In this document: positions 1 to 64,000 of the stretch, piece after piece
Numbering within the stretch: position 1 is the first letter of the stretch
Layout of the letters: every line of letters starts with the position of its first letter
NCBI GenBank assembly: GCA_014377455.1
Contig: JACMPO010000021.1
Span: forward strand, 1,903-65,902
Direction: 5' to 3'
Source: Flavobacterium sp.
GTDB lineage: Bacteria > Bacteroidota > Bacteroidia > Flavobacteriales > Flavobacteriaceae
Length of the DNA: 64,000 nt
Notes under the pieces: model-generated
What the model was told of the DNA's origin: nothing
The model's input: only the letters and a program-made list of their open reading frames with translations
Databases searched by the model: none
Made by a program: the position numbers and the translations under genes

Positions 1-2
1 AA

Positions 3-419
3 ATGCAATTAGTTGGTCAACAGGCAAGGGTAACATATTGCTGGACTAACCTTCCAAACCTTACTACAATTTGTGCCGATGATTTTGAAATAGCAACGCT
101 TCAAGACTTTTTTACCACTTGCAACACTACTAATATTACTTCTATATCCTCAAATTGTCAACTAAATACTAATACTACAGCTGTAAATAAATTTGAAATT
201 TTTCCCAATCCATTCAATACAAATTTTACAATAGTAAGTGAGGAATTATTTGAGAATTCAAATCTTGAAATTTACAATTATCTTGGAATGAAAATAATCG
301 ATAAAAAGATAGATTCATATGCTACAGTTATAGATTTATCTAATTATTCAACTGGAACATACTTAGTAAAAATTGTAACAGACAACACAATTCAAACAAA
401 AAAAATCATTAAACTGTAA
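3..419 (+). CDS. T9SS type A sorting (CTD) domain protein, C-terminal part; probably truncated by the window edge
   Basis: Ends in a typical CTD: FEIFPNPF...LEIYNYLG...IDLSNYSTGTYLVKI...KKIIKL. No signal peptide in the visible part. Confidence 0.85.
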   Translation: MQLVGQQARVTYCWTNLPNLTTICADDFEIATLQDFFTTCNTTNITSISSNCQLNTNTTAVNKFEIFPNPFNTNFTIVSEELFENSNLEIYNYLGMKIIDKKIDSYATVIDLSNYSTGTYLVKIVTDNTIQTKKIIKL

Positions 420-462
420 TTTCTCAACCTCATTTTATCTTAAAAATAAGTTTAAAAAACAC

Positions 463-470
463 TACTTTTG
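463..470 (+). promoter_or_regulatory. Bacteroidota housekeeping-sigma -7 element (TACTTTTG) for prfC
   Basis: Exact TAnnTTTG 18 nt before ATG 489. The ORF-finder TTG start at 468 lies inside this box. Confidence 0.6.
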
Positions 471-488
471 CAAATTATTGACAAAAAA

Positions 489-2078
489 ATGAGTTTTTTA
501 AAAGAAATAGATCGCAGGCGCACTTTCGGGATTATCTCGCATCCCGATGCAGGAAAAACAACATTAACCGAGAAGTTATTACTTTTTGGTGGTGCCATTC
601 AAGAAGCTGGAGCCGTAAAAAATAATAAAATTAAAAAAGGCGCCACTTCAGATTTTATGGAAATAGAACGCCAACGAGGAATTTCGGTAGCAACTTCTGT
701 TTTAGCCTTTATTTATAAGGACAAAAAAATTAATATTCTCGATACTCCTGGACATAAGGATTTTGCAGAAGATACTTTTAGAACGCTTACTGCTGTTGAC
801 AGTGTTATAGTCGTTATAGATGTGGCAAAAGGAGTCGAGGAACAAACCGAAAAGTTAGTTTCAGTTTGCCGGATGCGAAAAATTCCGATTATAGTTTTTA
901 TTAACAAACTGGATCGTGAAGGGAAAGATGCTTTCGACCTGATGGACGAAGTAGAAAAAAAATTAGGATTACACGTAACACCGCTTAGTTTTCCTATCGG
1001 TATGGGATATGATTTTCAAGGAATTTATAATATTTGGGAACACAACATCAATTTATTTAGTGGTGATAGCCGAAAAAATATTGAAGATACAATCGCAATA
1101 ACAGATATTTTAAGTCCCGAATTAGAAAAACTAATTGGACAAAAACCAGCAACAAAACTTCGGGAAGAATTAGAACTTATTGATGAAGTTTATCCAAAAT
1201 TTGACCGACAAGAATATCTTGATGGCAATTTGCAACCCGTGTTTTTTGGTTCGGCATTAAACAATTTTGGCGTTAGAGAATTATTAGATTGTTTTATCGA
1301 TATTGCGCCATCGCCTAAAGCTAAAGAATCGGACACCAGATTAATAAATCCAACCGAAGAAAAATTATCAGGATTTGTATTTAAAATCCATGCCAATATG
1401 GATCCAAAACACCGCGACCGACTGGCATTTATAAAAATAGTTTCCGGAACTTTTGAACGAAATAAACCCTATTTGCACGTTCGATTGAATAAAAGTTTAA
1501 AGTTTTCTAGTCCCAATGCATTTTTTGCGGAAAAAAAAGAGATAGTAGATATTTCTTATCCTGGCGATATTGTTGGACTTCATGATACGGGGAATTTTAA
1601 AATTGGTGATACCTTAACCGAAGGTGAGCTAATGAGTTTTAAAGGAATTCCAAGTTTTTCGCCCGAGCATTTTAGATATATAAATAATGCCGACCCAATG
1701 AAGGCTAAGCAACTAGAAAAAGGCGTTGACCAACTTATGGATGAAGGAGTTGCACAATTATTTACGCTAGAAATGAACAACCGAAAAATAATTGGAACTG
1801 TGGGAGCACTTCAATATGAAGTAATTCAATACCGATTGGAACATGAATATGGAGCAAAATGTACATACGAAAATTTCCCAGTATACAAAGCCTGTTGGGT
1901 TAAACCCGATGATACCAAAAGCGAGGAGTTTAAAGAATTCAGACGAGTGAAACAAAAATTTCTAGCACACGACAAGTACGGACAATTAGTTTTTCTAGCA
2001 GATTCAGATTTTACTATCCAAATGACACAAAGTAAATATCCGAGCGTCAAGTTGTTTTTTACTTCGGAGTTTGACTAA
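489..2078 (+). CDS. prfC: Peptide chain release factor 3
   Basis: RRRTFGIISHPDAGKTT, DFMEIERQRGIS, DTPGH, NKLD GTPase motifs. Start moved to ATG 489 (MSFLKEI). Confidence 0.98.
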   Translation: MSFLKEIDRRRTFGIISHPDAGKTTLTEKLLLFGGAIQEAGAVKNNKIKKGATSDFMEIERQRGISVATSVLAFIYKDKKINILDTPGHKDFAEDTFRTLTAVDSVIVVIDVAKGVEEQTEKLVSVCRMRKIPIIVFINKLDREGKDAFDLMDEVEKKLGLHVTPLSFPIGMGYDFQGIYNIWEHNINLFSGDSRKNIEDTIAITDILSPELEKLIGQKPATKLREELELIDEVYPKFDRQEYLDGNLQPVFFGSALNNFGVRELLDCFIDIAPSPKAKESDTRLINPTEEKLSGFVFKIHANMDPKHRDRLAFIKIVSGTFERNKPYLHVRLNKSLKFSSPNAFFAEKKEIVDISYPGDIVGLHDTGNFKIGDTLTEGELMSFKGIPSFSPEHFRYINNADPMKAKQLEKGVDQLMDEGVAQLFTLEMNNRKIIGTVGALQYEVIQYRLEHEYGAKCTYENFPVYKACWVKPDDTKSEEFKEFRRVKQKFLAHDKYGQLVFLADSDFTIQMTQSKYPSVKLFFTSEFD

Positions 2079-2167
2079 TTTCTTATTAAAAAAATTATTA
2101 AAGTTCAATTTTGTCCCGTGAATATGCAATATTTATACTTTTTATTAGATAATTAAAAAATTGAAAG

Positions 2168-2175
2168 TATATTTG
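2168..2175 (+). promoter_or_regulatory. -7 element TATATTTG for the microprotein gene
   Basis: Exact TAnnTTTG 21 nt before ATG 2197. Confidence 0.6.
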
Positions 2176-2196
2176 TCCATTAATAAAAAGTGTTTT

Positions 2197-2409
2197 ATGA
2201 AAAATATAATTAAATGCGGTCTAGTAGTTTTTGTTTTGTTGTCAAATTTTGTTGTTTTTGCACAACCAGGAGACGAGAACAATACGGGAAATCTTCAGGG
2301 AAATGACCCAGCTCCAGCCCCTATAAACGGAAAATTAATATTTCTGGCAATAGCTGGGATTGCTTACGCTATTTATTTCTATAAAAATTACAATAAAAAA
2401 CAAGCTTAA
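2197..2409 (+). CDS. 70-aa secreted microprotein with PID-CTERM-like C-terminal sorting signal
   Basis: Signal peptide ending VVFA|Q, 19-aa polar segment, then PINGK + hydrophobic helix + basic tail KNYNKKQA. Has its own promoter box and terminator. Confidence 0.75.
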   Translation: MKNIIKCGLVVFVLLSNFVVFAQPGDENNTGNLQGNDPAPAPINGKLIFLAIAGIAYAIYFYKNYNKKQA

Positions 2410-2460
2410 AATTCTAAACAACTCTCAATTTAATTTTAGTAAATTGATTTATCACATGTA

Positions 2461-2487
2461 AAAAAATCCCTCAATGAGGGATTTTTT
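2461..2487. terminator. Bidirectional intrinsic terminator
   Basis: Perfect inverted repeat AAAAAATCCCTCA-A-TGAGGGATTTTTT between convergent genes. Confidence 0.9.
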
Positions 2488-2502
2488 ATTTTTATAAATT
2501 TG

Positions 2503-3135
2503 CTAAACTTTGGCCTTACCAGAAGCTTTTAAGTTTTGGGTTTCAAATCCAGCAAAATCTCTCATATAACTCTTTACCGAAGTCCCATAGTTATCTTTTA
2601 TTTTTCTTCTACCTTTAGATTCTAAAAACTTTCGTACCGATCCTGCTCCACCTAAATGTGCAGATGCTAAAATTCCCGATTCGGTAATAGTAACACCATC
2701 TATAACTTTACCGCTGTAAATTTTTATTAAATCCCGAAGTTGCCATTTATTAATTTTGATAAGCGCAACAAATGCTTTTTCTTGTAGTTCTGGATTGTTT
2801 AAAAATTGCTGATTATTGGTTATACCAACAGATCGAAGTGCCGAAGTGCCAAACTGATATTTACCTAAATATCCTAAAGAGTTGACTAAATCGTATTGTC
2901 CTCGAGATTCTCTGCAAGCAATGGCTTCTTTAAAGCCAATAAAATATTTCCCTGTGTAAGGTAATAAACGTGATTTATAGTCAGATTCTTTTTCAGAAGG
3001 CAGTTGGTATTGGAGTACAGAAGTTTCATTTTTTAAAAACCATTGATGATTTTGAGGTATTTTAGGTTTAAAAGCCGTACTTATAAAACCTACTATCACA
3101 ATGATTGCTGTATAAAATGTCCATCTGTTTATCAT
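2503..3135 (-). CDS. Lysozyme/lytic-transglycosylase-like protein with N-terminal membrane anchor
   Basis: FKEAIACRESRGQY...LGYLGKYQFG (E-S motif) and ASAHLGGAG. Start moved to ATG 3135 (MINRW). Confidence 0.65.
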   Translation of the reverse strand: MINRWTFYTAIIVIVGFISTAFKPKIPQNHQWFLKNETSVLQYQLPSEKESDYKSRLLPYTGKYFIGFKEAIACRESRGQYDLVNSLGYLGKYQFGTSALRSVGITNNQQFLNNPELQEKAFVALIKINKWQLRDLIKIYSGKVIDGVTITESGILASAHLGGAGSVRKFLESKGRRKIKDNYGTSVKSYMRDFAGFETQNLKASGKAKV

Positions 3136-3181
3136 AAAATGTAATTTCTCAAACGCTGTCACCTTCTTGAATATTGCCGTG

Positions 3182-3189
3182 CAAATATA
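3182..3189 (-). promoter_or_regulatory. -7 element TATATTTG for the lysozyme-like gene
   Basis: CAAATATA on + strand = TATATTTG on - strand. Confidence 0.6.
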
Positions 3190-3230
3190 CACTATTTTTT
3201 TACATTATGATAATCAGTGAGTTAAATAAA

Positions 3231-4139
3231 TCAAAAATACAAAAAGTACCACTCTGCCTTTCCAAACTGATCCATTTGAAATGTAGGTGCTGGAATTTTC
3301 ACAGTATTAAAAAGTGAACACACTGTTTTTAAAAAGTGCGATTTGGTTTTTATTTTAGTCAAATCGACATCAAAGCTTAAATAATAAACTCTAGTTCGTT
3401 GCTTATCGGGAAAAAAAACTGTGTTTACCAACGCTTCCTGACCCGTAATCATTCCCTTTGCGCCATAACCTACAGCTAAGTTTAACCATGTTGGAATTTT
3501 AGATTTTTTAAAAAAAGAATGTACATTTCCAGACAACCAATAAGTTTGCCCATTATAATCTTTTAGTATTTGCTCTTGCAAATTGCTACCTAAAACTGCT
3601 GGTCTTGCCGAGGCATATTCTGTGTTATGAAATGAAAATTTAGGTACTATTCGTTGTTCGTTCCAAAGCAAATCTTGTGAAACATACAATAAAGTTCCTG
3701 AAAAATTGGCTATCATATCGCCCCACGAAAAACCCCAATTAGAAGAATATCCATCGAAAACTTCAACTACAGTCATGAATGAAAATCCTAACGTTGATCC
3801 ATAAATGAGTTGATTTTTTCTAGATGCACCAGACCATTTTAAAGCTTCTGCGCCAAACCTTCCTAAATTATAAGTTGAAAAAGCATGACCCATTTTATCC
3901 ATTTGCAACCACTCATTATTATCATTTATAGTATGAAAATTGGATTTAGGATAATCGGCATACCAAAGCTGATTCAAGCCCAACAAAGTTATACCACCAA
4001 TGGCAACTTCCGAGAGGTAAACACCATTTCTTCGAGCTTTATTCAGCGAATCTGTCGGCTTTAAAAAAGCGTTTAGATTTGCTTGCGAAAAAACAAATGA
4101 ATTCCATAAATAAAACAGCAAAATCAGTTTTTTCAGCAT
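3231..4139 (-). CDS. DUF2279/YfiM-family protein
   Basis: EWLQMDKMGH...GFSWGDMIAN..G...DYNGQTYWLS pattern; signal peptide; ends in aromatic residues. ATG 4139 preferred. Confidence 0.75.
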   Translation of the reverse strand: MLKKLILLFYLWNSFVFSQANLNAFLKPTDSLNKARRNGVYLSEVAIGGITLLGLNQLWYADYPKSNFHTINDNNEWLQMDKMGHAFSTYNLGRFGAEALKWSGASRKNQLIYGSTLGFSFMTVVEVFDGYSSNWGFSWGDMIANFSGTLLYVSQDLLWNEQRIVPKFSFHNTEYASARPAVLGSNLQEQILKDYNGQTYWLSGNVHSFFKKSKIPTWLNLAVGYGAKGMITGQEALVNTVFFPDKQRTRVYYLSFDVDLTKIKTKSHFLKTVCSLFNTVKIPAPTFQMDQFGKAEWYFLYF

Positions 4140-4152
4140 GACAATGTTGATG

Positions 4153-6285
4153 CTATTTGTTATTATCAATAACATAATTCAACACTTTGGTCATCAAGTG
4201 AACTCTGTCTTTCCCCAAAACATTGTGTTTGTGCATTGGATATGCAAAAAAATCAACCTGCTTTTCAGCTTCCACAAACTTTTTTATCAACGCAAAATTA
4301 TTTTGCATTACTACAACATCATCACTGGTGCCATGAATTAAGAGAAGTTTTCCCTGTAAATTCTTTACATAATTCAAGGAGCTGGCTTCGTCAAAACCTT
4401 TCTGATTTTCAGTTGGTGTGTCCATATAGCGTTCGCCATACATAATTTCGTAATATTTCCAATCGGTAACTGGTCCGCCTGCAACTCCTACTTTAAAAAC
4501 ATCTGGTTTTCTAAGCATTAACGAAGTCGTCATAAAGCCACCAAAACTCCAACCGTGAACAGCCAATCGGTTAGAATCAACGTACGGTAAAGATTTTAAA
4601 TATTCGACTCCTTTCATCTGATCTTCCATTTCATTTACACCCAATCGACCATGGATTACACTTTCAAAAGCAAATCCGCGATTGTCAGAACCGCGATTGT
4701 CCACTGTAAAGACAAGATATCCTTGTTCTGCCATCCAATACATCCACAAATTAGCACCATCTAAATAAGAATTTGTAATCATTTGCGCATGAGGACCACC
4801 GTAAACATATACTAAAACAGCGTATTTTTTGGTTTCATCAAAGTTACTGGGTTTTATAAGTCTTGTAAATAAATCGGTAATACCATCGGCACTTTTAATT
4901 GTTTTTACAGTCGCAGTTCCAAGCTGATACCCTTCATATTTATTTTTGCTTTCTAATAATAACTTTGATTTTAAATTTTTGTCATACAATAATGATTTTG
5001 ATGGCGTATCATGATTTGAATATTCATCTAAAATCCAATTTCCATCAGATGATATGGAAACCGAATGTGTTCCTAAATCTTTCGTTATTAAAGTTTGTTT
5101 ACCATTTAAATCTACTTTATAAACAAGCATATTAGTTCCATTTTCACCCGTTGCTTTAAAATAAATTTCTGTTCCTGAAGTATTTGTTCCCAAAATTTCT
5201 CGAGCGGGAAATTTATTTGCAGTCAGTTGCTTTATAAATTTACCTTCGATGGAATAGTAATATAAATTTTGAAATCCATCTTTTTCACTAAACCAAATAA
5301 AATTATTTGATTTGGAACTTGGAAAATAGGCATCATGTTCGGGTTCAACCCAAGCATCATTGGTTTCGTTTAATATAGTTCGTACAAATTTTCCAGTAAC
5401 AGCGTCATAAACATTAAGGCACATATCGTTTTGACCACGATTTAATTCGGCTAATAAAATATATTTTTCATCAGGCGACCACGACAAATTAGTCATGTAA
5501 TCGTCAGCATTATTTCGAGGCTTGATAAAAACAGTTTGTTTGGTTTCGATATTATAAATTCCAACTCGTGGTTTTTCAGATTTTTGACCAATCATTGGAT
5601 ATTTTATTGAAACTAATTTGCCAGGCGTTTCATTAATATCAAGAATTGGATAATCGGCAACTTCAGTCTGATCCTTTTGATAGAAAGCAATAAAAGAGGA
5701 TTTTGGCGACCAGAAAATACCTTTATCAATCCCAAATTCGTTTCGTGCAAAAAACTGTCCTGAAACAATAGCTTCATTTGTTTCACTTGTAATTGCGACT
5801 TTTTCTTTATTTTTATTTATAAAATATAAGTTGTTTTTTTCGGTAAAAGCTACTTGGAACTTACTTGAATCAAACAATTGATTTTCTGCATTCTCAGGTA
5901 ATTCATTCATTAATTTTCCAGTTTTGGAAACAATCGAAAACGAATAATATTTTCCTTGATCTGCAATTAAAAAATTACTAGCATCAATCCACTCTAATCC
6001 AAAAAAACTTTTTAATTTAGTTCCTAAACTCATATTTAAATCGGATAACGAAATCAATTCTTTTACTGTCGCATTCTTTGATGAAGCAGTAACTATTTTA
6101 GTCCAATTTTCGGTATAATAAACGTAATTTGATGTATTTGGAATCCATTGAAAACCCGTGAGTCTATCGGCTTTAAAAAGTTTATTTTGTTGCAATACAG
6201 CATCCGAAAGTGAAATTTTTTTTAATTGCGCAAATGTTAAACTCGAGCAGATAAAAAGAAATAATAAAAGTATTTTCTTGTTCAT
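4153..6285 (-). CDS. S9B dipeptidyl-peptidase IV
   Basis: DPP IV beta-propeller N-terminus, GWSFGG nucleophile elbow, LIHGTSDDVV, C-terminal His (HKHNV); signal peptide. Confidence 0.93.
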   Translation of the reverse strand: MNKKILLLFLFICSSLTFAQLKKISLSDAVLQQNKLFKADRLTGFQWIPNTSNYVYYTENWTKIVTASSKNATVKELISLSDLNMSLGTKLKSFFGLEWIDASNFLIADQGKYYSFSIVSKTGKLMNELPENAENQLFDSSKFQVAFTEKNNLYFINKNKEKVAITSETNEAIVSGQFFARNEFGIDKGIFWSPKSSFIAFYQKDQTEVADYPILDINETPGKLVSIKYPMIGQKSEKPRVGIYNIETKQTVFIKPRNNADDYMTNLSWSPDEKYILLAELNRGQNDMCLNVYDAVTGKFVRTILNETNDAWVEPEHDAYFPSSKSNNFIWFSEKDGFQNLYYYSIEGKFIKQLTANKFPAREILGTNTSGTEIYFKATGENGTNMLVYKVDLNGKQTLITKDLGTHSVSISSDGNWILDEYSNHDTPSKSLLYDKNLKSKLLLESKNKYEGYQLGTATVKTIKSADGITDLFTRLIKPSNFDETKKYAVLVYVYGGPHAQMITNSYLDGANLWMYWMAEQGYLVFTVDNRGSDNRGFAFESVIHGRLGVNEMEDQMKGVEYLKSLPYVDSNRLAVHGWSFGGFMTTSLMLRKPDVFKVGVAGGPVTDWKYYEIMYGERYMDTPTENQKGFDEASSLNYVKNLQGKLLLIHGTSDDVVVMQNNFALIKKFVEAEKQVDFFAYPMHKHNVLGKDRVHLMTKVLNYVIDNNK

Positions 6286-6361
6286 AATAAAATTTTTTAT
6301 AGCGTAAAAATACTAAAATAACCTATCATTTTTACTTTTTATCAAAATGTACAACTTGAAA

Positions 6362-6387
6362 TTAAACTATTCTAAAAAGTGAGCGTC
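6362..6387 (+). promoter_or_regulatory. Putative ECF-sigma promoter TTAAAC-N16-CGTC
   Basis: -35/-10 pair with 16-nt spacer upstream of 6443. No TAnnTTTG in this intergenic region on +. Confidence 0.45.
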
Positions 6388-6442
6388 TTACAAACAGAAT
6401 ATTGAATATGTTTTAATTGCGATCAAAATAATAATCATTAAA

Positions 6443-7294
6443 ATGAATATCATGAAACAATCAATTGCAATCTGTTTTTTATTAATTTCTTCCTTATTTA
6501 GTTATGGACAAGAAGTTAATGTTCCTGAAAACTCAGGTGACAATTTTAGTCTTGAAGGTGCTTTGGCTATTTTAAAAAAATCAAATTCTGTTGAAGAGTT
6601 TGAAACACTTTTAAATAAAGAAGATAACAACGTAAACAATTTAGATTTAAATAATGATGGTGACATCGATTATATTTCGGTTAACGATATCCAAGAAGGC
6701 GAAACTCATGTACTGGTTTTAAGTACCTTTTTAAGTGAAACCGAAAAGCAAGACATTGCTACTATTGGAATTGAAAAAACGGGTCCAGAAACTGTAACCC
6801 TACAAATAGAAGGAAATACTGACTTGTATCCTGCAAACACTATTGCTGAACCTTTTGACACAATTGAAACCAGCAAAGGCGGTAAATCGGGTCCAAATTT
6901 GCCTCAAATAAACGTAAATAATATTATTGTTAACGTTTGGTTTTGGCCCAGCATTCGGTTTATTTATGGACCACGATATGTTGCGTTCCGTTCGCCATAT
7001 CGTTGGGCAACTTACCCAATTTGGTGGAAACCTTGGCATCCGTTCAGACGTTCGATTTTCTATTCAAGATGTGCTCCAAATAGTGTTTTTTATCGACGAA
7101 CACCAGCAAGAACTGTAATTGTAGCTCACAATATTTATTCCACAAGAAGAAATCGATCTACTTTAGTAATTCGTAATCGTCGTGGTGGTACAACAATAGT
7201 TAGAACAAATAAGATAAGACCAAATAATGCTATTCGAAGCGGAAACAGTATTAGAGTAAATACTGGTGTTCGTGGCGGAAGAAGAAGACGTTAA
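6443..7294 (+). CDS. Secreted hypothetical protein with EF-hand-like loop and Arg-rich C-terminal tail
   Basis: Signal peptide ending SYG|Q; acidic domain with DLNNDGDIDYI; W/P/R-rich segment; tail ending GGRRRR. Confidence 0.7.
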   Translation: MNIMKQSIAICFLLISSLFSYGQEVNVPENSGDNFSLEGALAILKKSNSVEEFETLLNKEDNNVNNLDLNNDGDIDYISVNDIQEGETHVLVLSTFLSETEKQDIATIGIEKTGPETVTLQIEGNTDLYPANTIAEPFDTIETSKGGKSGPNLPQINVNNIIVNVWFWPSIRFIYGPRYVAFRSPYRWATYPIWWKPWHPFRRSIFYSRCAPNSVFYRRTPARTVIVAHNIYSTRRNRSTLVIRNRRGGTTIVRTNKIRPNNAIRSGNSIRVNTGVRGGRRRR

Positions 7295-7327
7295 ATAGTT
7301 TAAAATAATAAAACCAACTTTTCAATC

Positions 7328-8731
7328 ATGGATAGTAGTAATCTTTGGTCTTTACGATTAGGATTTTCTGGAAAGCAAGCTCTGGAAATAGATAAAAATG
7401 GAATTCAAAACTTTTTGAAAAACTCATTTTCAAATCAATATGATACCAAATTGCCTGATTTTCTTCAAGATGATCCAAAAACGCTCGAGGAATTTAAAAA
7501 TTTACGAAGCCAAATTAAAAATGCTGATTCGGTAGAACAAAAAAAGATTCTACGAAAACAATTGTACGGAACTGTTGAAATGAAAAATTGGTGGCTCACT
7601 AAAATGCAAAACGAATCGTATCCGCTACGAGAGAAAATGGTTTGTTTTTGGCACAATCATTTTGTAGCTACAGCACAAAAAGTAAAAGGTAATTACTGGA
7701 TTTATCAACACAATATGATTTTGCGGGAAAATGCTTTTGGAAATTTCAAAGAGTTGACCAAAAAAATCGTAAAATCCAATGCTATGGTGCGCTATCTGGA
7801 CAATGTTGACAATAAAAAAGGGAATTATAATGAAAATTTAAGTCGTGAATTACTAGAATTATTTACCCTAGGAATTGGGAATTACTCCGAAGATGATATT
7901 AAAAATGGAGCCAAAGCACTAGCTGGACTTGGACTAGGTGAAGAAAATGCAATTTACAGACGTTTTTTTGAAGACAATGATGATAAAACATATCTTGGAA
8001 AAACTGGAAATTTAAAAGCAGATGATTTGGTCAATCAAATTTTTAAACAAAAAAACATATCCTATTTAATAACGCGCAAAATATTAAAATGGTTTATCTA
8101 TGACAATCCAAAAGAGGAACTTGTGCTTTATTATGGTGATTATTTCAGAAAAATGAATTTTGAAATAGAACCCTTGTTAACAAAAGTCTTTACTGAAGAA
8201 TATGCTAAACCTACTGCTGGAAGCAAAATAAAAAATCCCTTAGAATTTCTTTTTCAGATGGTTGATGAATTACAAATTACCAATTTTAAACCAATTACCG
8301 CTGCTTTTTTTGCAAAGCAACAAGGCATGGATTTGTTTAATCAGGTGAATGTAAAAGGTTGGGATGGAGGAAACTCATGGCTTACATCTCAAATTTATTT
8401 GCAGCGGAATAACACCAGCGATTTATTAATTAATGGACGAACGATAAGCAGAAAAGAGTTGAAAGTTGGCGAATCCGAAATGAAAGAAAACGAACCTCAA
8501 TTTGCATTTCAAAAAATTAAAGTTGCTGTAAATTTTGATTCCAATGGAAATAATAAGAATATCATTGCGCAACTTTCGAATAGGTTACTATTTAAAGTTG
8601 ATGAGGCAACACAAAAAGATATGGAGACAATATTGAAATACGATTTCAATGCAAAAGAAGAAAATGCAAATGATGCAGTGCTCCGATTGTACAGTTATAT
8701 CGCAAAAACGCCAGAATATCAATTAATATAA
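7328..8731 (+). CDS. DUF1800 family protein
   Basis: LREKMVCFWHNHF, YLDN..N.K...NENLSRELLELFTLG, P.VKGW-like motif, terminal PEYQL. Confidence 0.9.
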   Translation: MDSSNLWSLRLGFSGKQALEIDKNGIQNFLKNSFSNQYDTKLPDFLQDDPKTLEEFKNLRSQIKNADSVEQKKILRKQLYGTVEMKNWWLTKMQNESYPLREKMVCFWHNHFVATAQKVKGNYWIYQHNMILRENAFGNFKELTKKIVKSNAMVRYLDNVDNKKGNYNENLSRELLELFTLGIGNYSEDDIKNGAKALAGLGLGEENAIYRRFFEDNDDKTYLGKTGNLKADDLVNQIFKQKNISYLITRKILKWFIYDNPKEELVLYYGDYFRKMNFEIEPLLTKVFTEEYAKPTAGSKIKNPLEFLFQMVDELQITNFKPITAAFFAKQQGMDLFNQVNVKGWDGGNSWLTSQIYLQRNNTSDLLINGRTISRKELKVGESEMKENEPQFAFQKIKVAVNFDSNGNNKNIIAQLSNRLLFKVDEATQKDMETILKYDFNAKEENANDAVLRLYSYIAKTPEYQLI

Positions 8732-8765
8732 ATGCTCATTCATAATTAAAGATAAAAAAAGAATC

Positions 8766-9932
8766 ATGAACAGACGTAACTTTCTCTCACTTACTGGAAC
8801 TTTTACTGGAGGAATGCTAATGCTTCCTGACTTTTTGCATGCTTTTGGTTCCCAAAATTCGTTAATTCAAGGCGAACAATGCTTGGTTTTTGTTCAATTA
8901 AATGGTGGTAATGATGGCTTAAACACTTTTATCCCATTTGACAATCCTTTATATTATGATTTAAGAAGCAAAATTGCCATCAATAAAGACGCAGTTGTTG
9001 GTAAAAATCATGGTATGGGATTTCATCCATCGTTAAAAAACTTTGCAGATATGTTGCAAAATAGTGATTTAACTGTAGTTCAAAACGTTGGTTATCCTGA
9101 ACCGGTTCGTTCTCATTTTAGAAGTCAAGAAATTTGGCAAACCGCCACAGATTCAAACAAATATTTAAATGAAGGTTGGCTTGGCCGATATTTAGATTTA
9201 CAATGTAAAGAACATCAGCCAACTGCAGGAATAAATCTAGATTCTATTGATAATCTAGCTTTAAAAGGTATCGAGCCAAATTCCATAACGGTCAAAAATC
9301 CTTCCAATTTCAAAATTAAATCTGATAAAGTTGAAACAGTAACATTATCTGATAATCCACAACTAGATTTTGTTAGAAAAATTGCCAATTCAGTTACTGA
9401 AGGTTCAGATGATATTCAAAATGCTTTGTCTAAATCGACTTCTGATACAAATTATGAAAAAACGGGATTGTCAAAAAATTTAGAATGGATTGCCCGATTA
9501 ATTAAAGGAAATCTGAATTCAAAGGTATATTACACTTCTCTTGGTGGCTTTGATACACATGATAATCAGCTTGCAATTCACGAGCGAAAATTAACCGAAT
9601 TAAACGATGCCGTTTATAGTTTTTATCAGGATTTAAAAAATGCAAAATTATTGCAGAATGTTACCCTAGTTGTATTTTCAGAGTTTGGTAGACGCGTTAA
9701 AGATAACGGAAAAGGTACTGATCATGGAACGGCAGCTCCAATGTTTATAATAGGTGGAAACAATAAAGGTGTGATTTTTGGAAACAATCCAAACTTAGCA
9801 AATTTAGACAATGGCGATTTGAAACACGAAATCGATTTTAGAAGTGTTTATGCCACATTACTCGATAAAAAATTGAATTTTGATGCCTCGAAAATTGGAA
9901 TTTCAAACCCTTCATTAAGCGGTATTTTTTAA
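8766..9932 (+). CDS. DUF1501 family protein with Tat-like signal
   Basis: MNRRNFL; QLNGGNDGLN; RSHF; GGFDTH; SEFGRR; GTDHG; DFRSVYA. Confidence 0.92.
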   Translation: MNRRNFLSLTGTFTGGMLMLPDFLHAFGSQNSLIQGEQCLVFVQLNGGNDGLNTFIPFDNPLYYDLRSKIAINKDAVVGKNHGMGFHPSLKNFADMLQNSDLTVVQNVGYPEPVRSHFRSQEIWQTATDSNKYLNEGWLGRYLDLQCKEHQPTAGINLDSIDNLALKGIEPNSITVKNPSNFKIKSDKVETVTLSDNPQLDFVRKIANSVTEGSDDIQNALSKSTSDTNYEKTGLSKNLEWIARLIKGNLNSKVYYTSLGGFDTHDNQLAIHERKLTELNDAVYSFYQDLKNAKLLQNVTLVVFSEFGRRVKDNGKGTDHGTAAPMFIIGGNNKGVIFGNNPNLANLDNGDLKHEIDFRSVYATLLDKKLNFDASKIGISNPSLSGIF

Positions 9933-9981
9933 GTTTAAAAAAGTTGTTTGGCTATTATACTTCATATTATTAAAACAAAAC

Positions 9982-9989
9982 TATCTTTG
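9982..9989 (+). promoter_or_regulatory. -7 element TATCTTTG for the EamA gene
   Basis: Exact TAnnTTTG 22 nt before ATG 10012. Confidence 0.55.
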
Positions 9990-10011
9990 TCAGCCTTTTA
10001 AAAAATAAAAA

Positions 10012-10911
10012 ATGATAAAGAATAATGTTCTCAAAGGAGTTTTTTTAGTGGGACTTGGAGCCACAAGTTATGGAATGTTAGCTACGTTCGTCAAACTTGC
10101 TTATAACGAACATTTCACCACTGCCGAAGTTACATCGTCGCAATTTATACTTGGAATAATTGGTGTTTTGTTTATCAATATTTTTCAAAAATTAACTACA
10201 AAAAAACCAGTTGTAAAAGCAACTTTAAAAAATATATTTCAACTCATGTTTGCTGGAACTTCCTTGGGAATGACTAGTGTATTTTATTATTTATGTGTCA
10301 AATATATTGACGTTTCTATTGCAATTGTATTGTTAATGCAAACCGTTTGGATGGGCGTTTTGCTTGAAATGATTTTAGATAAAAAACTTCCATCAAAGCA
10401 AAAAATCATAGCAGTTTCAATAGTTTTAGTAGGTACTATATTGGCTACAAATTTAATTTACAATCAAAACCCAATTGATTTTAAAGGTATTTTTTGGGGA
10501 TTATTAGCAGCAGCATCTTTTACCACAACCATGTTTACTGCCAACAGAATTGCCACTAATGTTTCGTCAGCGCAACGTAGTTTATTTATGTTGCTTGGCG
10601 GCGCAATTATTGTTTTTGGTTTCGGAATTGCTACACAAACAACCGCTTTTAACTTTGAAATTTTCCTTAAATGGGGAATTTATCTTGCTTTATTTGGAAC
10701 TATAATTCCTCCACTTTTAATGAATGCAGGATTTCCAATCACCGGAATTGGACTGGGAAGTATTGTCTCTGCACTCGAATTGCCCGTTTCAGTTCTTATG
10801 GCATTTATCATTTTAAACGAAACAGTCATAATTTCGCAATGGATTGGAATTTTACTCATAATTTTTGCAATTGTACTTATGAATATTAATACTTCTAAAA
10901 GCAAAACATAA
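10012..10911 (+). CDS. EamA/DMT family transporter
   Basis: About 10 hydrophobic segments in two repeats; ELPVSV...LNE motif. Confidence 0.88.
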   Translation: MIKNNVLKGVFLVGLGATSYGMLATFVKLAYNEHFTTAEVTSSQFILGIIGVLFINIFQKLTTKKPVVKATLKNIFQLMFAGTSLGMTSVFYYLCVKYIDVSIAIVLLMQTVWMGVLLEMILDKKLPSKQKIIAVSIVLVGTILATNLIYNQNPIDFKGIFWGLLAAASFTTTMFTANRIATNVSSAQRSLFMLLGGAIIVFGFGIATQTTAFNFEIFLKWGIYLALFGTIIPPLLMNAGFPITGIGLGSIVSALELPVSVLMAFIILNETVIISQWIGILLIIFAIVLMNINTSKSKT

Positions 10912-10987
10912 CTCCATAACCTAAATTTTATCGATTAAAATACAATTATTGTTAAAATAGTTTTATTTTCGTACAAAAACATTTTGT

Positions 10988-11485
10988 ATGAACATGACCT
11001 ATCATCCTTGGCATTTAATTTTGATGTCGATTTTTTATATTATAAGTGGTATTAATCATTTTCGCAAGCCGTCACTTTACGAAGCCATAATCCCTAAACA
11101 AATTCCGTATAAGATGTTCTGGAATGAAGTAACAGGAATGTCACAAATATTTTTTGCAATTTCAATACAATTGCCTGGTGCTCAAATAATTTCGGCTTGG
11201 TCTATCATTGTTTTATTAATCTTTATGTTTCCCGCTAATATCAATATGATTTTAGATAAAAAAGCAAGTTTGGGAATTCCTATGTGGATTTTATATTTAC
11301 GAATTCCGTTGCAATTTGCTCTAATTGCTTGGGCTTATTATTACACTTATTTTTTTATATCTGTTGTAAATTATAAATTCTTTTTTTTTAATTTTGATTC
11401 ATGGATTCCTTATTTAAAAACGAAAAAATTATATTTGATTTACCACAAGCAACAATCGAATATTTCCCTGAATTTTTTAATTTAG
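10988..11485 (+). CDS. DoxX/MauE-like membrane protein with suspicious C-terminal extension
   Basis: GINHF..P..Y..IIP...FPANI..RIPLQ..LIAWAY core. The last ~45 aa run through an intergenic-looking tract into alkB. Confidence 0.75.
   Translation: MNMTYHPWHLILMSIFYIISGINHFRKPSLYEAIIPKQIPYKMFWNEVTGMSQIFFAISIQLPGAQIISAWSIIVLLIFMFPANINMILDKKASLGIPMWILYLRIPLQFALIAWAYYYTYFFISVVNYKFFFFNFDSWIPYLKTKKLYLIYHKQQSNISLNFLI
11389..11396 (+). promoter_or_regulatory. -7 element TAATTTTG, possibly giving a leaderless alkB mRNA
   Basis: TAnnTTTG 4 nt before ATG 11401; TTG 22 nt upstream at 11364-11366. Confidence 0.4.
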
Positions 11486-12012
11486 AAAAATCAAATCAAA
11501 TATTTGAAACACTTCAAAACGAAATACCTTGGCAACAAGATGATATTACTGTGTATGGAAAAAAATATGCACAACCGCGTTTAACAGCTCTTTATGGAAA
11601 TGAAGGAAAGCCTTACTCCTATTCCAACATTGTGATGCAACCACACAAATGGAATACAATTTTAACTTATTTAAAAGAAGAAATAGAGACGGTTTGTACC
11701 GATAAGTTTACCACAGTTTTATTAAATTTATATCGAAACGGAAAAGACAGCAATGGCTGGCACGCAGATAATGAAAAAGAACTTGGTCGAAATCCAACTA
11801 TCGCATCATTGAGTTTTGGTGCGTCACGAGCTTTTCATTTACAACACAATTCTGATAAAAACTTAAAACAAAAAATCATTCTAGATCATGGTAGTTTATT
11901 GATAATGAGTGGCGAAACACAACATTACTGGAAACATCAAATACCAAAAATAGCTAAAGAAATTGGACCACGAATAAATTTGACATTCAGAATAATCAGA
12001 ATAATTTTATAA
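11401..12012 (+). CDS. alkB: AlkB-family 2OG-Fe(II) dioxygenase (ALKBH2/3-like)
   Basis: QPRLTA, LLNLYRNGKDSNGWHAD (HxD), HYWKH, RINLTFR. Confidence 0.9.
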   Translation: MDSLFKNEKIIFDLPQATIEYFPEFFNLEKSNQIFETLQNEIPWQQDDITVYGKKYAQPRLTALYGNEGKPYSYSNIVMQPHKWNTILTYLKEEIETVCTDKFTTVLLNLYRNGKDSNGWHADNEKELGRNPTIASLSFGASRAFHLQHNSDKNLKQKIILDHGSLLIMSGETQHYWKHQIPKIAKEIGPRINLTFRIIRIIL

Positions 12013-12131
12013 AAATCAAAACTTTCTAAAAAATTGTAACAGAAAGTATAAAGTAATTAATATTTTTATTAATATTGTTATAAGAATTGATAATCAGTAT
12101 TTAACAAAAAAATAATTGTATTTTTCTATAA

Positions 12132-12410
12132 ATGAGAAAGAGTAAAGTTTCCGAATTGAGTTATGATGACCGTGAAAGAATCATAACATTAGCATTAGAA
12201 GAGCGAAATCCGTTTGAAATCATTAAAAAAGATTTTCAATTGAGCGAGCAAGAAGTTCTTGGAGTAATGAAAAAAAAGCTTACCGCAGACAAATTTGAAG
12301 TTTGGAAAAAGAAAGCAATGGCAAGCAAGCCAAAACCTAAAGCTCCTAAAATAGACGATTTTGACGAAGACTTGGATGGAAAATATTATATCAAAAATAA
12401 GTTAGATTAA
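12132..12410 (+). CDS. DUF2805 (TIGR03643-like) divergent paralog
   Basis: RIITLALEERNPFEII aligns with RIIEMAWEDRTTFDAI of the next gene; acidic tail. Confidence 0.65.
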   Translation: MRKSKVSELSYDDRERIITLALEERNPFEIIKKDFQLSEQEVLGVMKKKLTADKFEVWKKKAMASKPKPKAPKIDDFDEDLDGKYYIKNKLD

Positions 12411-12463
12411 TTTTAACTTTTGTTAGAAGCTTCGTTTTAAAAATAAATTTCAATTTTGCATTT

Positions 12464-12745
12464 ATGAAAAGTAGAGAATTTACAGAAATTGAATTAGATC
12501 GCATTATCGAAATGGCGTGGGAAGATCGCACCACTTTTGATGCAATTACGTTACAATTTGGAATTTCAGAAAAAGAAACGATAGAAATAATGCGGCGCGA
12601 GATGAAACTTTCAAGTTTTAAAATGTGGCGTAAACGTGTACAAGGTAGAGCAACTAAACATGCCAAGTTACGCGTGGCAGGTGTTGACAGATTTAAATGT
12701 ACCTTACAAAAACAAATAACCCACAACAAAATATCAAAGCGATAA
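12464..12745 (+). CDS. DUF2805 / TIGR03643 family protein
   Basis: DRIIEMAWEDRTTFDAI..QFG..E...MRR...SSFKMWRKRV.GR.TKH...FKC. Confidence 0.88.
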   Translation: MKSREFTEIELDRIIEMAWEDRTTFDAITLQFGISEKETIEIMRREMKLSSFKMWRKRVQGRATKHAKLRVAGVDRFKCTLQKQITHNKISKR

Positions 12746-12763
12746 GAAATTATCGCTTTTTTT
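12736..12763 (+). terminator. Intrinsic terminator
   Basis: AAAGCGATAA-GAAA-TTATCGCTTT followed by T-run; contains the stop codon at 12743-12745. Confidence 0.85.
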
Positions 12764-12773
12764 ATGAATTTTT

Positions 12774-12799
12774 TGTAACAAATTCTTCCTCACTTCGTT
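12774..12799 (+). promoter_or_regulatory. Putative ECF-sigma promoter TGTAAC-N16-CGTT
   Basis: Directly after the terminator and 20 nt before ATG 12820. Confidence 0.5.
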
Positions 12800-12819
12800 T
12801 AATTAACAAACTTAAAACC

Positions 12820-13161
12820 ATGGTAACAATTTCTGAAACATCTGAAAATTTTATTTTTAAACTTAAAGGTTTACATTTTATTTGGGCTTTAAAACACGAA
12901 TTACGAATTCCCAAAAAAAATATTGTTAAGGTTTATCAAAATGCGGAAGAATTAAATAAATGGAAAGGTTTCAGATTTGGCACTTACGTTCCAGGATTGA
13001 TTACTGCAGGAACATTTTCCTGGAAAGGAACTACAAATTTTTGGGATGTATGTAACAGAAAAAATACTATTATTATTGAACTTAAAGATAGTATTTATAA
13101 TAAATTATATCTTGAAGTAACGGATGTAAGTAACGCTACAAAAATTTTAACTCAAAAGTAA
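12820..13161 (+). CDS. Small hypothetical protein, bacterial PH-domain-like
   Basis: LRIPKKNIVKV...GFRFGTYVPG...AGTF...FWDV pattern. True start ATG 12820, downstream of the terminator. Confidence 0.6.
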   Translation: MVTISETSENFIFKLKGLHFIWALKHELRIPKKNIVKVYQNAEELNKWKGFRFGTYVPGLITAGTFSWKGTTNFWDVCNRKNTIIIELKDSIYNKLYLEVTDVSNATKILTQK

Positions 13162-13162
13162 T

Positions 13163-14101
13163 ATGAAAAAAATTATATTTTTAATCTGCTTAATCACAAA
13201 CTCTATTTTAGCTCAAGAAACACTTTTTGATAAGCAAGAAGTCCAAGTAAACTCATTACTAAAAGGCACATTATATGTGCCAAAAAATGCCAACTCCAAA
13301 ACAAAACTGGTAATTTTAATAGCTGGATCTGGACCTACAAACAGAAATGGAAACAGTGGTATGACTCAAAATAACTGCTTAAAGTTTTTAGCAGAAAATT
13401 TGGCATGTCAAGATATTGCAGTTTTTAGTTATGATAAACGCATTATTGCTATGGTTACAAGTGGAAAAGTAGATGAAAAAACATTACGCTTTGAAGATTT
13501 TATAAACGATGCATCTGATGTTGTAACGTACTTCAAATCACAAAATAAATTTAGTAAAATCATAATCGCTGGTCATAGTGAAGGGTCGCTTATTGGAATG
13601 GTCGCTTGTTTAAAAAATTGCGACGGATACATCTCAATTGCTGGAGCTGGAAGAACTATTGATGAAGTTTTAAACCAACAGTATAGTGAACAATACCATG
13701 CTTTTTCAAAAGAAGTTAGCGAAAAATTAGCCTTGTTAAAGGCAGGAAAAACTTTTGATTTTACTTCTAAAAATCCATTATTATACTCACTTTTTAAACC
13801 AGATTTACAGGAGTATCTTATTTCATGGATTAAATTCAATCCGCAAGATGAAATAAAAAAAGTCAAAGTTCCTACTTTACTTATAAATGGTAAAAAAGAT
13901 ATTCAAGTGAGTATCGAAGATGCTAATTTATTGAAACAGGCAAAACCAGATGCAACCTTAGTTTTAATTGATGACATGAATCATATTTTTAAAATTATAA
14001 AAGGTGATTTAGCCGAAAATAAAGCTTCATACAGCGACCCAAAATTACCAATTAGTAATGAGCTTGTAAAAACAATCACCGATTTTGTGCATAAAATTTA
14101 A
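13163..14101 (+). CDS. Secreted alpha/beta hydrolase
   Basis: IAGSGPTNRNGN, YDKR, GHSEG nucleophile, GKKDIQV, MNHIFK; signal peptide. Confidence 0.9.
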   Translation: MKKIIFLICLITNSILAQETLFDKQEVQVNSLLKGTLYVPKNANSKTKLVILIAGSGPTNRNGNSGMTQNNCLKFLAENLACQDIAVFSYDKRIIAMVTSGKVDEKTLRFEDFINDASDVVTYFKSQNKFSKIIIAGHSEGSLIGMVACLKNCDGYISIAGAGRTIDEVLNQQYSEQYHAFSKEVSEKLALLKAGKTFDFTSKNPLLYSLFKPDLQEYLISWIKFNPQDEIKKVKVPTLLINGKKDIQVSIEDANLLKQAKPDATLVLIDDMNHIFKIIKGDLAENKASYSDPKLPISNELVKTITDFVHKI

Positions 14102-14102
14102 T

Positions 14103-14128
14103 TGTAACAAAATCTTATTTTTATTGTC
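14103..14128 (+). promoter_or_regulatory. Putative ECF-sigma promoter TGTAAC-N16-TGTC
   Basis: Same geometry as 12774 and 6362; 24 nt before ATG 14153. Confidence 0.45.
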
Positions 14129-14152
14129 TTATCTGCAAAAATAACCATTATT

Positions 14153-16018
14153 ATGAGAAAAATATTATTGACTATTGGTTTGATTTCAGTTCTAATTAGC
14201 TGTAAATCAACAAGTAAAATTGCTACTGACACAAAAAAACCACAAGAAGTTGATGTTACTATCGATTTAAACATTATAAAGGATGATAAAGTTTTGGTCG
14301 CAGTAGTTCCACCAAAATTTCAAACAAATGAAGTAATTTATCATATCCCAAAAATTGTTCCAGGAACTTATTCCGAAGATAATTATGGTCGTTACATTGA
14401 TGATGTAAAAGCTTTTGATAGCACTGGAAATCCAATAGAAGTAATAAAACTTGATACCAACTCTTGGACAATTAAAAATGCAAAATCACTAAATAAAATT
14501 ACTTATTTGGTAAATGATACTTTTGATTCTGAAAAAGGTGGTGGTTTTGGAAAAGAAGATATATTTTCTCCAGCAGGTACAAATATATTAGAAGGTAAAA
14601 ATTTTATGTTAAACAATCATGGTTTTGTTGGGTATTTCAACGAACTTAAAGACATAACATACAAAGTTACTGTTTCACATTCCGAAACGCTGTTTGGTGC
14701 AACATCACTTATTGATACTGATGCAAGCAATTTGTCGGATACATTTATAGTTTCCAGATATAACGAGTTAGTTGACAACCCTATAATGTACTCAAAACCA
14801 GACTATACAACTTTTAATGTGGATGGAATGGAAATACTTTTTAGTGTGTATTCTCCTAATGGAAAACATTCTGCCAAAGCGCTTTCGCCCGATTTAGAAA
14901 AAATGATGCGTGCTCAAAAAGCATTTTTAGGATCCATCAATACAAATAAAAAATATACTGTTATTTTATATCTCTCTGAAATGCAAAAGAAAGATGCTAA
15001 AGGTTTTGGAGCATTGGAACACAACACTTCAACCACTGTTGTTTTTCCAGAAATGATACCAGCAGGAAGTTTAGGAAAAGAAATTATTGATGTTGTTTCA
15101 CACGAATTTTTTCATACCGTAACCCCATTAAATATTCATTCGAACGAGATTCAAAACTTTGACTTTACAGTTCCTAAAATGTCAAAACATTTGTGGATGT
15201 ATGAAGGTATAACCGAATATTTTGCAAATTTATTTCAAGTAAATCAAGGGCTTATCGATGAAAATGCATTTTACAAACGAATGATAAAGAAAATAAGAAA
15301 TGCAAAAGAAATGAACGACACAATGCCGTTTACAGTAATGAGCGAAAATGTTTTGAAAGAACCATACAAAGATCAATATCTAAATGTTTACGAAAAAGGC
15401 GCATTAATTGCCATGTGTATCGATATAGAAATAAGAGAAAAAAGCGATGGTAAGCGAGGAATTCTTGATTTAATGAAAAAACTTTCAGCCGAATACGGAT
15501 CGAAAAAAGCTTTTAATGATGATGAACTTTTTGCAAAAATCACGGAATTAACATATCCTGAAATAGGTACTTTTTTAACTACTTATGTTTCAGGAACAAC
15601 TCCAATTCCTTATGATGTTTACTTGGCGAAAGTTGGAATTGCAAATAAAAAGTTCCAAAAAGTGCGAAATCCATTCATTAAAAATAATGAATCAGGAATT
15701 ACTGGAAATGCATCAACTAAAGAATTAATAGTTAAATCCAATACCTATTTAAGCGATTTTATGTTTGCAATTGGCTTAAAAGCAGATGATGTAATCGAGG
15801 AAATTAATATGAAAAAATATAATTTAGAAACAATTTCAGAAATGATGTCATCAGTTCAAAACTGGAAAGATGGAGATGCTATTTCAATCAAAATTAAACG
15901 TAATAACAAAGAACAATTGCTTACTACTAATGTAAAATTATCATTTGAAGAATCTGAAGGTTATCAAAATGCTGACGATTCTAAAAAGTCTCTAAAAGAT
16001 GCTTGGTTAAAAGGATAG
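14153..16018 (+). CDS. M61 glycyl aminopeptidase lipoprotein with PDZ-like C-terminus
   Basis: Lipobox LISC; PGTYS; GALEHNTS; HEFFH; LWMYEGITEY; YEKG. Confidence 0.9.
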   Translation: MRKILLTIGLISVLISCKSTSKIATDTKKPQEVDVTIDLNIIKDDKVLVAVVPPKFQTNEVIYHIPKIVPGTYSEDNYGRYIDDVKAFDSTGNPIEVIKLDTNSWTIKNAKSLNKITYLVNDTFDSEKGGGFGKEDIFSPAGTNILEGKNFMLNNHGFVGYFNELKDITYKVTVSHSETLFGATSLIDTDASNLSDTFIVSRYNELVDNPIMYSKPDYTTFNVDGMEILFSVYSPNGKHSAKALSPDLEKMMRAQKAFLGSINTNKKYTVILYLSEMQKKDAKGFGALEHNTSTTVVFPEMIPAGSLGKEIIDVVSHEFFHTVTPLNIHSNEIQNFDFTVPKMSKHLWMYEGITEYFANLFQVNQGLIDENAFYKRMIKKIRNAKEMNDTMPFTVMSENVLKEPYKDQYLNVYEKGALIAMCIDIEIREKSDGKRGILDLMKKLSAEYGSKKAFNDDELFAKITELTYPEIGTFLTTYVSGTTPIPYDVYLAKVGIANKKFQKVRNPFIKNNESGITGNASTKELIVKSNTYLSDFMFAIGLKADDVIEEINMKKYNLETISEMMSSVQNWKDGDAISIKIKRNNKEQLLTTNVKLSFEESEGYQNADDSKKSLKDAWLKG

Positions 16019-16039
16019 ATTGAAATTTATTCATTTTTT

Positions 16040-16076
16040 AAATCCCTAAATTATCCTATAGTTTGGGGATTTTTTT
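16040..16076 (+). terminator. Intrinsic terminator
   Basis: AAATCCCTAAA...TTTGGGGATTT (one G-U pair) plus T-run after the M61 gene. Confidence 0.7.
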
Positions 16077-16106
16077 ATTATTTTCGCAAACTATATTAAA
16101 AATCCA

Positions 16107-16826
16107 ATGATGAAAAAGTACCTTATTTTTCTATTAATTATTTTTGTAATCTTTTCATGTAAGGAAAACAAATCCGAAAAAAATCTTCAAATCACAGGTT
16201 TTATAAAAGGATTTACAAAAGGTGTTATTTATATTAATAAAGTAAAAGATACAACTTTAATAACACTTGATACTATCAAAATAAATGGTAATTCACATTT
16301 TGAAAGTGCTTTAGACATAAGTTCTCCCGAAATGTATTACCTAACAATTGATAGAGGAACTACAAATTCTATTGATAATAGTTTGTCATTTTTTGCAGAA
16401 TCTGGTACGATAAATATTGAATCATCATTAGAATTTTTCACATCAGATGCAAAAATTACAGGTTCAAAAAATCAAGGTCTATATGACGAATACAAAAAAG
16501 TAGTTTCCCAATTTGTAGATCGAAATTTAGATTTGATAGAAGCAAAATTTAAAGCACTACAATCAAAAAACAACCAAGAACTTGCGTCGATAGCATTTAA
16601 GCAAGACGAAATAGTAAAAAGAAAATATCTATACACTACTAATTTTGCAGTAAATCATGCCGATTATGAAGTTGCACCATATGTAGCAGTTTCTGAAATA
16701 TATGATATAAACTTGAAATATTTAGATACAATTCAAAAATCAATGACACCAAAAATTGCTAAATCAATTTATGGCAAACAGCTAAATCAATTGATTATTG
16801 ATCGAAAAAAATTAGAACAAAAATAA
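16107..16826 (+). CDS. DUF4369-domain lipoprotein
   Basis: Lipobox IFSC; ITGFIKG...PEMYYL...FFAESGTI; no thioredoxin CxxC. Confidence 0.75.
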   Translation: MMKKYLIFLLIIFVIFSCKENKSEKNLQITGFIKGFTKGVIYINKVKDTTLITLDTIKINGNSHFESALDISSPEMYYLTIDRGTTNSIDNSLSFFAESGTINIESSLEFFTSDAKITGSKNQGLYDEYKKVVSQFVDRNLDLIEAKFKALQSKNNQELASIAFKQDEIVKRKYLYTTNFAVNHADYEVAPYVAVSEIYDINLKYLDTIQKSMTPKIAKSIYGKQLNQLIIDRKKLEQK

Positions 16827-16833
16827 TTCTAAA

Positions 16834-19104
16834 TTATTGTGATAGTTTACGAAGTGCATCTTCATAATATTTAGATTTTTCTACATCGTTAATCGATTTG
16901 TAATAAATAATCAATGCCTTGTAGGGATTTGCATAAGTAGGATTTAATTTTAAACAACGTTCAAAATTCTTGATTGCTTCCTCCTTTTTACCTGCTCTAG
17001 TTTGAGTATTTCCTAAATTATAATAAATTCTGTAATCGCTTGGATTTATAGAAAGTGAAGTTTTATAATAGTTCTCTGCTTGGGCAAAATCATTTTTTTC
17101 ATCAGCAATTAGTCCTAAAACCGAAAATGACATCGCAAAATTTTTGTCTTTTTTAGTTAAAACTAATAAGAGTTGCTTCGCTTTTTCTTTATTTCCACTT
17201 TGATAAAATTTATACGCTTCGTTGAAATCTATTTTCGAGTGATTTGAATTTGTTACAACTTTATTATCAGTACTGCTAGGTTGATTTACATTTGCAACAG
17301 AAGTTTTCACGGTTGATGAAAATAATTTTAAATAATTATCCACCTCAACATTATCTGGATATTTTTCTTTTAATGTGTTAAAAAAATATTTCGCGGAATC
17401 GGTATTTTTAATATTATAGTAAGCTACACCAAGATTTCTTAAATACAATTGTTCCTGTAAAGGATCTGTTTGCAATAATTTTTGAAAAATTGGAATCGCA
17501 TCTTTAGATTGTTCACAATTTATATATCCAGTGCCCAAATTACTTTCTATATTTGGAATATAAATGGACATTTTTTTTGCCTGTTCAAAATTAGAAATAG
17601 CATTTTTACAATCTTTTAATTCTAAATAACAAATCCCTTTTAACACATAAGCTTCAATGTAACCTGCATAATTTGAAGTAAGTGTATCTAATAACACGAT
17701 AGTTTCGGCAAACTTTTTTTGCTTGACAGCTTGATCTTCAATGTTTTTAGCGCGCTCGTAAAAAACTGTAGCATAGTTATTTTGGATTCTGAAACTTTTA
17801 GCACTAACGTTGTAATCATGAGTAAATAAAGTGTCGTTATTTTTCCAATCGAAATTTCTTTGGTAGGTTTTAAAACTATATAATAAGCCTAATGGTAATA
17901 AAACTAATCCGACGTAAATAATTTTCAAATTAATTTTTTGTGCTACATAAATCAAAGTATAAACCAATGCAATAGCAAAACCAAGACTGGGTGTAAAAGC
18001 AAAACGCTCGGCAAAAGTAGCTCCAATTTGAATAAATAAATTGCACGTTAGAGCAAACATAATTACCATAAATAAAAAACCAAACGCGACTTTACTTTTT
18101 TGTAAGACACCTTTGTAAATAAACGTTAGCAATGAAATTAATACTAACATACTAACCCAAACTTCTGGTGAGAGAAAAGTTTTTTTACTTAAATAATTTA
18201 TAGAATAATCATAAAGTAATGGATTTAAAATTACAATTTTATATAAGTAAAGACCTACGAGATAAATTCTTGTAGCAAAATTATCCAATCCATTTGGGAT
18301 TCCAACAAGCATGTTATCTATTTGCGTAAGCTTTGTAATGAAAGTATTACCGATGATATTTTTTTGTAAAAACAGAAATAAAATTGCAGGAACTAAATAC
18401 CATTTTACATCATTAAACAACTCGATATTCAATTTATTTGGTGCTGTAAAATAATGCAAAAAAGGAATTATTACAATAAATAAAAGTGCGTTTTCCTTAG
18501 ACAATGTCGCTAGAAAATAAAAAATAATACTACCTATTAACCATTTTTTCGCATTTAAATCTTTAAATTTTAAATGAAAAATTAAAGCTAGTAATCCAAA
18601 AATATAAGCTAAAATTTCATCTCTTGATTTGATATTAGCCACTACTTCCGTATGAATAGGATGAATTGCAAAAATTGAAGCAATAGCTGTTGCTGTTAAA
18701 TCACTTTTAAATAGTTTTTTTACAAAAACAAATGTCAAAAAAATAGCAAATGCATAATACAAAAGTTGCATATGATGCATTTTAGAGGCAAACACCTTAA
18801 CATCAGAAGATTTAAAAAGTGAATAATCAAGCGCAAAACTAACAGAAGTGATTGGACGATAAGGCTTTATATTTCCAGAATCGGGCAGGGTTTTTTGAGT
18901 AAATAATACTCCAATATTTTTCAGTCCTTGGTTTATGGTACTGTCTTGGGTTATTAAACCATCATCTAAAGCGAACTCATTTTGTGTCGTATTGGAATAA
19001 ACTAATAATGCCAAAAGAATTGGCAAAAAAGCCCATTTATAGTTTACGAAAAAAAAAGATTTTGATTGGATGTAATTCTGATTTTCTGATGATTTTACTT
19101 TCAT
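16834..19104 (-). CDS. TMTC-like GT-C membrane protein with C-terminal TPRs (putative protein glycosyltransferase)
   Basis: FALDD loop motif, YRPIT, HPIHTEVVANIKSRDEIL, FAERF, W.....LF, then multiple TPRs. Confidence 0.8.
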   Translation of the reverse strand: MKVKSSENQNYIQSKSFFFVNYKWAFLPILLALLVYSNTTQNEFALDDGLITQDSTINQGLKNIGVLFTQKTLPDSGNIKPYRPITSVSFALDYSLFKSSDVKVFASKMHHMQLLYYAFAIFLTFVFVKKLFKSDLTATAIASIFAIHPIHTEVVANIKSRDEILAYIFGLLALIFHLKFKDLNAKKWLIGSIIFYFLATLSKENALLFIVIIPFLHYFTAPNKLNIELFNDVKWYLVPAILFLFLQKNIIGNTFITKLTQIDNMLVGIPNGLDNFATRIYLVGLYLYKIVILNPLLYDYSINYLSKKTFLSPEVWVSMLVLISLLTFIYKGVLQKSKVAFGFLFMVIMFALTCNLFIQIGATFAERFAFTPSLGFAIALVYTLIYVAQKINLKIIYVGLVLLPLGLLYSFKTYQRNFDWKNNDTLFTHDYNVSAKSFRIQNNYATVFYERAKNIEDQAVKQKKFAETIVLLDTLTSNYAGYIEAYVLKGICYLELKDCKNAISNFEQAKKMSIYIPNIESNLGTGYINCEQSKDAIPIFQKLLQTDPLQEQLYLRNLGVAYYNIKNTDSAKYFFNTLKEKYPDNVEVDNYLKLFSSTVKTSVANVNQPSSTDNKVVTNSNHSKIDFNEAYKFYQSGNKEKAKQLLLVLTKKDKNFAMSFSVLGLIADEKNDFAQAENYYKTSLSINPSDYRIYYNLGNTQTRAGKKEEAIKNFERCLKLNPTYANPYKALIIYYKSINDVEKSKYYEDALRKLSQ

Positions 19105-19128
19105 AAACTGAATTTATATTGAAAAATT

Positions 19129-20592
19129 TTAATTCTTTAGCGGAATATTTTTCAAAATTTCTAGTACAAATTTATAAAATTTTTGAGAGGATAAAATCGA
19201 TGCTCTCTCATCGGGAGAATGTGCTCCATGAATAGTTGGTCCAAAAGAAATCATATCCATCTCGGGATAATTTGTGCCTAAAATTCCACATTCTAATCCA
19301 GCGTGACAAGCTACAACTTTAGGTTTCATTCCATTTTGTTTTTCATAAATTGTAGTCAAAATTTCTAAAATTTCAGAATTAACATTAGGCGTCCAACCTG
19401 GATAACTTCCGCCAAATTCAACATGACAACCAAACAATTCATAAGTTGATTTTAAACTATTGGCTAAATCCATTTTAGAACTTTCTACTGACGATCGCGT
19501 TAAATTTTGAATCGAAATTTCTCCATTTTTAACTATAACTCTTGCAATATTATTAGAAGTTTCAACTAAATTTTCCATTGAAGCCGACATTCTATAAACT
19601 CCATTTAAAGCTCCGTAAATGGAACGAATTAATCCTTCTTGAACTCCTAATTCCATTACTTTTTCAGGCAAATCTGAAGCAGTTATTTCTATGGTTAAAT
19701 TAGGTTCGGTCGTTTTATATTCCGATTTTATTTCGTTGATTATTTTATTGATATCAAATGTAAAAGTTTCGTCATACATAGACGCAATCACAACTTTTGC
19801 AACACTTTCTCGAGGAATAGCATTTCGTAAACTTCCACCAGAAATTTCTGAAATTTGAAGTCCAAAATTTTCAAATCCATTGTACAACAACCGATTCATA
19901 ATTTTATTTGCATTGCCAAGACCTTTATTTATATCCATTCCCGAATGTCCACCATTTAAACCTTTTACAGTAATTGTGTAGCCAATTGATTCTTTTGGAG
20001 TTGCTTCTTGAAGATAAGTTCTTGTCGCAGTAACATCAATTCCACCAGCACAACCAATGTCGATTTCATCATCTTCCTCAGTATCCATATTTAAAAGTAT
20101 TTCACCTTTTAATATGCCGCCTTTTAAATTTAATGCACCAGTCATTCCAGTTTCCTCATCTACAGTAAAAAGTGCTTCAATAGCTGGATGTGCAATATCT
20201 TTACTCTCCAAAATTGCCATAATCATTGCTACGCCAAGTCCATTATCTGCTCCAAGGGTTGTACCACGAGCTCGAACCCAATCGCCATCGACATACATTT
20301 CAATTCCTTGAGAGTCAAAATCAAAATTAGTATCATTGTTTTTTTGATGTACCATATCTAAATGTCCTTGAAGCACAATAGATTTTCGGTTTTCCATGCC
20401 TACAGTTGCAGGTTTCCGAATGATAACATTACGAATTTCATCCTCGAAAGTTTCTAATCCTAAACTCGTTCCGAAATTTTTCATGAATTCTATAACTCTA
20501 TCTTCTTTTTTTGACGGTCTCGGAACAGCATTTAAATCGGCAAATTTATTCCAAAGATTCTTAGGCTCGAGATTTCTAATTTCTTGACTCAT
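19129..20592 (-). CDS. pepD: Aminoacyl-histidine dipeptidase (M20C)
   Basis: LQGHLDMV, LGADNGLG, DEETG, HAGLECG, GAHSPDE. Confidence 0.95.
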   Translation of the reverse strand: MSQEIRNLEPKNLWNKFADLNAVPRPSKKEDRVIEFMKNFGTSLGLETFEDEIRNVIIRKPATVGMENRKSIVLQGHLDMVHQKNNDTNFDFDSQGIEMYVDGDWVRARGTTLGADNGLGVAMIMAILESKDIAHPAIEALFTVDEETGMTGALNLKGGILKGEILLNMDTEEDDEIDIGCAGGIDVTATRTYLQEATPKESIGYTITVKGLNGGHSGMDINKGLGNANKIMNRLLYNGFENFGLQISEISGGSLRNAIPRESVAKVVIASMYDETFTFDINKIINEIKSEYKTTEPNLTIEITASDLPEKVMELGVQEGLIRSIYGALNGVYRMSASMENLVETSNNIARVIVKNGEISIQNLTRSSVESSKMDLANSLKSTYELFGCHVEFGGSYPGWTPNVNSEILEILTTIYEKQNGMKPKVVACHAGLECGILGTNYPEMDMISFGPTIHGAHSPDERASILSSQKFYKFVLEILKNIPLKN

Positions 20593-20620
20593 TATAATTT
20601 ATATCATTTATATGTTAAAA

Positions 20621-20628
20621 CAAAGTTA
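20621..20628 (-). promoter_or_regulatory. -7 element TAACTTTG for the pepD/TMTC-like operon
   Basis: CAAAGTTA on + strand, 28 nt before the pepD start. Confidence 0.55.
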
Positions 20629-20685
20629 CAAAGTTTAATTACTATTTGAATTGAAATGTATTTATATTTACATTTTATTTTTTAG

Positions 20686-21738
20686 ATGAAACGCAACTAT
20701 TTGTTACCCCTATTTTTATTATTTCAGATTATTTTTCTGAAAATAGTGGCTTATTTTCCCGAAAGAGTTGAGCAATTTTACAGCAACGGACTTTACCTAA
20801 TTATTGCATCATTCTCCAGAACAATTTTTGGTAAAATTCCTTTTTCAGTTGGCGATTTGCTGTATTTAATTTTAATAATCTACAGTCTTTTTTGCATTTA
20901 CAAATACAGAACATCAAGTTGGAAAACTAAAGTACTTTCTGTTTTAAGTTTTCTTTCAGTATTCTATTTTTTATTTCACTTGTTGTGGGCGCTGAATTAT
21001 TACAGACAACCACTTTTTGAAAAAATGCAAATATCAAAAGAATATTCTGATGAAAAATTATATGATTTTACCGAAAAATTAATTGCAAAATCAAATGATA
21101 TTCAATATCAAATTACTAAAAATAAAACAGTAAAAGTTGAAAATAAAGCATCGCAAAACGATATTTTTACTAGTTCTCAAAATGGTTATAATAATTTGTC
21201 ATTACAATATCCCTATTTAAAATATCAAATTCCAAGTCAAAAAAAATCGTTGTTTAGTTTATTGCTAACTTACATGGGGTTTTCGGGCTATTTAAACCCG
21301 TTTACAAATGAAGCTCAGGTAAATAGCAAAATTCCAATGTATGATTTTCCATTTGTAATTTGTCACGAAATGGCACATCAAATTGGATATGGAAGTGAAA
21401 GCGAATGTAATTTTATTGGCTTTTTAGCTTGTAAAAAAAGTAGTGATCTTTACTTTCAATATTCGGCTTATGTTGTAGCACTTCATTATTGTATGGAAAA
21501 TATTGCTCTAAAAGACGAATCGAAATTTAATTTTTTTAAGTCAAAAATAAATTTAGGAATTTTAGAAAATTACAAACAAAGTGAGGTTTTTTGGAAACAA
21601 TACGACACTTTTATCGATAAAGGTTTTCATACTTTTTACGATCAGTTTCTTAAAATAAATCAACAAAAAGATGGCATTGAAAGTTATAGTAAATTTGTAG
21701 ATTTACTTTTAAATTATTATTGTAACAAGAATTTGTAA
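20686..21738 (+). CDS. DUF3810 family putative zinc peptidase, membrane-anchored
   Basis: IPFSVGD, GYLNPFTNEAQVN, CHEMAHQIGY.SESECNF (HExxH...E). Confidence 0.85.
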   Translation: MKRNYLLPLFLLFQIIFLKIVAYFPERVEQFYSNGLYLIIASFSRTIFGKIPFSVGDLLYLILIIYSLFCIYKYRTSSWKTKVLSVLSFLSVFYFLFHLLWALNYYRQPLFEKMQISKEYSDEKLYDFTEKLIAKSNDIQYQITKNKTVKVENKASQNDIFTSSQNGYNNLSLQYPYLKYQIPSQKKSLFSLLLTYMGFSGYLNPFTNEAQVNSKIPMYDFPFVICHEMAHQIGYGSESECNFIGFLACKKSSDLYFQYSAYVVALHYCMENIALKDESKFNFFKSKINLGILENYKQSEVFWKQYDTFIDKGFHTFYDQFLKINQQKDGIESYSKFVDLLLNYYCNKNL

Positions 21739-21874
21739 ATTAAGTAGAAATTTGAGTTTATATTTCTAAATTTACTACTAGTTACAACTTCTGAAAATAT
21801 GAAAGATTAAGTTAAATTAAAATAAATTATAGAAAAAATAAATACAACAAAACAACATTTTAAATGTAGAAATT

Positions 21875-23194
21875 ATGAAAAAAATACTATTTGTTTTATT
21901 GGTTTTAAGTATAAAATTTTATGGGCAAGGCACTTATGTATCATCAAATTATGCAAATAATGGTGATTTATTATACTTAACAAATGCCTCTAATTTAACT
22001 TTAGATTACACTACAACTGGAACAAATTTTAGTTGGGATTTTAGTACACTAGCGGGAAACTCTCAGAATACCTTACAATTTAGAAATCCAACTTCAACGG
22101 GTTTTAACTTTTTTACATTTCCCTATATATTTATTCCTGGAAATACCAATTTATCATCTACTGACGGCACTTCAAATAATTTTTCGACAGCGGGAACTTC
22201 AGTTGGAGTATCTGATACAAACGATTATTATAAAAAAACTAATACTGAACTTAAGGAAGTTGCGTCTTCTTTTAAAATTGGATTTAACAGTCTTGTAGTT
22301 CCTGTTACAAATCAGTATTCTAGTCCAGATATAGTTTACCAATTCCCAATAAATTATGGGAATACAAGTACCGGTAATGCATCTTACACTACAAATATTC
22401 CGAGTTTATATTATCAAAATAAGACCGTGCAAAGAACAAATTTAGTAGATGGCTGGGGAACTTTAACTACTCCTTATGGTACATTTAATAACGCTTTACG
22501 AATGACGACAAATCTTGTTGAAAATGACACCATTGCTGTTGCAGGAATAGGAATTCCGAGAGTAATAAGAACTTCACGAGAACTAAAATGGTTTGATGCT
22601 AGCAAAAAATATCCGGTTTTAATTGTTACTCAAAATAATACTTCTGGAAACTGGATTACGAGTAAAGTTCAATATCTTGATAATTTAACTTACTTTCAAG
22701 TCAACGCTTTATTTGCATACAATCCGTTAGCTCCCGTTGCGGGTGCAACAGTTTATTTTCAGAATTTAAGTACCAATGGGACCACTTATAGTTGGAATTT
22801 TGACGATCCTACAAGTGGTACTTCAAACACCAGTACACTCGAAAATCCGAATCATATTTTCAGTGCAAATGGAACGTATATGGTTACACTAACAGTTTCA
22901 AATCCTAATTATTCAGGAACCATTACTATTCCTGTAATTGTTAGTAATGTTTTAAGCACGGTAAATTCAGAAAAAGTTAAAAACTCTGTTTATCCAAATC
23001 CATTTACCAGTTTTATAAATTTTTCAAATCCTGATGAAAAAGATGTTTATAAACTTTACAGTTTGGACGGTAAGATTATTTATGAAGGTAAGTATATTTC
23101 AACGCAAAATTTTTCAAATTTAGCTCACGGAATTTATAACATCGAAGTTAAAAACGAAGATAAAAATCAAGTTTTTAAAGTGCTAAAAAACTAA
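21875..23194 (+). CDS. T9SS cargo protein with PKD domain
   Basis: Signal peptide ending YG|Q; PKD motif YSWNFDD...NPNHIF...GTYMVTLTVSN; CTD VYPNPF...GIYNI...FKVLKN. Confidence 0.88.
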   Translation: MKKILFVLLVLSIKFYGQGTYVSSNYANNGDLLYLTNASNLTLDYTTTGTNFSWDFSTLAGNSQNTLQFRNPTSTGFNFFTFPYIFIPGNTNLSSTDGTSNNFSTAGTSVGVSDTNDYYKKTNTELKEVASSFKIGFNSLVVPVTNQYSSPDIVYQFPINYGNTSTGNASYTTNIPSLYYQNKTVQRTNLVDGWGTLTTPYGTFNNALRMTTNLVENDTIAVAGIGIPRVIRTSRELKWFDASKKYPVLIVTQNNTSGNWITSKVQYLDNLTYFQVNALFAYNPLAPVAGATVYFQNLSTNGTTYSWNFDDPTSGTSNTSTLENPNHIFSANGTYMVTLTVSNPNYSGTITIPVIVSNVLSTVNSEKVKNSVYPNPFTSFINFSNPDEKDVYKLYSLDGKIIYEGKYISTQNFSNLAHGIYNIEVKNEDKNQVFKVLKN

Positions 23195-23198
23195 ATTA

Positions 23199-24503
23199 TC
23201 AAACTTCGTCTGAGGTAAAAGCGGTAAAACTTTTCTTTTTGAAAGGTCTAATAATGAGACGTCCTTCACGATCAAAACGGATATAATTGTAAACCCAGTT
23301 CAAAAAAACTACGGCTTTATTTTTGAATCCTATTAACGAATATAGATGTACCAACATCCAAACAAACCACGCAAAGATGCCACTGAAATGATATTTTGGT
23401 AAATCGACCACTGCTAAATTTCTTCCAATAGTTGCCATCGAACCTTTATCATTATATTCAAATGGTTTCATAGATTTTTTATTGACAAGTAAAACTAAAT
23501 TTTTTGCTAATAAATCACCTTGTTGCAAAGCAGGTTGTGCCATCATAGGATGACCTTGCGGATATTTTAGCGTTTCCATTACACAGATATCGCCAATAGC
23601 AAATAGGTTTTGGTAGCCATCAATTTGGTTATATTGATTTACTTTAATCCGTTCAATTTTATCAATTATCGCAGTACGGTCTAATCCAGATACCAATGCA
23701 CCTTGAACTCCAGCAGTCCAAATTACCGTTGCAGTTTCAAAACTAAAATCGGAATTTGTGGTTATTGTTTTACCATCATAATTTGTAACACGTACATTTT
23801 TCCAAACTTTTACACCTAAATCTGTTAGGAATTTTTCTGCTTCTGACGATGATTTTTCAGACATGGTATTTAAAATTCTGTCTCCACTTTGCACCAAATT
23901 AATCTGCATCTTAGCTATATCTAAGTCGGGATAATCTTTTTGTAGAATTGCTTTTTTCATTTCGGCAAGCGCACCAGCAAGTTCGACTCCAGTTGGACCA
24001 CCACCAACTAAAACAAAGTTTATCAAACTATTTTTTTCAATCTCGTCTGTAAGTAAAACAGCTTGCTCAAAATTTTCGAGAATTAAACTTCTAATGTTTA
24101 ATGATTGCGGAATGGTTTTCATGGACATTGAATTTCGCTCGATTTCCTTGTTTCCAAAAAAATTGGTTTTAGAGCCTGTCGCCAAAACTAAATAATCGTA
24201 CGATAATTCACCGATTTCTGAAATTATTTTTTGATTTTTAGTATCAATTTCTTTTACAGAAGTTAGTCTGAAATAAAAATCTTTATATTCCTGAATCACT
24301 TTTCTGATGGGATAAGCAATAGAGCCAGCCTCGAGACCACCAGTTGCTACTTGATATAAAAGAGGTTGAAAAGTGTGATAATTATGTTTATCAATTAAAA
24401 CTACTTGCAGGTTTTTATTTCTAAGTTTTCTAGCCAAGCTAAGTCCAGCAAAGCCTGCTCCTATTATAACTACACGTGGTTTATTGATACTTGGAATATT
24501 CAT
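23199..24503 (-). CDS. ndh: Type II NADH dehydrogenase (NAD(P)/FAD oxidoreductase)
   Basis: IIGAGFAG, FQPLLYQVATG, GGGPTGVELAG, FAIGD, KGSMATIGR. Confidence 0.9.
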   Translation of the reverse strand: MNIPSINKPRVVIIGAGFAGLSLARKLRNKNLQVVLIDKHNYHTFQPLLYQVATGGLEAGSIAYPIRKVIQEYKDFYFRLTSVKEIDTKNQKIISEIGELSYDYLVLATGSKTNFFGNKEIERNSMSMKTIPQSLNIRSLILENFEQAVLLTDEIEKNSLINFVLVGGGPTGVELAGALAEMKKAILQKDYPDLDIAKMQINLVQSGDRILNTMSEKSSSEAEKFLTDLGVKVWKNVRVTNYDGKTITTNSDFSFETATVIWTAGVQGALVSGLDRTAIIDKIERIKVNQYNQIDGYQNLFAIGDICVMETLKYPQGHPMMAQPALQQGDLLAKNLVLLVNKKSMKPFEYNDKGSMATIGRNLAVVDLPKYHFSGIFAWFVWMLVHLYSLIGFKNKAVVFLNWVYNYIRFDREGRLIIRPFKKKSFTAFTSDEV

Positions 24504-24532
24504 AAAAAAAATTAGATTTAAAACCCAAAATA

Positions 24533-25927
24533 TTATTGACCTCTGTAGAATAATATGGTACTAAATGTTTTGATGATAATGTTAATATCAAGAAAAATAC
24601 TTCTGTGTTTGATATAATACAAATCGTACTGAAGTTTCACGAGACTATCTTCAATAGAATCTCCATAAGAATAATTTACTTGTGCCCAGCCTGTTAATCC
24701 TGGTTTTATTATATGTCGAGTTTCATAAAAAGGCATTACTTCTGCAATTTCGTTTACAAAAATTGGTCTTTCAGGTCTTGGACCTATAATTGCCATGTTT
24801 CCCAATAGAATATTAATAAATTGAGGAAACTCGTCCATTCTTGTTTTTCTTAAAAAACTTCCAAAAAAAGTAATACGGCTATCATTATTTGAAGTAAAAA
24901 CAGCACCATTTGCCTCTGCATTTTTTATCATGGTGCGGTATTTATAAATTTGAAAAATTTCACCGTTTTTACCAACTCGTTCTTGAGTGTAAAATAATTT
25001 ACCTCTATTTCCTAGCAAATTTCCTATTAAAATTAAAGGGAAAAATAATAAGCCTACCGCTATTCCTATCATTGAGAAAATAATTTCAACGATTCGGGTA
25101 ACTAATTGATATAATTTATTTTGATTGTTTCTACTGAAGGGGAAATATCTGTAAAAATCCCGAGAAACGTATTGAACTGGAATTCTTTGAGTTATATTTT
25201 CGTAAAGTTGGGTATATTCTCTAATTGTAAATCCATTTTCTAGTAAGTGAATTAGTTGGTTGTATAGTACAACGGTAATACCATCCGTTTTTTGAGAAGC
25301 TATAACAATTTCAGAAATTGAATTTTTTCGCACATAATTTTCTAACTCATCTGGACTGATGTTTTTTATTCCGTTTAATTTAAGTTTTAAAGTATTATCA
25401 GAATCAGAATTTACAAATCCAGTGAATTTATAATGTGGATCAACGCTTTCTAAACTGTTAACTAATTCTGTTAGTTGCTCAACATCACACACTATCACTG
25501 CTTTTTTTACAAAACGATGTGAGGCAAGAAATTTAACATAAAAAATTCTCCACAGCAACAAGGTAAAGAAAATTGAAAAGAAAAAGAAAATTATTTGAAT
25601 TCTATTTGTTGGTAAAAAAGGAGTGTAAATTGGCGTTAGTAGATAAACCAGTACTGTTGTAGAAGTAGTTAAAATTATACTTTTAATGATTTGAAATTGA
25701 TTACTTGCAATTTGCAAATTATACATCTCAAAGACTGACCCAAAAATATTAATATAAATTGCCAAAACAATTGTCCAAGAATAGTTTGATTCTGAAAAAT
25801 TAAAATAACTAAAATTAAAAATAGAGCTGACAGAATATAAAGTTAAAAGCACTAATAAAATATCGAAAATTTTGAGTAAAATTTTACGCTCAGAAATTTC
25901 AAAATGTATTTTATTTTTGTTGTTCAT
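24533..25927 (-). CDS. Polytopic undecaprenyl-phosphate glycosylphosphotransferase (WcaJ/WbaP-like)
   Basis: N-terminal TMs; YKYRTM; RMDEFPQ..N...GPRPER; KPGLTGWAQV; DLYYIK. Confidence 0.9.
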   Translation of the reverse strand: MNNKNKIHFEISERKILLKIFDILLVLLTLYSVSSIFNFSYFNFSESNYSWTIVLAIYINIFGSVFEMYNLQIASNQFQIIKSIILTTSTTVLVYLLTPIYTPFLPTNRIQIIFFFFSIFFTLLLWRIFYVKFLASHRFVKKAVIVCDVEQLTELVNSLESVDPHYKFTGFVNSDSDNTLKLKLNGIKNISPDELENYVRKNSISEIVIASQKTDGITVVLYNQLIHLLENGFTIREYTQLYENITQRIPVQYVSRDFYRYFPFSRNNQNKLYQLVTRIVEIIFSMIGIAVGLLFFPLILIGNLLGNRGKLFYTQERVGKNGEIFQIYKYRTMIKNAEANGAVFTSNNDSRITFFGSFLRKTRMDEFPQFINILLGNMAIIGPRPERPIFVNEIAEVMPFYETRHIIKPGLTGWAQVNYSYGDSIEDSLVKLQYDLYYIKHRSIFLDINIIIKTFSTILFYRGQ

Positions 25928-25955
25928 TTAAAATTATACTATAGAAACAAGAACA

Positions 25956-25963
25956 CAAATTTA
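25956..25963 (-). promoter_or_regulatory. Internal -7 element TAAATTTG for the WcaJ-like gene
   Basis: CAAATTTA on + strand in the 52-bp gap. Confidence 0.45.
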
Positions 25964-25979
25964 CAACATTTTTACACGT

Positions 25980-26990
25980 CTATTTTAAAATTTCAAACCA
26001 TTTCATTTTTATAATATTCCAGTCAAATTCCTCACTAGTTTTACGAGCATTCGTTAAAACAGAATCATAAAGATTATTATTTGTTAATAATTCTTTTATT
26101 GAATTTGCCATACTTAAATAATCTTCATCATTTACTAAAAGTCCATTTTTACGATCATTGATGAGAAAAGGGATTCCGCCAACATTTGTGGTAATGACTG
26201 GCATTCCAAGTGCCATTGCTTCAATAACGCTTACTGGAGTATTATCAAAATGTGTAGTGTTAATAAAAACAGAATAGTCACTTGAAATTGCAATCCACTC
26301 TTCTGCAGACAATTTTCCTGTAAAATTTACTTTTACATTTTTTGTCGATGCATATAGTTTACAATCCTCAATTAAATTTTCTTTATCGGGTCCAACCATG
26401 CAAAGTTCAGCATCAGGAAAATCATTTTTTAGCACTACTAAAACATCAATTGCCATTTTTGGGTTATAAATTTTAGAAAATGATCTCACCCAAAGTAGCT
26501 TTGGCACTTGCAAGCGATTTTTTAGAAAAGGATAGTTAGCTACTTGTATTGAGTTTGGGATGTGTAATAAATTTTTTGAAAATTTTATAGAAAATGCATC
26601 AAATAAATATCCTGAAGGAGCCGTGATTTTGTAGGCATATTTAAATATTAATTCAGAAGTAAAAGGATTATTTTTTAATCGAAAAGGCAAATTTCCACCA
26701 TGAAGTTTAGGAATATACTTTAAATTTAATAATCTACACAACTGACTAATTATGAAAGCATACCAAAAATTTTGAGTACTGTAAGTATCTATTAAAACAT
26801 AATTTACTTTGTTTCTACACTTAATAGTAACAAAAATCATATCTAATAATCTAAAAATTTTATTTTTTTTTGTCGAAGCATAATAAATTGTGTATCCCTC
26901 ATTTTCAAGAAATTTACCCAATGTATCAATAGAGGTTTGAGTATTTCCGTGAGAGGTTAACTTGTTACCTATGTATAATAGGTTTTTCAT
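25980..26990 (-). CDS. Glycosyltransferase family 4
   Basis: DNTPVSVIEAMALGMPVITTNVGG (ExxxxE-type GT4 motif). ATG 26990 preferred. Confidence 0.9.
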   Translation of the reverse strand: MKNLLYIGNKLTSHGNTQTSIDTLGKFLENEGYTIYYASTKKNKIFRLLDMIFVTIKCRNKVNYVLIDTYSTQNFWYAFIISQLCRLLNLKYIPKLHGGNLPFRLKNNPFTSELIFKYAYKITAPSGYLFDAFSIKFSKNLLHIPNSIQVANYPFLKNRLQVPKLLWVRSFSKIYNPKMAIDVLVVLKNDFPDAELCMVGPDKENLIEDCKLYASTKNVKVNFTGKLSAEEWIAISSDYSVFINTTHFDNTPVSVIEAMALGMPVITTNVGGIPFLINDRKNGLLVNDEDYLSMANSIKELLTNNNLYDSVLTNARKTSEEFDWNIIKMKWFEILK

Positions 26991-28317
26991 CTTCTTCATT
27001 AAAATTTACTTTTAAAAGTGATAGACTATATACAAATGCTGATGCTGCTATTCGCATGGCAGCATGATTTATAGTAAGTAGCCAAAAAATTAAGAAACAA
27101 AAAATAAAAATATTTTGTTTATTATCTAACAGAAAAAAAATGGGTGTAAAAAATAAAATTAGTAGTGCTAAAACTCCAAACGATCCGTGTTCTGCTAACA
27201 TTCTTGTTAATTCATCATGTGAGGCAACAACAAATCCAAGATCTTCTAATCGGTATTCTGTTCCTTTAGCCACTCCAATTCCAAAAAATGGATTTTCTAA
27301 AAAAGCTTTTATTTCAGAAGCTGCAATGTCTTCTCTTCCAGAAAATTTGCTGACCTTAGTTCTTCCAATAGCATCTTTGTTTGCATATCGTTTACCTATT
27401 AATCCATCAGTTTTTGTCTCTGTATAAATCCAAAGAGATGAAAAAATTATTACTGAAAAAAACAACAAATATCTCAATTTTGTTTTCCCTTGATTTGTGG
27501 AATAAATAAATGAAAAAAACATTAAAATTATTGTCATTATAACACCAGTAAGCATTCCTCCTCTTGAAAATGTGATTAACGTTCGAAACCCAATGTAAAT
27601 TGCAATACTCAAATTTATAACTAAAAATAATTTAGTTTTTGAAGCTAAAAGTACTCTTGAAAAAAAGATAAACATTCCTAAACCCAGAATAGTTGATACT
27701 TGATTTGGTCCAAAACCACCTGAGGTAGCGTAATTTGAATTTGTACCGTTTAAAGCTTCTTTTAAATCAGGAGTGGAAAAAAATAAAAAAATAGCAGTGG
27801 AGAAAACTGGTAATCCAATCATTAAGAGTATATTACTCAATTCGGAAATTGTAACCCTTCTGTTAAAACAATATAAAGATGCAAAACCTAAGCAAATTGG
27901 ACCCGAAATATTAAATATAATTGTTTTTCTAATATCCAATGTTGTCAAATTTAGTGTTTGAGTTCCAATTATAACACCAGGAACTAGGAGAAGTAAGAAA
28001 ATCCAATAAGGTATTGCTTTAGAGGAAATACCGCTATAATACATTCCAAATAATACAGAAAAAAAAACTCCATACTTACCAAATTCATAAATTGGGCTGG
28101 AATCTGTCATCCGCAACAAAACCTCTGATCCAACGATATAAGCAGCAACATAAAGAACTTCATTATTTTTATTTTGAGTTTTTACTATAAAATATAAACT
28201 ACCTATTATAATTAAAACAAAATATATCTTCGAAAAAAAGGGAATTGCAAAAACACAAACACCTATAAAAAAGTGCAGTATTATCAAAAATAAATAATTT
28301 TTTTCTTTAGATTGCAT
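26965..28317 (-). CDS. O-antigen ligase / Wzy_C-family membrane protein
   Basis: About 12 TMs; GGFGPNQ; TFSRGG; SGR...F.ENPFFGIG; SHDE..RMLAEHG. Confidence 0.85.
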   Translation of the reverse strand: MQSKEKNYLFLIILHFFIGVCVFAIPFFSKIYFVLIIIGSLYFIVKTQNKNNEVLYVAAYIVGSEVLLRMTDSSPIYEFGKYGVFFSVLFGMYYSGISSKAIPYWIFLLLLVPGVIIGTQTLNLTTLDIRKTIIFNISGPICLGFASLYCFNRRVTISELSNILLMIGLPVFSTAIFLFFSTPDLKEALNGTNSNYATSGGFGPNQVSTILGLGMFIFFSRVLLASKTKLFLVINLSIAIYIGFRTLITFSRGGMLTGVIMTIILMFFSFIYSTNQGKTKLRYLLFFSVIIFSSLWIYTETKTDGLIGKRYANKDAIGRTKVSKFSGREDIAASEIKAFLENPFFGIGVAKGTEYRLEDLGFVVASHDELTRMLAEHGSFGVLALLILFFTPIFFLLDNKQNIFIFCFLIFWLLTINHAAMRIAASAFVYSLSLLKVNFNEEDEKPIIHR

Positions 28318-28325
28318 TTATGAAA

Positions 28326-29393
28326 TTATTGTAACCAATTTAAAAATTTTGTAATAACTCCCTCTTCAGAATTATTTTTTATTATTGTTTCATATAAATT
28401 TTGTCCAAAATTATTTCTTAATTCACTACTTGATATAAGTTCAGAAAGTTTTTCAAAAAATACATTTGAATCCTTATTTGGGCATATAAAACCATTAATT
28501 CCATTTTGTATAATCAAAGGGATTTCGCCAACATTAGTTACAACAACGGGTTTTTTATGTAACCCATATTCCAAAAGTGAAATTGGTAAACCCTCAGATT
28601 GAGATGTTAAAATACAAATTTCAGATTGTGAAATAATATAATTTGTGTCCATTTTCGAACCATAAATATAAACATTCTCATGTAAGCTAAATGTTATTAT
28701 ATTTTGCTTTAGATTATTTGAATAATTATCGTTAAAATCTTTTCCAACCAGATGAAAAGTCCAATCAGGATGACTTTTTTTTAATAGTAAAGCGACTTGA
28801 ATTAACAGTTCATGATTTTTTTGAAATCTTAAGTTTGCTAAACATAAAATCTGTTGTTTTGGTTTACCAAATAATTTCGTCTCACTTTTTTGATTATCAA
28901 TTATTGATGTGAAATTTGGTAAATAAATTACTTTTTCACAATTTAATTTGCTTTCAGCCCATCTTTTTAATTGATCATTAACGACTATAATTCCATCAAA
29001 AAAATAAGAAGCAATTTTTAGAGCTAAAGTTTTCCGAGAACTTAAAAATTCACTTAATCCATTGTGATCGTGCCATATAATTTTTATTTTAGGCAAACAA
29101 ATCTTAACTAAAAATGCTGTAAAAAAAGAACTACTGTGCGCTTGGAGGTATTCAATTTTATTAGTTTTACAATACTTTGTCAGTCTTAAAATTGAAATAA
29201 AATCTAAAATGTTTTTTCTTTCTAAAAATAAATAATGAACCTTATTATTTATCTTTTCTTTTAGTTTTCCTTCTTTTCTGGTAGCTACTATCCCTGAAAA
29301 TTCAATTTTATTAGAAAGTAAATTGGCATAGTTTACCGCCATTTTTTCTGCTCCACCAATTGCTAGCGAATCAATAATTTGTACTATTCGCAT
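28326..29393 (-). CDS. Glycosyltransferase family 4
   Basis: GGAEKMA; SEGLPISLLEYG...TNVGE. Confidence 0.92.
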   Translation of the reverse strand: MRIVQIIDSLAIGGAEKMAVNYANLLSNKIEFSGIVATRKEGKLKEKINNKVHYLFLERKNILDFISILRLTKYCKTNKIEYLQAHSSSFFTAFLVKICLPKIKIIWHDHNGLSEFLSSRKTLALKIASYFFDGIIVVNDQLKRWAESKLNCEKVIYLPNFTSIIDNQKSETKLFGKPKQQILCLANLRFQKNHELLIQVALLLKKSHPDWTFHLVGKDFNDNYSNNLKQNIITFSLHENVYIYGSKMDTNYIISQSEICILTSQSEGLPISLLEYGLHKKPVVVTNVGEIPLIIQNGINGFICPNKDSNVFFEKLSELISSSELRNNFGQNLYETIIKNNSEEGVITKFLNWLQ

Positions 29394-30508
29394 TTTTTAA
29401 TCAGTTTAATTATTTCACTCTCAAATTTGTCAGTTGTAAATTCTCGAGACCAATTTATTGCATTTTTACAACGCAAAATATAATCTTCTTTATCTTGAAT
29501 TAATTTCTCTACAATTAAGGAATCTAACTCTAAATTATTTGAAATTAAAACGCCCCTTTTATTATAATCTAACATATTGGGTATGCAAGAAACACTTGTC
29601 GCGATGGGCAAACAACCCCAAAACATTGCTTCGGCTATTACTTTAGGCCAACCTTCACTTTTAGAAGGAAGAATTAAAAAATTGCTTTGTTGGTATATAT
29701 CTTTTAATTTTTCTTTATCTATATTTCCTTCTATTTTTATATAATTGGACAAATTATTATTTTGTACATAACTCAATAATATATCCTTTTGAATTCCGTC
29801 ACCATAAATTGAGAGTTTGCAAAAATAACCTTTCGAATGTAATTTTTCTACAAATTTTATAGCAAATAATGGCTGTTTCCCTTCGGTTAAAGTACCCACA
29901 AAAATAAACTTTATTTCACTATTCAACAACCTAGGTTCTATACAGGTTTTTTCACTTTCAGAATAAGTTGCCGTAAAAAATGGTTTGATATTTTGAGATT
30001 GATTTTCCCATTCTCCATAAACCAAAACTTGCATATTTTTGGTCAAAAATGTATTGCTCAAAATCCATTTTTGAATTCTATAACTTATAGGTTGATTAGA
30101 ATTTGAGTACCAGTTGCCTGCATATTTTGCTGTTTTAATTTTTTTGGGGAAAAATATTTGAATTATACATCCCATTAATCCAATATTTCCAGGACAACGT
30201 AAATGGATATGATCTGCATTTTCCATTGCAATAAAAATTTGATAACAAACACTGGGCAAATATAATATTGACCAAAAAATAGATCTTACATTCTTGAAAT
30301 GTAACTTTTTTATTTCAATGAATTTAAGTTGTTTTGCATTATAAAAACTAGTTAAAGTTGAACTTTTTTTGGATGTTAATGGAGCCACAACAGTAACATC
30401 ATCAACATGTTTAATCCAAATATTCATCTCATTTACATATGGTGAATACCCATAAAATTTTTGGTTTTCTTTAGTATGAAAAACGTGCGTTATTATACAA
30501 AAATTCAT
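29384..30508 (-). CDS. Glycosyltransferase family 4
   Basis: FVGTL..GK; LPSKSEGWPKVIAEAM. Confidence 0.9.
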   Translation of the reverse strand: MNFCIITHVFHTKENQKFYGYSPYVNEMNIWIKHVDDVTVVAPLTSKKSSTLTSFYNAKQLKFIEIKKLHFKNVRSIFWSILYLPSVCYQIFIAMENADHIHLRCPGNIGLMGCIIQIFFPKKIKTAKYAGNWYSNSNQPISYRIQKWILSNTFLTKNMQVLVYGEWENQSQNIKPFFTATYSESEKTCIEPRLLNSEIKFIFVGTLTEGKQPLFAIKFVEKLHSKGYFCKLSIYGDGIQKDILLSYVQNNNLSNYIKIEGNIDKEKLKDIYQQSNFLILPSKSEGWPKVIAEAMFWGCLPIATSVSCIPNMLDYNKRGVLISNNLELDSLIVEKLIQDKEDYILRCKNAINWSREFTTDKFESEIIKLIKKCE

Positions 30509-30513
30509 GCTTT

Positions 30514-31512
30514 TTATTTTATTTGAGGTTTTCTAAAAATAATTGAAAACCATCCAACAATCCGACCTAAAAATTCTGTAAATGCTTCTTTTTTATTTTT
30601 ATCAGTTAAGCTATTGAATAATCTAATAAATGCAAGTAACAACGTTATTAAATGCCATTTTACTATTGCATTTAAAGATGGTTTTGGATATTTAACTCTC
30701 CATACATACCAACCATTTCTTACTACCATTTTACCGTAGTTATACTTATTTGGTCTTCCAGATTCGTTGTGATAATGTGCTAGCTTCGCATTAGTGTTTA
30801 CATAAAGTTTTCCTGCCTTTGAAAGTCTCAAAGTAAAATCAGCATCTTCGTAAAGTCCATAACCTTCAAAAAAAGTAGAAAATTTGAAGTTATCAAATAC
30901 CTTTTTAGGAAACGACGAAACTCCTCCCATTAATTGTTCCACATTATAAATTTTGCCAGAAGGAGGCAAAAAACTTATACTTCGACCATGAGAAAATTCA
31001 GGTAAAAATCCAGGAGATACAGTTGAATCAAGTCCTAATTTTTTCCTCAAAATAAATCGACTTCCATCTTTTCGTTTATACCCGTCGAAATAAAACTCAT
31101 TACTACTTGGTTTAAAATCATTTTTTACCGTTTCCCATTGTATTTCATTATTAATATAACCTCCAACTCCTAATGCATCAGGGAAAATAGTATAAGTTTC
31201 TAAAATTTGTTCGAAATAATCAGTTTCTAAAACAGTATCGTCATCTAAAAAACAAACAATTGTTGCTGTTTCTGACACTTTATTAATTCCAAAATTACGT
31301 TGATTAGTCAATCCTCTGTTGGTAGAATCGACTTTATGGTATTCTAGATTTTTATAATTATTTTTTACTAAAGCTAAACTAGTTTCATCATCTGAAGAGC
31401 CATCAATTATCAAAATTTGGTTTGGATAAACAGTTTGCAATTCAATGGATTCAAGCAAAGTTAATAGTGGAATAGCTCTTTTGAAAGTGCAAATAATTAA
31501 TGAAAAGTTCAT
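30514..31512 (-). CDS. Glycosyltransferase family 2
   Basis: SLIICTF.R; IIDGS; FLDDD; YGLYEDAD. Confidence 0.9.
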   Translation of the reverse strand: MNFSLIICTFKRAIPLLTLLESIELQTVYPNQILIIDGSSDDETSLALVKNNYKNLEYHKVDSTNRGLTNQRNFGINKVSETATIVCFLDDDTVLETDYFEQILETYTIFPDALGVGGYINNEIQWETVKNDFKPSSNEFYFDGYKRKDGSRFILRKKLGLDSTVSPGFLPEFSHGRSISFLPPSGKIYNVEQLMGGVSSFPKKVFDNFKFSTFFEGYGLYEDADFTLRLSKAGKLYVNTNAKLAHYHNESGRPNKYNYGKMVVRNGWYVWRVKYPKPSLNAIVKWHLITLLLAFIRLFNSLTDKNKKEAFTEFLGRIVGWFSIIFRKPQIK

Positions 31513-31521
31513 AAGTTTTTT

Positions 31522-33141
31522 TTAATTAATTATTCTAAAAACTAAATCTTCATTGTTTTTTATAACAATTTCACCAACTTGGTTAACGTCTAAAATAATT
31601 TTTTCAAATTTAGACCAATAATCTATTAATTCACTTAATGTGGGATTCCAAATTTCGTTATTTTTTATTTTTTGTCCTAAATATGTAAAATTGTGTTTTA
31701 CTTCACTATCAATGGATGTCTCACTTTTAAATAATTTTCCTCTATGATATTTTAAAGGTACAGAAAAATAAGTATGTGCAATAAAAACGCCATTTTCTAG
31801 AATTAACAAATCTATATTTTCCTTTTTTAAAGATTTTTTAAAGTCAAGCATTTCTAAAGTTTGAAATATATAAAAATCATTTTCAGAAATTGTATGTTTA
31901 AAAACTAACGGAGAAAATTTGGCAAGTTTGAATGGGATATTTTTATGTCTGCTCCAAAATAATAATACTTTGATAATAGAAAAACTGATGAGTACGAAAT
32001 TTTTCGAAAAAGTGAAAAAAGAACTTATATTTTTGTTGTAAATTAATTTTTTAAAATGAGTAGATGTTTTTTTATATCTGTTTATAATTACTTCATTTCC
32101 ATAATGATGAAAAACAATATTTTTTATCAATAGTTGAATTCTCGTAATAAAACTTTCATTTGAACTTCCGTTGTAAAAACTTGAAAGTGAAAATTGCTGC
32201 GGATTAAGTTGATTTATTACTCCAACTGTAGCTGTACCCGAATCGATATAATTCCATAAAATTTTGATATTTTTATTAATTAAATTACTTTCAAAAACTT
32301 TATTTTCGATGTTATTATTTTTATATAATGAAAGATTATAAGGTTGATATCCATGATCTATCCAAGTTTTTATGTTAGATAATGGAGGATTTAAAGTATA
32401 AAAATCATCTAAACTTTCATCGACAGATTTTATAGATTGTGATAACGAGTGATAACATAATTCATGAGCCTCTTTTTGCCATTTGAGCAACTCTTTATAG
32501 TCATTTTGAAAAGAAGCATTATCATCTCGTTTAGAAAAATGATTTAAAAAAAAACCTTTGGTGATTTTAATACCATGCTCTTTGAAAAATTCGCGTTGTA
32601 ATTTTAAATTTAAGGCTGTATCAAAATCACAATGGTCTGTAAAAACGGCTACTGCGCTAAATGGATGAATAGATCTGCTAAATTCAACTGCATTTTTCAG
32701 ACTGAATAACAAAACGGGAAATTGTTGAAAACGGAATTTTTGAATGGCACTTTCAACACTCTTGGTGTTGTTTATTCCTTGATAATTTGTTATTGGATTG
32801 GCATGTTGTGGATTAAATTTCCATAATAATTGTTTGTTATTATTTTTGTCAATTTCCCAAATTCCATCTGTAATATTGGATTGTACAAAAAAACCATTTT
32901 GAAGTTTTAAAATTTTAGGACAAAATTGATTTGCTACATAATTTGATTTTGTAGAAACCCAATTATAATCGTGATTTCTATACTCTAAGATGGTTAGGTC
33001 AAAATTAATTTCAAAAGTAAAACTATTCCCATAATCTAAATTTAATTGTTCAAAATTAAAAATACATTTTGCTTTATTTACGAATGAAAAATTAAGATTT
33101 TCAGTGATTTCACTTGTAATTATTTTGATTGAATTAATCAT
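31522..33141 (-). CDS. Hypothetical protein with possible deacetylase-like (NodB/CE4-type) barrel
   Basis: FTDHCD, ELCYHS, WIDHG and FIAHTY spaced like metal-binding motifs; no certain family. Confidence 0.5.
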   Translation of the reverse strand: MINSIKIITSEITENLNFSFVNKAKCIFNFEQLNLDYGNSFTFEINFDLTILEYRNHDYNWVSTKSNYVANQFCPKILKLQNGFFVQSNITDGIWEIDKNNNKQLLWKFNPQHANPITNYQGINNTKSVESAIQKFRFQQFPVLLFSLKNAVEFSRSIHPFSAVAVFTDHCDFDTALNLKLQREFFKEHGIKITKGFFLNHFSKRDDNASFQNDYKELLKWQKEAHELCYHSLSQSIKSVDESLDDFYTLNPPLSNIKTWIDHGYQPYNLSLYKNNNIENKVFESNLINKNIKILWNYIDSGTATVGVINQLNPQQFSLSSFYNGSSNESFITRIQLLIKNIVFHHYGNEVIINRYKKTSTHFKKLIYNKNISSFFTFSKNFVLISFSIIKVLLFWSRHKNIPFKLAKFSPLVFKHTISENDFYIFQTLEMLDFKKSLKKENIDLLILENGVFIAHTYFSVPLKYHRGKLFKSETSIDSEVKHNFTYLGQKIKNNEIWNPTLSELIDYWSKFEKIILDVNQVGEIVIKNNEDLVFRIIN

Positions 33142-34174
33142 CTCCTCTCAAAATTTTATTTTTGAAAATAGTATGTATTTTTTCAAAATAAGGTTCTCTA
33201 GATAGAAATTCGTTCCATAATATTAAATTATCCGACTGCATTTTTATGAAATGTTCCTTTGAAATGTTATTATGAAAATCAATAAATTTTGACTCAAAAT
33301 TAAGCTTGTCTAGTAACAAACAATGTTTACTCCAGTCAATTTGTTCGTGCATCGGTAACCTAAAATCACTTTTTATCACTACTGGAATTCTTCCCATTGC
33401 TAAAGTTTCGTAAAATCGAACTGAAAAATTACCAGCACCTCTTAAACAAAATATATATGGATTATCTTGAATGTTTTGATAAAACTCTAACGTAGTTTTT
33501 GTTTTTTCGCTTTCCTTTTTTACACCAGCTCGATATTTATCTCGAAAAATAAAGTTAGTTTTAATAGCTTTATTATGTTGCAGTTTTTTTAAAAAATTAT
33601 AACGTTTGCAACTAGACGGATAAAAAAACTGTGCATCAGTATGAATAATTTTAAAAAATCGTTTGGCACAATATCTCAAATAAAGTACATATTCTGATAT
33701 GTATTTTTTAATCGAACCATTTGCATTTCCAACAAAACCAATAGTAGGCCTCGGGTCTTTTAAAATTGGCTGAAACGAAATTCCTAATTTACCATCATAC
33801 GGATTGTTAATAAAACTAGGTAAAATAAATGTTTTATAATTTAATTTACTTTCAAATCCCGAGGCTCTAAAGGTGTATACATCTTTATCAATTGTAATTC
33901 CATAATCGCCGGCGGTATAAATCCAAACAATTTTTTTTAAACTAAGGGCATTATCTATAAAATTATTAAGCCAGATTTTATCTTTTTCATTTGAATAAAA
34001 ATAATTAATATCTACTGGAACAATAACAATATCTGCATCGTTTATATTAGAAATAATTTTATAAAGATGATTACTTGAAGCATTTGGAATAAAATGCAAG
34101 TCAAAAAGCAACGGAAAAACAATTTTTCTATTTTTAGGATTTAAAAAATTAGAGTCAGTATATATTTTTAACAT
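33134..34174 (-). CDS. Exostosin-like (GT47) glycosyltransferase
   Basis: IGFVGN...R...FCLRGAGNFSVRFYETLAMGRIPVVI, the C-terminal exostosin-domain pattern. Confidence 0.75.
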   Translation of the reverse strand: MLKIYTDSNFLNPKNRKIVFPLLFDLHFIPNASSNHLYKIISNINDADIVIVPVDINYFYSNEKDKIWLNNFIDNALSLKKIVWIYTAGDYGITIDKDVYTFRASGFESKLNYKTFILPSFINNPYDGKLGISFQPILKDPRPTIGFVGNANGSIKKYISEYVLYLRYCAKRFFKIIHTDAQFFYPSSCKRYNFLKKLQHNKAIKTNFIFRDKYRAGVKKESEKTKTTLEFYQNIQDNPYIFCLRGAGNFSVRFYETLAMGRIPVVIKSDFRLPMHEQIDWSKHCLLLDKLNFESKFIDFHNNISKEHFIKMQSDNLILWNEFLSREPYFEKIHTIFKNKILRGDD

Positions 34175-34215
34175 TTGATATTTTGAAGCCTGTAGTTGAT
34201 GCCGTAAATGCGCTT

Positions 34216-34223
34216 CAAATTTA
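34216..34223 (-). promoter_or_regulatory. -7 element TAAATTTG re-initiating the minus-strand operon at the exostosin gene
   Basis: CAAATTTA on +; TTTG 16 nt upstream (34240-34243). Confidence 0.5.
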
Positions 34224-34268
34224 GTTTTTTATTTTTAAACAAATAATTTTGATTTTGAAATAATATTA

Positions 34269-34276
34269 TAACTTTG
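34269..34276 (+). promoter_or_regulatory. -7 element TAACTTTG for the antisense methyltransferase
   Basis: TTTG(34248-34251)-N17-TAACTTTG fits the Flavobacterium -33/-7 layout. Confidence 0.55.
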
Positions 34277-34316
34277 AAGTGTTGATTTTGTTAAGAATTC
34301 AATTTTTTAAAAAGCC

Positions 34317-35186
34317 ATGAAACACACTTTAAAAAGTTTTATATTTAAAAGTTTAGCCACATTGCCAGATTTTTTAGGGGATTCTATTTATCATATTATC
34401 CAAGAAAAATTCAATAGTTCCTCCACAGAATCAAAAATTGAAAAATCTGAAAATACAATTAACAAGGTTATTTCTATTTGTGGGGAACTAAACATAAATT
34501 TAAAAAACATTGAGATTATTGAGATAGGTTCGGGTTGGTTTCCTATTATTCCATATTTTTTTATCTATAAATGCAAAGTAAAAAAAGTATTTACTTACGA
34601 TATAAATGCACATTATAACAAAAAAGCTATTGGAATATTTAATGGCATATTTTCTAAAATTTATAATGAAACAATAATAACATCAACCAATAATAATTAT
34701 AATTTACCAGATCAAGTATCTTATTTTCCGTCTCATAACGTCATAAATTGTGAACTTCCTAAAACACCATTAGTTTTTTCTAGATATGTTTTATCTCATG
34801 TGAAAACAAAAGATATAATAGAAATGCATAAAAAGTTTAAAAACGAATTTGCGAAAGGAACTTATATAATACATTTTATATCGCCAAGTGATTTACGACA
34901 ACATGGAGACAAATCAATATCGCAACAAGATTTTTTGAAATACAGCCAAAAAGAATGGGACAAAATAACTACAAAGTATGATTTTCACAATCGCCTGAGA
35001 TTGCCTCAATTTATAGAAATTTTTACTAGTTTGGGTTATGAAATCCTACATAAATCTTATGAAAGAGTATCTGAAAATTCATCAAATTATAATTTATTTC
35101 ACCAATTGCAATTTCACGAAGATTATAAAAAATACTCTGTAGAAGAGTTAACTGCGGGAAATATTATTTTAGTTTTAAAATCATAA
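34317..35186 (+). CDS. Class I SAM-dependent methyltransferase
   Basis: IIEIGSGW SAM motif; FSRYVLSH; HFISPSD; NRLR. The only + strand gene inside the ABC cluster. Confidence 0.75.
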   Translation: MKHTLKSFIFKSLATLPDFLGDSIYHIIQEKFNSSSTESKIEKSENTINKVISICGELNINLKNIEIIEIGSGWFPIIPYFFIYKCKVKKVFTYDINAHYNKKAIGIFNGIFSKIYNETIITSTNNNYNLPDQVSYFPSHNVINCELPKTPLVFSRYVLSHVKTKDIIEMHKKFKNEFAKGTYIIHFISPSDLRQHGDKSISQQDFLKYSQKEWDKITTKYDFHNRLRLPQFIEIFTSLGYEILHKSYERVSENSSNYNLFHQLQFHEDYKKYSVEELTAGNIILVLKS

Positions 35187-36740
35187 ATTGTTTGATTTTA
35201 AGTTTAATTTGTTCGCCCAAAAGACACTATTATTCCATTGTTTTTTAAAAACTTTATAATATTTAACAGGATTTTTAATAGCTTGTTTTTTATAATATTT
35301 AAAAAAGAGTACCGTTTTATAACTTCTTGTTTCTTGTTTAGTGTCGTGTAATATTTTATACAGCATCATTGTTGGCGAAGGTTTTGGTGCAAAAACATCA
35401 GTGTCCCAATCAAATTTAAATTGAGTTCTAAAACCACCAATGGGAGCTTTAAGATGTAAAATCATCGGTTTTGGAAAAAAAATAATATCGTGTCCTGAAT
35501 TTCTTATTTTTCTCCCAAAATCAGCATCCTCGCCAAATCCAAACTCAAAACCAATATTAAATCTTATATTATAAATAATTTCAGAAAGCACAAAACTACA
35601 GCCACTTCCAAATGTTTCCCACTGACTTGGATTTACATTAGGTATTTTTTCATTTGTTTTTAAACAAGATAAAGTTGTGGCTTTTGCATTGTATTGAATA
35701 ACATTTTGAAGACAGTTTTCTAAAAAATTACTTTCAAATCGAATATCATCATCAGCTAAAAAAACCCATTTACTTTTTATTTCATTAAGTCCAAGATTTC
35801 GAGCATTACAAACACCGAGCGTATTAGTAAAAATAGGATTAATTGTGAATGGCCAGATTTCATTTTTTAAATAATCTAATTCAGTAACCGAATTCAAAGC
35901 ACCATTTTGCTCAATAATTATTACATTTTTTGGCAATACAGTCTGATTTTTCAAGTCTAACAAAACGTCATATAAATATTTTTTCCTTCCTATTGTAGGA
36001 ATTAAAACATCTATGGTATTACTATTTAAATCAATATTTGAATTAATTAAATTTAATTTTGAAGGAACATAAGCAGAAATTGAATTTTTTTTATAAAATA
36101 ATGAAAATAAGAATGGGAAAATTGGATAACGTTTTTCGTAAACAATAAAATTAATCAATACTAATAAAACCCATCTGCTTTTGCAATGTTGTTTGATGAA
36201 TTTGAAAATAGTAAAGGTAGAAGCCGTTGGAACTATTGTAGTTTTTAATTCGTCTTTTTTAAGAAGTAATTTTGGCTCAGAATAACAAAAGAGTCCCAAA
36301 TGAATGTAAATTTTTGCCAGTGATGTTAAATAATAATCAAAATCTTTACAATTTTTAATTTCATCTTTTAATTCTAAAAAAACTGAAGCATGGGCATATC
36401 CAACACAACTACTCATTTGCCAAGTAGTATAAGTAACTGTTTTTAATATGTTTACAAATGGACTGGTTTCAAAATATCCTACCGAATGAGTAAGATAATT
36501 ATCGTTACTAGGATTAAAACTTACCAAACTATTGTTGGTTAAATTTGAAGAAGAAATTTCATCTACATTTAAATGATGTTCTAATGTTTCATGGCACCAA
36601 ACTATCTTTTGATCGGGATACTCAAATGCTAATTTCTGCATTACTTCAATAATATTTTTAAGAGAATTAAAAGGAATTATAATGTTATTTGTAGAAACAA
36701 CTTTACAAACATTGATAGTATTATGATAAACTAAAATCAT
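35181..36740 (-). CDS. Glycosyltransferase family 2 with extra N-terminal domain
   Basis: DVLIPTIGR; IIIEQ; CNARN.G; FLADDD; FGFGEDADFG. Confidence 0.88.
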   Translation of the reverse strand: MILVYHNTINVCKVVSTNNIIIPFNSLKNIIEVMQKLAFEYPDQKIVWCHETLEHHLNVDEISSSNLTNNSLVSFNPSNDNYLTHSVGYFETSPFVNILKTVTYTTWQMSSCVGYAHASVFLELKDEIKNCKDFDYYLTSLAKIYIHLGLFCYSEPKLLLKKDELKTTIVPTASTFTIFKFIKQHCKSRWVLLVLINFIVYEKRYPIFPFLFSLFYKKNSISAYVPSKLNLINSNIDLNSNTIDVLIPTIGRKKYLYDVLLDLKNQTVLPKNVIIIEQNGALNSVTELDYLKNEIWPFTINPIFTNTLGVCNARNLGLNEIKSKWVFLADDDIRFESNFLENCLQNVIQYNAKATTLSCLKTNEKIPNVNPSQWETFGSGCSFVLSEIIYNIRFNIGFEFGFGEDADFGRKIRNSGHDIIFFPKPMILHLKAPIGGFRTQFKFDWDTDVFAPKPSPTMMLYKILHDTKQETRSYKTVLFFKYYKKQAIKNPVKYYKVFKKQWNNSVFWANKLNLKSNNL

Positions 36741-37879
36741 TTTTTATCTAAAATTGATTTGTAAAATTCTAAGTTTTGGTTTGCAATTTGAACAATATCA
36801 AAAGTAGTTTCAACACGTTTTCTTGCCTCAGTACCTATGGAATTTGTCAAATTTCTGTCATTTAACAAATTAATGATTTTGTTTGCAAACTCTGTATGAT
36901 TTTTGGGGTGTACTAAATAGCCACTTTTGGAATCTTCAATTAGTTCATTTGCCCATCCAATATTGCTATTTACAACAGGTTTATTCATTGCCATAGATTC
37001 TATAGTAACCATTCCTAGAGTTTCAGCAAAAGTAGGAAAAATACATACGTGCGCTTTTTTTATCTGTTCTTGGACTTCATGATAGGGAATTTTTCCTAAA
37101 TAAGTTACGTCCATGTTTTTAAATTCTTCTTTTAAAATTTTCCAAGTAGAATTAGAGTTTGTTTGTAAATCAGAGGCATCACTTCCTATTAAAATCAGTT
37201 TTGCATTTGAATGCTGACTTAGTACATTTTTTAAAATAAATGGAAGCTCAAAAACTCCTTTTTTCCGAATTAAAGTCCCTATATATAAAATTTGTCCTTG
37301 GGCATAATCATTCGGATTGGGGTTTAAAAATTTATCCAATTGAAGTCCATAATGAATTGTTTTTATTTCTTTATTTTTAATTTTAAAAAGTTTTTTAGAT
37401 AACTCACCTGCAAAAAAAGTAGGTGCTATGTAGGCTGTTGCTTTACTAATAGCTAATTTTTCAAAAAAATTATTCTTAAATTTTTGTTTGCGATTTTCCA
37501 AATGACAAAAATAAGTATCACTGCCATGAAATCTTATTATTAATGGGATAGTAAAATTCATAACACCACTAAAACCAGTCCAATCTGGAGCTTCTATTAT
37601 GTCAATTTTGTCTTGAACGACTATTTTATTAATATAATTTTGAACTTTTTTATTGTAAAAATACCAAGTCCCAGCAATATAGTTTTGTTGCTTTATAAGA
37701 TGAATGTTAACTTCATTTTCAATAATTATTTCATCTTTTTCTTGACCATATACAAAAACAGAAATTTTGTTTTCAGTCTCCGCTAAAGTATCAACTAAGT
37801 TTTTAATACTCGTTGCAATTCCTGCAGCTGCGGTAACATTTGCATGAGGATATTCTGGTGTTAGGAAAGCGATATGCAT
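36737..37879 (-). CDS. Glycosyltransferase family 4
   Basis: HIAFLTPEYP; FAETLGMVTIESMAM. ATG 37879 preferred. Confidence 0.92.
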   Translation of the reverse strand: MHIAFLTPEYPHANVTAAAGIATSIKNLVDTLAETENKISVFVYGQEKDEIIIENEVNIHLIKQQNYIAGTWYFYNKKVQNYINKIVVQDKIDIIEAPDWTGFSGVMNFTIPLIIRFHGSDTYFCHLENRKQKFKNNFFEKLAISKATAYIAPTFFAGELSKKLFKIKNKEIKTIHYGLQLDKFLNPNPNDYAQGQILYIGTLIRKKGVFELPFILKNVLSQHSNAKLILIGSDASDLQTNSNSTWKILKEEFKNMDVTYLGKIPYHEVQEQIKKAHVCIFPTFAETLGMVTIESMAMNKPVVNSNIGWANELIEDSKSGYLVHPKNHTEFANKIINLLNDRNLTNSIGTEARKRVETTFDIVQIANQNLEFYKSILDKK

Positions 37880-37883
37880 GATT

Positions 37884-39281
37884 TTATTGAGCAATTATTT
37901 TTTGAATTCCATCCCAAATTCGCATGGAAGCATGTTCTGGTGGATGTTGATTGATAACTTTAAACCAATTTTTTGCTTCATCTACAACAGCAGTATTGCT
38001 TTGTAATAAACTTTCAATTTTAGTTGCTATCTCATTTGCATTATTTAACCAAACTACTGCTTCCTTAGTTGGCATCGATCTAAAATGAATATATTTATAA
38101 CACTTATGAATACTCCAAAGTTTATCAATCATTTCAGATTGATTGTAGTTGAAATAAGCACAAGGTTTACCAAACGACACAAAATCAAAAACCATCGATG
38201 AACCTAAATTAACAACCAATTCTGAATGGAATGCGATATTTGATAGCAAAGAAACATCATTTGGCGTTGGCAAAATGGTATCCCAAGCAAAATTTGTATT
38301 TTTCCAATCGGGATCAATAGCAACTATTGTAGAAGCGAATTTATTAAGCACTTTATTATATCGACCTGAAAAATCGACAGGACATTTTCTGAAAATTATG
38401 CCTAAGTTGTGACCCTGTGAATTTAAGGTTGTAATTGCATTGGCAAAATCTTCCAAATACTTTGGATCATCTGGCGAAGTAGTGATATCGTCTCCAGAAA
38501 AACACACATACTTTTTATTCAAATCTAAATTATACTTTTTAAAAAAAACATCTTTTGGAATAATGGTATTAACATCAAAATGATTTTCAAATTGTGGCGT
38601 TCCCGTTATAAAAATTAGATTTTCATTTATATAAGGATAATAATACAGTAGTTGCTTTTTCATTAATTCACTCCAAACAAAATAATAATCGGTCTCGATA
38701 ACCATCGTTGCTTTAGGCAAATTATCCCAAGAAAAAATAAAAGTCGCTGTTGGGATTTCTAAATCTTGTGCTGCGAGTATGGGAGCAATTGCAATTACAG
38801 GTCTCTGATTAGTACAAAAAACTATTGTTGGCTTTTCTGCTTTTAAAGTTTCTTTACAAGTTGTATAATACTGAGTCGTTCGCTCTTGTTTTTTTATACG
38901 ATCTCTAATTTTTTCTAATCCATGCGGCGTAGAATTAAAATAAATTACTAGTTTGGTTAACGTATTTTTGACAAATCCTTTAAAATTTTTGGAAACAAAT
39001 GGGAATCGATAACCATTATACGTTTTATCGTTTTCTTTTTCAATAAATAAATTTAGTTCGATATGCTTTCTAGCATTTTTTAAAACATCTGTAAACCATT
39101 GTGTTTTGGGATTATTGATTTTAATTTCATTAAATCCCAAGGAAGACAGATCAAAAGGAGTACTGTTCCAAAAAACGCTTTTAAAACCTAATTCTTCACC
39201 AATAGGCACAAATTTTGAATAAGCAAAGTTGCGTAATCCAATTCCGTCGGGCAATAAAATAAATATTTTTTTAGTGTTCAT
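37884..39281 (-). CDS. GT-B-like hypothetical glycosyltransferase (candidate nonulosonate transferase)
   Basis: SWDNLP..., YFVWSE, ITGTPQFE, FRKCP, VVNLGSSMVFD. Resembles GT-B/TagF-like folds but has no GT4 or GT2 motif. Confidence 0.55.
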   Translation of the reverse strand: MNTKKIFILLPDGIGLRNFAYSKFVPIGEELGFKSVFWNSTPFDLSSLGFNEIKINNPKTQWFTDVLKNARKHIELNLFIEKENDKTYNGYRFPFVSKNFKGFVKNTLTKLVIYFNSTPHGLEKIRDRIKKQERTTQYYTTCKETLKAEKPTIVFCTNQRPVIAIAPILAAQDLEIPTATFIFSWDNLPKATMVIETDYYFVWSELMKKQLLYYYPYINENLIFITGTPQFENHFDVNTIIPKDVFFKKYNLDLNKKYVCFSGDDITTSPDDPKYLEDFANAITTLNSQGHNLGIIFRKCPVDFSGRYNKVLNKFASTIVAIDPDWKNTNFAWDTILPTPNDVSLLSNIAFHSELVVNLGSSMVFDFVSFGKPCAYFNYNQSEMIDKLWSIHKCYKYIHFRSMPTKEAVVWLNNANEIATKIESLLQSNTAVVDEAKNWFKVINQHPPEHASMRIWDGIQKIIAQ

Positions 39282-39289
39282 TTTTAAAT

Positions 39290-40135
39290 TTATAAACTTC
39301 CTATACGACCGTGATCGGAAAAATATCTCTTTACAATGAAATCCTTATCCAAAGGTTCTTCTGATAAAAAAGTAATGTCACAAAATTTGTTTTCTTCAAC
39401 TGGATTTAATCGCCAGGGAACAACAGATTTATAATCTAAAACCCAATTATTTTTTTCTAAATCTTTTATCTGTAAATCATTCCATGAAGTAATGTAATCT
39501 ATCCAATTATACCCTATTTCCCACGCTTGATCTTCCAATTCTTTACAATTTTGAAAACTTATGATACGCAAACCTCCTACAATTTCTTGACTTACCGCTG
39601 CTGATTCATCGCGTAAAACAATTCCTTTTAGCGATGGTTGATTAAAATAATGCTTAAGTTCATTATTATCAATTTTATATTTAGGAGTTAATTTTATTTC
39701 TATTTTACTACATACAGCATCAAAACTTTTATCATTACAATTTGGATTTATTTTTACATACCGAACTAAATCGTGGTATCTAATCCATCTCATATTTCGG
39801 TACAATCCTAAACCAGCTTCGTTTGCAGCGGTAGCGCCAAGTGGGAAATAGTTTCGTGCTAAAGCATATAATCTTGACAATATGCCTTTGCCTCTGCATT
39901 CTTCAGTTAAATATACATTGATAATCCAAGCAATTCCTCCCTGAAAATTTGCTCCAACATGCCCAACGATTTCTTCATTTTCGTTTAAACTTATAAATGA
40001 TCTGCCAAATTTTGCATCTCCATACTGCCATTCCCAAAAAACTTGAGAATGCAATGGATGATTGTTACGGTAAATAATCTTGAAAAAAGTTTCTAATTTG
40101 CTCCAGTCAGCAATTGTTGCTTCGCGTGTTATCAT
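39290..40135 (-). CDS. GNAT family N-acetyltransferase
   Basis: FWEWQY; IVGHVG; INVYL.EECRGKGI (acetyl-CoA loop); ANEAGLGLY. Confidence 0.75.
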   Translation of the reverse strand: MITREATIADWSKLETFFKIIYRNNHPLHSQVFWEWQYGDAKFGRSFISLNENEEIVGHVGANFQGGIAWIINVYLTEECRGKGILSRLYALARNYFPLGATAANEAGLGLYRNMRWIRYHDLVRYVKINPNCNDKSFDAVCSKIEIKLTPKYKIDNNELKHYFNQPSLKGIVLRDESAAVSQEIVGGLRIISFQNCKELEDQAWEIGYNWIDYITSWNDLQIKDLEKNNWVLDYKSVVPWRLNPVEENKFCDITFLSEEPLDKDFIVKRYFSDHGRIGSL

Positions 40136-41046
40136 CCTTTATAGTTTTTTCCGCCTACTAAATCATTACAATCAAATCGCTTTAATTCCAATAAATTTTC
40201 GGAACCAGTATTATCACCAACTTTAGTTGTAAATCCTAATTTATAACCACTTTTTACTGCCAATTCGGCAACTAATGGAGTTACTGCTTTTTCTGTTCCG
40301 TAGGGATAAGAGACGTTATGAATCTTTGAATTTGTCAAATTTTCAAAATAATTTTTAGAATTTGTTAATTCAAATAAAATCTCAGTTTCGTTTAGCGTTC
40401 CTAGTGGAAAATGACTGTGATTGTGACTTCCTAAATAATTTTTAGAAGCTAAATACTTCAAATCGCTTTGAGACATGTAGAGCTCATTCAAAACTTGTTG
40501 TTCATCAAAGTGATTGTTAAATAATGTATTTATAACTAATTCTTGTTGTTCCAAATTCAGTTTAAAATTTAATATATATTTCAATAAACCGTCTTCTTTA
40601 GTATCAAATCTACACGTTGCAAGCGCATTATTTCTATCATTTTTATCAGATTGAATTGAAAATTCATTTTGAATCGATTTCAGAATAATATTGGAATCAA
40701 TTATCGAGCTAATAAGGTGAATTTTGTGAACTGTACTGACTTTTTTTTGCTCAAAATTAATAGAATTTGCAAAAAACAAAGCTGGAATTTGGAGTTCGTC
40801 TAGGATTGGTAAAGCTAAATCAATTTGTTCTTTTAATCCATCGTCAAAATTTATTAAATAGTAATTTTCTTTAGATTCTAAGATACTTTGCGTATTTTCA
40901 CTTACATCGTGGATTGAAATTAAAATTCCCATTTTTTTAAAAAGGAGTAACTGCTTTTTAAAATTAGCTGGAGTAATCCCAAAGATACTTGGAAATTTAG
41001 AATCAAAATTTGTCCTGATATAATGATAATTACTAACCGTAAGCAT
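40132..41046 (-). CDS. Polysaccharide deacetylase (CE4/NodB)
   Basis: NYHYIR; INFDDGL; LGSHNHSH; SYPYG; RFDCND. Confidence 0.88.
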   Translation of the reverse strand: MLTVSNYHYIRTNFDSKFPSIFGITPANFKKQLLLFKKMGILISIHDVSENTQSILESKENYYLINFDDGLKEQIDLALPILDELQIPALFFANSINFEQKKVSTVHKIHLISSIIDSNIILKSIQNEFSIQSDKNDRNNALATCRFDTKEDGLLKYILNFKLNLEQQELVINTLFNNHFDEQQVLNELYMSQSDLKYLASKNYLGSHNHSHFPLGTLNETEILFELTNSKNYFENLTNSKIHNVSYPYGTEKAVTPLVAELAVKSGYKLGFTTKVGDNTGSENLLELKRFDCNDLVGGKNYKG

Positions 41047-41137
41047 TTGCTACTTATTAAATGTCAAATATCAATGTTTATTTTTGAAGTAAAAAATTAT
41101 GAAACAATTATAACATCAACTTTAAACTAATTTAATT

Positions 41138-42262
41138 TTAATCCAATCCTAAAAACTGTTTTTGATGATTAATTTCCCACAAATTTGCATCCAATAATGT
41201 TTCTAAAAAAAGTGACGCACTATTACCCGAACCAAAATCAGTATCGGTTTTTTGCACTTGATGATTCGTAATATTTTGTAAGGCTTTTGCAATTTCTTCA
41301 TTGCTGTAATCCACATTAATTATATCTGCATGAACTGCTCTATTGAGTTGTCGGGTTCCGATGTTAATGATAGGAATTCCATAATAAGGTGCTTCTCGAA
41401 TGCCAGCGCTACTATTACCAATTATAAATTGAGCATTTTTAAGTAAAGTTAAAAAATATTCAAATCGCAAGGATGGAAAAATTCTAAATCGAGTATTATT
41501 TTTTAATTTTTGATAACTATCTATAATATATTTACTCCCCAAATCGTTATTTGGATAAATCACAATGTAGTTTTTATTATCACTAAGCAACGCTTCAACA
41601 AAATTTGTTGTGTATTGCTTCATTTCATTAACCTCAGTAGTTACGGGATGAAACATCACAATACCAAACTTGTCAAAATCTATTTGGTAGTACTTTTTTA
41701 CAGTTTCTAAAGTGGGTAAAACATTAGAAAACATGATGTCAATATCTGGCGAACCTATTGTAAATATTGTTGATTCCATTTCACCCATTTGCAATAAACG
41801 CTTTCCAGCTTCTTTATTGGAAACAAAATGAATATGACTCAGCTTAGAAACGCTATGACGAATTAACTCATCGACTGTGCCCGAAATTTCGCCACCTTCG
41901 ATATGAGCAACCAAAATATTATTTAACGATCCTACAATTGCTCCAGCTAAAGTTTCAACTCGATCACCGTGAACTACAATTAAATCTGGAGAAATGGTTT
42001 TACAATAACTCGAAAAACCTTCAATGGTTTTTGCTAACGTTAAATCCATAGTAGTTTCGTGAGTATGATTTTCAAACGTATGTACGTTTTTAAATTTACA
42101 ATTTTCTATTTCAATTACAGTATAACCGTACTCTTTTTGAAGATGCATTCCAGTAACGAAAACAAAAACTTCAAAATTTTTGTGCGTATCTAAAACTGAA
42201 ATTAACGATTTTATTTTCCCAAAATCGGCTCGAGTTCCTGTAAGGAAAAGAATTTTTTTCAT
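41138..42262 (-). CDS. neuC: Hydrolysing UDP-GlcNAc 2-epimerase
   Basis: TGTRADFGK, VTGMH, HGDRVE, HIEGGE.SGT.DE..RH, GNSSAG, IG.RQ. Confidence 0.95.
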   Translation of the reverse strand: MKKILFLTGTRADFGKIKSLISVLDTHKNFEVFVFVTGMHLQKEYGYTVIEIENCKFKNVHTFENHTHETTMDLTLAKTIEGFSSYCKTISPDLIVVHGDRVETLAGAIVGSLNNILVAHIEGGEISGTVDELIRHSVSKLSHIHFVSNKEAGKRLLQMGEMESTIFTIGSPDIDIMFSNVLPTLETVKKYYQIDFDKFGIVMFHPVTTEVNEMKQYTTNFVEALLSDNKNYIVIYPNNDLGSKYIIDSYQKLKNNTRFRIFPSLRFEYFLTLLKNAQFIIGNSSAGIREAPYYGIPIINIGTRQLNRAVHADIINVDYSNEEIAKALQNITNHQVQKTDTDFGSGNSASLFLETLLDANLWEINHQKQFLGLD

Positions 42263-42264
42263 TT

Positions 42265-42924
42265 CTACTTTACGATATAGGAAATTGCGTGAGAAAAAGG
42301 CAACTTTTTTATGGATGCTTTATTATTAAAAAAATCATCAACCGCTTTGTTAGTTCCTGCAAAAGCGCCATAATCGTCAAAAATTATGATACCACCAGTT
42401 GTAACTTTATCATATAATTTTTCTAAAATAAGTTTTGAAGGTTCGTATAAATCTACATCAATATGTAAAAGTGAAATTTTTAAATGCGGATTTTTTTCTA
42501 AATAATCATTCAAAGTCACCAGAATATCACCTTTTATAATGTCAACATTTTTATTTAAACCTTGTGCTTCTAAAAGTTCATTAATCTCTGAATAGGAAAT
42601 ACTTTTTCCACCATTTGTTTCAGTAACAAATGCATCTCTTTTATCTTTATCTTGTTCAAAATTTGCCTCTGGAAAATCTCCAAATATGTCAAAACCAATT
42701 ACTTTTCGACTGTTAGTTTGCTCCAATAAATCTCTAAATTTGATCCATCTGAAAAAGGAATTTCCTTTAAATATACCAAACTCAACAATTTCGCCACGAA
42801 CAGTTGCTGTTTGCTTAAAAAATTCCAAATGAGTTATAAATTTACTAAAACGCGATGGATCTGCTGTTGCATAAAATCCGTTTTCATACTCAAATTTTTT
42901 ATTTAGGTCATATAATTTTTCCAT
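42265..42924 (-). CDS. TylF/MycF/NovP-family O-methyltransferase
   Basis: GEIVEFGIFKG; ISLLHIDVDLYEP; GGIIIFDDY. Confidence 0.85.
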   Translation of the reverse strand: MEKLYDLNKKFEYENGFYATADPSRFSKFITHLEFFKQTATVRGEIVEFGIFKGNSFFRWIKFRDLLEQTNSRKVIGFDIFGDFPEANFEQDKDKRDAFVTETNGGKSISYSEINELLEAQGLNKNVDIIKGDILVTLNDYLEKNPHLKISLLHIDVDLYEPSKLILEKLYDKVTTGGIIIFDDYGAFAGTNKAVDDFFNNKASIKKLPFSHAISYIVK

Positions 42925-42926
42925 AT

Positions 42927-43973
42927 TTATGCGTTTTTAAAGTCTGTAAAATCTAATTGTTCATCATTAGCTATAGCTCGAGTCGTTACTTTCCCCAATA
43001 AAGTGTTGTAATGTTCCGCCAGTATTTTTCCTGTTCCAGGACGTTTGACCCAAATATTTTCTTTGGTCAAAATTTCTCCTACTTTAATTTCTTTTATGGA
43101 ACAAACTGTTGCAAAAGCAAAATCAATAGTAACTTGCTCTTCTTGAGCTGGTTCTTTAATTCCGCCGCGCATTTGCCAAATTTCATTAGAAGATATTATA
43201 AGGTCACTACACGCTTTTTCATCCATACTACACACTATATCTGGTCCAGTTCGATGCAATGTATCTGTAAAATGACGCTCTAAAATACTTGCGCCTAAAG
43301 CCACAGCACCTAAACAAGCATTGTTATTTAAAGTATGGTCAGATAGTCCAAAAACAGTATTTGGAAAAGCTTTGTGCAACTGCATCATTGCGCCAAAACG
43401 TACCAAGTGTATTGGTGTAGGATATAAGTTTGTTGTGTGCAAAAGTGCAAAAGGAATGTTGTTTTTTTTGAAAATGGCAACTGCTTTTTGAACACTCTCA
43501 ATAGTATTCATTCCGGTGCTTAAAATTATAGGTTTTCCAAAACTGCAAATATGTTCTAATAAAGGATAATTGTTGCATTCGCCAGAACCAATTTTATAGG
43601 CGGGAATATCAAAATTTTTCAATCTATCGGCAGCAGCCCTCGAAAAAGGCGTTGAAATAAATATCATTCCCAAACTTTCAACATAATTTTTAAGCTCCAG
43701 TTCCTCACTTTCGTTTAACGAACACCGTTCCATTATTTCGTAAATAGATACTGTAGCATTTCCTGGAATAACTTTCTTTGCTGCGCCACTCATTTCATCT
43801 GCAACAATATGGGTTTGATGTTTTACAACCTCAACACCAGCTCGTTTTGCGACATCTACCATTTGCTTTGCAACCTGCAAAGAACCTTCATGGTTAATTC
43901 CAATTTCAGCTATAACAAGAGGTGGAAAATCGGCTCCTATTTTTCGCCCAGCAATTTCTATATATGGATTCAT
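42927..43973 (-). CDS. neuB: N-acetylneuraminate synthase with C-terminal SAF/antifreeze-like domain
   Basis: [43 protein letters not shown]; VKRPG.G in SAF domain. Confidence 0.96.
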
Positions 43974-43981
43974 GTTTTGAT

Positions 43982-44650
43982 TTAAAGTGTTGTTATATTT
44001 TTTTGATATAGATAATTTGCATAATCTAAATCTTCCTGAGTATCAATATCAACCGTTGCAAAAATATGATTTAATCTGTAGGGAAATGATTTTTCTGAAA
44101 TAAGATTTCCCTTCATTATTGCTTCTGATTTAGCAATATAAATTAATCCGTTTTCATAATAAAGTGGTTTCAAGTCTTGACTTCGCTGTCCAATTTTATA
44201 ATTGCTTGGCACAAAAATATTGTTTTTGATTGTTCCAAGTTTATGATGATTTCTAGAAACTGTAAACAAACTTTCACAATTGAATTCTGAAAAAATTTCA
44301 AAACAATCACTTAATAAAGCATCAGGTCTTAAAGGATTTGTGGCTTGAAGTAGTACAACATTTTCTACTTTATGATTTATAGATTGCAAAACATGTTGTA
44401 CCGCCGTAATCGTGGGTTCTAAATCGCCAGAAATTGCACTTGGCCTATCAATTACAATTGCACCATATTCTGTAGCAATTTTTTTAATTTCTGAATCGTC
44501 TGTTGAAACGTAAACGGCATCAATACAATTTGAATTTGCTTTTGCATATAATATACTATGCACCAGAAGTGGCATGTTACCTAATGGCAAACAATTTTTA
44601 TTAACTAATCTTTTAGAACCGCCGCGTGCAGGAATTACAGCAATTGTCAT
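43982..44650 (-). CDS. neuA: CMP-nonulosonate (CMP-Neu5Ac) synthetase
   Basis: [13 protein letters not shown]; VSTD; LLQATNPLR; YYENG..Y; DIDT.ED. Confidence 0.93.
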
Positions 44651-45744
44651 GATAAATTAAATTTAGCATTTTCAATAATTACATTCATTCCTTGACACCA
44701 ACTTTGAGTCGAATATAAATTTTTTGGAACTTCAAAAAGTGTTGTATTGTTGCTTAGATAATCTTCAATAGCATCACTCCACGATTGAATAAAATGAGGA
44801 TTTTCAATTAATTTTCCCAACTTTCCATACTGCAAAACTTCGGGAACACCTCCAATTGCTGATGCAATGCAATAATTGCCACAATGCAAAGCCTCAATTA
44901 ATGACAATCCAAAACCTTCGTGCCATAAAACTGGGAAAAGATAAACATCTGAAATCTGAAAATATTTTGGCAAATCATCGTTTGGGATTTTTCCTAAATA
45001 ATGAACTCCTTCACTTGTTGCTTTTTTCTCAGCACCAATAACTAAAAGTTCACAATCACTATGTTGTAGATAAATTCGTTTCCAAGCATCTAAAATAAGA
45101 TTTAATCCTTTTTTGGGTCGATCCTGTGAACACCACACAAATATTTTTTTAGCCTTAAATCCTAATTCTGATTTTAATTTCTGTTTTTCTGATTCTGAAA
45201 TTTTAAAAAATTTATTGGTATCAATACCGTTGTGCAAAACTGAAAATCTACAAGGTAAAATAGTATAATAATTCTTATGTGCAAGATACGAATCGTTTGT
45301 TAAAACAATCATTTCATCGACAGCTTCATAAAAAAACCGTCCATGAAAATTTTCATGAAAAGGAGTGAAACCGTGATAAAAAAATTGCAAATAACACCGT
45401 TTTCGTAAATTAAACTTTATAAGAAAATTGTTCAAAGGCTCTACTAATCCGTGATTATCTATTACTTGAATTATGAATTTTTCTTCACTATTCTCAACAA
45501 GTATTTTTTTTAATTCATTTAAATAAATGACATACTTATTTTTTGAAACTCTTTTTTCTATTTTCAACTTAAAAGTTGATTTCACAATGCCATATTTAAC
45601 ATTATCAAAATAATATTCAGGCTGTTTACAAATTAAAAAGTCTATTTTATGATTGGATGCAAAATAATTTTTATAAAGCGTTGTCCAACTTCCTATATGG
45701 GAATAAGGCAGAGGCACTTGTGAAATTAAAATTACTTTTGACAT
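44647..45744 (-). CDS. Glycosyltransferase family 4
   Basis: LHNGID; WHEGFGLSLIEAL...GGVPE. Confidence 0.9.
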   Translation of the reverse strand: MSKVILISQVPLPYSHIGSWTTLYKNYFASNHKIDFLICKQPEYYFDNVKYGIVKSTFKLKIEKRVSKNKYVIYLNELKKILVENSEEKFIIQVIDNHGLVEPLNNFLIKFNLRKRCYLQFFYHGFTPFHENFHGRFFYEAVDEMIVLTNDSYLAHKNYYTILPCRFSVLHNGIDTNKFFKISESEKQKLKSELGFKAKKIFVWCSQDRPKKGLNLILDAWKRIYLQHSDCELLVIGAEKKATSEGVHYLGKIPNDDLPKYFQISDVYLFPVLWHEGFGLSLIEALHCGNYCIASAIGGVPEVLQYGKLGKLIENPHFIQSWSDAIEDYLSNNTTLFEVPKNLYSTQSWCQGMNVIIENAKFNLS

Positions 45745-45767
45745 TAATTTAAAATGAGTTACTTAAA

Positions 45768-46850
45768 TTATTTTTGAATTCGAAATTTTATCGATTTTTT
45801 ATCTTCAGAAACTTTATAAAAGTAATTATAATTGTGATAAAACGAAATTATATGAAGCAAAACCGCATCATTTACTTCTTTAAGCGAATAATATTGTGGA
45901 ACCGATTTTTTAAGCCATTTTTTCGCAAGTCGTTTTAACGAATTTTTATCTTGATCTTCAATGAATTCAACCGAAATTATTTGGTTTTGAATGCTTGGCA
46001 ATTCAGAAAACAAAAAGTGATCAATATTTTCTTTTTTGATGATTATTTTGATTGTTTCAGAATGGTTATTTAAAGTTTCAAAATCATGTTTAGTTCTAAT
46101 TTCACCCCATTTTTTATTTACTATGGTTCGTAAATTGACTTTATTATATATTAATCTTGCTTGATTTATTTTAGAAATTGCATTGATGCGCAAATCGCAC
46201 GATAGTTTTGAACTTTCTGCTTTGCGATAAATTTCGTGCCACTGATGCACCATTAAAACTTCTTGATTATAAAAAATTTCTTCCAATCCAAAAGTTTTTA
46301 ACCGGTTATGGATATCTTCATCTTCTGCACCCCAAAAATGCAAAAATTCGTCAAATCCATGAATGTCCTTTAAAGCTTGAGTAGGAAATAAAGACAAACC
46401 TTGAGCACCAGCCTGACTTTCAAAACTTATTTTATAATTTTCAAATGAAGTATCTTTTTCAGATGCTGCTTGATTTAAAAATCCAACTTTGAAATAAATT
46501 GATTTTGTGGGACTTTTAATGGCATGCAATGTGGAAACAAAATTTTCTTTAAAAATCATGTCAATATCAGCGACAAAAACATATTCTGTCTCTACTAATT
46601 TTAATCCAATATTGATTGCTTTTGCCCGAGACCACGGTTTGTTTTGATGATATGAATATTGATATTTAACAAAATCAAAATTCTTTAATTCAGATTGAAT
46701 TTGTTCAGAAAAAGTAGTGTTAGAACCAAAATCGATGAACAAAACGTTAAAATCTACATTAGTTTGATTTTGCAATGACAACAAAGATTTACTCACTCGA
46801 GAACGGTCTTTATCTTTGTAAACATATAAAATAGTCAACGAGTTTTGCAT
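45768..46850 (-). CDS. Glycosyltransferase family 2 (GT7-C-like WGxED motif)
   Basis: IDFGS; WSRAKAINIG; ADIDMIF; GFDE...WGAEDED. Confidence 0.88.
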   Translation of the reverse strand: MQNSLTILYVYKDKDRSRVSKSLLSLQNQTNVDFNVLFIDFGSNTTFSEQIQSELKNFDFVKYQYSYHQNKPWSRAKAINIGLKLVETEYVFVADIDMIFKENFVSTLHAIKSPTKSIYFKVGFLNQAASEKDTSFENYKISFESQAGAQGLSLFPTQALKDIHGFDEFLHFWGAEDEDIHNRLKTFGLEEIFYNQEVLMVHQWHEIYRKAESSKLSCDLRINAISKINQARLIYNKVNLRTIVNKKWGEIRTKHDFETLNNHSETIKIIIKKENIDHFLFSELPSIQNQIISVEFIEDQDKNSLKRLAKKWLKKSVPQYYSLKEVNDAVLLHIISFYHNYNYFYKVSEDKKSIKFRIQK

Positions 46851-46861
46851 TTAATTTAGAG

Positions 46862-47881
46862 TTACAAATATTTATTTACAGCATCTTTAGGAAGACCTTT
46901 CCAAACTATAAATTGTTTGAATATTTTTTTATTTAAGATAAATTTGGAGAAAATTTTATTCACTATAAAATTAGAAATTTTTGAATGCTTTTTGAAATAG
47001 TTACTTTCAAAATTATAACTGTTTTGCTCTGACGCTAACAAATTTAGCTGTTTGTCCATCCAATCTTCTTGTACATTTCCCAAATGATAAGCAAAATTAT
47101 CATAAGTTGAAAGCCGCCATAAACCTAGTTTTACCACAGGTTCATCTAGAAATTTACCTTCACTATCGCCACCAAGTTTATAATTTGAAAATCGGATATT
47201 TATGTCATTAAAAATCTCTGTTTTATAAGTTGAAACAAAATGACCTGCTCCTACTACTGCTTTACAATTTGGAGCATTTACTGTAAAAATTTTTTGTAAT
47301 TGAAATTGATTATAAAAATTTTCATAATCTATACTTTCTGCAAATTTCAAAAGTGCTTCTGGATTTTTCACAGGTTGAAATTTTAATTTGTTAGAGAAAA
47401 ATAAATCCCAGTAAATAGTTGATGTATAGGTACGTAAAGATTTTGATGAAGGTGTTGGACAAATAACGCCAGCTTTTGGAAAATTTTCAAAAACAGTATA
47501 AGTTTCTTTTTGCCAGTTATTTAAAAATAAAACATCAGCATCAGTAATGGTTACTAATTTAAAATTAGAACCATACAAACCTTTTAAAATAGCATTTAAT
47601 TTGCCAATATTTTGCGTGTGAATCAACTCGTGAATTCTTTTTTGAATCAATAATTGGTCGAGATAATTTTTTATTTCAACACAACTTCCATTATTTACAA
47701 TGGTAATAAATGTTTGAGAATGCGAAGTTTTAAAAATAGATTCTAAGCATAGCTGTAAAATTTTAAACGAATCTTTAAAGTATCCCTCAAAATTTGGAAT
47801 ATAAACGGGAACTATAATCTGATGAAAATAATCAGAGGAAGTTTCTAGTTTATCTTTATGTGGGTTAAATCCTATTCGCAT
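46862..47881 (-). CDS. GT-A (family 2-like) glycosyltransferase
   Basis: IIVPVY; IVNNGS; NIGK..AI; TDADVLF. Confidence 0.82.
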   Translation of the reverse strand: MRIGFNPHKDKLETSSDYFHQIIVPVYIPNFEGYFKDSFKILQLCLESIFKTSHSQTFITIVNNGSCVEIKNYLDQLLIQKRIHELIHTQNIGKLNAILKGLYGSNFKLVTITDADVLFLNNWQKETYTVFENFPKAGVICPTPSSKSLRTYTSTIYWDLFFSNKLKFQPVKNPEALLKFAESIDYENFYNQFQLQKIFTVNAPNCKAVVGAGHFVSTYKTEIFNDINIRFSNYKLGGDSEGKFLDEPVVKLGLWRLSTYDNFAYHLGNVQEDWMDKQLNLLASEQNSYNFESNYFKKHSKISNFIVNKIFSKFILNKKIFKQFIVWKGLPKDAVNKYL

Positions 47882-48874
47882 TTAATTTTCTATATTTTCT
47901 CGTATCCCTAATTTTAAGTTTATCAAATTAAATCCTTTTTTTAAAAAAAGAATAAATAATAATCCTATAAAAATTTTACATTTTCTAAATAAACTTAAAT
48001 TTGAAATAATTAGCAAATGTATAACCTTACAAAAATATTTTTTGACTGTAAATAATCTTCCTTTCAAAGCTACTATTTGATAAATAATTGATAATTGCCT
48101 AGAGAGAATATATATTATAACTAACTTTTTATCTTGAAATTCTAAAGTTTTTATTTGCTTATAAACTTTATCAAAAAATACAAATTTTGAATTTAACGAA
48201 TTAAAATTATTACTCGGACTTTGGGTTACACTTTCATTTCCTCTTCTAACTAGATACAAGACATCATCTGTATAAATATAGATTGGCTTTTTTAAAATTA
48301 CTCTAAAATGAAAATCTGTTTCATCGCTATTAGTTAAGTTTTCATCAAACAAATAATCAAAAGATATCAAAAAATTTCTCTTCCACAGAGGTGCTCCTGT
48401 AAGAAAATAGTGATTTTTGAATAGATAATTAGAGATATTGTTTTTTGAAATAATTCTATTTGCTTTGTTTACAAATCTTGTATTGGTTCCTTCTATAAAA
48501 GTTTCAGATAAAGAAACGCAAAAATCAAGTTTATTATTACTCTCTATAACTGAAAGTTGTGAAGCTAAAAAATTAGGAAGCATTATATCATCACTATCAA
48601 ACCATTTTACATATTCTCCAGTACATTTAGAAAATCCATAATTTCTACAAGAATTTGCTCCCTTAATTTTGCTTTTAGGTCTTGGAAATAATTTAAATCT
48701 GGAATCTTTTTTTATATAAGTATTTATTATTTCAAAACTATTATCGGTACTCCCATCATCAACAATGATACATTCCCAATTTGAATAAGTTTGATTAACG
48801 ATACTATCTAGCGTTTCACTTATTAAATGAGCCCTATTAAATGTTGGAATAATAATTGAAACTAATGAATTCAT
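47882..48874 (-). CDS. Glycosyltransferase family 2
   Basis: VSIIIPTFNR; VDDGSTD; GANSCRN.G; WFDSDD. Confidence 0.93.
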   Translation of the reverse strand: MNSLVSIIIPTFNRAHLISETLDSIVNQTYSNWECIIVDDGSTDNSFEIINTYIKKDSRFKLFPRPKSKIKGANSCRNYGFSKCTGEYVKWFDSDDIMLPNFLASQLSVIESNNKLDFCVSLSETFIEGTNTRFVNKANRIISKNNISNYLFKNHYFLTGAPLWKRNFLISFDYLFDENLTNSDETDFHFRVILKKPIYIYTDDVLYLVRRGNESVTQSPSNNFNSLNSKFVFFDKVYKQIKTLEFQDKKLVIIYILSRQLSIIYQIVALKGRLFTVKKYFCKVIHLLIISNLSLFRKCKIFIGLLFILFLKKGFNLINLKLGIRENIEN

Positions 48875-48875
48875 T

Positions 48876-49898
48876 TTAAGCTGCTGTATTTTTGTAACTG
48901 TTTATTTTTAAAATATTACTTTTTGTTTTTTGATAAATTTTATAATCATCCTTTGAATAAAATAATGATTTAATTATTAAGTTGTAGAAATTCAAACTTC
49001 TAGTGATGTACTCATAGTAACTTAATTTCCCAAATATATATTTTATGATAGTTTTAAATAATTTTGAAAGATAAATGTACTTAAATTGCAAAGGTTGGAA
49101 TTGCATGTCGTTAAAAAAAATATATCTTTCGTATGTATTACAAGCGACGGCAGTGTAAATTAAACCTTTTTTAAATTTTAAGAGATATTTAATTGTCAAT
49201 CGATCTTTTGTAATAAAATGTTTGAATTTTAAGTTCTCTGAGTAGTAAATTTTGTAACCTAGAAGTACAATTGCATATCCAATTTCGTTATCGCCTCCGC
49301 CAGTAACTGTATTTCTTTTAACTCTATCTGTCAATACATTTTCAAATCCAATAAATTGTAATAGTTCTAATAATTCTTTTTTTACGATTGCACCAGCACC
49401 ATACACATAGCCTTTAATTTTTGAAATATCACCATCAACGTTATTTTGTGGTCCTACAGCATACGTTAATTTTTCATTTTTAAACCAATCTGGAAAGTTT
49501 ATATTTGAAACTTCATATCCAATGCCGCCGAGCATACCAATTTTTGAATCAGTATTTAAAATAGTATTAGCATTAATAAGATAATCTTCGTCAAGCCAGT
49601 TATCATCGTCACAAAACAATACATAATTTCCTTGACTTTCTTGAACTCCTTTATTTCTAGCGAATGACAAACCAGGTTTGGGCTCAAATGTTATTTTAAA
49701 TTTTAAATCTGATTGTAATTCATTCCAAATTTGGAGCGCAATTGCCGCTGTATTATCAATTGAGTTGTTATCAACCAAAATTATCTCCACTTTAAAATCG
49801 GGAGTAAGATTTAAATTAGAAATGTGTTGTAACGTCTTTGGCAATTTAGTCGAACTGTTATAACAACAAATAATCATCGAAAAATATAAATTGCTCAT
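48876..49898 (-). CDS. Glycosyltransferase family 2
   Basis: IICCYNS; VDNNSID; GLSFARNKG; FCDDDN; GGGDNE. Confidence 0.92.
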   Translation of the reverse strand: MSNLYFSMIICCYNSSTKLPKTLQHISNLNLTPDFKVEIILVDNNSIDNTAAIALQIWNELQSDLKFKITFEPKPGLSFARNKGVQESQGNYVLFCDDDNWLDEDYLINANTILNTDSKIGMLGGIGYEVSNINFPDWFKNEKLTYAVGPQNNVDGDISKIKGYVYGAGAIVKKELLELLQFIGFENVLTDRVKRNTVTGGGDNEIGYAIVLLGYKIYYSENLKFKHFITKDRLTIKYLLKFKKGLIYTAVACNTYERYIFFNDMQFQPLQFKYIYLSKLFKTIIKYIFGKLSYYEYITRSLNFYNLIIKSLFYSKDDYKIYQKTKSNILKINSYKNTAA

Positions 49899-49902
49899 CT
49901 AA

Positions 49903-50721
49903 CTACTTATTAAATTTCAATTTATTAATTCCAATTGTTAATTCACCAGATTCAATTACGAGAAAATCATGTTCAACCAGCAAATTTGTAATAGAAGTAC
50001 GGATATCAAATTCGTCATGAATTTCTAATGCTATAATTTCTGTAATTTTCAGAAAAGATAAATCGTTTTCTGCTTTAAAAATAAAACGTTCAGCTCCTTC
50101 AATATCTATTTTTAATAAAGATATATGGTTAAGGCTATTTTGAGAAATGATTTCGCCAATAGATATTCCTTTTATTGATCCTTCCGTTGCGTAACTAGTT
50201 GTTATAGACCAATCTTTTTTGTCCCGAAAATTTCTATCTATCTCATAATTCATATCGGGCTTTTCGCTTAACGCGTTAGGATATAAGATTATGTTTTTAA
50301 AATTTTTTAAATACTGAATATTTTTCGAACACATTTCAATATTTTCTGGTGATGGTTCAACACAAAAAATTTTTTCATTTGTTAAAAAATGTGAAAAGTA
50401 GACACTTGTAAACCCCACATTTGCCCCAGCATCGATAATAATTTTATCTTCTGAGAAGAAATTATTTGTTAAAAACATTTTTAAAATCAATGCATATTCT
50501 TCCTGATTGAAAATTTGTTCAAAAACTTCTAAATCACTGAATTTATGATCTCTTACTGCTACATTTATACCATTTAAAAGTTCAAGTTCATAAACTAAAT
50601 TTATTTTTTTAACAGATTTAATTAAATGATTTTGGTACAGTCTATTCTCAAATATTTCATTTGGTGTAAGATTTAATGGAACTAAAATTCGATATATTTT
50701 TTTAAACTTTTTAAGTATCAT
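49903..50721 (-). CDS. FkbM-family methyltransferase
   Basis: IIDAGANVG; CVEPSPEN; LLKIDIEGAE; EIH. Confidence 0.9.
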   Translation of the reverse strand: MILKKFKKIYRILVPLNLTPNEIFENRLYQNHLIKSVKKINLVYELELLNGINVAVRDHKFSDLEVFEQIFNQEEYALILKMFLTNNFFSEDKIIIDAGANVGFTSVYFSHFLTNEKIFCVEPSPENIEMCSKNIQYLKNFKNIILYPNALSEKPDMNYEIDRNFRDKKDWSITTSYATEGSIKGISIGEIISQNSLNHISLLKIDIEGAERFIFKAENDLSFLKITEIIALEIHDEFDIRTSITNLLVEHDFLVIESGELTIGINKLKFNK

Positions 50722-50732
50722 TTCAAAGAATT

Positions 50733-51263
50733 TTAGATTCTGTTTTTCAATATTTGTGCTGGAATTCCACCTACAATTGTATTTGTTGCTACATTTTTTG
50801 TTACAACTGCCCCCGCGGCAATTATTGCACCTGACTCAATTGTAACACCATCAAGTATTTTACACCCGGAACCAATCCAAACATTATCTTTAATGGTAAT
50901 GCCTTTTCTACTTTCTCCTTGCGCATTTATAGGTATTTCTAGTTTTGAAAAATTATGATTTGCTGGAATAATCATAGTGTGTCCGGCAATTAAAACATTA
51001 TTACCAATTGTCAAACCTCCATGTCCATATAAAATTGTGTAAGGATTAATGGAACAGTTTTTTCCAATTTTAATTTTTCCGCCATAGGTCATTAAGACAA
51101 CTCCATAAAGTAATTCAGTTTTATTTCCAATTTCAATACTTCCACCACCCGAAGTGTCAAGTAGTACATTTGAATATTTTTTAACGCTATTTGACAAAAA
51201 TATATTTTTGCGTCTGTATAAAATAAATGATATTCTTTTTATAAGTTCAAATACCATTTGCAA
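50733..51263 (-). CDS. Hexapeptide-repeat (LbH) sugar O-acyltransferase
   Basis: IKIGKNCSI; LTIGNNVLIA; HNF; DNVWIGSG; GAIIAAGAVVTK; GGIPA. Confidence 0.9.
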   Translation of the reverse strand: MQMVFELIKRISFILYRRKNIFLSNSVKKYSNVLLDTSGGGSIEIGNKTELLYGVVLMTYGGKIKIGKNCSINPYTILYGHGGLTIGNNVLIAGHTMIIPANHNFSKLEIPINAQGESRKGITIKDNVWIGSGCKILDGVTIESGAIIAAGAVVTKNVATNTIVGGIPAQILKNRI

Positions 51264-52465
51264 TTTATTTTTACATCACCAATTGTGTTACCGTATATTT
51301 TATAATCATTTATTAAATCTACAATTTGAAAAAAACAAACATCGTTAATATATTCAAATACTTGTTCATCCTTAAAAGTTGCAACATCAAGGGTATAAGT
51401 TCCTTTAAGTAACAAATTTCCAGGTATTTCACAATACAGCTTATTAGTTGACAAATTAATTGTATTTACAGTTGTGAAAACTTTTACTTTTGTAGAGTTC
51501 AAAATAGCAACTCCAACATTGCAGTTATTGATTTCATTATAAAATTTAATCTCGACTATTATGTTATCTTCATGATTTATGAAATTTTGAGAGGTTAATA
51601 TTTTTACTGATTCGATTCCATTAATTTTAGATTGAGAAGTATTTACAAAAGACAAGGTTTCATTGTTTTTATTCTCATTTAAATAATTTGACACAGAATC
51701 ATCAATACCTCCACTAAAAATAGTTAAACCATTTTTTAAAACTATTCCTTTATTACACAAACTTTTAACAGCTGCCATATTATGGCTTACAAATAAAACG
51801 GTACGACCTTCACCTTTGCTAATTTCGCCCATTTTCCCGAGACATTTTTTTTGGAATTCAGCATCTCCTACAGCTAAAACCTCATCAACTATTAGGATTT
51901 CACTTTCTAAATGTGCCGCAACTGCAAAAGCTAATCTTACATACATTCCAGACGAATATCGTTTCACAGGAGTATCGATGTAACGTTCAACTCCAGAAAA
52001 AGCAATGATTTCATCTAGTTTTCTAGTTATTTCTTTTTTTCGCATTCCAAGGATTGCACCGTTTAAGTAAATATTTTCTCTTCCAGAAAGTTCAGGATGA
52101 AAGCCTGTACCTACTTCCAGCAAACTTGCTATCCGACCTTTAACTTTAATTTCACCAGTTGTTGGACCTGTAACTCTAGAAAGTAATTTTAAAAGGGTAC
52201 TTTTTCCTGCACCGTTTTTGCCAATTATTCCTAGTGAATCTCCTTGATTAACTTCAAAATTAATGTCTTTTAATGACCATACAATATCACTTTCGCCTTT
52301 TGTACTGCGATCATTAGATTCTCCAATTTTTAAAAAAGGATCTTCTTTACCCAATATTCTTGTTTGCCAAAATCTGTCGACATCTCGGGACAAAGTTCCA
52401 GAACCAATCTGACCAATTTGGTATGCTTTTGAAACATTTTCGACTAGTATAGCTGTTTTACTCAT
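51239..52465 (-). CDS. wzt: Polysaccharide ABC transporter ATPase with C-terminal Wzt_C domain
   Basis: GKNGAGKST; YSSGMYVRLAF; ILIVDE; VSH; extra ~150-aa beta-rich C-terminus. Confidence 0.93.
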   Translation of the reverse strand: MSKTAILVENVSKAYQIGQIGSGTLSRDVDRFWQTRILGKEDPFLKIGESNDRSTKGESDIVWSLKDINFEVNQGDSLGIIGKNGAGKSTLLKLLSRVTGPTTGEIKVKGRIASLLEVGTGFHPELSGRENIYLNGAILGMRKKEITRKLDEIIAFSGVERYIDTPVKRYSSGMYVRLAFAVAAHLESEILIVDEVLAVGDAEFQKKCLGKMGEISKGEGRTVLFVSHNMAAVKSLCNKGIVLKNGLTIFSGGIDDSVSNYLNENKNNETLSFVNTSQSKINGIESVKILTSQNFINHEDNIIVEIKFYNEINNCNVGVAILNSTKVKVFTTVNTINLSTNKLYCEIPGNLLLKGTYTLDVATFKDEQVFEYINDVCFFQIVDLINDYKIYGNTIGDVKINCKWYLNL

Positions 52466-53334
52466 TATATGGTATCGACAAAGTTTTTCTCAGTTTTATT
52501 ATAAATAATAATTCCTATAAATAATATTATAACAGTAACCAAAGTTGAATAACCTAAAGTACCAGCAGAAAAATCTCCTTTCCCGAGGAATGCATACCGA
52601 AATGCTTCAATAATTCCAGACATAGGGTTTAATTCAACAAATTTACCATACCCTTTTTCGCGAACATAACTTAAAGGGTAAATTATGGGAGTTGCATACA
52701 TTAAAAGTTGTACTCCAAATGTTACTAAAAAAGTTAAATCTCTGTATTTTGTGGTCATAGCGGTTATTATTAATCCCAAACCCAAACCCAAAAGTGCCAT
52801 TAATACCACTAAAAATGGAAATAAAAATAAACCATACGTAACGTGGAAACTAGTTCTAGCAATTGGAAAAAAATAAAAATAAACCATCATTGTTATGAGT
52901 AATGATAATTGCACTCCAAAACGAACTAAGTTACTCACCACAATACTTAGTGGCATAATTAATCGAGGGAAATATACTTTCCCAAAAATATTAGCGTTAT
53001 CTCTAAAAACGGTGCTAGTTTTGGACAAACAATCTGAAAAATAATTCCAAGATGTAATTCCTGTTAAGTAAAAAAGATATTTTGGTAAACCATCAGTACT
53101 TATTCCGGCTAAGTTGCCAAAAACAAATGAAAAAACAATAGTTGTAAATATAGGCTGGATAAAAAACCATACAGGTCCGAGAATGGTCTGTTTATAAAAA
53201 CTTACAAAATCACGCCTTACAAATAAAATTAATAAATCTCTATATTGCCAAACATCTTTAAAATTTAAATCTAACAATGAGGTTTGTCCTTTAATTATTA
53301 AATCCCAATCGTTTGATTCGTAGCTGTTTTTCAT
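52465..53334 (-). CDS. wzm: Polysaccharide ABC-2 permease
   Basis: YKQTILGP.W; IFGKVYFPR; KYRD; YATPIIYP; LNPM...EAFR. Confidence 0.93.
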   Translation of the reverse strand: MKNSYESNDWDLIIKGQTSLLDLNFKDVWQYRDLLILFVRRDFVSFYKQTILGPVWFFIQPIFTTIVFSFVFGNLAGISTDGLPKYLFYLTGITSWNYFSDCLSKTSTVFRDNANIFGKVYFPRLIMPLSIVVSNLVRFGVQLSLLITMMVYFYFFPIARTSFHVTYGLFLFPFLVVLMALLGLGLGLIITAMTTKYRDLTFLVTFGVQLLMYATPIIYPLSYVREKGYGKFVELNPMSGIIEAFRYAFLGKGDFSAGTLGYSTLVTVIILFIGIIIYNKTEKNFVDTI

Positions 53335-53393
53335 TGTAAAATTAAATTATACTAATCAGTATTTACTTGGATTTATTGGAATTTTAATGGAAA

Positions 53394-53401
53394 CAAATAT
53401 A
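53394..53401 (-). promoter_or_regulatory. -7 element TATATTTG for the wzm-wzt-GT operon
   Basis: CAAATATA on + strand in the divergent wzm/phosphatase gap. Confidence 0.6.
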
Positions 53402-53478
53402 GTAATTTACTATAATTATAATAATGAATTAAGCAGTTTTAATAAATATTTGTTTCTTTGTAAAAAATTACAAAAACT

Positions 53479-54216
53479 TTGTTTTTATTCAAAAAATCAG
53501 CACCATTGCTTAAAGATATAATTCCACAAAATTATATCGATATTCATTCCCATTTACTACCTTCTATTGATGACGGTTCTAAAAATATTGAGGACACTAT
53601 TGCCATGATAATTGAGCTAAATAAGCTTGGTTTTGCAAAATTTGTTACAACACCTCACGTGATGACATTTGTATGGGAGAATTCTAGAAATACTATAGAG
53701 CAAACCTTAAATGAGACCAAAAAAAAATTGTTAGATTCTAATATTTTAAATCCAATAAAATCAGGTGCCGAATACATGATGGATATCAATTTTTTAAAAT
53801 TGGTAAACAGCGAAAAACTATTGACTCTAAAAGACGACTATGTTCTTGTGGAAATGTCATACCTAAATGCTCCAATTCAATTGTATGATATAATTTTTGA
53901 TTTGCAATTAGCAGGATATATTCCAGTTCTGGCTCATCCTGAGCGATACAATTTTTACCATAACAATTTAAATGAATATAAAAAACTTAAAAATGCTGGT
54001 TGTTTATTTCAATTAAATTTATTGTCAACAACAGGGTATTATGGTCCTCAAATTTCTAAAATAGCGGATTATTTATTGCAACAAAATATGATAAATTTTG
54101 TAGGTTCAGATGTACATCATCAAAAGCATATCGATTTTATATCAAAAAAAATTGTTCTGAAAAATCATCTTAAATTAAATGACATTTTTCAAAACAATAT
54201 GATATTTGATTTTTAA
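53479..54216 (+). CDS. CpsB/CapC/YwqE-type PHP tyrosine phosphatase
   Basis: DIHSHLLPSIDDGS; TPH; LVEMS; LAHPERY; GSDVH. TTG start. Confidence 0.92.
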   Translation: MFLFKKSAPLLKDIIPQNYIDIHSHLLPSIDDGSKNIEDTIAMIIELNKLGFAKFVTTPHVMTFVWENSRNTIEQTLNETKKKLLDSNILNPIKSGAEYMMDINFLKLVNSEKLLTLKDDYVLVEMSYLNAPIQLYDIIFDLQLAGYIPVLAHPERYNFYHNNLNEYKKLKNAGCLFQLNLLSTTGYYGPQISKIADYLLQQNMINFVGSDVHHQKHIDFISKKIVLKNHLKLNDIFQNNMIFDF

Positions 54217-56600
54217 GAATCTTTTTTCTTAGAAAAAATATTTAGAATTTTTTCATACCATTTTAGTTTGACAGAATCTTGACCATATCCGTAGCCATAT
54301 CCGTAGCCATATCCATATCCATAACCATATCCATAACCGTAAGATCGTTTTTGTTCAGTATCATTTAGTAATATTGCCATATTAGGAAGCTTTTGATCAA
54401 CATATAATGACTCGGCAAAATCTAACATTCTTTTATCTAGATAATTTGCTCGAACAACATAAACAACTGCATTTGCATTTTTCGCAATTAATAGTGTGTC
54501 GGTAACAACACTAACTGGCGCTGTATCTACAATTATGTAATCAAACTGGCTTTTCAATTCGTCAAACATAGTGTTAACTTTATTACTCATTAATAATTCA
54601 ACAGGATTTGGCGGGACTGCACCAGAAGGAAGTGCAAAAAAATTGGTAAAATCTTTAATCGGCACTACATAATCCATAATTGATTGATCTGATTTAGATA
54701 AGTAATTAGTAACTCCTTTTGATGGAATTGAAATGTATTGATCTAATTTTGGATTTCTAATATCAAGTCCTACTATCAAAACTCTTTTTCCAGAAAAAGC
54801 AATTGTAGTTGCTAAATTGATAGCGCAAAATGTTTTCCCTTCTTTTGGGATTGAAGAAGTTATAAAAATTGTTTTACAAGCATCACTTACTACTTCTGAT
54901 AATACAAATTCTAAATTTGTTCGTATCATTCTAATAGCTTCTGCAGAGCTTGAACGACTATTTGGCTGAATTATTTCGTTACTAGTTTCTGACTTAGGCA
55001 AATCCCCAAGGTACGGAATAGTTACTTTTCCTTGAACATCTTGTCTTGTTTTAATCTTAGTGTCTAAGAGTTGCATGATGTATATAACTCCAAAAGGAAT
55101 GAGCAAACCCAGAAGGAACGCAGTTAAGTAAAAAATAAGTTTATTAGGAGAAACTTGCCCTGTTAAATAAGCACTATCGATAACTTTTGCTTTTGGTGAC
55201 GTTACAGCAAGTGAAATAGCAGTCTCTTCTCGCTTTTGTAGTAAATACAGATAGAGTGTTTCTTTTATTCCTTTTTGTCTAGCTATTTCACCAAATATTT
55301 TTTCGTGTGTAGGTGCCTTGTAAATCTCGCCTTCAAAAACATTTTTTTGACCAGATAAATCGCCTCGATTTATTTTTAAATCATTTTGACGACTATACAA
55401 ACTTTCAATGATATTTTGTTTTATCGCTGGTAGTTGTGCATCTATGGTTTTAATTCGTGGATTTTGTGCAGTTCCACTATTTGAAATTTTTCTTCGTTGT
55501 AAAATTAATTCGTTATATTCTTTAATATATTCGGCTGAAGTTTCTGTTCCACTGATAATATTAGTAGGAATTAAATCGTCATCTTTTGTACCTTGAACGG
55601 CTTCTAACATGTATTTTCCAACCTTTAGTTGGGTTTCCATATTATTCAAAGATTTGTCATATTCTGTTGCAGTTGTTAAATCGAGTTCGGCATCCATTGG
55701 CAAATCAGTCAGTCTATTTTTTTTCTTGTACTGTTCTCCTTTATCTTCAATACCACCAAGTTCCTTTGCAATTAATTCTAACTCTTTATCTATAAATGCT
55801 TTTGTGTTTTCTGCAACTTGATTTCGATCATCAATTGCATCTTTATTATACATTCTTATTAATTCATTCAAAAAATTTATCGATCTTTTATAAATAGGAT
55901 CTGTAGTAGTTATGGTAATAATATTTGTTTTGTCTTGAGCAGTAACATTAAGATTACTAGAAAAATCAAGAGCTTTGGACTCTAATTCAGATTTTACAAC
56001 AAAAACATCGGTAATATTTTCGGTTGATTTACTCTTTAAAATGACCATGAAATCTCCTAAACTTGAATGAATAGATTGGTTATATCTATATTCAGTAGGT
56101 GATTTACCATTATAATCAAGCAATACGAAACTTTTTGCAGAAATTTCTGAAATTGTAAAGCTGGAATCAATGGCATTATATCGTGGTGATTTTTTTGTAA
56201 AAACAATTTCCACAGGGGAAGTTTGATATAATTCTCTGTAAACAACTCTGCCTTCGCTGAAATAGCTTATGTCAAGTCCAAGTTCACTAACAGCATGCTG
56301 CGATAAACTGCGTGATTTTATAATTTCAATTTCATTATCAACGTTGCTTTTTCCAGAAAAGATATTTAAATCACTAAAAGCAGAGAGCTCGCTAGAACCA
56401 CCTTTTTTTTCATCTTTTATTAAAACCGTTGCCGTAATTCCATAATCGGTAATGTAATATCGCAAGTAGATAAATACCGTAGTCATGCAGATTAACAAGC
56501 TTAACAAGAACCATTTCCAATAATATAAATAATTGAATAATTGTTCTTTAAGACTAAAATCATTGGATGGAGAATCGGTAACAGGAAGTGAATTTAACAT
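54213..56600 (-). CDS. wzc: Wzc/GumC BY-kinase polysaccharide co-polymerase
   Basis: Two TMs flanking a periplasmic coil; EAIR.IRTNL; SSIPKEGKT (Walker A); IIVDTAP; Tyr cluster tail. Confidence 0.95.
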   Translation of the reverse strand: MLNSLPVTDSPSNDFSLKEQLFNYLYYWKWFLLSLLICMTTVFIYLRYYITDYGITATVLIKDEKKGGSSELSAFSDLNIFSGKSNVDNEIEIIKSRSLSQHAVSELGLDISYFSEGRVVYRELYQTSPVEIVFTKKSPRYNAIDSSFTISEISAKSFVLLDYNGKSPTEYRYNQSIHSSLGDFMVILKSKSTENITDVFVVKSELESKALDFSSNLNVTAQDKTNIITITTTDPIYKRSINFLNELIRMYNKDAIDDRNQVAENTKAFIDKELELIAKELGGIEDKGEQYKKKNRLTDLPMDAELDLTTATEYDKSLNNMETQLKVGKYMLEAVQGTKDDDLIPTNIISGTETSAEYIKEYNELILQRRKISNSGTAQNPRIKTIDAQLPAIKQNIIESLYSRQNDLKINRGDLSGQKNVFEGEIYKAPTHEKIFGEIARQKGIKETLYLYLLQKREETAISLAVTSPKAKVIDSAYLTGQVSPNKLIFYLTAFLLGLLIPFGVIYIMQLLDTKIKTRQDVQGKVTIPYLGDLPKSETSNEIIQPNSRSSSAEAIRMIRTNLEFVLSEVVSDACKTIFITSSIPKEGKTFCAINLATTIAFSGKRVLIVGLDIRNPKLDQYISIPSKGVTNYLSKSDQSIMDYVVPIKDFTNFFALPSGAVPPNPVELLMSNKVNTMFDELKSQFDYIIVDTAPVSVVTDTLLIAKNANAVVYVVRANYLDKRMLDFAESLYVDQKLPNMAILLNDTEQKRSYGYGYGYGYGYGYGYGYGYGQDSVKLKWYEKILNIFSKKKDS
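54282..54341 (-). repeat. (Tyr-Gly)x10 hexanucleotide-period coding repeat in the wzc tail
   Basis: Ten TAY-GGN units counted; mixed codons; exact 12-nt duplication TCCGTAGCCATA at 54288-54311. Confidence 0.95.
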
Positions 56601-56601
56601 T

Positions 56602-57369
56602 TTATACTTTTCTTAAAATTAAAAAAACAGTTAATCCAAATCCTAAAATTGAAAATATAGACACTACATTTGAACTGATGGCTGTAGAATCGATTTTAGA
56701 TTTCTTAGGTTCTACATAAATTACATCATTTTGATCTACATAATAAAATGGAGAGTTTACAAAATCGGCTTTTGTAATATCTACTCGATTATAAGTTTTT
56801 ATCCCTTGAAAATCTCTTATTACTAAAATATTATTCCGTTTGCCATATAAAGTCAAATCGCCACTTTGGGCAATAGCTTCAAGCATTGTAAATCGCTCAC
56901 TATTAACATTTATTACTCCAGGCTTAGTAACCTCACCTAAAACGGAAACTTTAAAGTTCATTATTCTAATGTTTATCACTGGCTCTTTAACAAAATAAAG
57001 TGCCAATTTTTGTTTCAATAATTTTTTTAAGTTATTGACAGAATAACCAGCAACATCAATTGAACCTAGTGTAGGAAAATCAATTTTACCAAAATTATCC
57101 ACTAAATAAGTTTGTTTTTGGATAGCAAAACTATTATTTGCAGCACCAGATGTGGCTTGATTTTCTAAATTAAATGGCTCGGAAGCAATAGGTTCATCAG
57201 ATGAAATGTTGATATACAACATATCGTCATTTTGTATCAAAGGCTCATAATTTGAAGATGGATTATCAAAGTTTTGATTTCCTTGAAAATATATAATACT
57301 TTTCTTTGGGACACAAGAAGATAAAATAAAAATAAAAATTATATAAATATATACTTGGGAATTTTTCAT
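56602..57369 (-). CDS. wza: Polysaccharide export lipoprotein (OPX/Wza family)
   Basis: Lipobox LSSC; YLVDNFG.IDFP.LG; VLGEV.KPG; LEAIA.SGDLT..GKR; QNDVIYV. Confidence 0.92.
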   Translation of the reverse strand: MKNSQVYIYIIFIFILSSCVPKKSIIYFQGNQNFDNPSSNYEPLIQNDDMLYINISSDEPIASEPFNLENQATSGAANNSFAIQKQTYLVDNFGKIDFPTLGSIDVAGYSVNNLKKLLKQKLALYFVKEPVINIRIMNFKVSVLGEVTKPGVINVNSERFTMLEAIAQSGDLTLYGKRNNILVIRDFQGIKTYNRVDITKADFVNSPFYYVDQNDVIYVEPKKSKIDSTAISSNVVSIFSILGFGLTVFLILRKV

Positions 57370-57397
57370 AAAATTGTTACATATCTTTAAGAAGGGG

Positions 57398-57405
57398 CAA
57401 ATATA
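57398..57405 (-). promoter_or_regulatory. -7 element TATATTTG for wza-wzc
   Basis: CAAATATA on + strand in the 59-bp gap. Confidence 0.55.
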
Positions 57406-57428
57406 TCAAAAGTGTTTTAAATATTGAC

Positions 57429-59426
57429 CTATTTAGTGTAAACATAATATTCTTTAACTTCTATATCCAATGTTTGAAATTCTGAATTTAAACTTTTAAA
57501 TTCTGGAACTAGCCATTTCATTTTGGATACTATTTGATCATTATTACCCTCATTAGAAAGATGTACAAGAGCATTTATTGAATCTAAAATTACTTCAAAT
57601 TTCTCGTTTTTTTCCTCTGCAATCATTATTTTTTCATGATGGGTAGCTAAATTTTTAGCTGAATCATTTAACAACTCCTCGTAGAGTTTCTCACCTGGAC
57701 GCAAGCCTACTATTTTAATTTTTATATCCTTATCGGGAGTAAATCCTGCCAGTCGAATCATCTTTTTTGCTAAATCAATAATTCTTACTGGTTTTCCCAT
57801 ATCAAAAATATAAATCTCACCACCATTCCCCATAGAACAAGCTTCTAAAACGAGTTGACATGCCTCTGGGATGGTCATAAAATATCTAATAATCTCCGGG
57901 TGCGTTATAGTTATTGGTCCGCCTTCTTGGATTTGTTTTGTGAAAAGTGGCACAACAGAACCGTTAGATCCTAAAACATTCCCAAAGCGTGTAGTAATAA
58001 ACTTAGTATACTGATTTGGATTTAAGGTTTTGTTTTTATAATGTTTTGATTGAACATACATTTCAGCTATTCGCTTGCTTGCACCCATAACACTACTTGG
58101 GTTCACAGCCTTATCGGTTGAAATCATTAAAAAGCGTTCTACTTCATATTTTTGAGATAAATCGGCAACATTTTTAGTTCCTAAAACATTGGTAAAAATC
58201 GCTTGACTAGGATTTTCTTCCATCATTGGAACATGCTTATAAGCTGCAGCATGATACACTACATTTGGCTTATGCAATTCAAATATTTTTTCTAAAATTT
58301 CAAAATTTCTAATATCCGCAATAACGTTTTTAACAGTTACTGTATTATCCATTTGTAAAATTTCTAGTGATAATGTATGCAAAGGAGTCTCTGCTTGATC
58401 TAAGATGATAATTTTTTTTGGCGAAAAATTTATTACTTGTCTTACAATTTCACTTCCTATAGATCCAGCGGCGCCAGTAACTAAAATGGTTTTACCTTTT
58501 AATTTAGTTGAAATAGAATTTGTATCTAAAACAATTGGTTTTCGTTCTAATAAATCATGAATTTCAAAATTTTTGATGTTTTTTGAAATTTCTTTTTGAT
58601 CATCCCAATCAGATACAACAGGAATAGTAAAAACTTTAAACCCATAATCTATACATTCATCGACTATAGCTAATCGTTCATCTTTTGTTAAACTATTATC
58701 AGCTATTATCAAAGCCTCTGCTTTAAGGCTTCTCATTAGAACAGCAATACTTTTCTTTGAATGTAGAATGGGTAAATTCAATATTCGTTTAGTAGTATTT
58801 TGATTATTTTTATCGATAAACGCCAGCAATTTAAATCTTCGTGGATTTTCAGCAAGTAATGCATTTGCTACTGCTGTTGCATTTGCGTCAGATCCATAAA
58901 TAATTGCATTTGTTTTTTTTATCAAATTTGAATCGCCAAAAAATTTCTCGAAAGATTGTTTGACAATTATTCTATAAAAAAACAAAAAACTAAACGAAAG
59001 TATTGTATTTATAAATGCTCCTGTAGTCATATAAATTTTTTGTTTATCTAAGATAATTACAATAAAATTTAGTACTATAAGAACTACAAATGTTGAAAAT
59101 TGAGAAAAAAAAAGTTTTAAAGCATCTATGTAAGAAGAGTGTCTTATTATCCCTGAATAAGTTCTGTACAACCAAAAAAAGAAAACATTTATTGATAAAT
59201 AAAATACAACACCAAAAGCAATATGCTCTTTAGGTATGTATTGAAGTTTTAAACCTTGAAACAACAAATATGTGATAATACCTGAGACAACGATGATTAC
59301 CATATCAAAAAATAATATCAACCATCGAGGCAGATAACCTAGATTCTTAAGATTAAAACCTAAGCTAATTTCAGAAAACACGTTGCCTAGTTCTGACTTT
59401 AAATTTCTTTTTTGATTTGGATTCAA
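57429..59426 (-). CDS. Membrane-bound UDP-GlcNAc 4,6-dehydratase (PglF/WbpM/CapD family)
   Basis: N-terminal TMs; TGAAGSIG; HAAAYKHVP; STDKAV; MGASK (Met replaces Tyr); RFGNV; GEKLYEE. TTG start. Confidence 0.93.
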   Translation of the reverse strand: MNPNQKRNLKSELGNVFSEISLGFNLKNLGYLPRWLILFFDMVIIVVSGIITYLLFQGLKLQYIPKEHIAFGVVFYLSINVFFFWLYRTYSGIIRHSSYIDALKLFFSQFSTFVVLIVLNFIVIILDKQKIYMTTGAFINTILSFSFLFFYRIIVKQSFEKFFGDSNLIKKTNAIIYGSDANATAVANALLAENPRRFKLLAFIDKNNQNTTKRILNLPILHSKKSIAVLMRSLKAEALIIADNSLTKDERLAIVDECIDYGFKVFTIPVVSDWDDQKEISKNIKNFEIHDLLERKPIVLDTNSISTKLKGKTILVTGAAGSIGSEIVRQVINFSPKKIIILDQAETPLHTLSLEILQMDNTVTVKNVIADIRNFEILEKIFELHKPNVVYHAAAYKHVPMMEENPSQAIFTNVLGTKNVADLSQKYEVERFLMISTDKAVNPSSVMGASKRIAEMYVQSKHYKNKTLNPNQYTKFITTRFGNVLGSNGSVVPLFTKQIQEGGPITITHPEIIRYFMTIPEACQLVLEACSMGNGGEIYIFDMGKPVRIIDLAKKMIRLAGFTPDKDIKIKIVGLRPGEKLYEELLNDSAKNLATHHEKIMIAEEKNEKFEVILDSINALVHLSNEGNNDQIVSKMKWLVPEFKSLNSEFQTLDIEVKEYYVYTK

Positions 59427-59480
59427 TTTTAATTTAATTAATTAAGTAAAGTTAGTTTAAAAAAAGTTGTTAAAAAAAGC

Positions 59481-60614
59481 TTAAAATAAATTTATTTGAT
59501 TTTCAATTCGAAGTTTTTCAGTTTCAGTCAAATTTGAGCCTGATGGTAAGCATAAGCCATCTTCAAATAATTGACTAGAAATAGTTCCTCCATAATATGG
59601 GGCATCTTTAAAAATGGGTTGTAAATGCATTGGTTTCCATAGTGGACGACTTTCTATATTTTCTTTTTCGAGAAATAATCTTAAATCTTCACGGGTTTTA
59701 CCATTATTTTTAGTCGGATTTACAGTTATTGCCGTTAACCAATGATTGGAAAAAAAATCAGCATTAGGTTCTGAAAATACATCTATTCCTTCAAATTTTT
59801 TAAATAGATTCATATAAAAATCATGCATTCCTCTTCGTTTTACAACATGATCATCCAAAACCTCCATTTGTCCACGTCCTATTCCTGCGCAAATATTACT
59901 CATTCGGTAATTATACCCAATTTCGCTATGCTGATAATGTGGCGCATTATCGCGTGCTTGGGTTGCTAAAAATATAGCTTTATTTTTAAGTTCAAGTGAT
60001 TTTGTAACAATAGCTCCACCACCAGATGTTGTAATAATTTTGTTTCCATTAAATGACAAAACCCCAATATCTCCAAAAGTACCACATTTTTGCCCTTTGT
60101 AATGACTGCCAAGTGCTTCGGCACTGTCTTCCAAAATTGGAATTTCATATTTTGTAGCAATGCTTTTTATTTCGTCTACTTTAAATGGCATTCCATATAG
60201 ATGCACAGCAATAATGGCTTTGGGCTTCTTATTTTTTACAATGCAATTTTTAATAGCGTCTTCAAGAGCATTAGGGCACATATTCCAAGTTTCTTTTTCA
60301 CTATCTACAAAAACTGGTATAGCTCCTTGGTAAACTATTGGGTTTGCCGATGCTGAAAAAGTCATGCTTTGGCAAATAACATAATCGCCAGCTTTAACAT
60401 CGAGTAAAACCAATCCTAAATGAATCCCTGCAGTTCCAGAACTTAAAGCACTTACATGAGAACTTTGACCAATATATTGCTCTAAATCTTGTTCAAAACC
60501 AGTAACATTTGGTCCCAACGGTGCCACCCAGTTAGACTCAAACGCTTCATTTATAAACTTCTGTTCGTTTCCTCCCATGTGTGGTGAGGATAACCAAATT
60601 TTTGGATTATTCAT
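59481..60614 (-). CDS. DegT/DnrJ sugar aminotransferase (PglE-like)
   Basis: IWLSSPHMGG; VHLYG; EDSAEALG; SFNGNKIITTSGGG; GYNYRMSN; RPLWKPMH. Confidence 0.93.
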   Translation of the reverse strand: MNNPKIWLSSPHMGGNEQKFINEAFESNWVAPLGPNVTGFEQDLEQYIGQSSHVSALSSGTAGIHLGLVLLDVKAGDYVICQSMTFSASANPIVYQGAIPVFVDSEKETWNMCPNALEDAIKNCIVKNKKPKAIIAVHLYGMPFKVDEIKSIATKYEIPILEDSAEALGSHYKGQKCGTFGDIGVLSFNGNKIITTSGGGAIVTKSLELKNKAIFLATQARDNAPHYQHSEIGYNYRMSNICAGIGRGQMEVLDDHVVKRRGMHDFYMNLFKKFEGIDVFSEPNADFFSNHWLTAITVNPTKNNGKTREDLRLFLEKENIESRPLWKPMHLQPIFKDAPYYGGTISSQLFEDGLCLPSGSNLTETEKLRIENQINLF

Positions 60615-61227
60615 CTTTTGGATTGTATTTTATTATTTTTCCAGGATTACCAACAACAACTGCATAATCTGGAACATCTCTTATAATCACTGCTCCTGCT
60701 CCTATTGTTGTCCATTTTCCAATTTTAATTCCTTGAATTACAGTAGCGCCAATTCCAATGTGAGAACCTTCTCCAATACTAACATTGCCAGCCAATGAAA
60801 CACCAGGTGAAATATGAGCAAAATTATCAATAAAACAGTCATGTTCTAAAATTGCTCCTGTATTAATGATGCAGTGATTTCCAATTTTCACCTCAGGATT
60901 TATTATTGCTCCAGCCATAACTACAGTTCCATTTCCAATTTCAGAACATTCAGAAATTACTGTGGCTGGATGAATTGCCATTGCATAATTAACCTTATAT
61001 TTTGAAGCTATTTTTTTTCGAACTTTATTATTTCCAATAGAAATTATAACATTATCAAACAAAACAAAATTAAAATCACTGGTTTTGACAATTTCTATTC
61101 CAAGTAAACTTTTTGTTTTTGGATTGTCATCAATAATAGTTTGAATAGCTATATTGCTAGTTTGCAATGCATCTACAATAACTTTTGCATGCCCACTTGC
61201 TCCGTATAAAATTATTTTATTTTCCAT
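60607..61227 (-). CDS. PglD/NeuD-type sugar N-acetyltransferase
   Basis: LYGASGHAKV; IGNN..R; IHP; NTGA.LEHDC; hexapeptide repeats; GNPG. Confidence 0.92.
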   Translation of the reverse strand: MENKIILYGASGHAKVIVDALQTSNIAIQTIIDDNPKTKSLLGIEIVKTSDFNFVLFDNVIISIGNNKVRKKIASKYKVNYAMAIHPATVISECSEIGNGTVVMAGAIINPEVKIGNHCIINTGAILEHDCFIDNFAHISPGVSLAGNVSIGEGSHIGIGATVIQGIKIGKWTTIGAGAVIIRDVPDYAVVVGNPGKIIKYNPKDE

Positions 61228-61819
61228 TAAAAGGTTCTATTGTAGCTTCATTTGCAGCTGATATTCCATCACTTTTGATCACTTTTAAAATTGTTTTAAA
61301 AAATATTTTTACATCTAAAGCAAATGAAATCGTATCGACATACTGAACATCAAATTTAAATTTTTCGTCCCATGAAATGGCATTCCTTCCATTAACTTGA
61401 GCTAAACCTGTAATTCCTGGTTTTACTTCATGTCGTCTATTTTGAAAATCTGAGTATAAATGAACATAATGTGTTAGCAATGGTCTTGGACCGATCAAAC
61501 TCATATCTCCTTTTAAAACGTTCCATAATTGAGGCATTTCGTCCAACGAAGTTTTTCTAACAAAAGTTCCAATTTTTGTTAATCGAGCTGCATCCGAAAG
61601 TAAATTTCCAGAAGCGTCTTTTTTATCATTCATTGTTTTAAACTTCACTATTTTAAAAACTTTTAGGTTTTTTCCTGGTCGTAATTGAACAAAAAAAGGT
61701 TTCCCATTATTAGCAATACTTAGCATAATGGTTACTAAAGTAAAAATTGGTGACAATAAAATTAGTCCTATTAAACTGGCAAAAAAATCGGCAACTGGTT
61801 TAAAAAAAATCTTATACAT
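61217..61819 (-). CDS. Monotopic phosphoglycosyl transferase (PglC-like)
   Basis: KFKTM; RKTSLDEMPQLWNVLKGDMSLIGPRP; RHEVKPGITG. Confidence 0.93.
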   Translation of the reverse strand: MYKIFFKPVADFFASLIGLILLSPIFTLVTIMLSIANNGKPFFVQLRPGKNLKVFKIVKFKTMNDKKDASGNLLSDAARLTKIGTFVRKTSLDEMPQLWNVLKGDMSLIGPRPLLTHYVHLYSDFQNRRHEVKPGITGLAQVNGRNAISWDEKFKFDVQYVDTISFALDVKIFFKTILKVIKSDGISAANEATIEPFNGK

Positions 61820-62963
61820 GTACTAACAATCTTTCATATTCTTCTTCTAATGCACTCCAAACTATGCCTTGACTATAACGTGAAACCACGCTTTGACGGG
61901 CATTTAGCTGTAACGAATTATATAAATTCTTATTCAGAAAAAGAGTTTTCATAGCATCAAAAATAGCATTTTCATTTTTAACAGGGATAATAATTCCGTT
62001 ATGTTTATCTGTAATTATTTCGTTACATCCATTTATATCGCTCACAATGCAGGGTAAATTCATAGCACAAGCTTGAATCACAACATTTGGAAATCCCTCG
62101 CGATAACTGGGAAACGTGAGGCAATTTGCAATGGCAAGATAAGGGCGAATGTCATTTTGATAGCCAACATCGATGATGGTATCGTTATTTCGGATTTCGT
62201 GAAGCGTTTCTTTATTTATAGGATCCAACTCCATTTCTAAATTCCCAACTAGTAGTAATTTGGTGTTGTGATATGCCGATTGAAACGATTTAAATGCTAA
62301 AACTAATTCGTTAATTCCCTTATCACTAACTATTCTGCCTACAAAAATAAATACGAAATCATCGTTTTCAATTTTCAATGATTGTTTTAAAGTTAAATTC
62401 TGATTTTCATTAAAACAGTTGCTGTCAAAATAGTTAAAATCTACACCGTTCACATTACCAAAAGCAAGAACTTGGAGTGGTTTATTGGTGATTTTATATT
62501 GAATTAAATCGTTTTTAACGCCTTGACCTTCTGGATAAACATGCGTTGCAAAACGACACAACATTTTATCCATCACAATTAATATTTGTTTTAAAAATCC
62601 AGTTTTAGATGGAAAAATCAAACCAGTAAAAGTGTGCATTCTGACAGGAACTTTTGCAAAATAACCAGCAATCATTGATAACAATCCTGCTTTTGGGGTT
62701 ATAGAATGTATTAGAGATGGTTTTTCTTTTTTTAATAATCGATATAATTTTAGTAGCGAAATAAAATCTTTTAAGGGTGAAATTTGTCTCTGAAAAGGAA
62801 GGTCTACTGTGCGTACTTTTTCTCTAATATGTACTTCTTTCAAACTTTTATCGTTACCAGAAACTGCAATTATTTCATATTTCTGATTCAAAAAATACAG
62901 TTGTCCTTTGAGCAAAACATCTAGCGAAAGAGCAACTGTAGCTGTACGAATTATTTTTTTCAT
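61812..62963 (-). CDS. Glycosyltransferase family 4 (PglA/WbpZ-like)
   Basis: HSITPKAG; HTFTG; GRIVSDKGI; PSYREGFPNV..QA.A. Confidence 0.92.
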   Translation of the reverse strand: MKKIIRTATVALSLDVLLKGQLYFLNQKYEIIAVSGNDKSLKEVHIREKVRTVDLPFQRQISPLKDFISLLKLYRLLKKEKPSLIHSITPKAGLLSMIAGYFAKVPVRMHTFTGLIFPSKTGFLKQILIVMDKMLCRFATHVYPEGQGVKNDLIQYKITNKPLQVLAFGNVNGVDFNYFDSNCFNENQNLTLKQSLKIENDDFVFIFVGRIVSDKGINELVLAFKSFQSAYHNTKLLLVGNLEMELDPINKETLHEIRNNDTIIDVGYQNDIRPYLAIANCLTFPSYREGFPNVVIQACAMNLPCIVSDINGCNEIITDKHNGIIIPVKNENAIFDAMKTLFLNKNLYNSLQLNARQSVVSRYSQGIVWSALEEEYERLLVHV

Positions 62964-62984
62964 GAGAGAAAGCTAAATCTATTT

Positions 62985-62992
62985 CAAATATA
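62985..62992 (-). promoter_or_regulatory. -7 element TATATTTG for the pgl-like block
   Basis: CAAATATA on + strand, 21 nt before ATG 62963. Confidence 0.55.
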
Positions 62993-63053
62993 GAAATAAT
63001 GAACAATGAAATGTCCTATTTGCAAACAAAATATGTTTAAATATACTAAAATT

Positions 63054-63998
63054 TTAAATTGATTTTTTCATAAACTCAACCAACAAATGTGCTGATTTTT
63101 CCCAAGAAAGCTCAGTTTCGGAATATTTTAAGGCATTTTTTCCCAATTCAAAAATTAAATTATCTGATTTATATAATTTTAAAATTGCACTCGCAATATC
63201 CTCTGAATCTGGCTCAACTAAAATTCCTACGTGCTCTGGAACCTGTTCTGCTAATGCGCCAACATTGGTCGCAACAACTGTTTTTTCACAACCATATGCT
63301 AACGGAATTATTCCTGACTGACTTGCATCAATATAAGGAAGCACCACAAAATCGCATTTTAAAATTAAATCGCTAATAATATCTTCAGTTAACCACTGAT
63401 TAATAATTTGTAAATTTTGTTGGTTTTCAGCAATTTGTTTTTGATAGGGATTTAAATCACCTTGTCCAGCAATTACTAACTTTAAATTAGGTAACTCTTT
63501 TTTTACAATAGTAAAAGCATCCAAAAGCAAGCCAATTCCTTTATACTTTTCAATCCTGCCAATAAACAAAATTGAATTTTTTAAAAATTTGGAACTATCA
63601 GTATTTTGTTTTTTATAATATCCGAAACTCGCATGCGGAATTACAGCAATATCATTTTTTTTGAAACCAAGTTTTTGAGCATTTGGAATGTCTTTATTAT
63701 TTAAAATAATGAGTTTATCAGACAGTTTTATACTTAAATAATACAAAGGATACAAAATTTTGCTTTCGCCAACATGCGTTTTAAGATCGTGAATAGTGGA
63801 AAATATAATGTATTTTCTTAAAAATAAATATAAAACTGGACTCCAAAGGTGCACAAACGAAGCATAAATTCCATCTGGATTAAATTGCTTTATTTGCATA
63901 ATGATGTGATAATAATTTTTATAATTTAAAGAATTTAAAGTAAAACTTTTTTTATCAGTATATGTTTTGAAATACTGGAGGCTTACATTTTTATAATT
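63054..63998 (-). CDS. Glycosyltransferase family 4, 5'-truncated by the window edge
   Basis: FIGRIEKYKG; LPYIDASQSG..PLAY. I read the frame open from 63899 up to 63998 with no stop, so the true start is outside the window. Confidence 0.88.
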   Translation of the reverse strand, partial: NYKNVSLQYFKTYTDKKSFTLNSLNYKNYYHIIMQIKQFNPDGIYASFVHLWSPVLYLFLRKYIIFSTIHDLKTHVGESKILYPLYYLSIKLSDKLIILNNKDIPNAQKLGFKKNDIAVIPHASFGYYKKQNTDSSKFLKNSILFIGRIEKYKGIGLLLDAFTIVKKELPNLKLVIAGQGDLNPYQKQIAENQQNLQIINQWLTEDIISDLILKCDFVVLPYIDASQSGIIPLAYGCEKTVVATNVGALAEQVPEHVGILVEPDSEDIASAILKLYKSDNLIFELGKNALKYSETELSWEKSAHLLVEFMKKSI

Positions 63999-64000
63999 AC

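Follow-up and report, generated by a model that had tools for sequence, protein, structure and literature searches.

Flavobacterium johnsoniae requires exosortase F (XrtF) to form biofilms and to colonise surfaces (PMC10936215), and papers of 2024 and 2025 describe the targets of this enzyme as unknown (PMC12188702, PMC10936215). In the related archaeosortase systems, the substrates become lipid-anchored (PMC7157517). A colonisation screen in F. johnsoniae identified xrtF, its partner gene Fjoh_1449 and a gene for a small "hypothetical protein" of strain UW101, Fjoh_0651 (PMC10936215). Deletions of these three genes were alike in their effects, with less sand colonisation, much less biofilm and abolished zorbs, and the Fjoh_0651 deletion was complemented by a 434-bp fragment (PMC10936215). 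Four other F. johnsoniae mutants show the Fjoh_0651 pattern too, with sprA and porV differing solely in Bacillus cereus colony expansion (PMC10936215), and the phenotypic match between Fjoh_0651 and xrtF is therefore not specific to XrtF.

Cargo-less PID-CTERM proteins and exosortase X (XrtX) are already modelled in NCBIfam, so that proteins of this kind are known, and a literature search did not find the term "PID-CTERM" itself. When 251 genomes of the class were searched, an XrtX (NF046081) above cut-off was present in 67, none of which belongs to the Flavobacteriales. At 8 of 14 XrtX loci, a cargo-less mini-protein that ends in [IV]PIDGG, a helix and GxKK is encoded about 50–130 nt from the XrtX gene. 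These eight mini-proteins are 59–79 aa long, and seven of them pass the PID_CTERM cut-off with 37–50 bits.

The window analysed here, a stretch of 64,000 nucleotides from a Flavobacterium sp. genome, contains a small gene behind prfC whose product has a similar general build. The features of the locus are as follows.

468..2078, plus strand: prfC ORF, coding for peptide chain release factor 3; conserved neighbour upstream of the mini-protein gene, in the same orientation
2168..2175, plus strand: promoter-like box TATATTTG, which matches TAnnTTTG and lies 29 nt 5′ of the ATG at 2197
2197..2409, plus strand: coding sequence of the mini-protein, 70 residues, stop codon included
2197..2262, plus strand: signal peptide, residues 1–22, with V-F-A before Gln23 as the putative cleavage site; F21, A22 and Q23 at least 90% conserved
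2263..2319, plus strand: predicted 19-residue mature stub QPGDENNTGNLQGNDPAPA, with QPGDxxxGGxLEGxDPxxA as the consensus in the family
2320..2334, plus strand: signature motif P-I-N-G-K; P42, I43 and N44 invariant in close homologues
2335..2382, plus strand: hydrophobic membrane helix LIFLAIAGIAYAIYFY; L50 and G54 conserved, elsewhere hydrophobicity alone kept
2383..2409, plus strand: basic tail KNYNKKQA and stop codon; the least constrained segment, yet always basic
2461..2487, no strand assigned: perfect 12-bp hairpin AAAAAATCCCTC-AAT-GAGGGATTTTTT with flanking A-run and T-run, terminator-like

The 70-residue protein reads MKNIIKCGLVVFVLLSNFVVFA / QPGDENNTGNLQGNDPAPA / PINGK / LIFLAIAGIAYAIYFY / KNYNKKQA. 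An earlier note, made from the letters of the window, had described the 70-aa ORF, the TATATTTG box, the VVFA/Q junction, the 19-residue stub, the PINGK–TM–basic tail arrangement and the hairpin, and all of these were found as described. The ORF is separated from the end of prfC by an AT-rich spacer of 118 nt, in which a scan of 1900–2700 found no terminator-like site; the hairpin at 2461–2487 was the sole such site in that interval (shuffled sequences gave 0.4). A convergent ORF of 229 residues (2503–3192, minus strand) ends just past the hairpin, which would be usable as a terminator-like site by both convergent genes. TAnnTTTG is the −7 promoter consensus of Bacteroidota. Among 41 orthologous loci, 23 have a box of this form 26–33 nt 5′ of the start codon, and its conservation supports a putative promoter of the gene's own; no good −33 TTTG was found at the expected spacing from the TATATTTG box.

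The position behind prfC is itself conserved. In all 40 related loci, which were retrieved with a seven-sequence subset of the alignment and come mostly from named Flavobacterium species (e.g., F. agri, F. lacus, F. filum and F. wongokense), prfC lies directly upstream on the same strand with 86–95% identity, and these prfC neighbours carry the Pfam domains GTP_EFTU and RF3_C. The downstream neighbour of the mini-protein gene is variable among the same loci. Across the genus, the prfC slot holds a mini-protein in just part of the genomes, so that the slot is partly informative for a check of co-loss. A regulatory role towards prfC was considered and dropped, as the ORF lies 3′ of prfC and encodes an exported protein.

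In Bacteroidota, substrates of signal peptidase I often have Gln at +1, which is converted to pyroglutamate (the Q-rule) (PMC5837995, PMC10653852). In the mini-protein, positions −3 and −1 (the V and A of V-F-A) are small and +1 is Gln, and the near-invariant F-A-Q of its relatives fits this rule for signal peptidase I and pyroglutamate, in agreement with the Sec signal peptide and Gln start first proposed for it. From these residues we infer cleavage of the signal peptide and formation of pyroglutamate at Gln23.

A word-indexed search found 27 close homologues of 52–92 residues. When the search was made exhaustive with a profile, 398 representative clusters came up at E ≤ 1e-3, including 153 at E ≤ 1e-10. 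Among the best 150 of these 398 relatives, which are 51–142 aa long, none has a cargo domain. The family follows the pattern MKxxLxKxYxLxFxLLSDFxxFAQ-PGDxxxGGxLEGxDPxxA-PI(N/D)GKL, a helix and a basic tail, and the acidic G-x-L-E-G-x-D unit is present twice in some relatives. In the homologue alignments, F21, A22, Q23, P42, I43, L50 and G54 show little or no variation; across the broad family, the P and I of the motif are at least 90% conserved and the next position is N or D. The earlier proposal of a sorting signal implied that homologues would keep the P-I-[DN]-G motif and a membrane helix beyond generic hydrophobicity, and P-I-[ND] is indeed kept, as are L50 and G54 beyond mere hydrophobic character.

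Comparison of 39 distinct orthologous coding sequences gave a pS of 0.71 (saturated), a pN of 0.245 and a dN/dS of about 0.14. ORF 2197–2409 is a real gene under purifying selection. In the same 39 sequences, pN was lowest of all segments in the PINGKL motif (0.096), followed by the mature stub (0.178, tighter than the membrane helix), the signal peptide (0.235), the helix (0.317) and the tail, where it was highest (0.411). This ranking would be expected if the motif were a recognition site and the stub the product, with the helix and tail required merely to be hydrophobic and basic. The strongest constraint on the motif and the weakest on the helix and tail would likewise be expected of a sorting signal that is discarded. 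The stub conserves Asp, Glu, Gly, Pro and Leu, and the idea that it might be a glycopeptide carrier has little basis and was set aside, as the stub is without conserved Ser or Thr.

The likeness of the C-terminus to a PID-CTERM sorting signal was assessed at several levels. The tail is tripartite, with P42-I43-N44-G45 followed by the hydrophobic segment L47–Y62 and then KNYNKKQA, and the protein as a whole, with 70 aa, a signal peptide and a short stub, has the form of a cargo-less mini-protein. The PID_CTERM model (NF046080) matches residues 42–60 with 17.9 bits (E 0.002), which is below the curated cut-off of 26 bits; 22 of the 27 homologues match the same model (best E 0.0014), and none reaches the cut-off. 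At E ≤ 10, NCBIfam gave matches to only two families, with no PEP-CTERM model among them, and a Pfam scan of the 70-residue protein gave a chance match alone (Coa3_cc, E 0.11). When the family was aligned with the eight XrtX-linked PID-CTERM mini-proteins, hhalign gave a probability of 96.5% and an E of 7e-10 over 30 columns, scores that may be inflated where a membrane helix dominates the alignment. The motif is in register in this alignment, the P-I-N of the family falling on the P-I-D of the PID-CTERM tails. The PID-CTERM-like signal claimed in the earlier note is thus borne out by the tripartite tail and the in-register alignment, whereas the curated cut-off speaks against it. As far as sequence comparison goes, the tail is a divergent relative of PID-CTERM, homologous or closely analogous, and not a member by the curated test.

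The genome was also searched for the enzyme that such a signal would need. The assembly consists of 269 contigs and is 94.7% complete; the window and the XrtF gene are on different contigs, C44 and C261 respectively. XrtF (TIGR04128) was found at C261:2025–2543 with 215.4 bits against a cut-off of 90, as the sole exosortase-family gene found, and its C93, R134 and H153 are invariant with the F. johnsoniae XrtF and six XrtX proteins. Directly downstream lies its TIGR04127 partner, a 148-aa ORF whose first 60 residues score 46.8 bits (cut-off 35). The XrtF-like exosortase suggested beforehand is therefore present together with its partner, and the XrtF system of this genome is intact in both components. 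With the XrtX model (NF046081, cut-off 170 bits), the XrtF gene was the sole match in the genome, at 106.7 bits, and XrtX is likely absent from it at this level of completeness. The model of the XrtX-associated protein, NF046082, gave no match at E ≤ 0.01 in this genome and was also silent in control genomes. Among the sampled genomes for which both coordinates were listed, no mini-protein gene adjoins XrtF, and the closest pair is 10.5 kb apart (genome G060). No cargo-bearing protein with the same tail was found among the six-frame ORFs of this genome by a regex and two HMM scans; these scans returned the window gene and a weak paralogue on contig C8 alone, and a looser hydropathy filter on the same ORFs returned noise alone.

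Phylogenetic co-occurrence with an exosortase had been suggested as a check on the earlier proposal, and it was followed up in two genome samples. The order sample was an even one of 301 Flavobacteriales genomes, 126 of which have XrtF. Full-length matches to the family profile were found in about 65 genomes of this sample, all XrtF-positive, and in 0 of the 175 XrtF-negative genomes; five "hits" in XrtF-negative genomes proved to be signal-peptide-only matches on large ORFs. The genus sample comprised 401 Flavobacterium genomes at least 97% complete, of which 363 were XrtF-positive and 38 XrtF-negative. A family match better than E 1e-4 was present in 279 of the 363 XrtF-positive genomes versus 0 of the 38 XrtF-negative ones, and at E ≤ 1e-10 the counts were about 159 of 363 versus 0 of 38. 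Weak matches (E 2e-4 to 7e-4) occurred in nine of the 38 XrtF-negative genomes, and about 23% of the XrtF-positive Flavobacterium genomes had no detectable member of the acidic family. In both the order and the genus sample, therefore, the family was found solely in XrtF-positive genomes, and the tie of the acidic class to XrtF is suggested by phyletic evidence alone.

A second mini-protein, of a proline-rich class, was found in the same genome by a regex scan at C8:3601–3810. Its sequence is MKFAPHKFLLILVALILSNSLFAAPSPPEPIPPVPPGFPIDSNIIFCVLLSIVYSFYKLYVNKKSFNLN, for which the family profile gives 28 bits. Fjoh_0651 was located in the F. johnsoniae genome (G441) by fuzzy matching with the published primers, five of which match (PMC10936215). 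The printed UR/DF primer sequence fits this genome only with an insertion and deletions. The Fjoh_0651 protein has 79 residues, MKIVRIIFLVFFLVLNVPNVLADNEPPPPPPAAAKGAASTALAPPAPGLPINQDLPYLIAAGLLLGTAVIYRNKIKKASI, and is built from MKIVRIIFLVFFLVLNVPNVLA, a Pro/Ala-rich stub, APGLPINQDL, a helix and RNKIKKASI. Its gene is convergent behind ribE and lies near pdxA, a 180-residue ORF that we take to be DUF177, fabH and accB. The C8 gene is also convergent with ribE and has the same neighbours, and it is therefore the positional orthologue of Fjoh_0651; no significant pairwise match was obtained between the two proteins. Fjoh_0651 bears only a weak similarity to the acidic class, with 16 bits on the family profile, and matched no NCBIfam model. 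The search of the genus sample with the family profile did not detect the acidic class in F. johnsoniae. The genetic link to XrtF belongs to the proline-rich class, not to the acidic class.

The ribE slot was retrieved in 80 genomes, 42 XrtF-positive and 38 XrtF-negative. The proline-rich class was present behind ribE in 35 of the 42 XrtF-positive genomes (36 of 43 with the genome studied here) versus 0 of the 38 XrtF-negative ones. When the two classes were taken together, 42 of 43 XrtF-positive genomes had at least one, compared with 0 of 38 XrtF-negative genomes. On a prfC tree of 81 genomes, seven changes are required to explain where XrtF is absent. Five or more of these fall on well-supported branches, and a single clade contains 28 of the 38 XrtF-negative genomes. 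Among the five well-supported independent contrasts, mini-protein presence followed XrtF in 4.9 and opposed it in none, giving p = 0.0625, the lowest value that a sign test with five contrasts can attain.

Collectively, we consider it fairly probable that the mini-protein is a cargo-less candidate substrate of XrtF, a variant of the PID-CTERM kind that would parallel PID-CTERM and XrtX in other Bacteroidia. In the proposed pathway, the protein would be exported by Sec and cut by signal peptidase I after V-F-A, and Gln23 would be cyclised to pyroglutamate. The C-terminal helix would hold the protein in the inner membrane, its basic tail facing the cytoplasm and its acidic 19-residue stub the periplasm. 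XrtF would then recognise P-I-N-G at the membrane face and cut there, and it would either release a capped peptide of about 20 residues or transfer it to a lipid, a surface polymer or some other acceptor. The transfer step is proposed by analogy with exosortases and archaeosortase A (PMC7157517). By the same analogy, the 19–20-residue peptide may be attached to a lipid or polymer or may be released. A more specific version is advanced tentatively, as a possibility short of probable: both the acidic and the proline-rich proteins would be XrtF substrates cut at P-I-(N/D), and the pyroglutamate-capped peptide of about 20 residues would be joined to a membrane lipid or surface polymer, as a ribosomally encoded lipopeptide or glycoconjugate for Flavobacterium biofilm and surface colonisation. 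In this version the stub would itself be the product, with no cargo being sorted.

Other explanations have to be weighed against a substrate of XrtF. The ORF is short and matches no curated family above cut-off, as might be expected of a chance reading frame in the AT-rich spacer between prfC and the terminator, but such a reading has next to no probability: hundreds of homologues keep the frame, length and motifs, the promoter box is conserved, and the family of 398 clusters together with the low dN/dS at saturated synonymous sites refutes it. The main rival is that the protein, once its signal peptide is removed, stays uncleaved as a single-pass inner-membrane microprotein anchored by its C-terminal helix. 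It would then not be a substrate but would serve the XrtF complex, or some other machine of the envelope, as a small subunit, chaperone or regulator. A stable membrane protein would be in keeping with the positive-inside topology and with the conservation of L50 and G54 in the helix, co-occurrence with XrtF and the Fjoh_0651 phenotype would suit a partner equally well, and the lack of cargo in all the best 150 of the 398 relatives is unusual for a sorting signal. However, constraint peaks in the motif at the membrane face and is lowest in the helix and tail, which is the pattern of a recognition and cleavage site; TIGR04127 already provides XrtF with a dedicated, conserved partner; and the tail aligns with a curated sorting domain. 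We regard an uncleaved protein as unlikely.

The mini-protein could also be an exported or membrane-anchored peptide with no tie to XrtF, for instance an envelope filler, a metal-binding acidic peptide or a signal, in which case ancestry and lifestyle would account for the co-occurrence. Its gene is linked to prfC in 40 of 40 loci and not to XrtF, most XrtF-negative genomes fall in one clade, and the XrtF-negative families of the order sample are mostly small-genome lineages, all of which this explanation would accommodate. It is nevertheless quite improbable, since it leaves the sorting-signal-like tail to be explained, and the co-occurrence has no counter-example among 175 XrtF-negative genomes of the order sample or 38 of the genus sample. 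At least five independent losses of XrtF are without either class, and nearly all sampled XrtF-positive genomes keep at least one. The lack of counter-examples weakens the XrtF-independent explanation, which keeps some probability because the independent contrasts are few.

Several consequences follow for the study of this enzyme. Concrete and very small candidate substrates can now be named, and the question of what XrtF acts on becomes directly testable in a laboratory strain that is tractable and harmless. The presence of the candidates tracks XrtF across hundreds of genomes and several independent losses. Furthermore, a substrate of about 45 residues after removal of the signal peptide would offer an unusually convenient handle on exosortase chemistry.

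Compared to PID-CTERM and XrtX, the locus shares a Sec signal peptide (often with an A-Q end), P-I-D/N-G, a single helix in which a Gly is conserved, a basic tail and the lack of cargo. The XrtX-linked mini-proteins have a low-complexity stub of 10–25 residues, like the short stub here, and the XrtF of this genome is paralogous to XrtX, with invariant Cys, Arg and His in common. The two systems differ in the motif, which is P-I-N-G-K-L here and [IV]-P-I-D-G-G in PID-CTERM, and in the stub, which is acidic here (G-x-L-E-G-x-D) and rich in Gly, Pro and Cys in PID-CTERM. The gene described here lies behind prfC, away from its presumed sortase, and its family is confined to the Flavobacteriales, where XrtX was not found. 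What sets the family apart is the sub-cut-off score, the acidic stub, the P-I-N-G-K motif, the occurrence in genomes that have XrtF as their sole exosortase, the lack of linkage to the enzyme and the association with prfC.

Compared to PEP-CTERM with exosortase A and PGF-CTERM with archaeosortase A, the mini-protein likewise has a Pro-first motif, a helix and a basic cluster, and the enzyme in each case is a polytopic membrane protein with Cys, Arg and His. In those systems, the signals are carried by large cargo proteins, often dozens per genome, whereas here there is almost no cargo and one or two copies. With regard to the exosortase F system, both of its genes are present in this genome and the mini-proteins were seen solely where XrtF occurs; the connection to XrtF draws on co-occurrence, the likeness to PID-CTERM and the Fjoh_0651 phenotype, and not on gene linkage or biochemistry. 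Fjoh_0651 itself resembles the mini-protein in its signal peptide, short stub, P-I-N, helix and basic tail, and it aligns end to end with the acidic-family profile; it differs in its Pro/Ala-rich stub and in its location behind ribE, whereas the acidic class lies behind prfC.

A role in surface colonisation has been assigned to Fjoh_0651 of F. johnsoniae, where it was required as a "hypothetical protein" (PMC10936215). Judged by its sequence, Fjoh_0651 is a mini-protein of 79 residues with a P-I-N-type sorting signal, a build of which the colonisation paper makes no mention and for which a scan of Fjoh_0651 against NCBIfam returned no match. Elsewhere in the Flavobacterium genome studied here, on a contig other than that of the window, lies the positional orthologue of Fjoh_0651: a further mini-protein without cargo, with a proline-rich stub, a PPGFPIDSN motif, a helix and a basic tail. 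The genes concerned are as follows.

C8:3601-3810, plus strand: proline-rich mini-protein, 69 aa, convergent with ribE
C8:3839-4417, minus strand: ribE, its convergent neighbour
C1:710501-710740 of G441 (assumed to be F. johnsoniae UW101), minus strand: Fjoh_0651 (10501-10740 in locus L126)

Certain Flavobacterium genomes have an expanded set of the acidic mini-protein family, whose window member lies behind prfC: there are 13 matches in G432, 10 in G437, 7 in G509 and 6 in G455. Four of the G509 copies fall within C20:88.8-99.9 kb, immediately behind prfC (86.5-88.1 kb). In the family proteins P0032, P0124, P0153, P0173 and P0176, the acidic P-G-x-x-x-G-x-L-E-G-x-D unit stands in tandem duplicate ahead of P-I-(N/D), and this duplication suggests that the functional module is the unit itself. 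In two further loci, L009 and L034, the mini-protein gene follows a prfC of Flavobacterium type (89-91% identical) on contigs labelled as metagenome-assembled genomes of "Variovorax paradoxus" and "Francisellaceae"; these contigs are probably mis-binned.

Within the window, the acidic mini-protein gene has these neighbours.

468-2078, plus strand: prfC
2503-3192, minus strand: convergent ORF, 229 residues, with which the mini-protein gene has its terminator hairpin in common

The mechanical prfC ORF opens at TTG and gives 536 aa, versus 529 aa in relatives; translation probably begins instead at an ATG seven codons inside it, giving MSFLKEID. The convergent ORF has a hydrophobic N-terminal segment and a weak match, below cut-off at 21 bits, to an aggregation-promoting-factor C-terminal-like domain, and its adjacency to the mini-protein was not conserved among the related loci compared.

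When a class-level sample was set against an order-level sample of Flavobacteriales, exosortases XrtX and XrtF looked complementary across Bacteroidia: XrtX scored above cut-off solely outside Flavobacteriales in the former, and XrtF was the exosortase of Flavobacteriales in the latter, with more than one match to its model in a few genomes (G065, G170, G188, G454, G488 and G507).

What the first reader, a model, noticed from the sequence alone, without database searches (positions are those of the whole stretch)
37884..44650. Complete sialic-acid pathway with no recognisable sialyltransferase: orphan gene 37884-39281 as a candidate new transferase family
Seen: neuA, neuB and neuC are intact. 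NeuB carries [12 protein letters not shown]...[15 protein letters not shown] and NeuC carries TGTRADFGK, which from recall match the Neisseria SiaC/SiaA (true Neu5Ac) clade rather than Leg/Pse synthases. Every other GT in the window reads as GT2, GT4 or GT47-like. Known: characterised bacterial CMP-Neu5Ac transferases fall in GT38/42/52/80/97/100, and I see none of their motifs here. Inference: the unassigned 465-aa GT-B-like protein downstream of the neu block, or the GT4 that overlaps neuA, transfers Neu5Ac. That would give a sialylated surface glycan built by an undescribed enzyme.
Basis: partly seen in the sequence, partly recalled or inferred. Interest (0 to 1): 0.72.

Follow-up and report, generated by a model that had tools for sequence, protein, structure and literature searches.

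The report
Likely TagB-like sialic acid transferase
A glacier Flavobacterium carries an intact pathway for true sialic acid, and the unnamed gene beside it is most likely the enzyme that attaches the sugar to a surface glycan; that enzyme type lies outside the classical sialyltransferase families and has so far only been shown genetically in the oral bacterium Tannerella forsythia.

Summary
neuA, neuB and neuC are intact at the stated coordinates. NeuB is 61% identical to the Neisseria meningitidis Neu5Ac synthase. None of the 40 window ORFs scanned matches a classical sialyltransferase family in Pfam.

The 465-aa orphan (37884-39281, minus strand) folds with high confidence as a GT-B enzyme carrying a variable helical insert. 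No solved structure is close to it.

It is not a wholly undescribed kind of enzyme:
- 70 of 85 diverse family members hit the NCBIfam model for the BFO_1060 family, always below its cut-off. That family holds the T. forsythia pseudaminic/legionaminic acid transferases, which were proven by knockout.
- The family is homologous over its full length to TagB/TagF-like (PF04464) proteins.

Gene context supports a role in nonulosonic acid (NulO) transfer:
- 63 of 67 close loci carry neuABC upstream of the orphan homologue.
- 21 of 24 loci found through NeuB carry a family member downstream. One exception has a GT38-like sialyltransferase instead.
- Distant loci show matched copy numbers of family paralogue, NeuB and cytidylyltransferase (3:3:3 and 2:2:2).

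Caveats:
- Nothing here is biochemical.
- The orphan is linked even more tightly to the downstream GT4 (67 of 67 loci).
- A few homologues have no nearby neu genes.
- B. subtilis SpsB is a negative precedent.

Verdict: a probable CMP-Neu5Ac transferase (confidence about 0.6), and a new variant of a known kind.

The parts
37884..39281 (-). Orphan 465-aa GT-B protein, the proposed CMP-Neu5Ac (NulO) transferase. It is TagB/TagF-like and a remote relative of the BFO_1060 family. Invariant residues are S184-W185-D186, W203, G227/P229/Q230, R298 (with P301 nearly invariant) and S361. A variable helical insert spans residues 62-149.
   Evidence: It has no Pfam hit and only weak NCBIfam hits: NF046086 at 34 bits against a cut-off of 200, and PRK13609. 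The AF2 model has pLDDT 96.3 and pTM 0.93 and is GT-B. Foldseek finds only generic GT-B matches, with TMq <=0.57. Conservation comes, the NF046086 link, the PF04464 link, and gene context.
36737..37894 (-). GT4 glycosyltransferase overlapping the 3' end of the orphan. It is the orphan's constant partner gene and probably makes or extends the acceptor.
   Evidence: It matches PF00534 and PF13439. A homologue lies downstream of the orphan homologue in 67 of 67 loci with >=8 kb of downstream sequence. A GT4 also follows distant family members in L084-L087.
39290..40135 (-). GNAT acetyltransferase, an accessory gene present in some strains only. It may re-acylate the sugar.
   Evidence: It matches PF00583. 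It is found in only 4 of 82 related loci, in the same position in L002.
40132..41046 (-). Polysaccharide deacetylase family protein, an accessory gene paired with the GNAT.
   Evidence: It matches PF01522. It is found in 7 of 82 related loci and also near NulO genes in L168 and L173.
41138..42262 (-). NeuC, the hydrolysing UDP-GlcNAc 2-epimerase that makes ManNAc.
   Evidence: It scores 423 bits on TIGR03568 against a cut-off of 236, and matches PF02350. The TGTRADFGK motif is present.
42265..42924 (-). TylF-like O-methyltransferase inserted between neuB and neuC. It may methylate the sialic acid or the glycan.
   Evidence: It scores 77 bits on PF05711. A homologue is present in only 1 of 82 related loci.
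42927..43973 (-). NeuB, the Neu5Ac synthase (ManNAc + PEP).
   Evidence: It is 61% identical to N. meningitidis NeuB/SiaC (1xuu) at 447 bits. It scores 389.7 on TIGR03569 and only 211 on PseI.
43982..44650 (-). NeuA, the CMP-Neu5Ac synthetase (short form, 222 aa).
   Evidence: It matches PF02348. Its best solved-structure relatives are CMP-Neu5Ac synthetases 6ifd, 9ftb and 1eyr.
44647..45744 (-). GT4 glycosyltransferase overlapping neuA by 4 nt.
   Evidence: It matches PF00534. It is present in only 24 of 67 loci that have >=8 kb upstream of the orphan homologue.
51239..53334 (-). Wzm permease (52465-53334) and Wzt ATPase (51239-52465). Wzt carries a Wzt_C carbohydrate-binding domain. Together they form the ABC-transporter export route for the glycan.
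   Evidence: They match PF01061, PF00005 and PF14524, and NF050108/NF050109. The same Wzt_C transporters lie beside neu genes in L091 and L171.

Best explanation
The block 37884-44650 is one operon-like module inside a large polysaccharide locus that uses an ABC transporter for export.

- NeuC, NeuB and NeuA make CMP-Neu5Ac from UDP-GlcNAc. This rests on sequence alone but is strongly supported.
- The 465-aa orphan is a soluble or peripheral GT-B enzyme of the TagB/TagF-like superfamily, whose characterised members all use cytidine-linked donors and release CMP. I infer that it binds CMP-Neu5Ac in the conserved inter-domain cleft and transfers Neu5Ac to a lipid-linked glycan at the cytoplasmic face of the membrane. 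The cleft is lined by S184-W185-D186-N187, G227-T-P-Q230, R298-x-x-P301, N358-x-G-S361, D366, K372 and H399.
- The acceptor is probably made or extended by the invariably adjacent GT4 (36737-37894). The finished glycan is then exported by Wzm/Wzt.
- The poorly conserved, basic helical insert (residues 62-149) is proposed to set acceptor or membrane specificity.
- The TylF-like methyltransferase and the deacetylase/GNAT pair are accessories found in some strains only, and may modify the sialic acid.

The fold, the homology and the gene context are shown here. The donor, the acceptor, the catalytic residues and the presence of sialic acid on the cell are inferred.
For: 1. The pathway is genuine. 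NeuB is 61% identical to N. meningitidis NeuB, NeuC passes TIGR03568, and NeuA's best relatives are CMP-Neu5Ac synthetases.
2. No classical sialyltransferase Pfam family is found in the 40 window ORFs scanned.
3. The orphan is a confident GT-B fold (pLDDT 96.3).
4. It is related to proven NulO transferases. 70 of 85 diverse members hit NF046086 (the BFO_1060 family). The best hit is 73 bits over profile positions 105-364 of 365. BFO_1060 is the orthologue of Tanf_01245 and TFUB4_00887, whose knockouts lose Pse or Leg from the O-glycan. Those enzymes also sit just downstream of CMP-NulO genes (PMC5420450).
5. hhalign gives probability 100% and E=1e-46 over 441 columns against PF04464-bearing relatives, with the same signature motifs.
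6. Context in close relatives: 63 of 67 loci with >=8 kb upstream carry neuA, neuB and neuC on the same strand.
7. Reciprocal test: 21 of 24 NeuB-seeded metagenome loci with >=8 kb downstream carry a family member at 27-61% identity, while NeuB stays at 82-89%.
8. One exception, L106, has a PF07388 (GT38-like) sialyltransferase instead.
9. Context in distant relatives (28-33% identity): 7 of 8 informative loci carry NeuB and/or CTP_transf_3. Copy numbers of family paralogue, NeuB and cytidylyltransferase match, at 3:3:3 in L083 and 2:2:2 in L173.
10. CMP-Neu5Ac is the only CMP- or CDP-activated donor whose synthesis genes are visible in the locus.
Against: - There is no biochemical or genetic evidence for this family.
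- The orphan reaches only 34 bits on NF046086 against a cut-off of 200, so it is not a member of the proven family.
- The D/E-D/E-G and HP motifs of GT-B sialyltransferases are not conserved.
- Foldseek ranks UDP-GlcNAc 2-epimerases and GT4 enzymes first. No sialyltransferase or TagF appears in the top 50.
- The orphan is linked more tightly to the downstream GT4 (67 of 67 loci) than to the neu genes (63 of 67). It stays intact in loci with no neu genes (L071, L075, L085), with neuC only (L003), or with neuB reduced to a remnant (L028).
- Synteny among congeneric genomes is partly inherited and so not fully independent evidence.
- B. subtilis SpsB is also TagB-like and sits beside CMP-Leg genes, yet it was not required for Leg transfer (PMC7439481).
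- A sialyltransferase could be encoded elsewhere in the genome.
Confidence: 0.6

Rival explanations
1. The orphan and the downstream GT4 form a conserved two-enzyme module. This module builds part of the glycan backbone or adaptor from an ordinary donor (a UDP- or GDP-sugar, or a CDP-polyol). Neu5Ac is added by another enzyme, either elsewhere in the genome or by one of the many GT2/GT4 proteins in the locus.
For: - The GT4 is adjacent in 67 of 67 loci, more constant than the neu genes.
- The pair persists where neu genes are absent or decayed (L071, L075, L085, L028).
- NCBI names the homologues 'UDP-glycosyltransferase'.
- The orphan has weak hits to a GT28-type diglucosyl-DAG synthase.
- Foldseek's best matches are UDP-dependent GT-B proteins.
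- B. subtilis SpsB is a precedent for a TagB-like gene beside NulO genes that is not the NulO transferase.
Against: - Copy numbers of family paralogue, NeuB and cytidylyltransferase match in unrelated loci, at 3:3:3 and 2:2:2.
- 21 of 24 NeuB-seeded loci have a member even when it has diverged to 27-39% identity.
- L106 has a GT38-like sialyltransferase in place of a family member.
- The family's only curated relatives use CMP-leaving-group donors.
- The locus has no CDP-polyol synthesis gene.
Confidence: 0.22
2. A GT4 enzyme is the sialyltransferase. It is either the one overlapping neuA (44647-45744) or the one overlapping the orphan (36737-37894). The orphan does something else.
For: - Both GT4 genes are translationally coupled to pathway genes.
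- The downstream GT4 always co-occurs with the orphan.
Against: - Both match the ordinary GT4 models PF00534 and PF13439, and NDP-sugar-dependent equivalogs.
- From general knowledge of CAZy GT4, this is a retaining family that uses NDP-sugars, and no CMP-NulO-dependent GT4 is known to me.
- The neuA-overlapping GT4 is present in only 24 of 67 neu-bearing loci.
Confidence: 0.05
3. The orphan is not a transferase. It is either a GT-B-fold enzyme that modifies a nucleotide-sugar (epimerase- or hydrolase-like), or a non-catalytic partner that presents the acceptor to the adjacent GT4, like GtfB with GtfA.
For: - The top Foldseek hits are UDP-GlcNAc 2-epimerases.
- It pairs invariably with a GT4.
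Against: - It has no PF02350 hit, and identity to epimerases is only 9-15% at TMq about 0.55.
- A set of invariant polar cleft residues (D186, Q230, R298, S361; H399 is nearly invariant, >=90%) is kept across members only 21-59% identical to the window protein, and across the PF04464-bearing branch. That pattern argues for catalysis.
- NeuC already supplies the epimerase step.
Confidence: 0.05

Closest known systems
Tannerella forsythia Pse/Leg-derivative transferases Tanf_01245, TFUB4_00887 and BFO_1060 (NCBIfam NF046086; PMC5420450)
   Same: - Same phylum, Bacteroidota.
- About 445-465 aa, soluble, GT-B/TagB-like.
- Encoded just downstream of a CMP-nonulosonic acid biosynthesis block.
- 70 of 85 members of the orphan family hit the family model, up to 73 bits over 260 positions.
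   Different: - The orphan scores 34 bits against a cut-off of 200, so it is outside the family proper.
- The predicted donor is Neu5Ac, not Pse or Leg.
- The glycan is exported by Wzm/Wzt, not by the protein O-glycosylation route.
- The D/E-D/E-G and HP motifs reported for the Tannerella enzymes are not conserved here.
- I could not obtain a Tannerella sequence for direct alignment.
TagB/TagF/TarF/TarL CDP-glycerol or CDP-ribitol phosphotransferases (Pfam PF04464, Glyphos_transf)
   Same: - GT-B-like two-domain fold, with a donor that leaves as CMP.
- Relatives of the orphan carry PF04464 and hit TarF and TarL weakly.
- The orphan family aligns with them at hhalign probability 100% over 441 columns.
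   Different: - The window protein itself has no PF04464 hit at E<=0.01.
- The locus has no CDP-glycerol or CDP-ribitol synthesis gene.
- The predicted reaction is glycosyl transfer, not polyol-phosphate transfer.
Classical bacterial GT-B sialyltransferases (CAZy GT38 NeuS/SiaD, GT52 Lst/NST, GT80 PmST1)
   Same: - GT-B fold, the proposed CMP-Neu5Ac donor, and a position beside neuABC.
- A GT38-like gene occupies the equivalent role in locus L106, which lacks an orphan homologue.
   Different: - No hit to their Pfam models.
- Their D/E-D/E-G and HP motifs are not conserved. An invariant Arg (R298-x-x-P301) sits where I would expect a phosphate-binding residue, by inference only.
- None of them appears in the Foldseek top 50.
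Bacillus subtilis SpsB (TagB-domain protein in the sps legionaminic acid operon; PMC7439481)
   Same: A TagB-like protein encoded beside a CMP-NulO pathway and proposed on the same grounds to be the NulO transferase.
   Different: Deleting spsB did not reduce surface Leg, so SpsB is a negative precedent. Its relatedness to the orphan was not measured here.

Membership tests
BFO_1060 family glycosyltransferase (NCBIfam NF046086; T. forsythia NulO transferases) | Whole-protein score at or above the curated cut-off (200 bits) | tested here: not met
   The orphan scores 34.1 bits (E=1.6e-8) over residues 197-279 only. The best family member, P0264, scores 73.3 bits. None of the members whose scores were displayed individually reaches 200: the window protein and 20 relatives. 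The best E-value among all 85 scanned, 1.9e-20, is P0264's.
BFO_1060 family glycosyltransferase (NCBIfam NF046086; T. forsythia NulO transferases) | GT-B/TagB-like two-domain protein of about 445 aa with no transmembrane segment | tested here: met
   The AF2 model is GT-B with pLDDT 96.3. The protein is 465 aa, and a Kyte-Doolittle scan finds no hydrophobic 19-mer. It is homologous to PF04464-bearing proteins.
BFO_1060 family glycosyltransferase (NCBIfam NF046086; T. forsythia NulO transferases) | Gene lies just downstream of the CMP-NulO biosynthesis genes | tested here: met
   This holds in the window, in 63 of 67 close loci, and in 7 of 8 informative distant loci.
BFO_1060 family glycosyltransferase (NCBIfam NF046086; T. 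forsythia NulO transferases) | Knockout loses the terminal NulO from the glycan and complementation restores it | not testable with these tools
   This was shown only for Tanf_01245 and TFUB4_00887 (PMC5420450).
Bacterial GT-B sialyltransferases (GT38/GT52/GT80) | Match to the family sequence models (PF07388, PF07922, PF11477). GT42 (PF06002) was also considered. | tested here: not met
   The Pfam-A scan of the orphan returned no family at E<=0.01. The same scan method does detect PF07388 in L106.
Bacterial GT-B sialyltransferases (GT38/GT52/GT80) | Conserved D/E-D/E-G and HP motifs (Freiberger et al. 2007, as cited in PMC5420450) | tested here: not met
   Neither motif is among the invariant or >=90% conserved columns of the 85-sequence alignment. 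The only HP in the window protein lies in the variable C-terminal tail.
Bacterial GT-B sialyltransferases (GT38/GT52/GT80) | Transfers Neu5Ac from CMP-Neu5Ac | not testable with these tools
   This needs an enzyme assay.
CAZy GT97 / GT100 sialyltransferases | Sequence membership | not tested
   No model or reference sequence for these families was available in the tools used.
TagB/TagF CDP-glycerol glycerophosphotransferases (PF04464) | Match to PF04464 above the gathering score | tested here: not met
   The window protein has no hit at E<=0.01. Some homologues carry precomputed PF04464 hits. The link is at superfamily level only.
TagB/TagF CDP-glycerol glycerophosphotransferases (PF04464) | CDP-glycerol or CDP-ribitol supply gene (TagD/TarI-type) in the same locus | tested here: not met
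   None was found among the 30 scanned ORFs of the glycan cluster. The only cytidylyltransferase is the NeuA-type PF02348 protein.
UDP-GlcNAc 2-epimerase (PF02350), the top Foldseek class | Match to PF02350 / TIGR00236 / TIGR03568 | tested here: not met
   The orphan has no such hit. The structural similarity is generic GT-B, with TMq 0.45-0.57 and 9-15% identity.
N-acetylneuraminate synthase NeuB (TIGR03569), for the gene at 42927-43973 | Equivalog cut-off, and close similarity to a characterised Neu5Ac synthase rather than to PseI | tested here: inconclusive
It scores 389.7 bits against a cut-off of 399.65, a marginal miss. It is nevertheless 61% identical, at 447 bits, to N. meningitidis NeuB, against 126 bits to PseI 8h2c.

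The most novel reading that the evidence does not exclude
The orphan would represent a very large, unrecognised class of CMP-nonulosonic acid transferases. The class has 1841 clusters at 50% identity with E<=1e-3, and relatives are encoded at 565 or more places in a collection of one genome per species. It is TagB/TagF-like rather than CAZy-sialyltransferase-like, with one paralogue per NulO pathway. This branch would be the first true Neu5Ac transferase of the class. In this locus it would add a possibly O-methylated or re-acylated Neu5Ac as the non-reducing-end cap of an O-polysaccharide made by the ABC-transporter route. The Wzt C-terminal carbohydrate-binding domain would read that cap as the export signal, in parallel to the beta-Kdo cap of Klebsiella O12.
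Probability: 0.15. Interest if true: 0.78.

Novelty: new variant of a known kind. Interest (0 to 1): 0.55.

Why it matters
If correct, this has four consequences.

- Many free-living, cold-environment Flavobacterium would decorate a surface polysaccharide with genuine Neu5Ac. That sugar is usually discussed as host mimicry by pathogens.
- They would do so with an enzyme type that lies outside the sialyltransferase families used for genome annotation.
- Thousands of database entries now named 'UDP-glycosyltransferase' would carry the wrong donor. Genome screens for bacterial sialylation that look only for GT38/42/52/80 would miss them.
- The family would be a new source of sialyl- and NulO-transferases for chemoenzymatic synthesis.

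It would also give the genetically defined Tannerella enzymes a broad evolutionary context and a high-confidence structural model to test.

Tried and rejected
- **Sequence search against solved structures.** Searching PDB sequences with the orphan and with an 85-sequence profile found nothing significant.
- **Foldseek against PDB.** It returned only generic GT-B matches and could not separate transferase classes. Only the top 50 are listed, so the ranks of TagF and the sialyltransferases are unknown.
- **Direct comparison with T. forsythia.** I tried to reach true BFO_1060 members by searching with the bridging homologue P0264. That gave PF04464-bearing relatives, but none above the NF046086 cut-off. 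No direct alignment to Tanf_01245 could be made.
- **Genome scan.** A scan with the 85-sequence alignment failed because it has no stretch conserved enough. I repeated it with 27 closer sequences. The 80 loci kept were then all close relatives, so taxonomic breadth came from single look-ups instead.
- **Legionaminic acid instead of Neu5Ac.** I considered this because PglF/E/D-like genes are in the window. I rejected it on the 61% identity of NeuB to N. meningitidis NeuB. It is not formally excluded, because no LegI reference was available.
- **Other unassigned ORFs as candidates.**
  - The 539-aa ORF (31522-33141) has no Pfam or PDB relative and occurs in only 12 of 82 loci.
  - The 289-aa ORF (34317-35186) has a SAM-methyltransferase-like Gly motif by eye, and occurs in 6 of 82 loci.
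- **Expression evidence.** Only glacier-metagenome DNA runs hold this sequence.

Full report
**What is in the sequence**

The interval 37884-44650 holds seven back-to-back ORFs on the minus strand. Profile searches name them as follows.

| Coordinates | Assignment | Evidence |
|---|---|---|
| 43982-44650 | NeuA | PF02348 |
| 42927-43973 | NeuB | PF03102 + SAF |
| 42265-42924 | TylF-like methyltransferase | PF05711 |
| 41138-42262 | NeuC | TIGR03568, 423 bits against a cut-off of 236 |
| 40132-41046 | polysaccharide deacetylase | PF01522 |
| 39290-40135 | GNAT | PF00583 |
| 37884-39281 | 465-aa orphan | no Pfam family |

- NeuB scores 447 bits and is 61% identical over 342 columns to the crystallised N. 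meningitidis Neu5Ac synthase. It scores only 126 bits to a PseI structure.
- A published NeuB phylogeny likewise groups Flavobacterium with Neisseria and Campylobacter (PMC8208679).
- NeuA's nearest solved relatives are CMP-Neu5Ac synthetases.

**The surrounding locus**

The block lies in a roughly 40-kb glycan locus. The locus contains:
- Wzm and Wzt, the latter with a Wzt_C carbohydrate-binding domain
- Wza, and Wzc with its phosphatase
- two initiating phosphoglycosyltransferases
- PglF/E/D-like genes
- a Wzy_C/ligase-like protein
- many GT2 and GT4 genes and one GT47-like gene

None of the 40 ORFs scanned hits a classical sialyltransferase Pfam family. The sequence comes from a glacier metagenome, and no RNA data exist for it.

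**What the orphan is**

- *Family size.* The family is large. A search of 1.84 billion cluster representatives found 1841 clusters at E<=1e-3 and 636 at E<=1e-10. A scan of one genome per species found relatives at 565 or more places, which is a lower bound. Where sources name the homologues, the usual name is 'UDP-glycosyltransferase'.
- *Fold.* With an 85-sequence alignment AlphaFold gives pLDDT 96.3 and pTM 0.93. The model is a two-Rossmann GT-B fold with a helical insert of about 90 residues in the N-domain.
- *Structural neighbours.* Foldseek against the PDB returns only generic GT-B proteins: UDP-GlcNAc 2-epimerases, BshA and MshA. TMq is at most 0.57 and identity 9-15%. A profile search of PDB sequences finds nothing. 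No member of this family has a solved structure.
- *Conserved residues.* Invariant residues are S184, W185, D186, W203, G227, P229, Q230, R298 and S361. N187, P301, N358, D366, K372 and H399 are conserved in at least 90% of sequences.
- *Pattern of conservation.* The cleft-forming segments are the best conserved, at 47% and 38% mean identity to the window protein. The helical insert is the most variable, at 15%.

**Link to known enzymes**

- The only curated models the orphan touches are NF046086, 'BFO_1060 family glycosyltransferase' (34 bits against a cut-off of 200), and a GT28-type synthase.
- The first link holds across the family. 70 of 85 diverse members hit NF046086. P0264 matches it over profile positions 105-364 of 365, at 73 bits.
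- BFO_1060 is the strain 92A2 orthologue of Tanf_01245 and TFUB4_00887. These are roughly 445-aa GT-B/TagB-like proteins located just downstream of the CMP-Pse or CMP-Leg genes of Tannerella forsythia. Deleting them removes the terminal Pse or Leg derivative from the O-glycan, and complementation restores it (PMC5420450).
- Relatives of P0264 carry Pfam PF04464 (TagB/TagF) and hit TarF and TarL weakly.
- A profile-profile comparison of that group with the orphan family gives probability 100% and E=1e-46 over 441 columns. The same SWD, G-x-P-Q, R-x-x-P and Ser-loop motifs are shared.

The orphan therefore belongs to a TagB/TagF-like superfamily whose characterised members use donors that release CMP. 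It is not a member of the BFO_1060 family proper. It also lacks the conserved D/E-D/E-G and HP motifs of GT38/52/80 enzymes.

**Gene-context tests**

- *Close relatives (52-62% identity, mostly Flavobacterium).* 63 of 67 loci with at least 8 kb upstream carry neuA, neuB and neuC on the same strand.
- *The four exceptions.* They keep an intact orphan but have:
  - neuC only (L003)
  - neuA plus a 62-codon remnant of neuB, replaced by a methyltransferase and a GT2 (L028)
  - FkbH, a methyltransferase and a deacetylase instead (L071)
  - none of the three neu genes (L075)

- *Reciprocal test.* Among NeuB-seeded metagenome loci with at least 8 kb downstream, 21 of 24 carry a family member. It is often only 27-39% identical to the orphan, although NeuB stays at 82-89%.
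- *The three reciprocal exceptions.* L106 carries a PF07388 (GT38-like) sialyltransferase next to LPS-core-type genes. L091 shows no candidate. In L166 NeuB stands alone.
- *Distant members (28-33% identity).* 7 of 8 informative loci carry NeuB and/or CTP_transf_3 genes.
- *Matched copy numbers.* L083 has three family paralogues, three NeuB and three cytidylyltransferases. L173 has two of each. L168 has several paralogues with NulO genes.

**What weakens the case**

- The orphan's most constant neighbour is not a neu gene. It is the GT4 that overlaps its 3' end, found in 67 of 67 loci and also next to distant members. The orphan and this GT4 could therefore be a backbone-building pair.
- Homologues persist in a few loci without neu genes.
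- Synteny among congeners is partly inherited.
- B. subtilis SpsB, proposed as a Leg transferase on the same grounds, proved dispensable for Leg transfer (PMC7439481).
- I could not obtain a Tannerella sequence for direct alignment.
- I could not inspect the rest of the genome for a classical sialyltransferase.

**Mechanism proposed**

1. NeuC, NeuB and NeuA make CMP-Neu5Ac.
2. The orphan binds the CMP moiety in its conserved C-domain and cleft. My inference is that R298 and S361 act as phosphate ligands and that D186 or H399 acts as the general base.
3. It transfers Neu5Ac to an undecaprenyl-linked glycan, which the adjacent GT4 makes or extends.
4. The variable basic helical insert would dock the enzyme on the membrane or the acceptor.
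5. Wzm/Wzt then exports the polymer.

neu genes and Wzt_C-bearing transporters recur together (the window, L091, L171). The sialic acid could therefore be the chain-terminating cap that the Wzt domain reads. This is speculative.

**Verdict**

The orphan is the best candidate, with confidence about 0.6. It is a divergent Neu5Ac-associated branch of a transferase type already defined genetically in Tannerella, not a wholly new family.
- I found no paper describing this Flavobacterium family or sialylated Flavobacterium glycans.
- Novelty: a new variant of a known kind. Interest: moderate to high for glycobiology and genome annotation.

Noticed in passing
window 36737-37894 (and L003-L082, L084-L087): The GT4 overlapping the 3' end of the orphan is its most constant neighbour. 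It is present in 67 of 67 loci with enough downstream sequence, and a GT4 also follows distant (28-31% identity) family members. The two genes look like a fixed two-gene module.
   Followed up: partly
L083 (4508-5914, 7995-9389, 14476-15876) and L173 (5856-7259, 9001-10428): Unrelated metagenomic loci carry three (L083) or two (L173) paralogues of the orphan family. Each has the same number of NeuB-family synthases and CTP_transf_3 cytidylyltransferases. This suggests one transferase per nonulosonic acid pathway.
   Followed up: partly
L106 5548-6579: A neuABC locus with NeuB 86% identical to the window's lacks any orphan homologue. Instead it has a PF07388 (alpha-2,8-polysialyltransferase-like, GT38) gene among LPS-core-type genes: a Kdo/WaaP kinase, a GT9 and a sulfatase-family phosphoethanolamine-transferase-like protein.
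   Followed up: partly
window 42265-42924: A TylF-like O-methyltransferase sits between neuB and neuC. Only 1 of 82 related loci has a homologue, and L001 has an unrelated 214-aa ORF between neuA and neuB. The gaps between neu genes seem to be slots for sialic-acid-modifying genes that differ between strains.
   Followed up: partly
window 39290-41046: A polysaccharide deacetylase and GNAT pair lies between neuC and the orphan. It is present in only 4-7 of 82 related loci (in the same order in L002, L039 and L049). Deacetylases also sit near NulO genes in L168 and L173. The pair may carry out N-deacetylation and re-acylation of the sugar.
   Followed up: no
L028 7189-7374 (Flavobacterium granuli DSM 19729): Only the last ~62 codons of neuB remain and neuC is gone. 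They are replaced by a methyltransferase and a GT2, while neuA, the orphan homologue and the GT4 stay intact. This is a natural partial loss of the pathway that could be used to test dependence.
   Followed up: partly
window 31522-33141: A 539-aa ORF with no Pfam family and no relative among solved structures. A homologue is present in 12 of 82 related loci, including a 539-aa gene in L002. Its function is unknown.
   Followed up: partly
window 34317-35186 (+): This is the only plus-strand ORF found (>=80 aa) between 23199 and 53334 in the otherwise minus-strand glycan cluster. It has no Pfam hit but contains an 'EIGSGWFP' stretch that looks like SAM-methyltransferase motif I. A 289-aa gene sits in the same position in L002.
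   Followed up: no
window 24533-25927, 51239-57369 and 57429-61819: The window combines two export systems, Wzm/Wzt and Wza/Wzc with a CpsB-type phosphatase. It also has two initiating phosphoglycosyltransferases, one WbaP-like and one small PglC-like with PglF/E/D-like genes. Two different glycans may be encoded side by side.
   Followed up: no
L035, L064, L074, L076: Loci with Flavobacterium-type orphan homologues (53-56% identity) come from MAGs labelled Porticoccaceae, Bifidobacterium breve, Candidatus Nitrotoga and Sphingobacterium thalpophilum. At least the first three contigs are probably mis-binned.
   Followed up: no
homologues P0003-P0112: Where sources name the family, the name is mostly 'UDP-glycosyltransferase', occasionally 'GT28' or 'UDP-GlcNAc:LPS GlcNAc transferase'. 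If the donor is a CMP-sugar, these names are wrong across the family.
   Followed up: no
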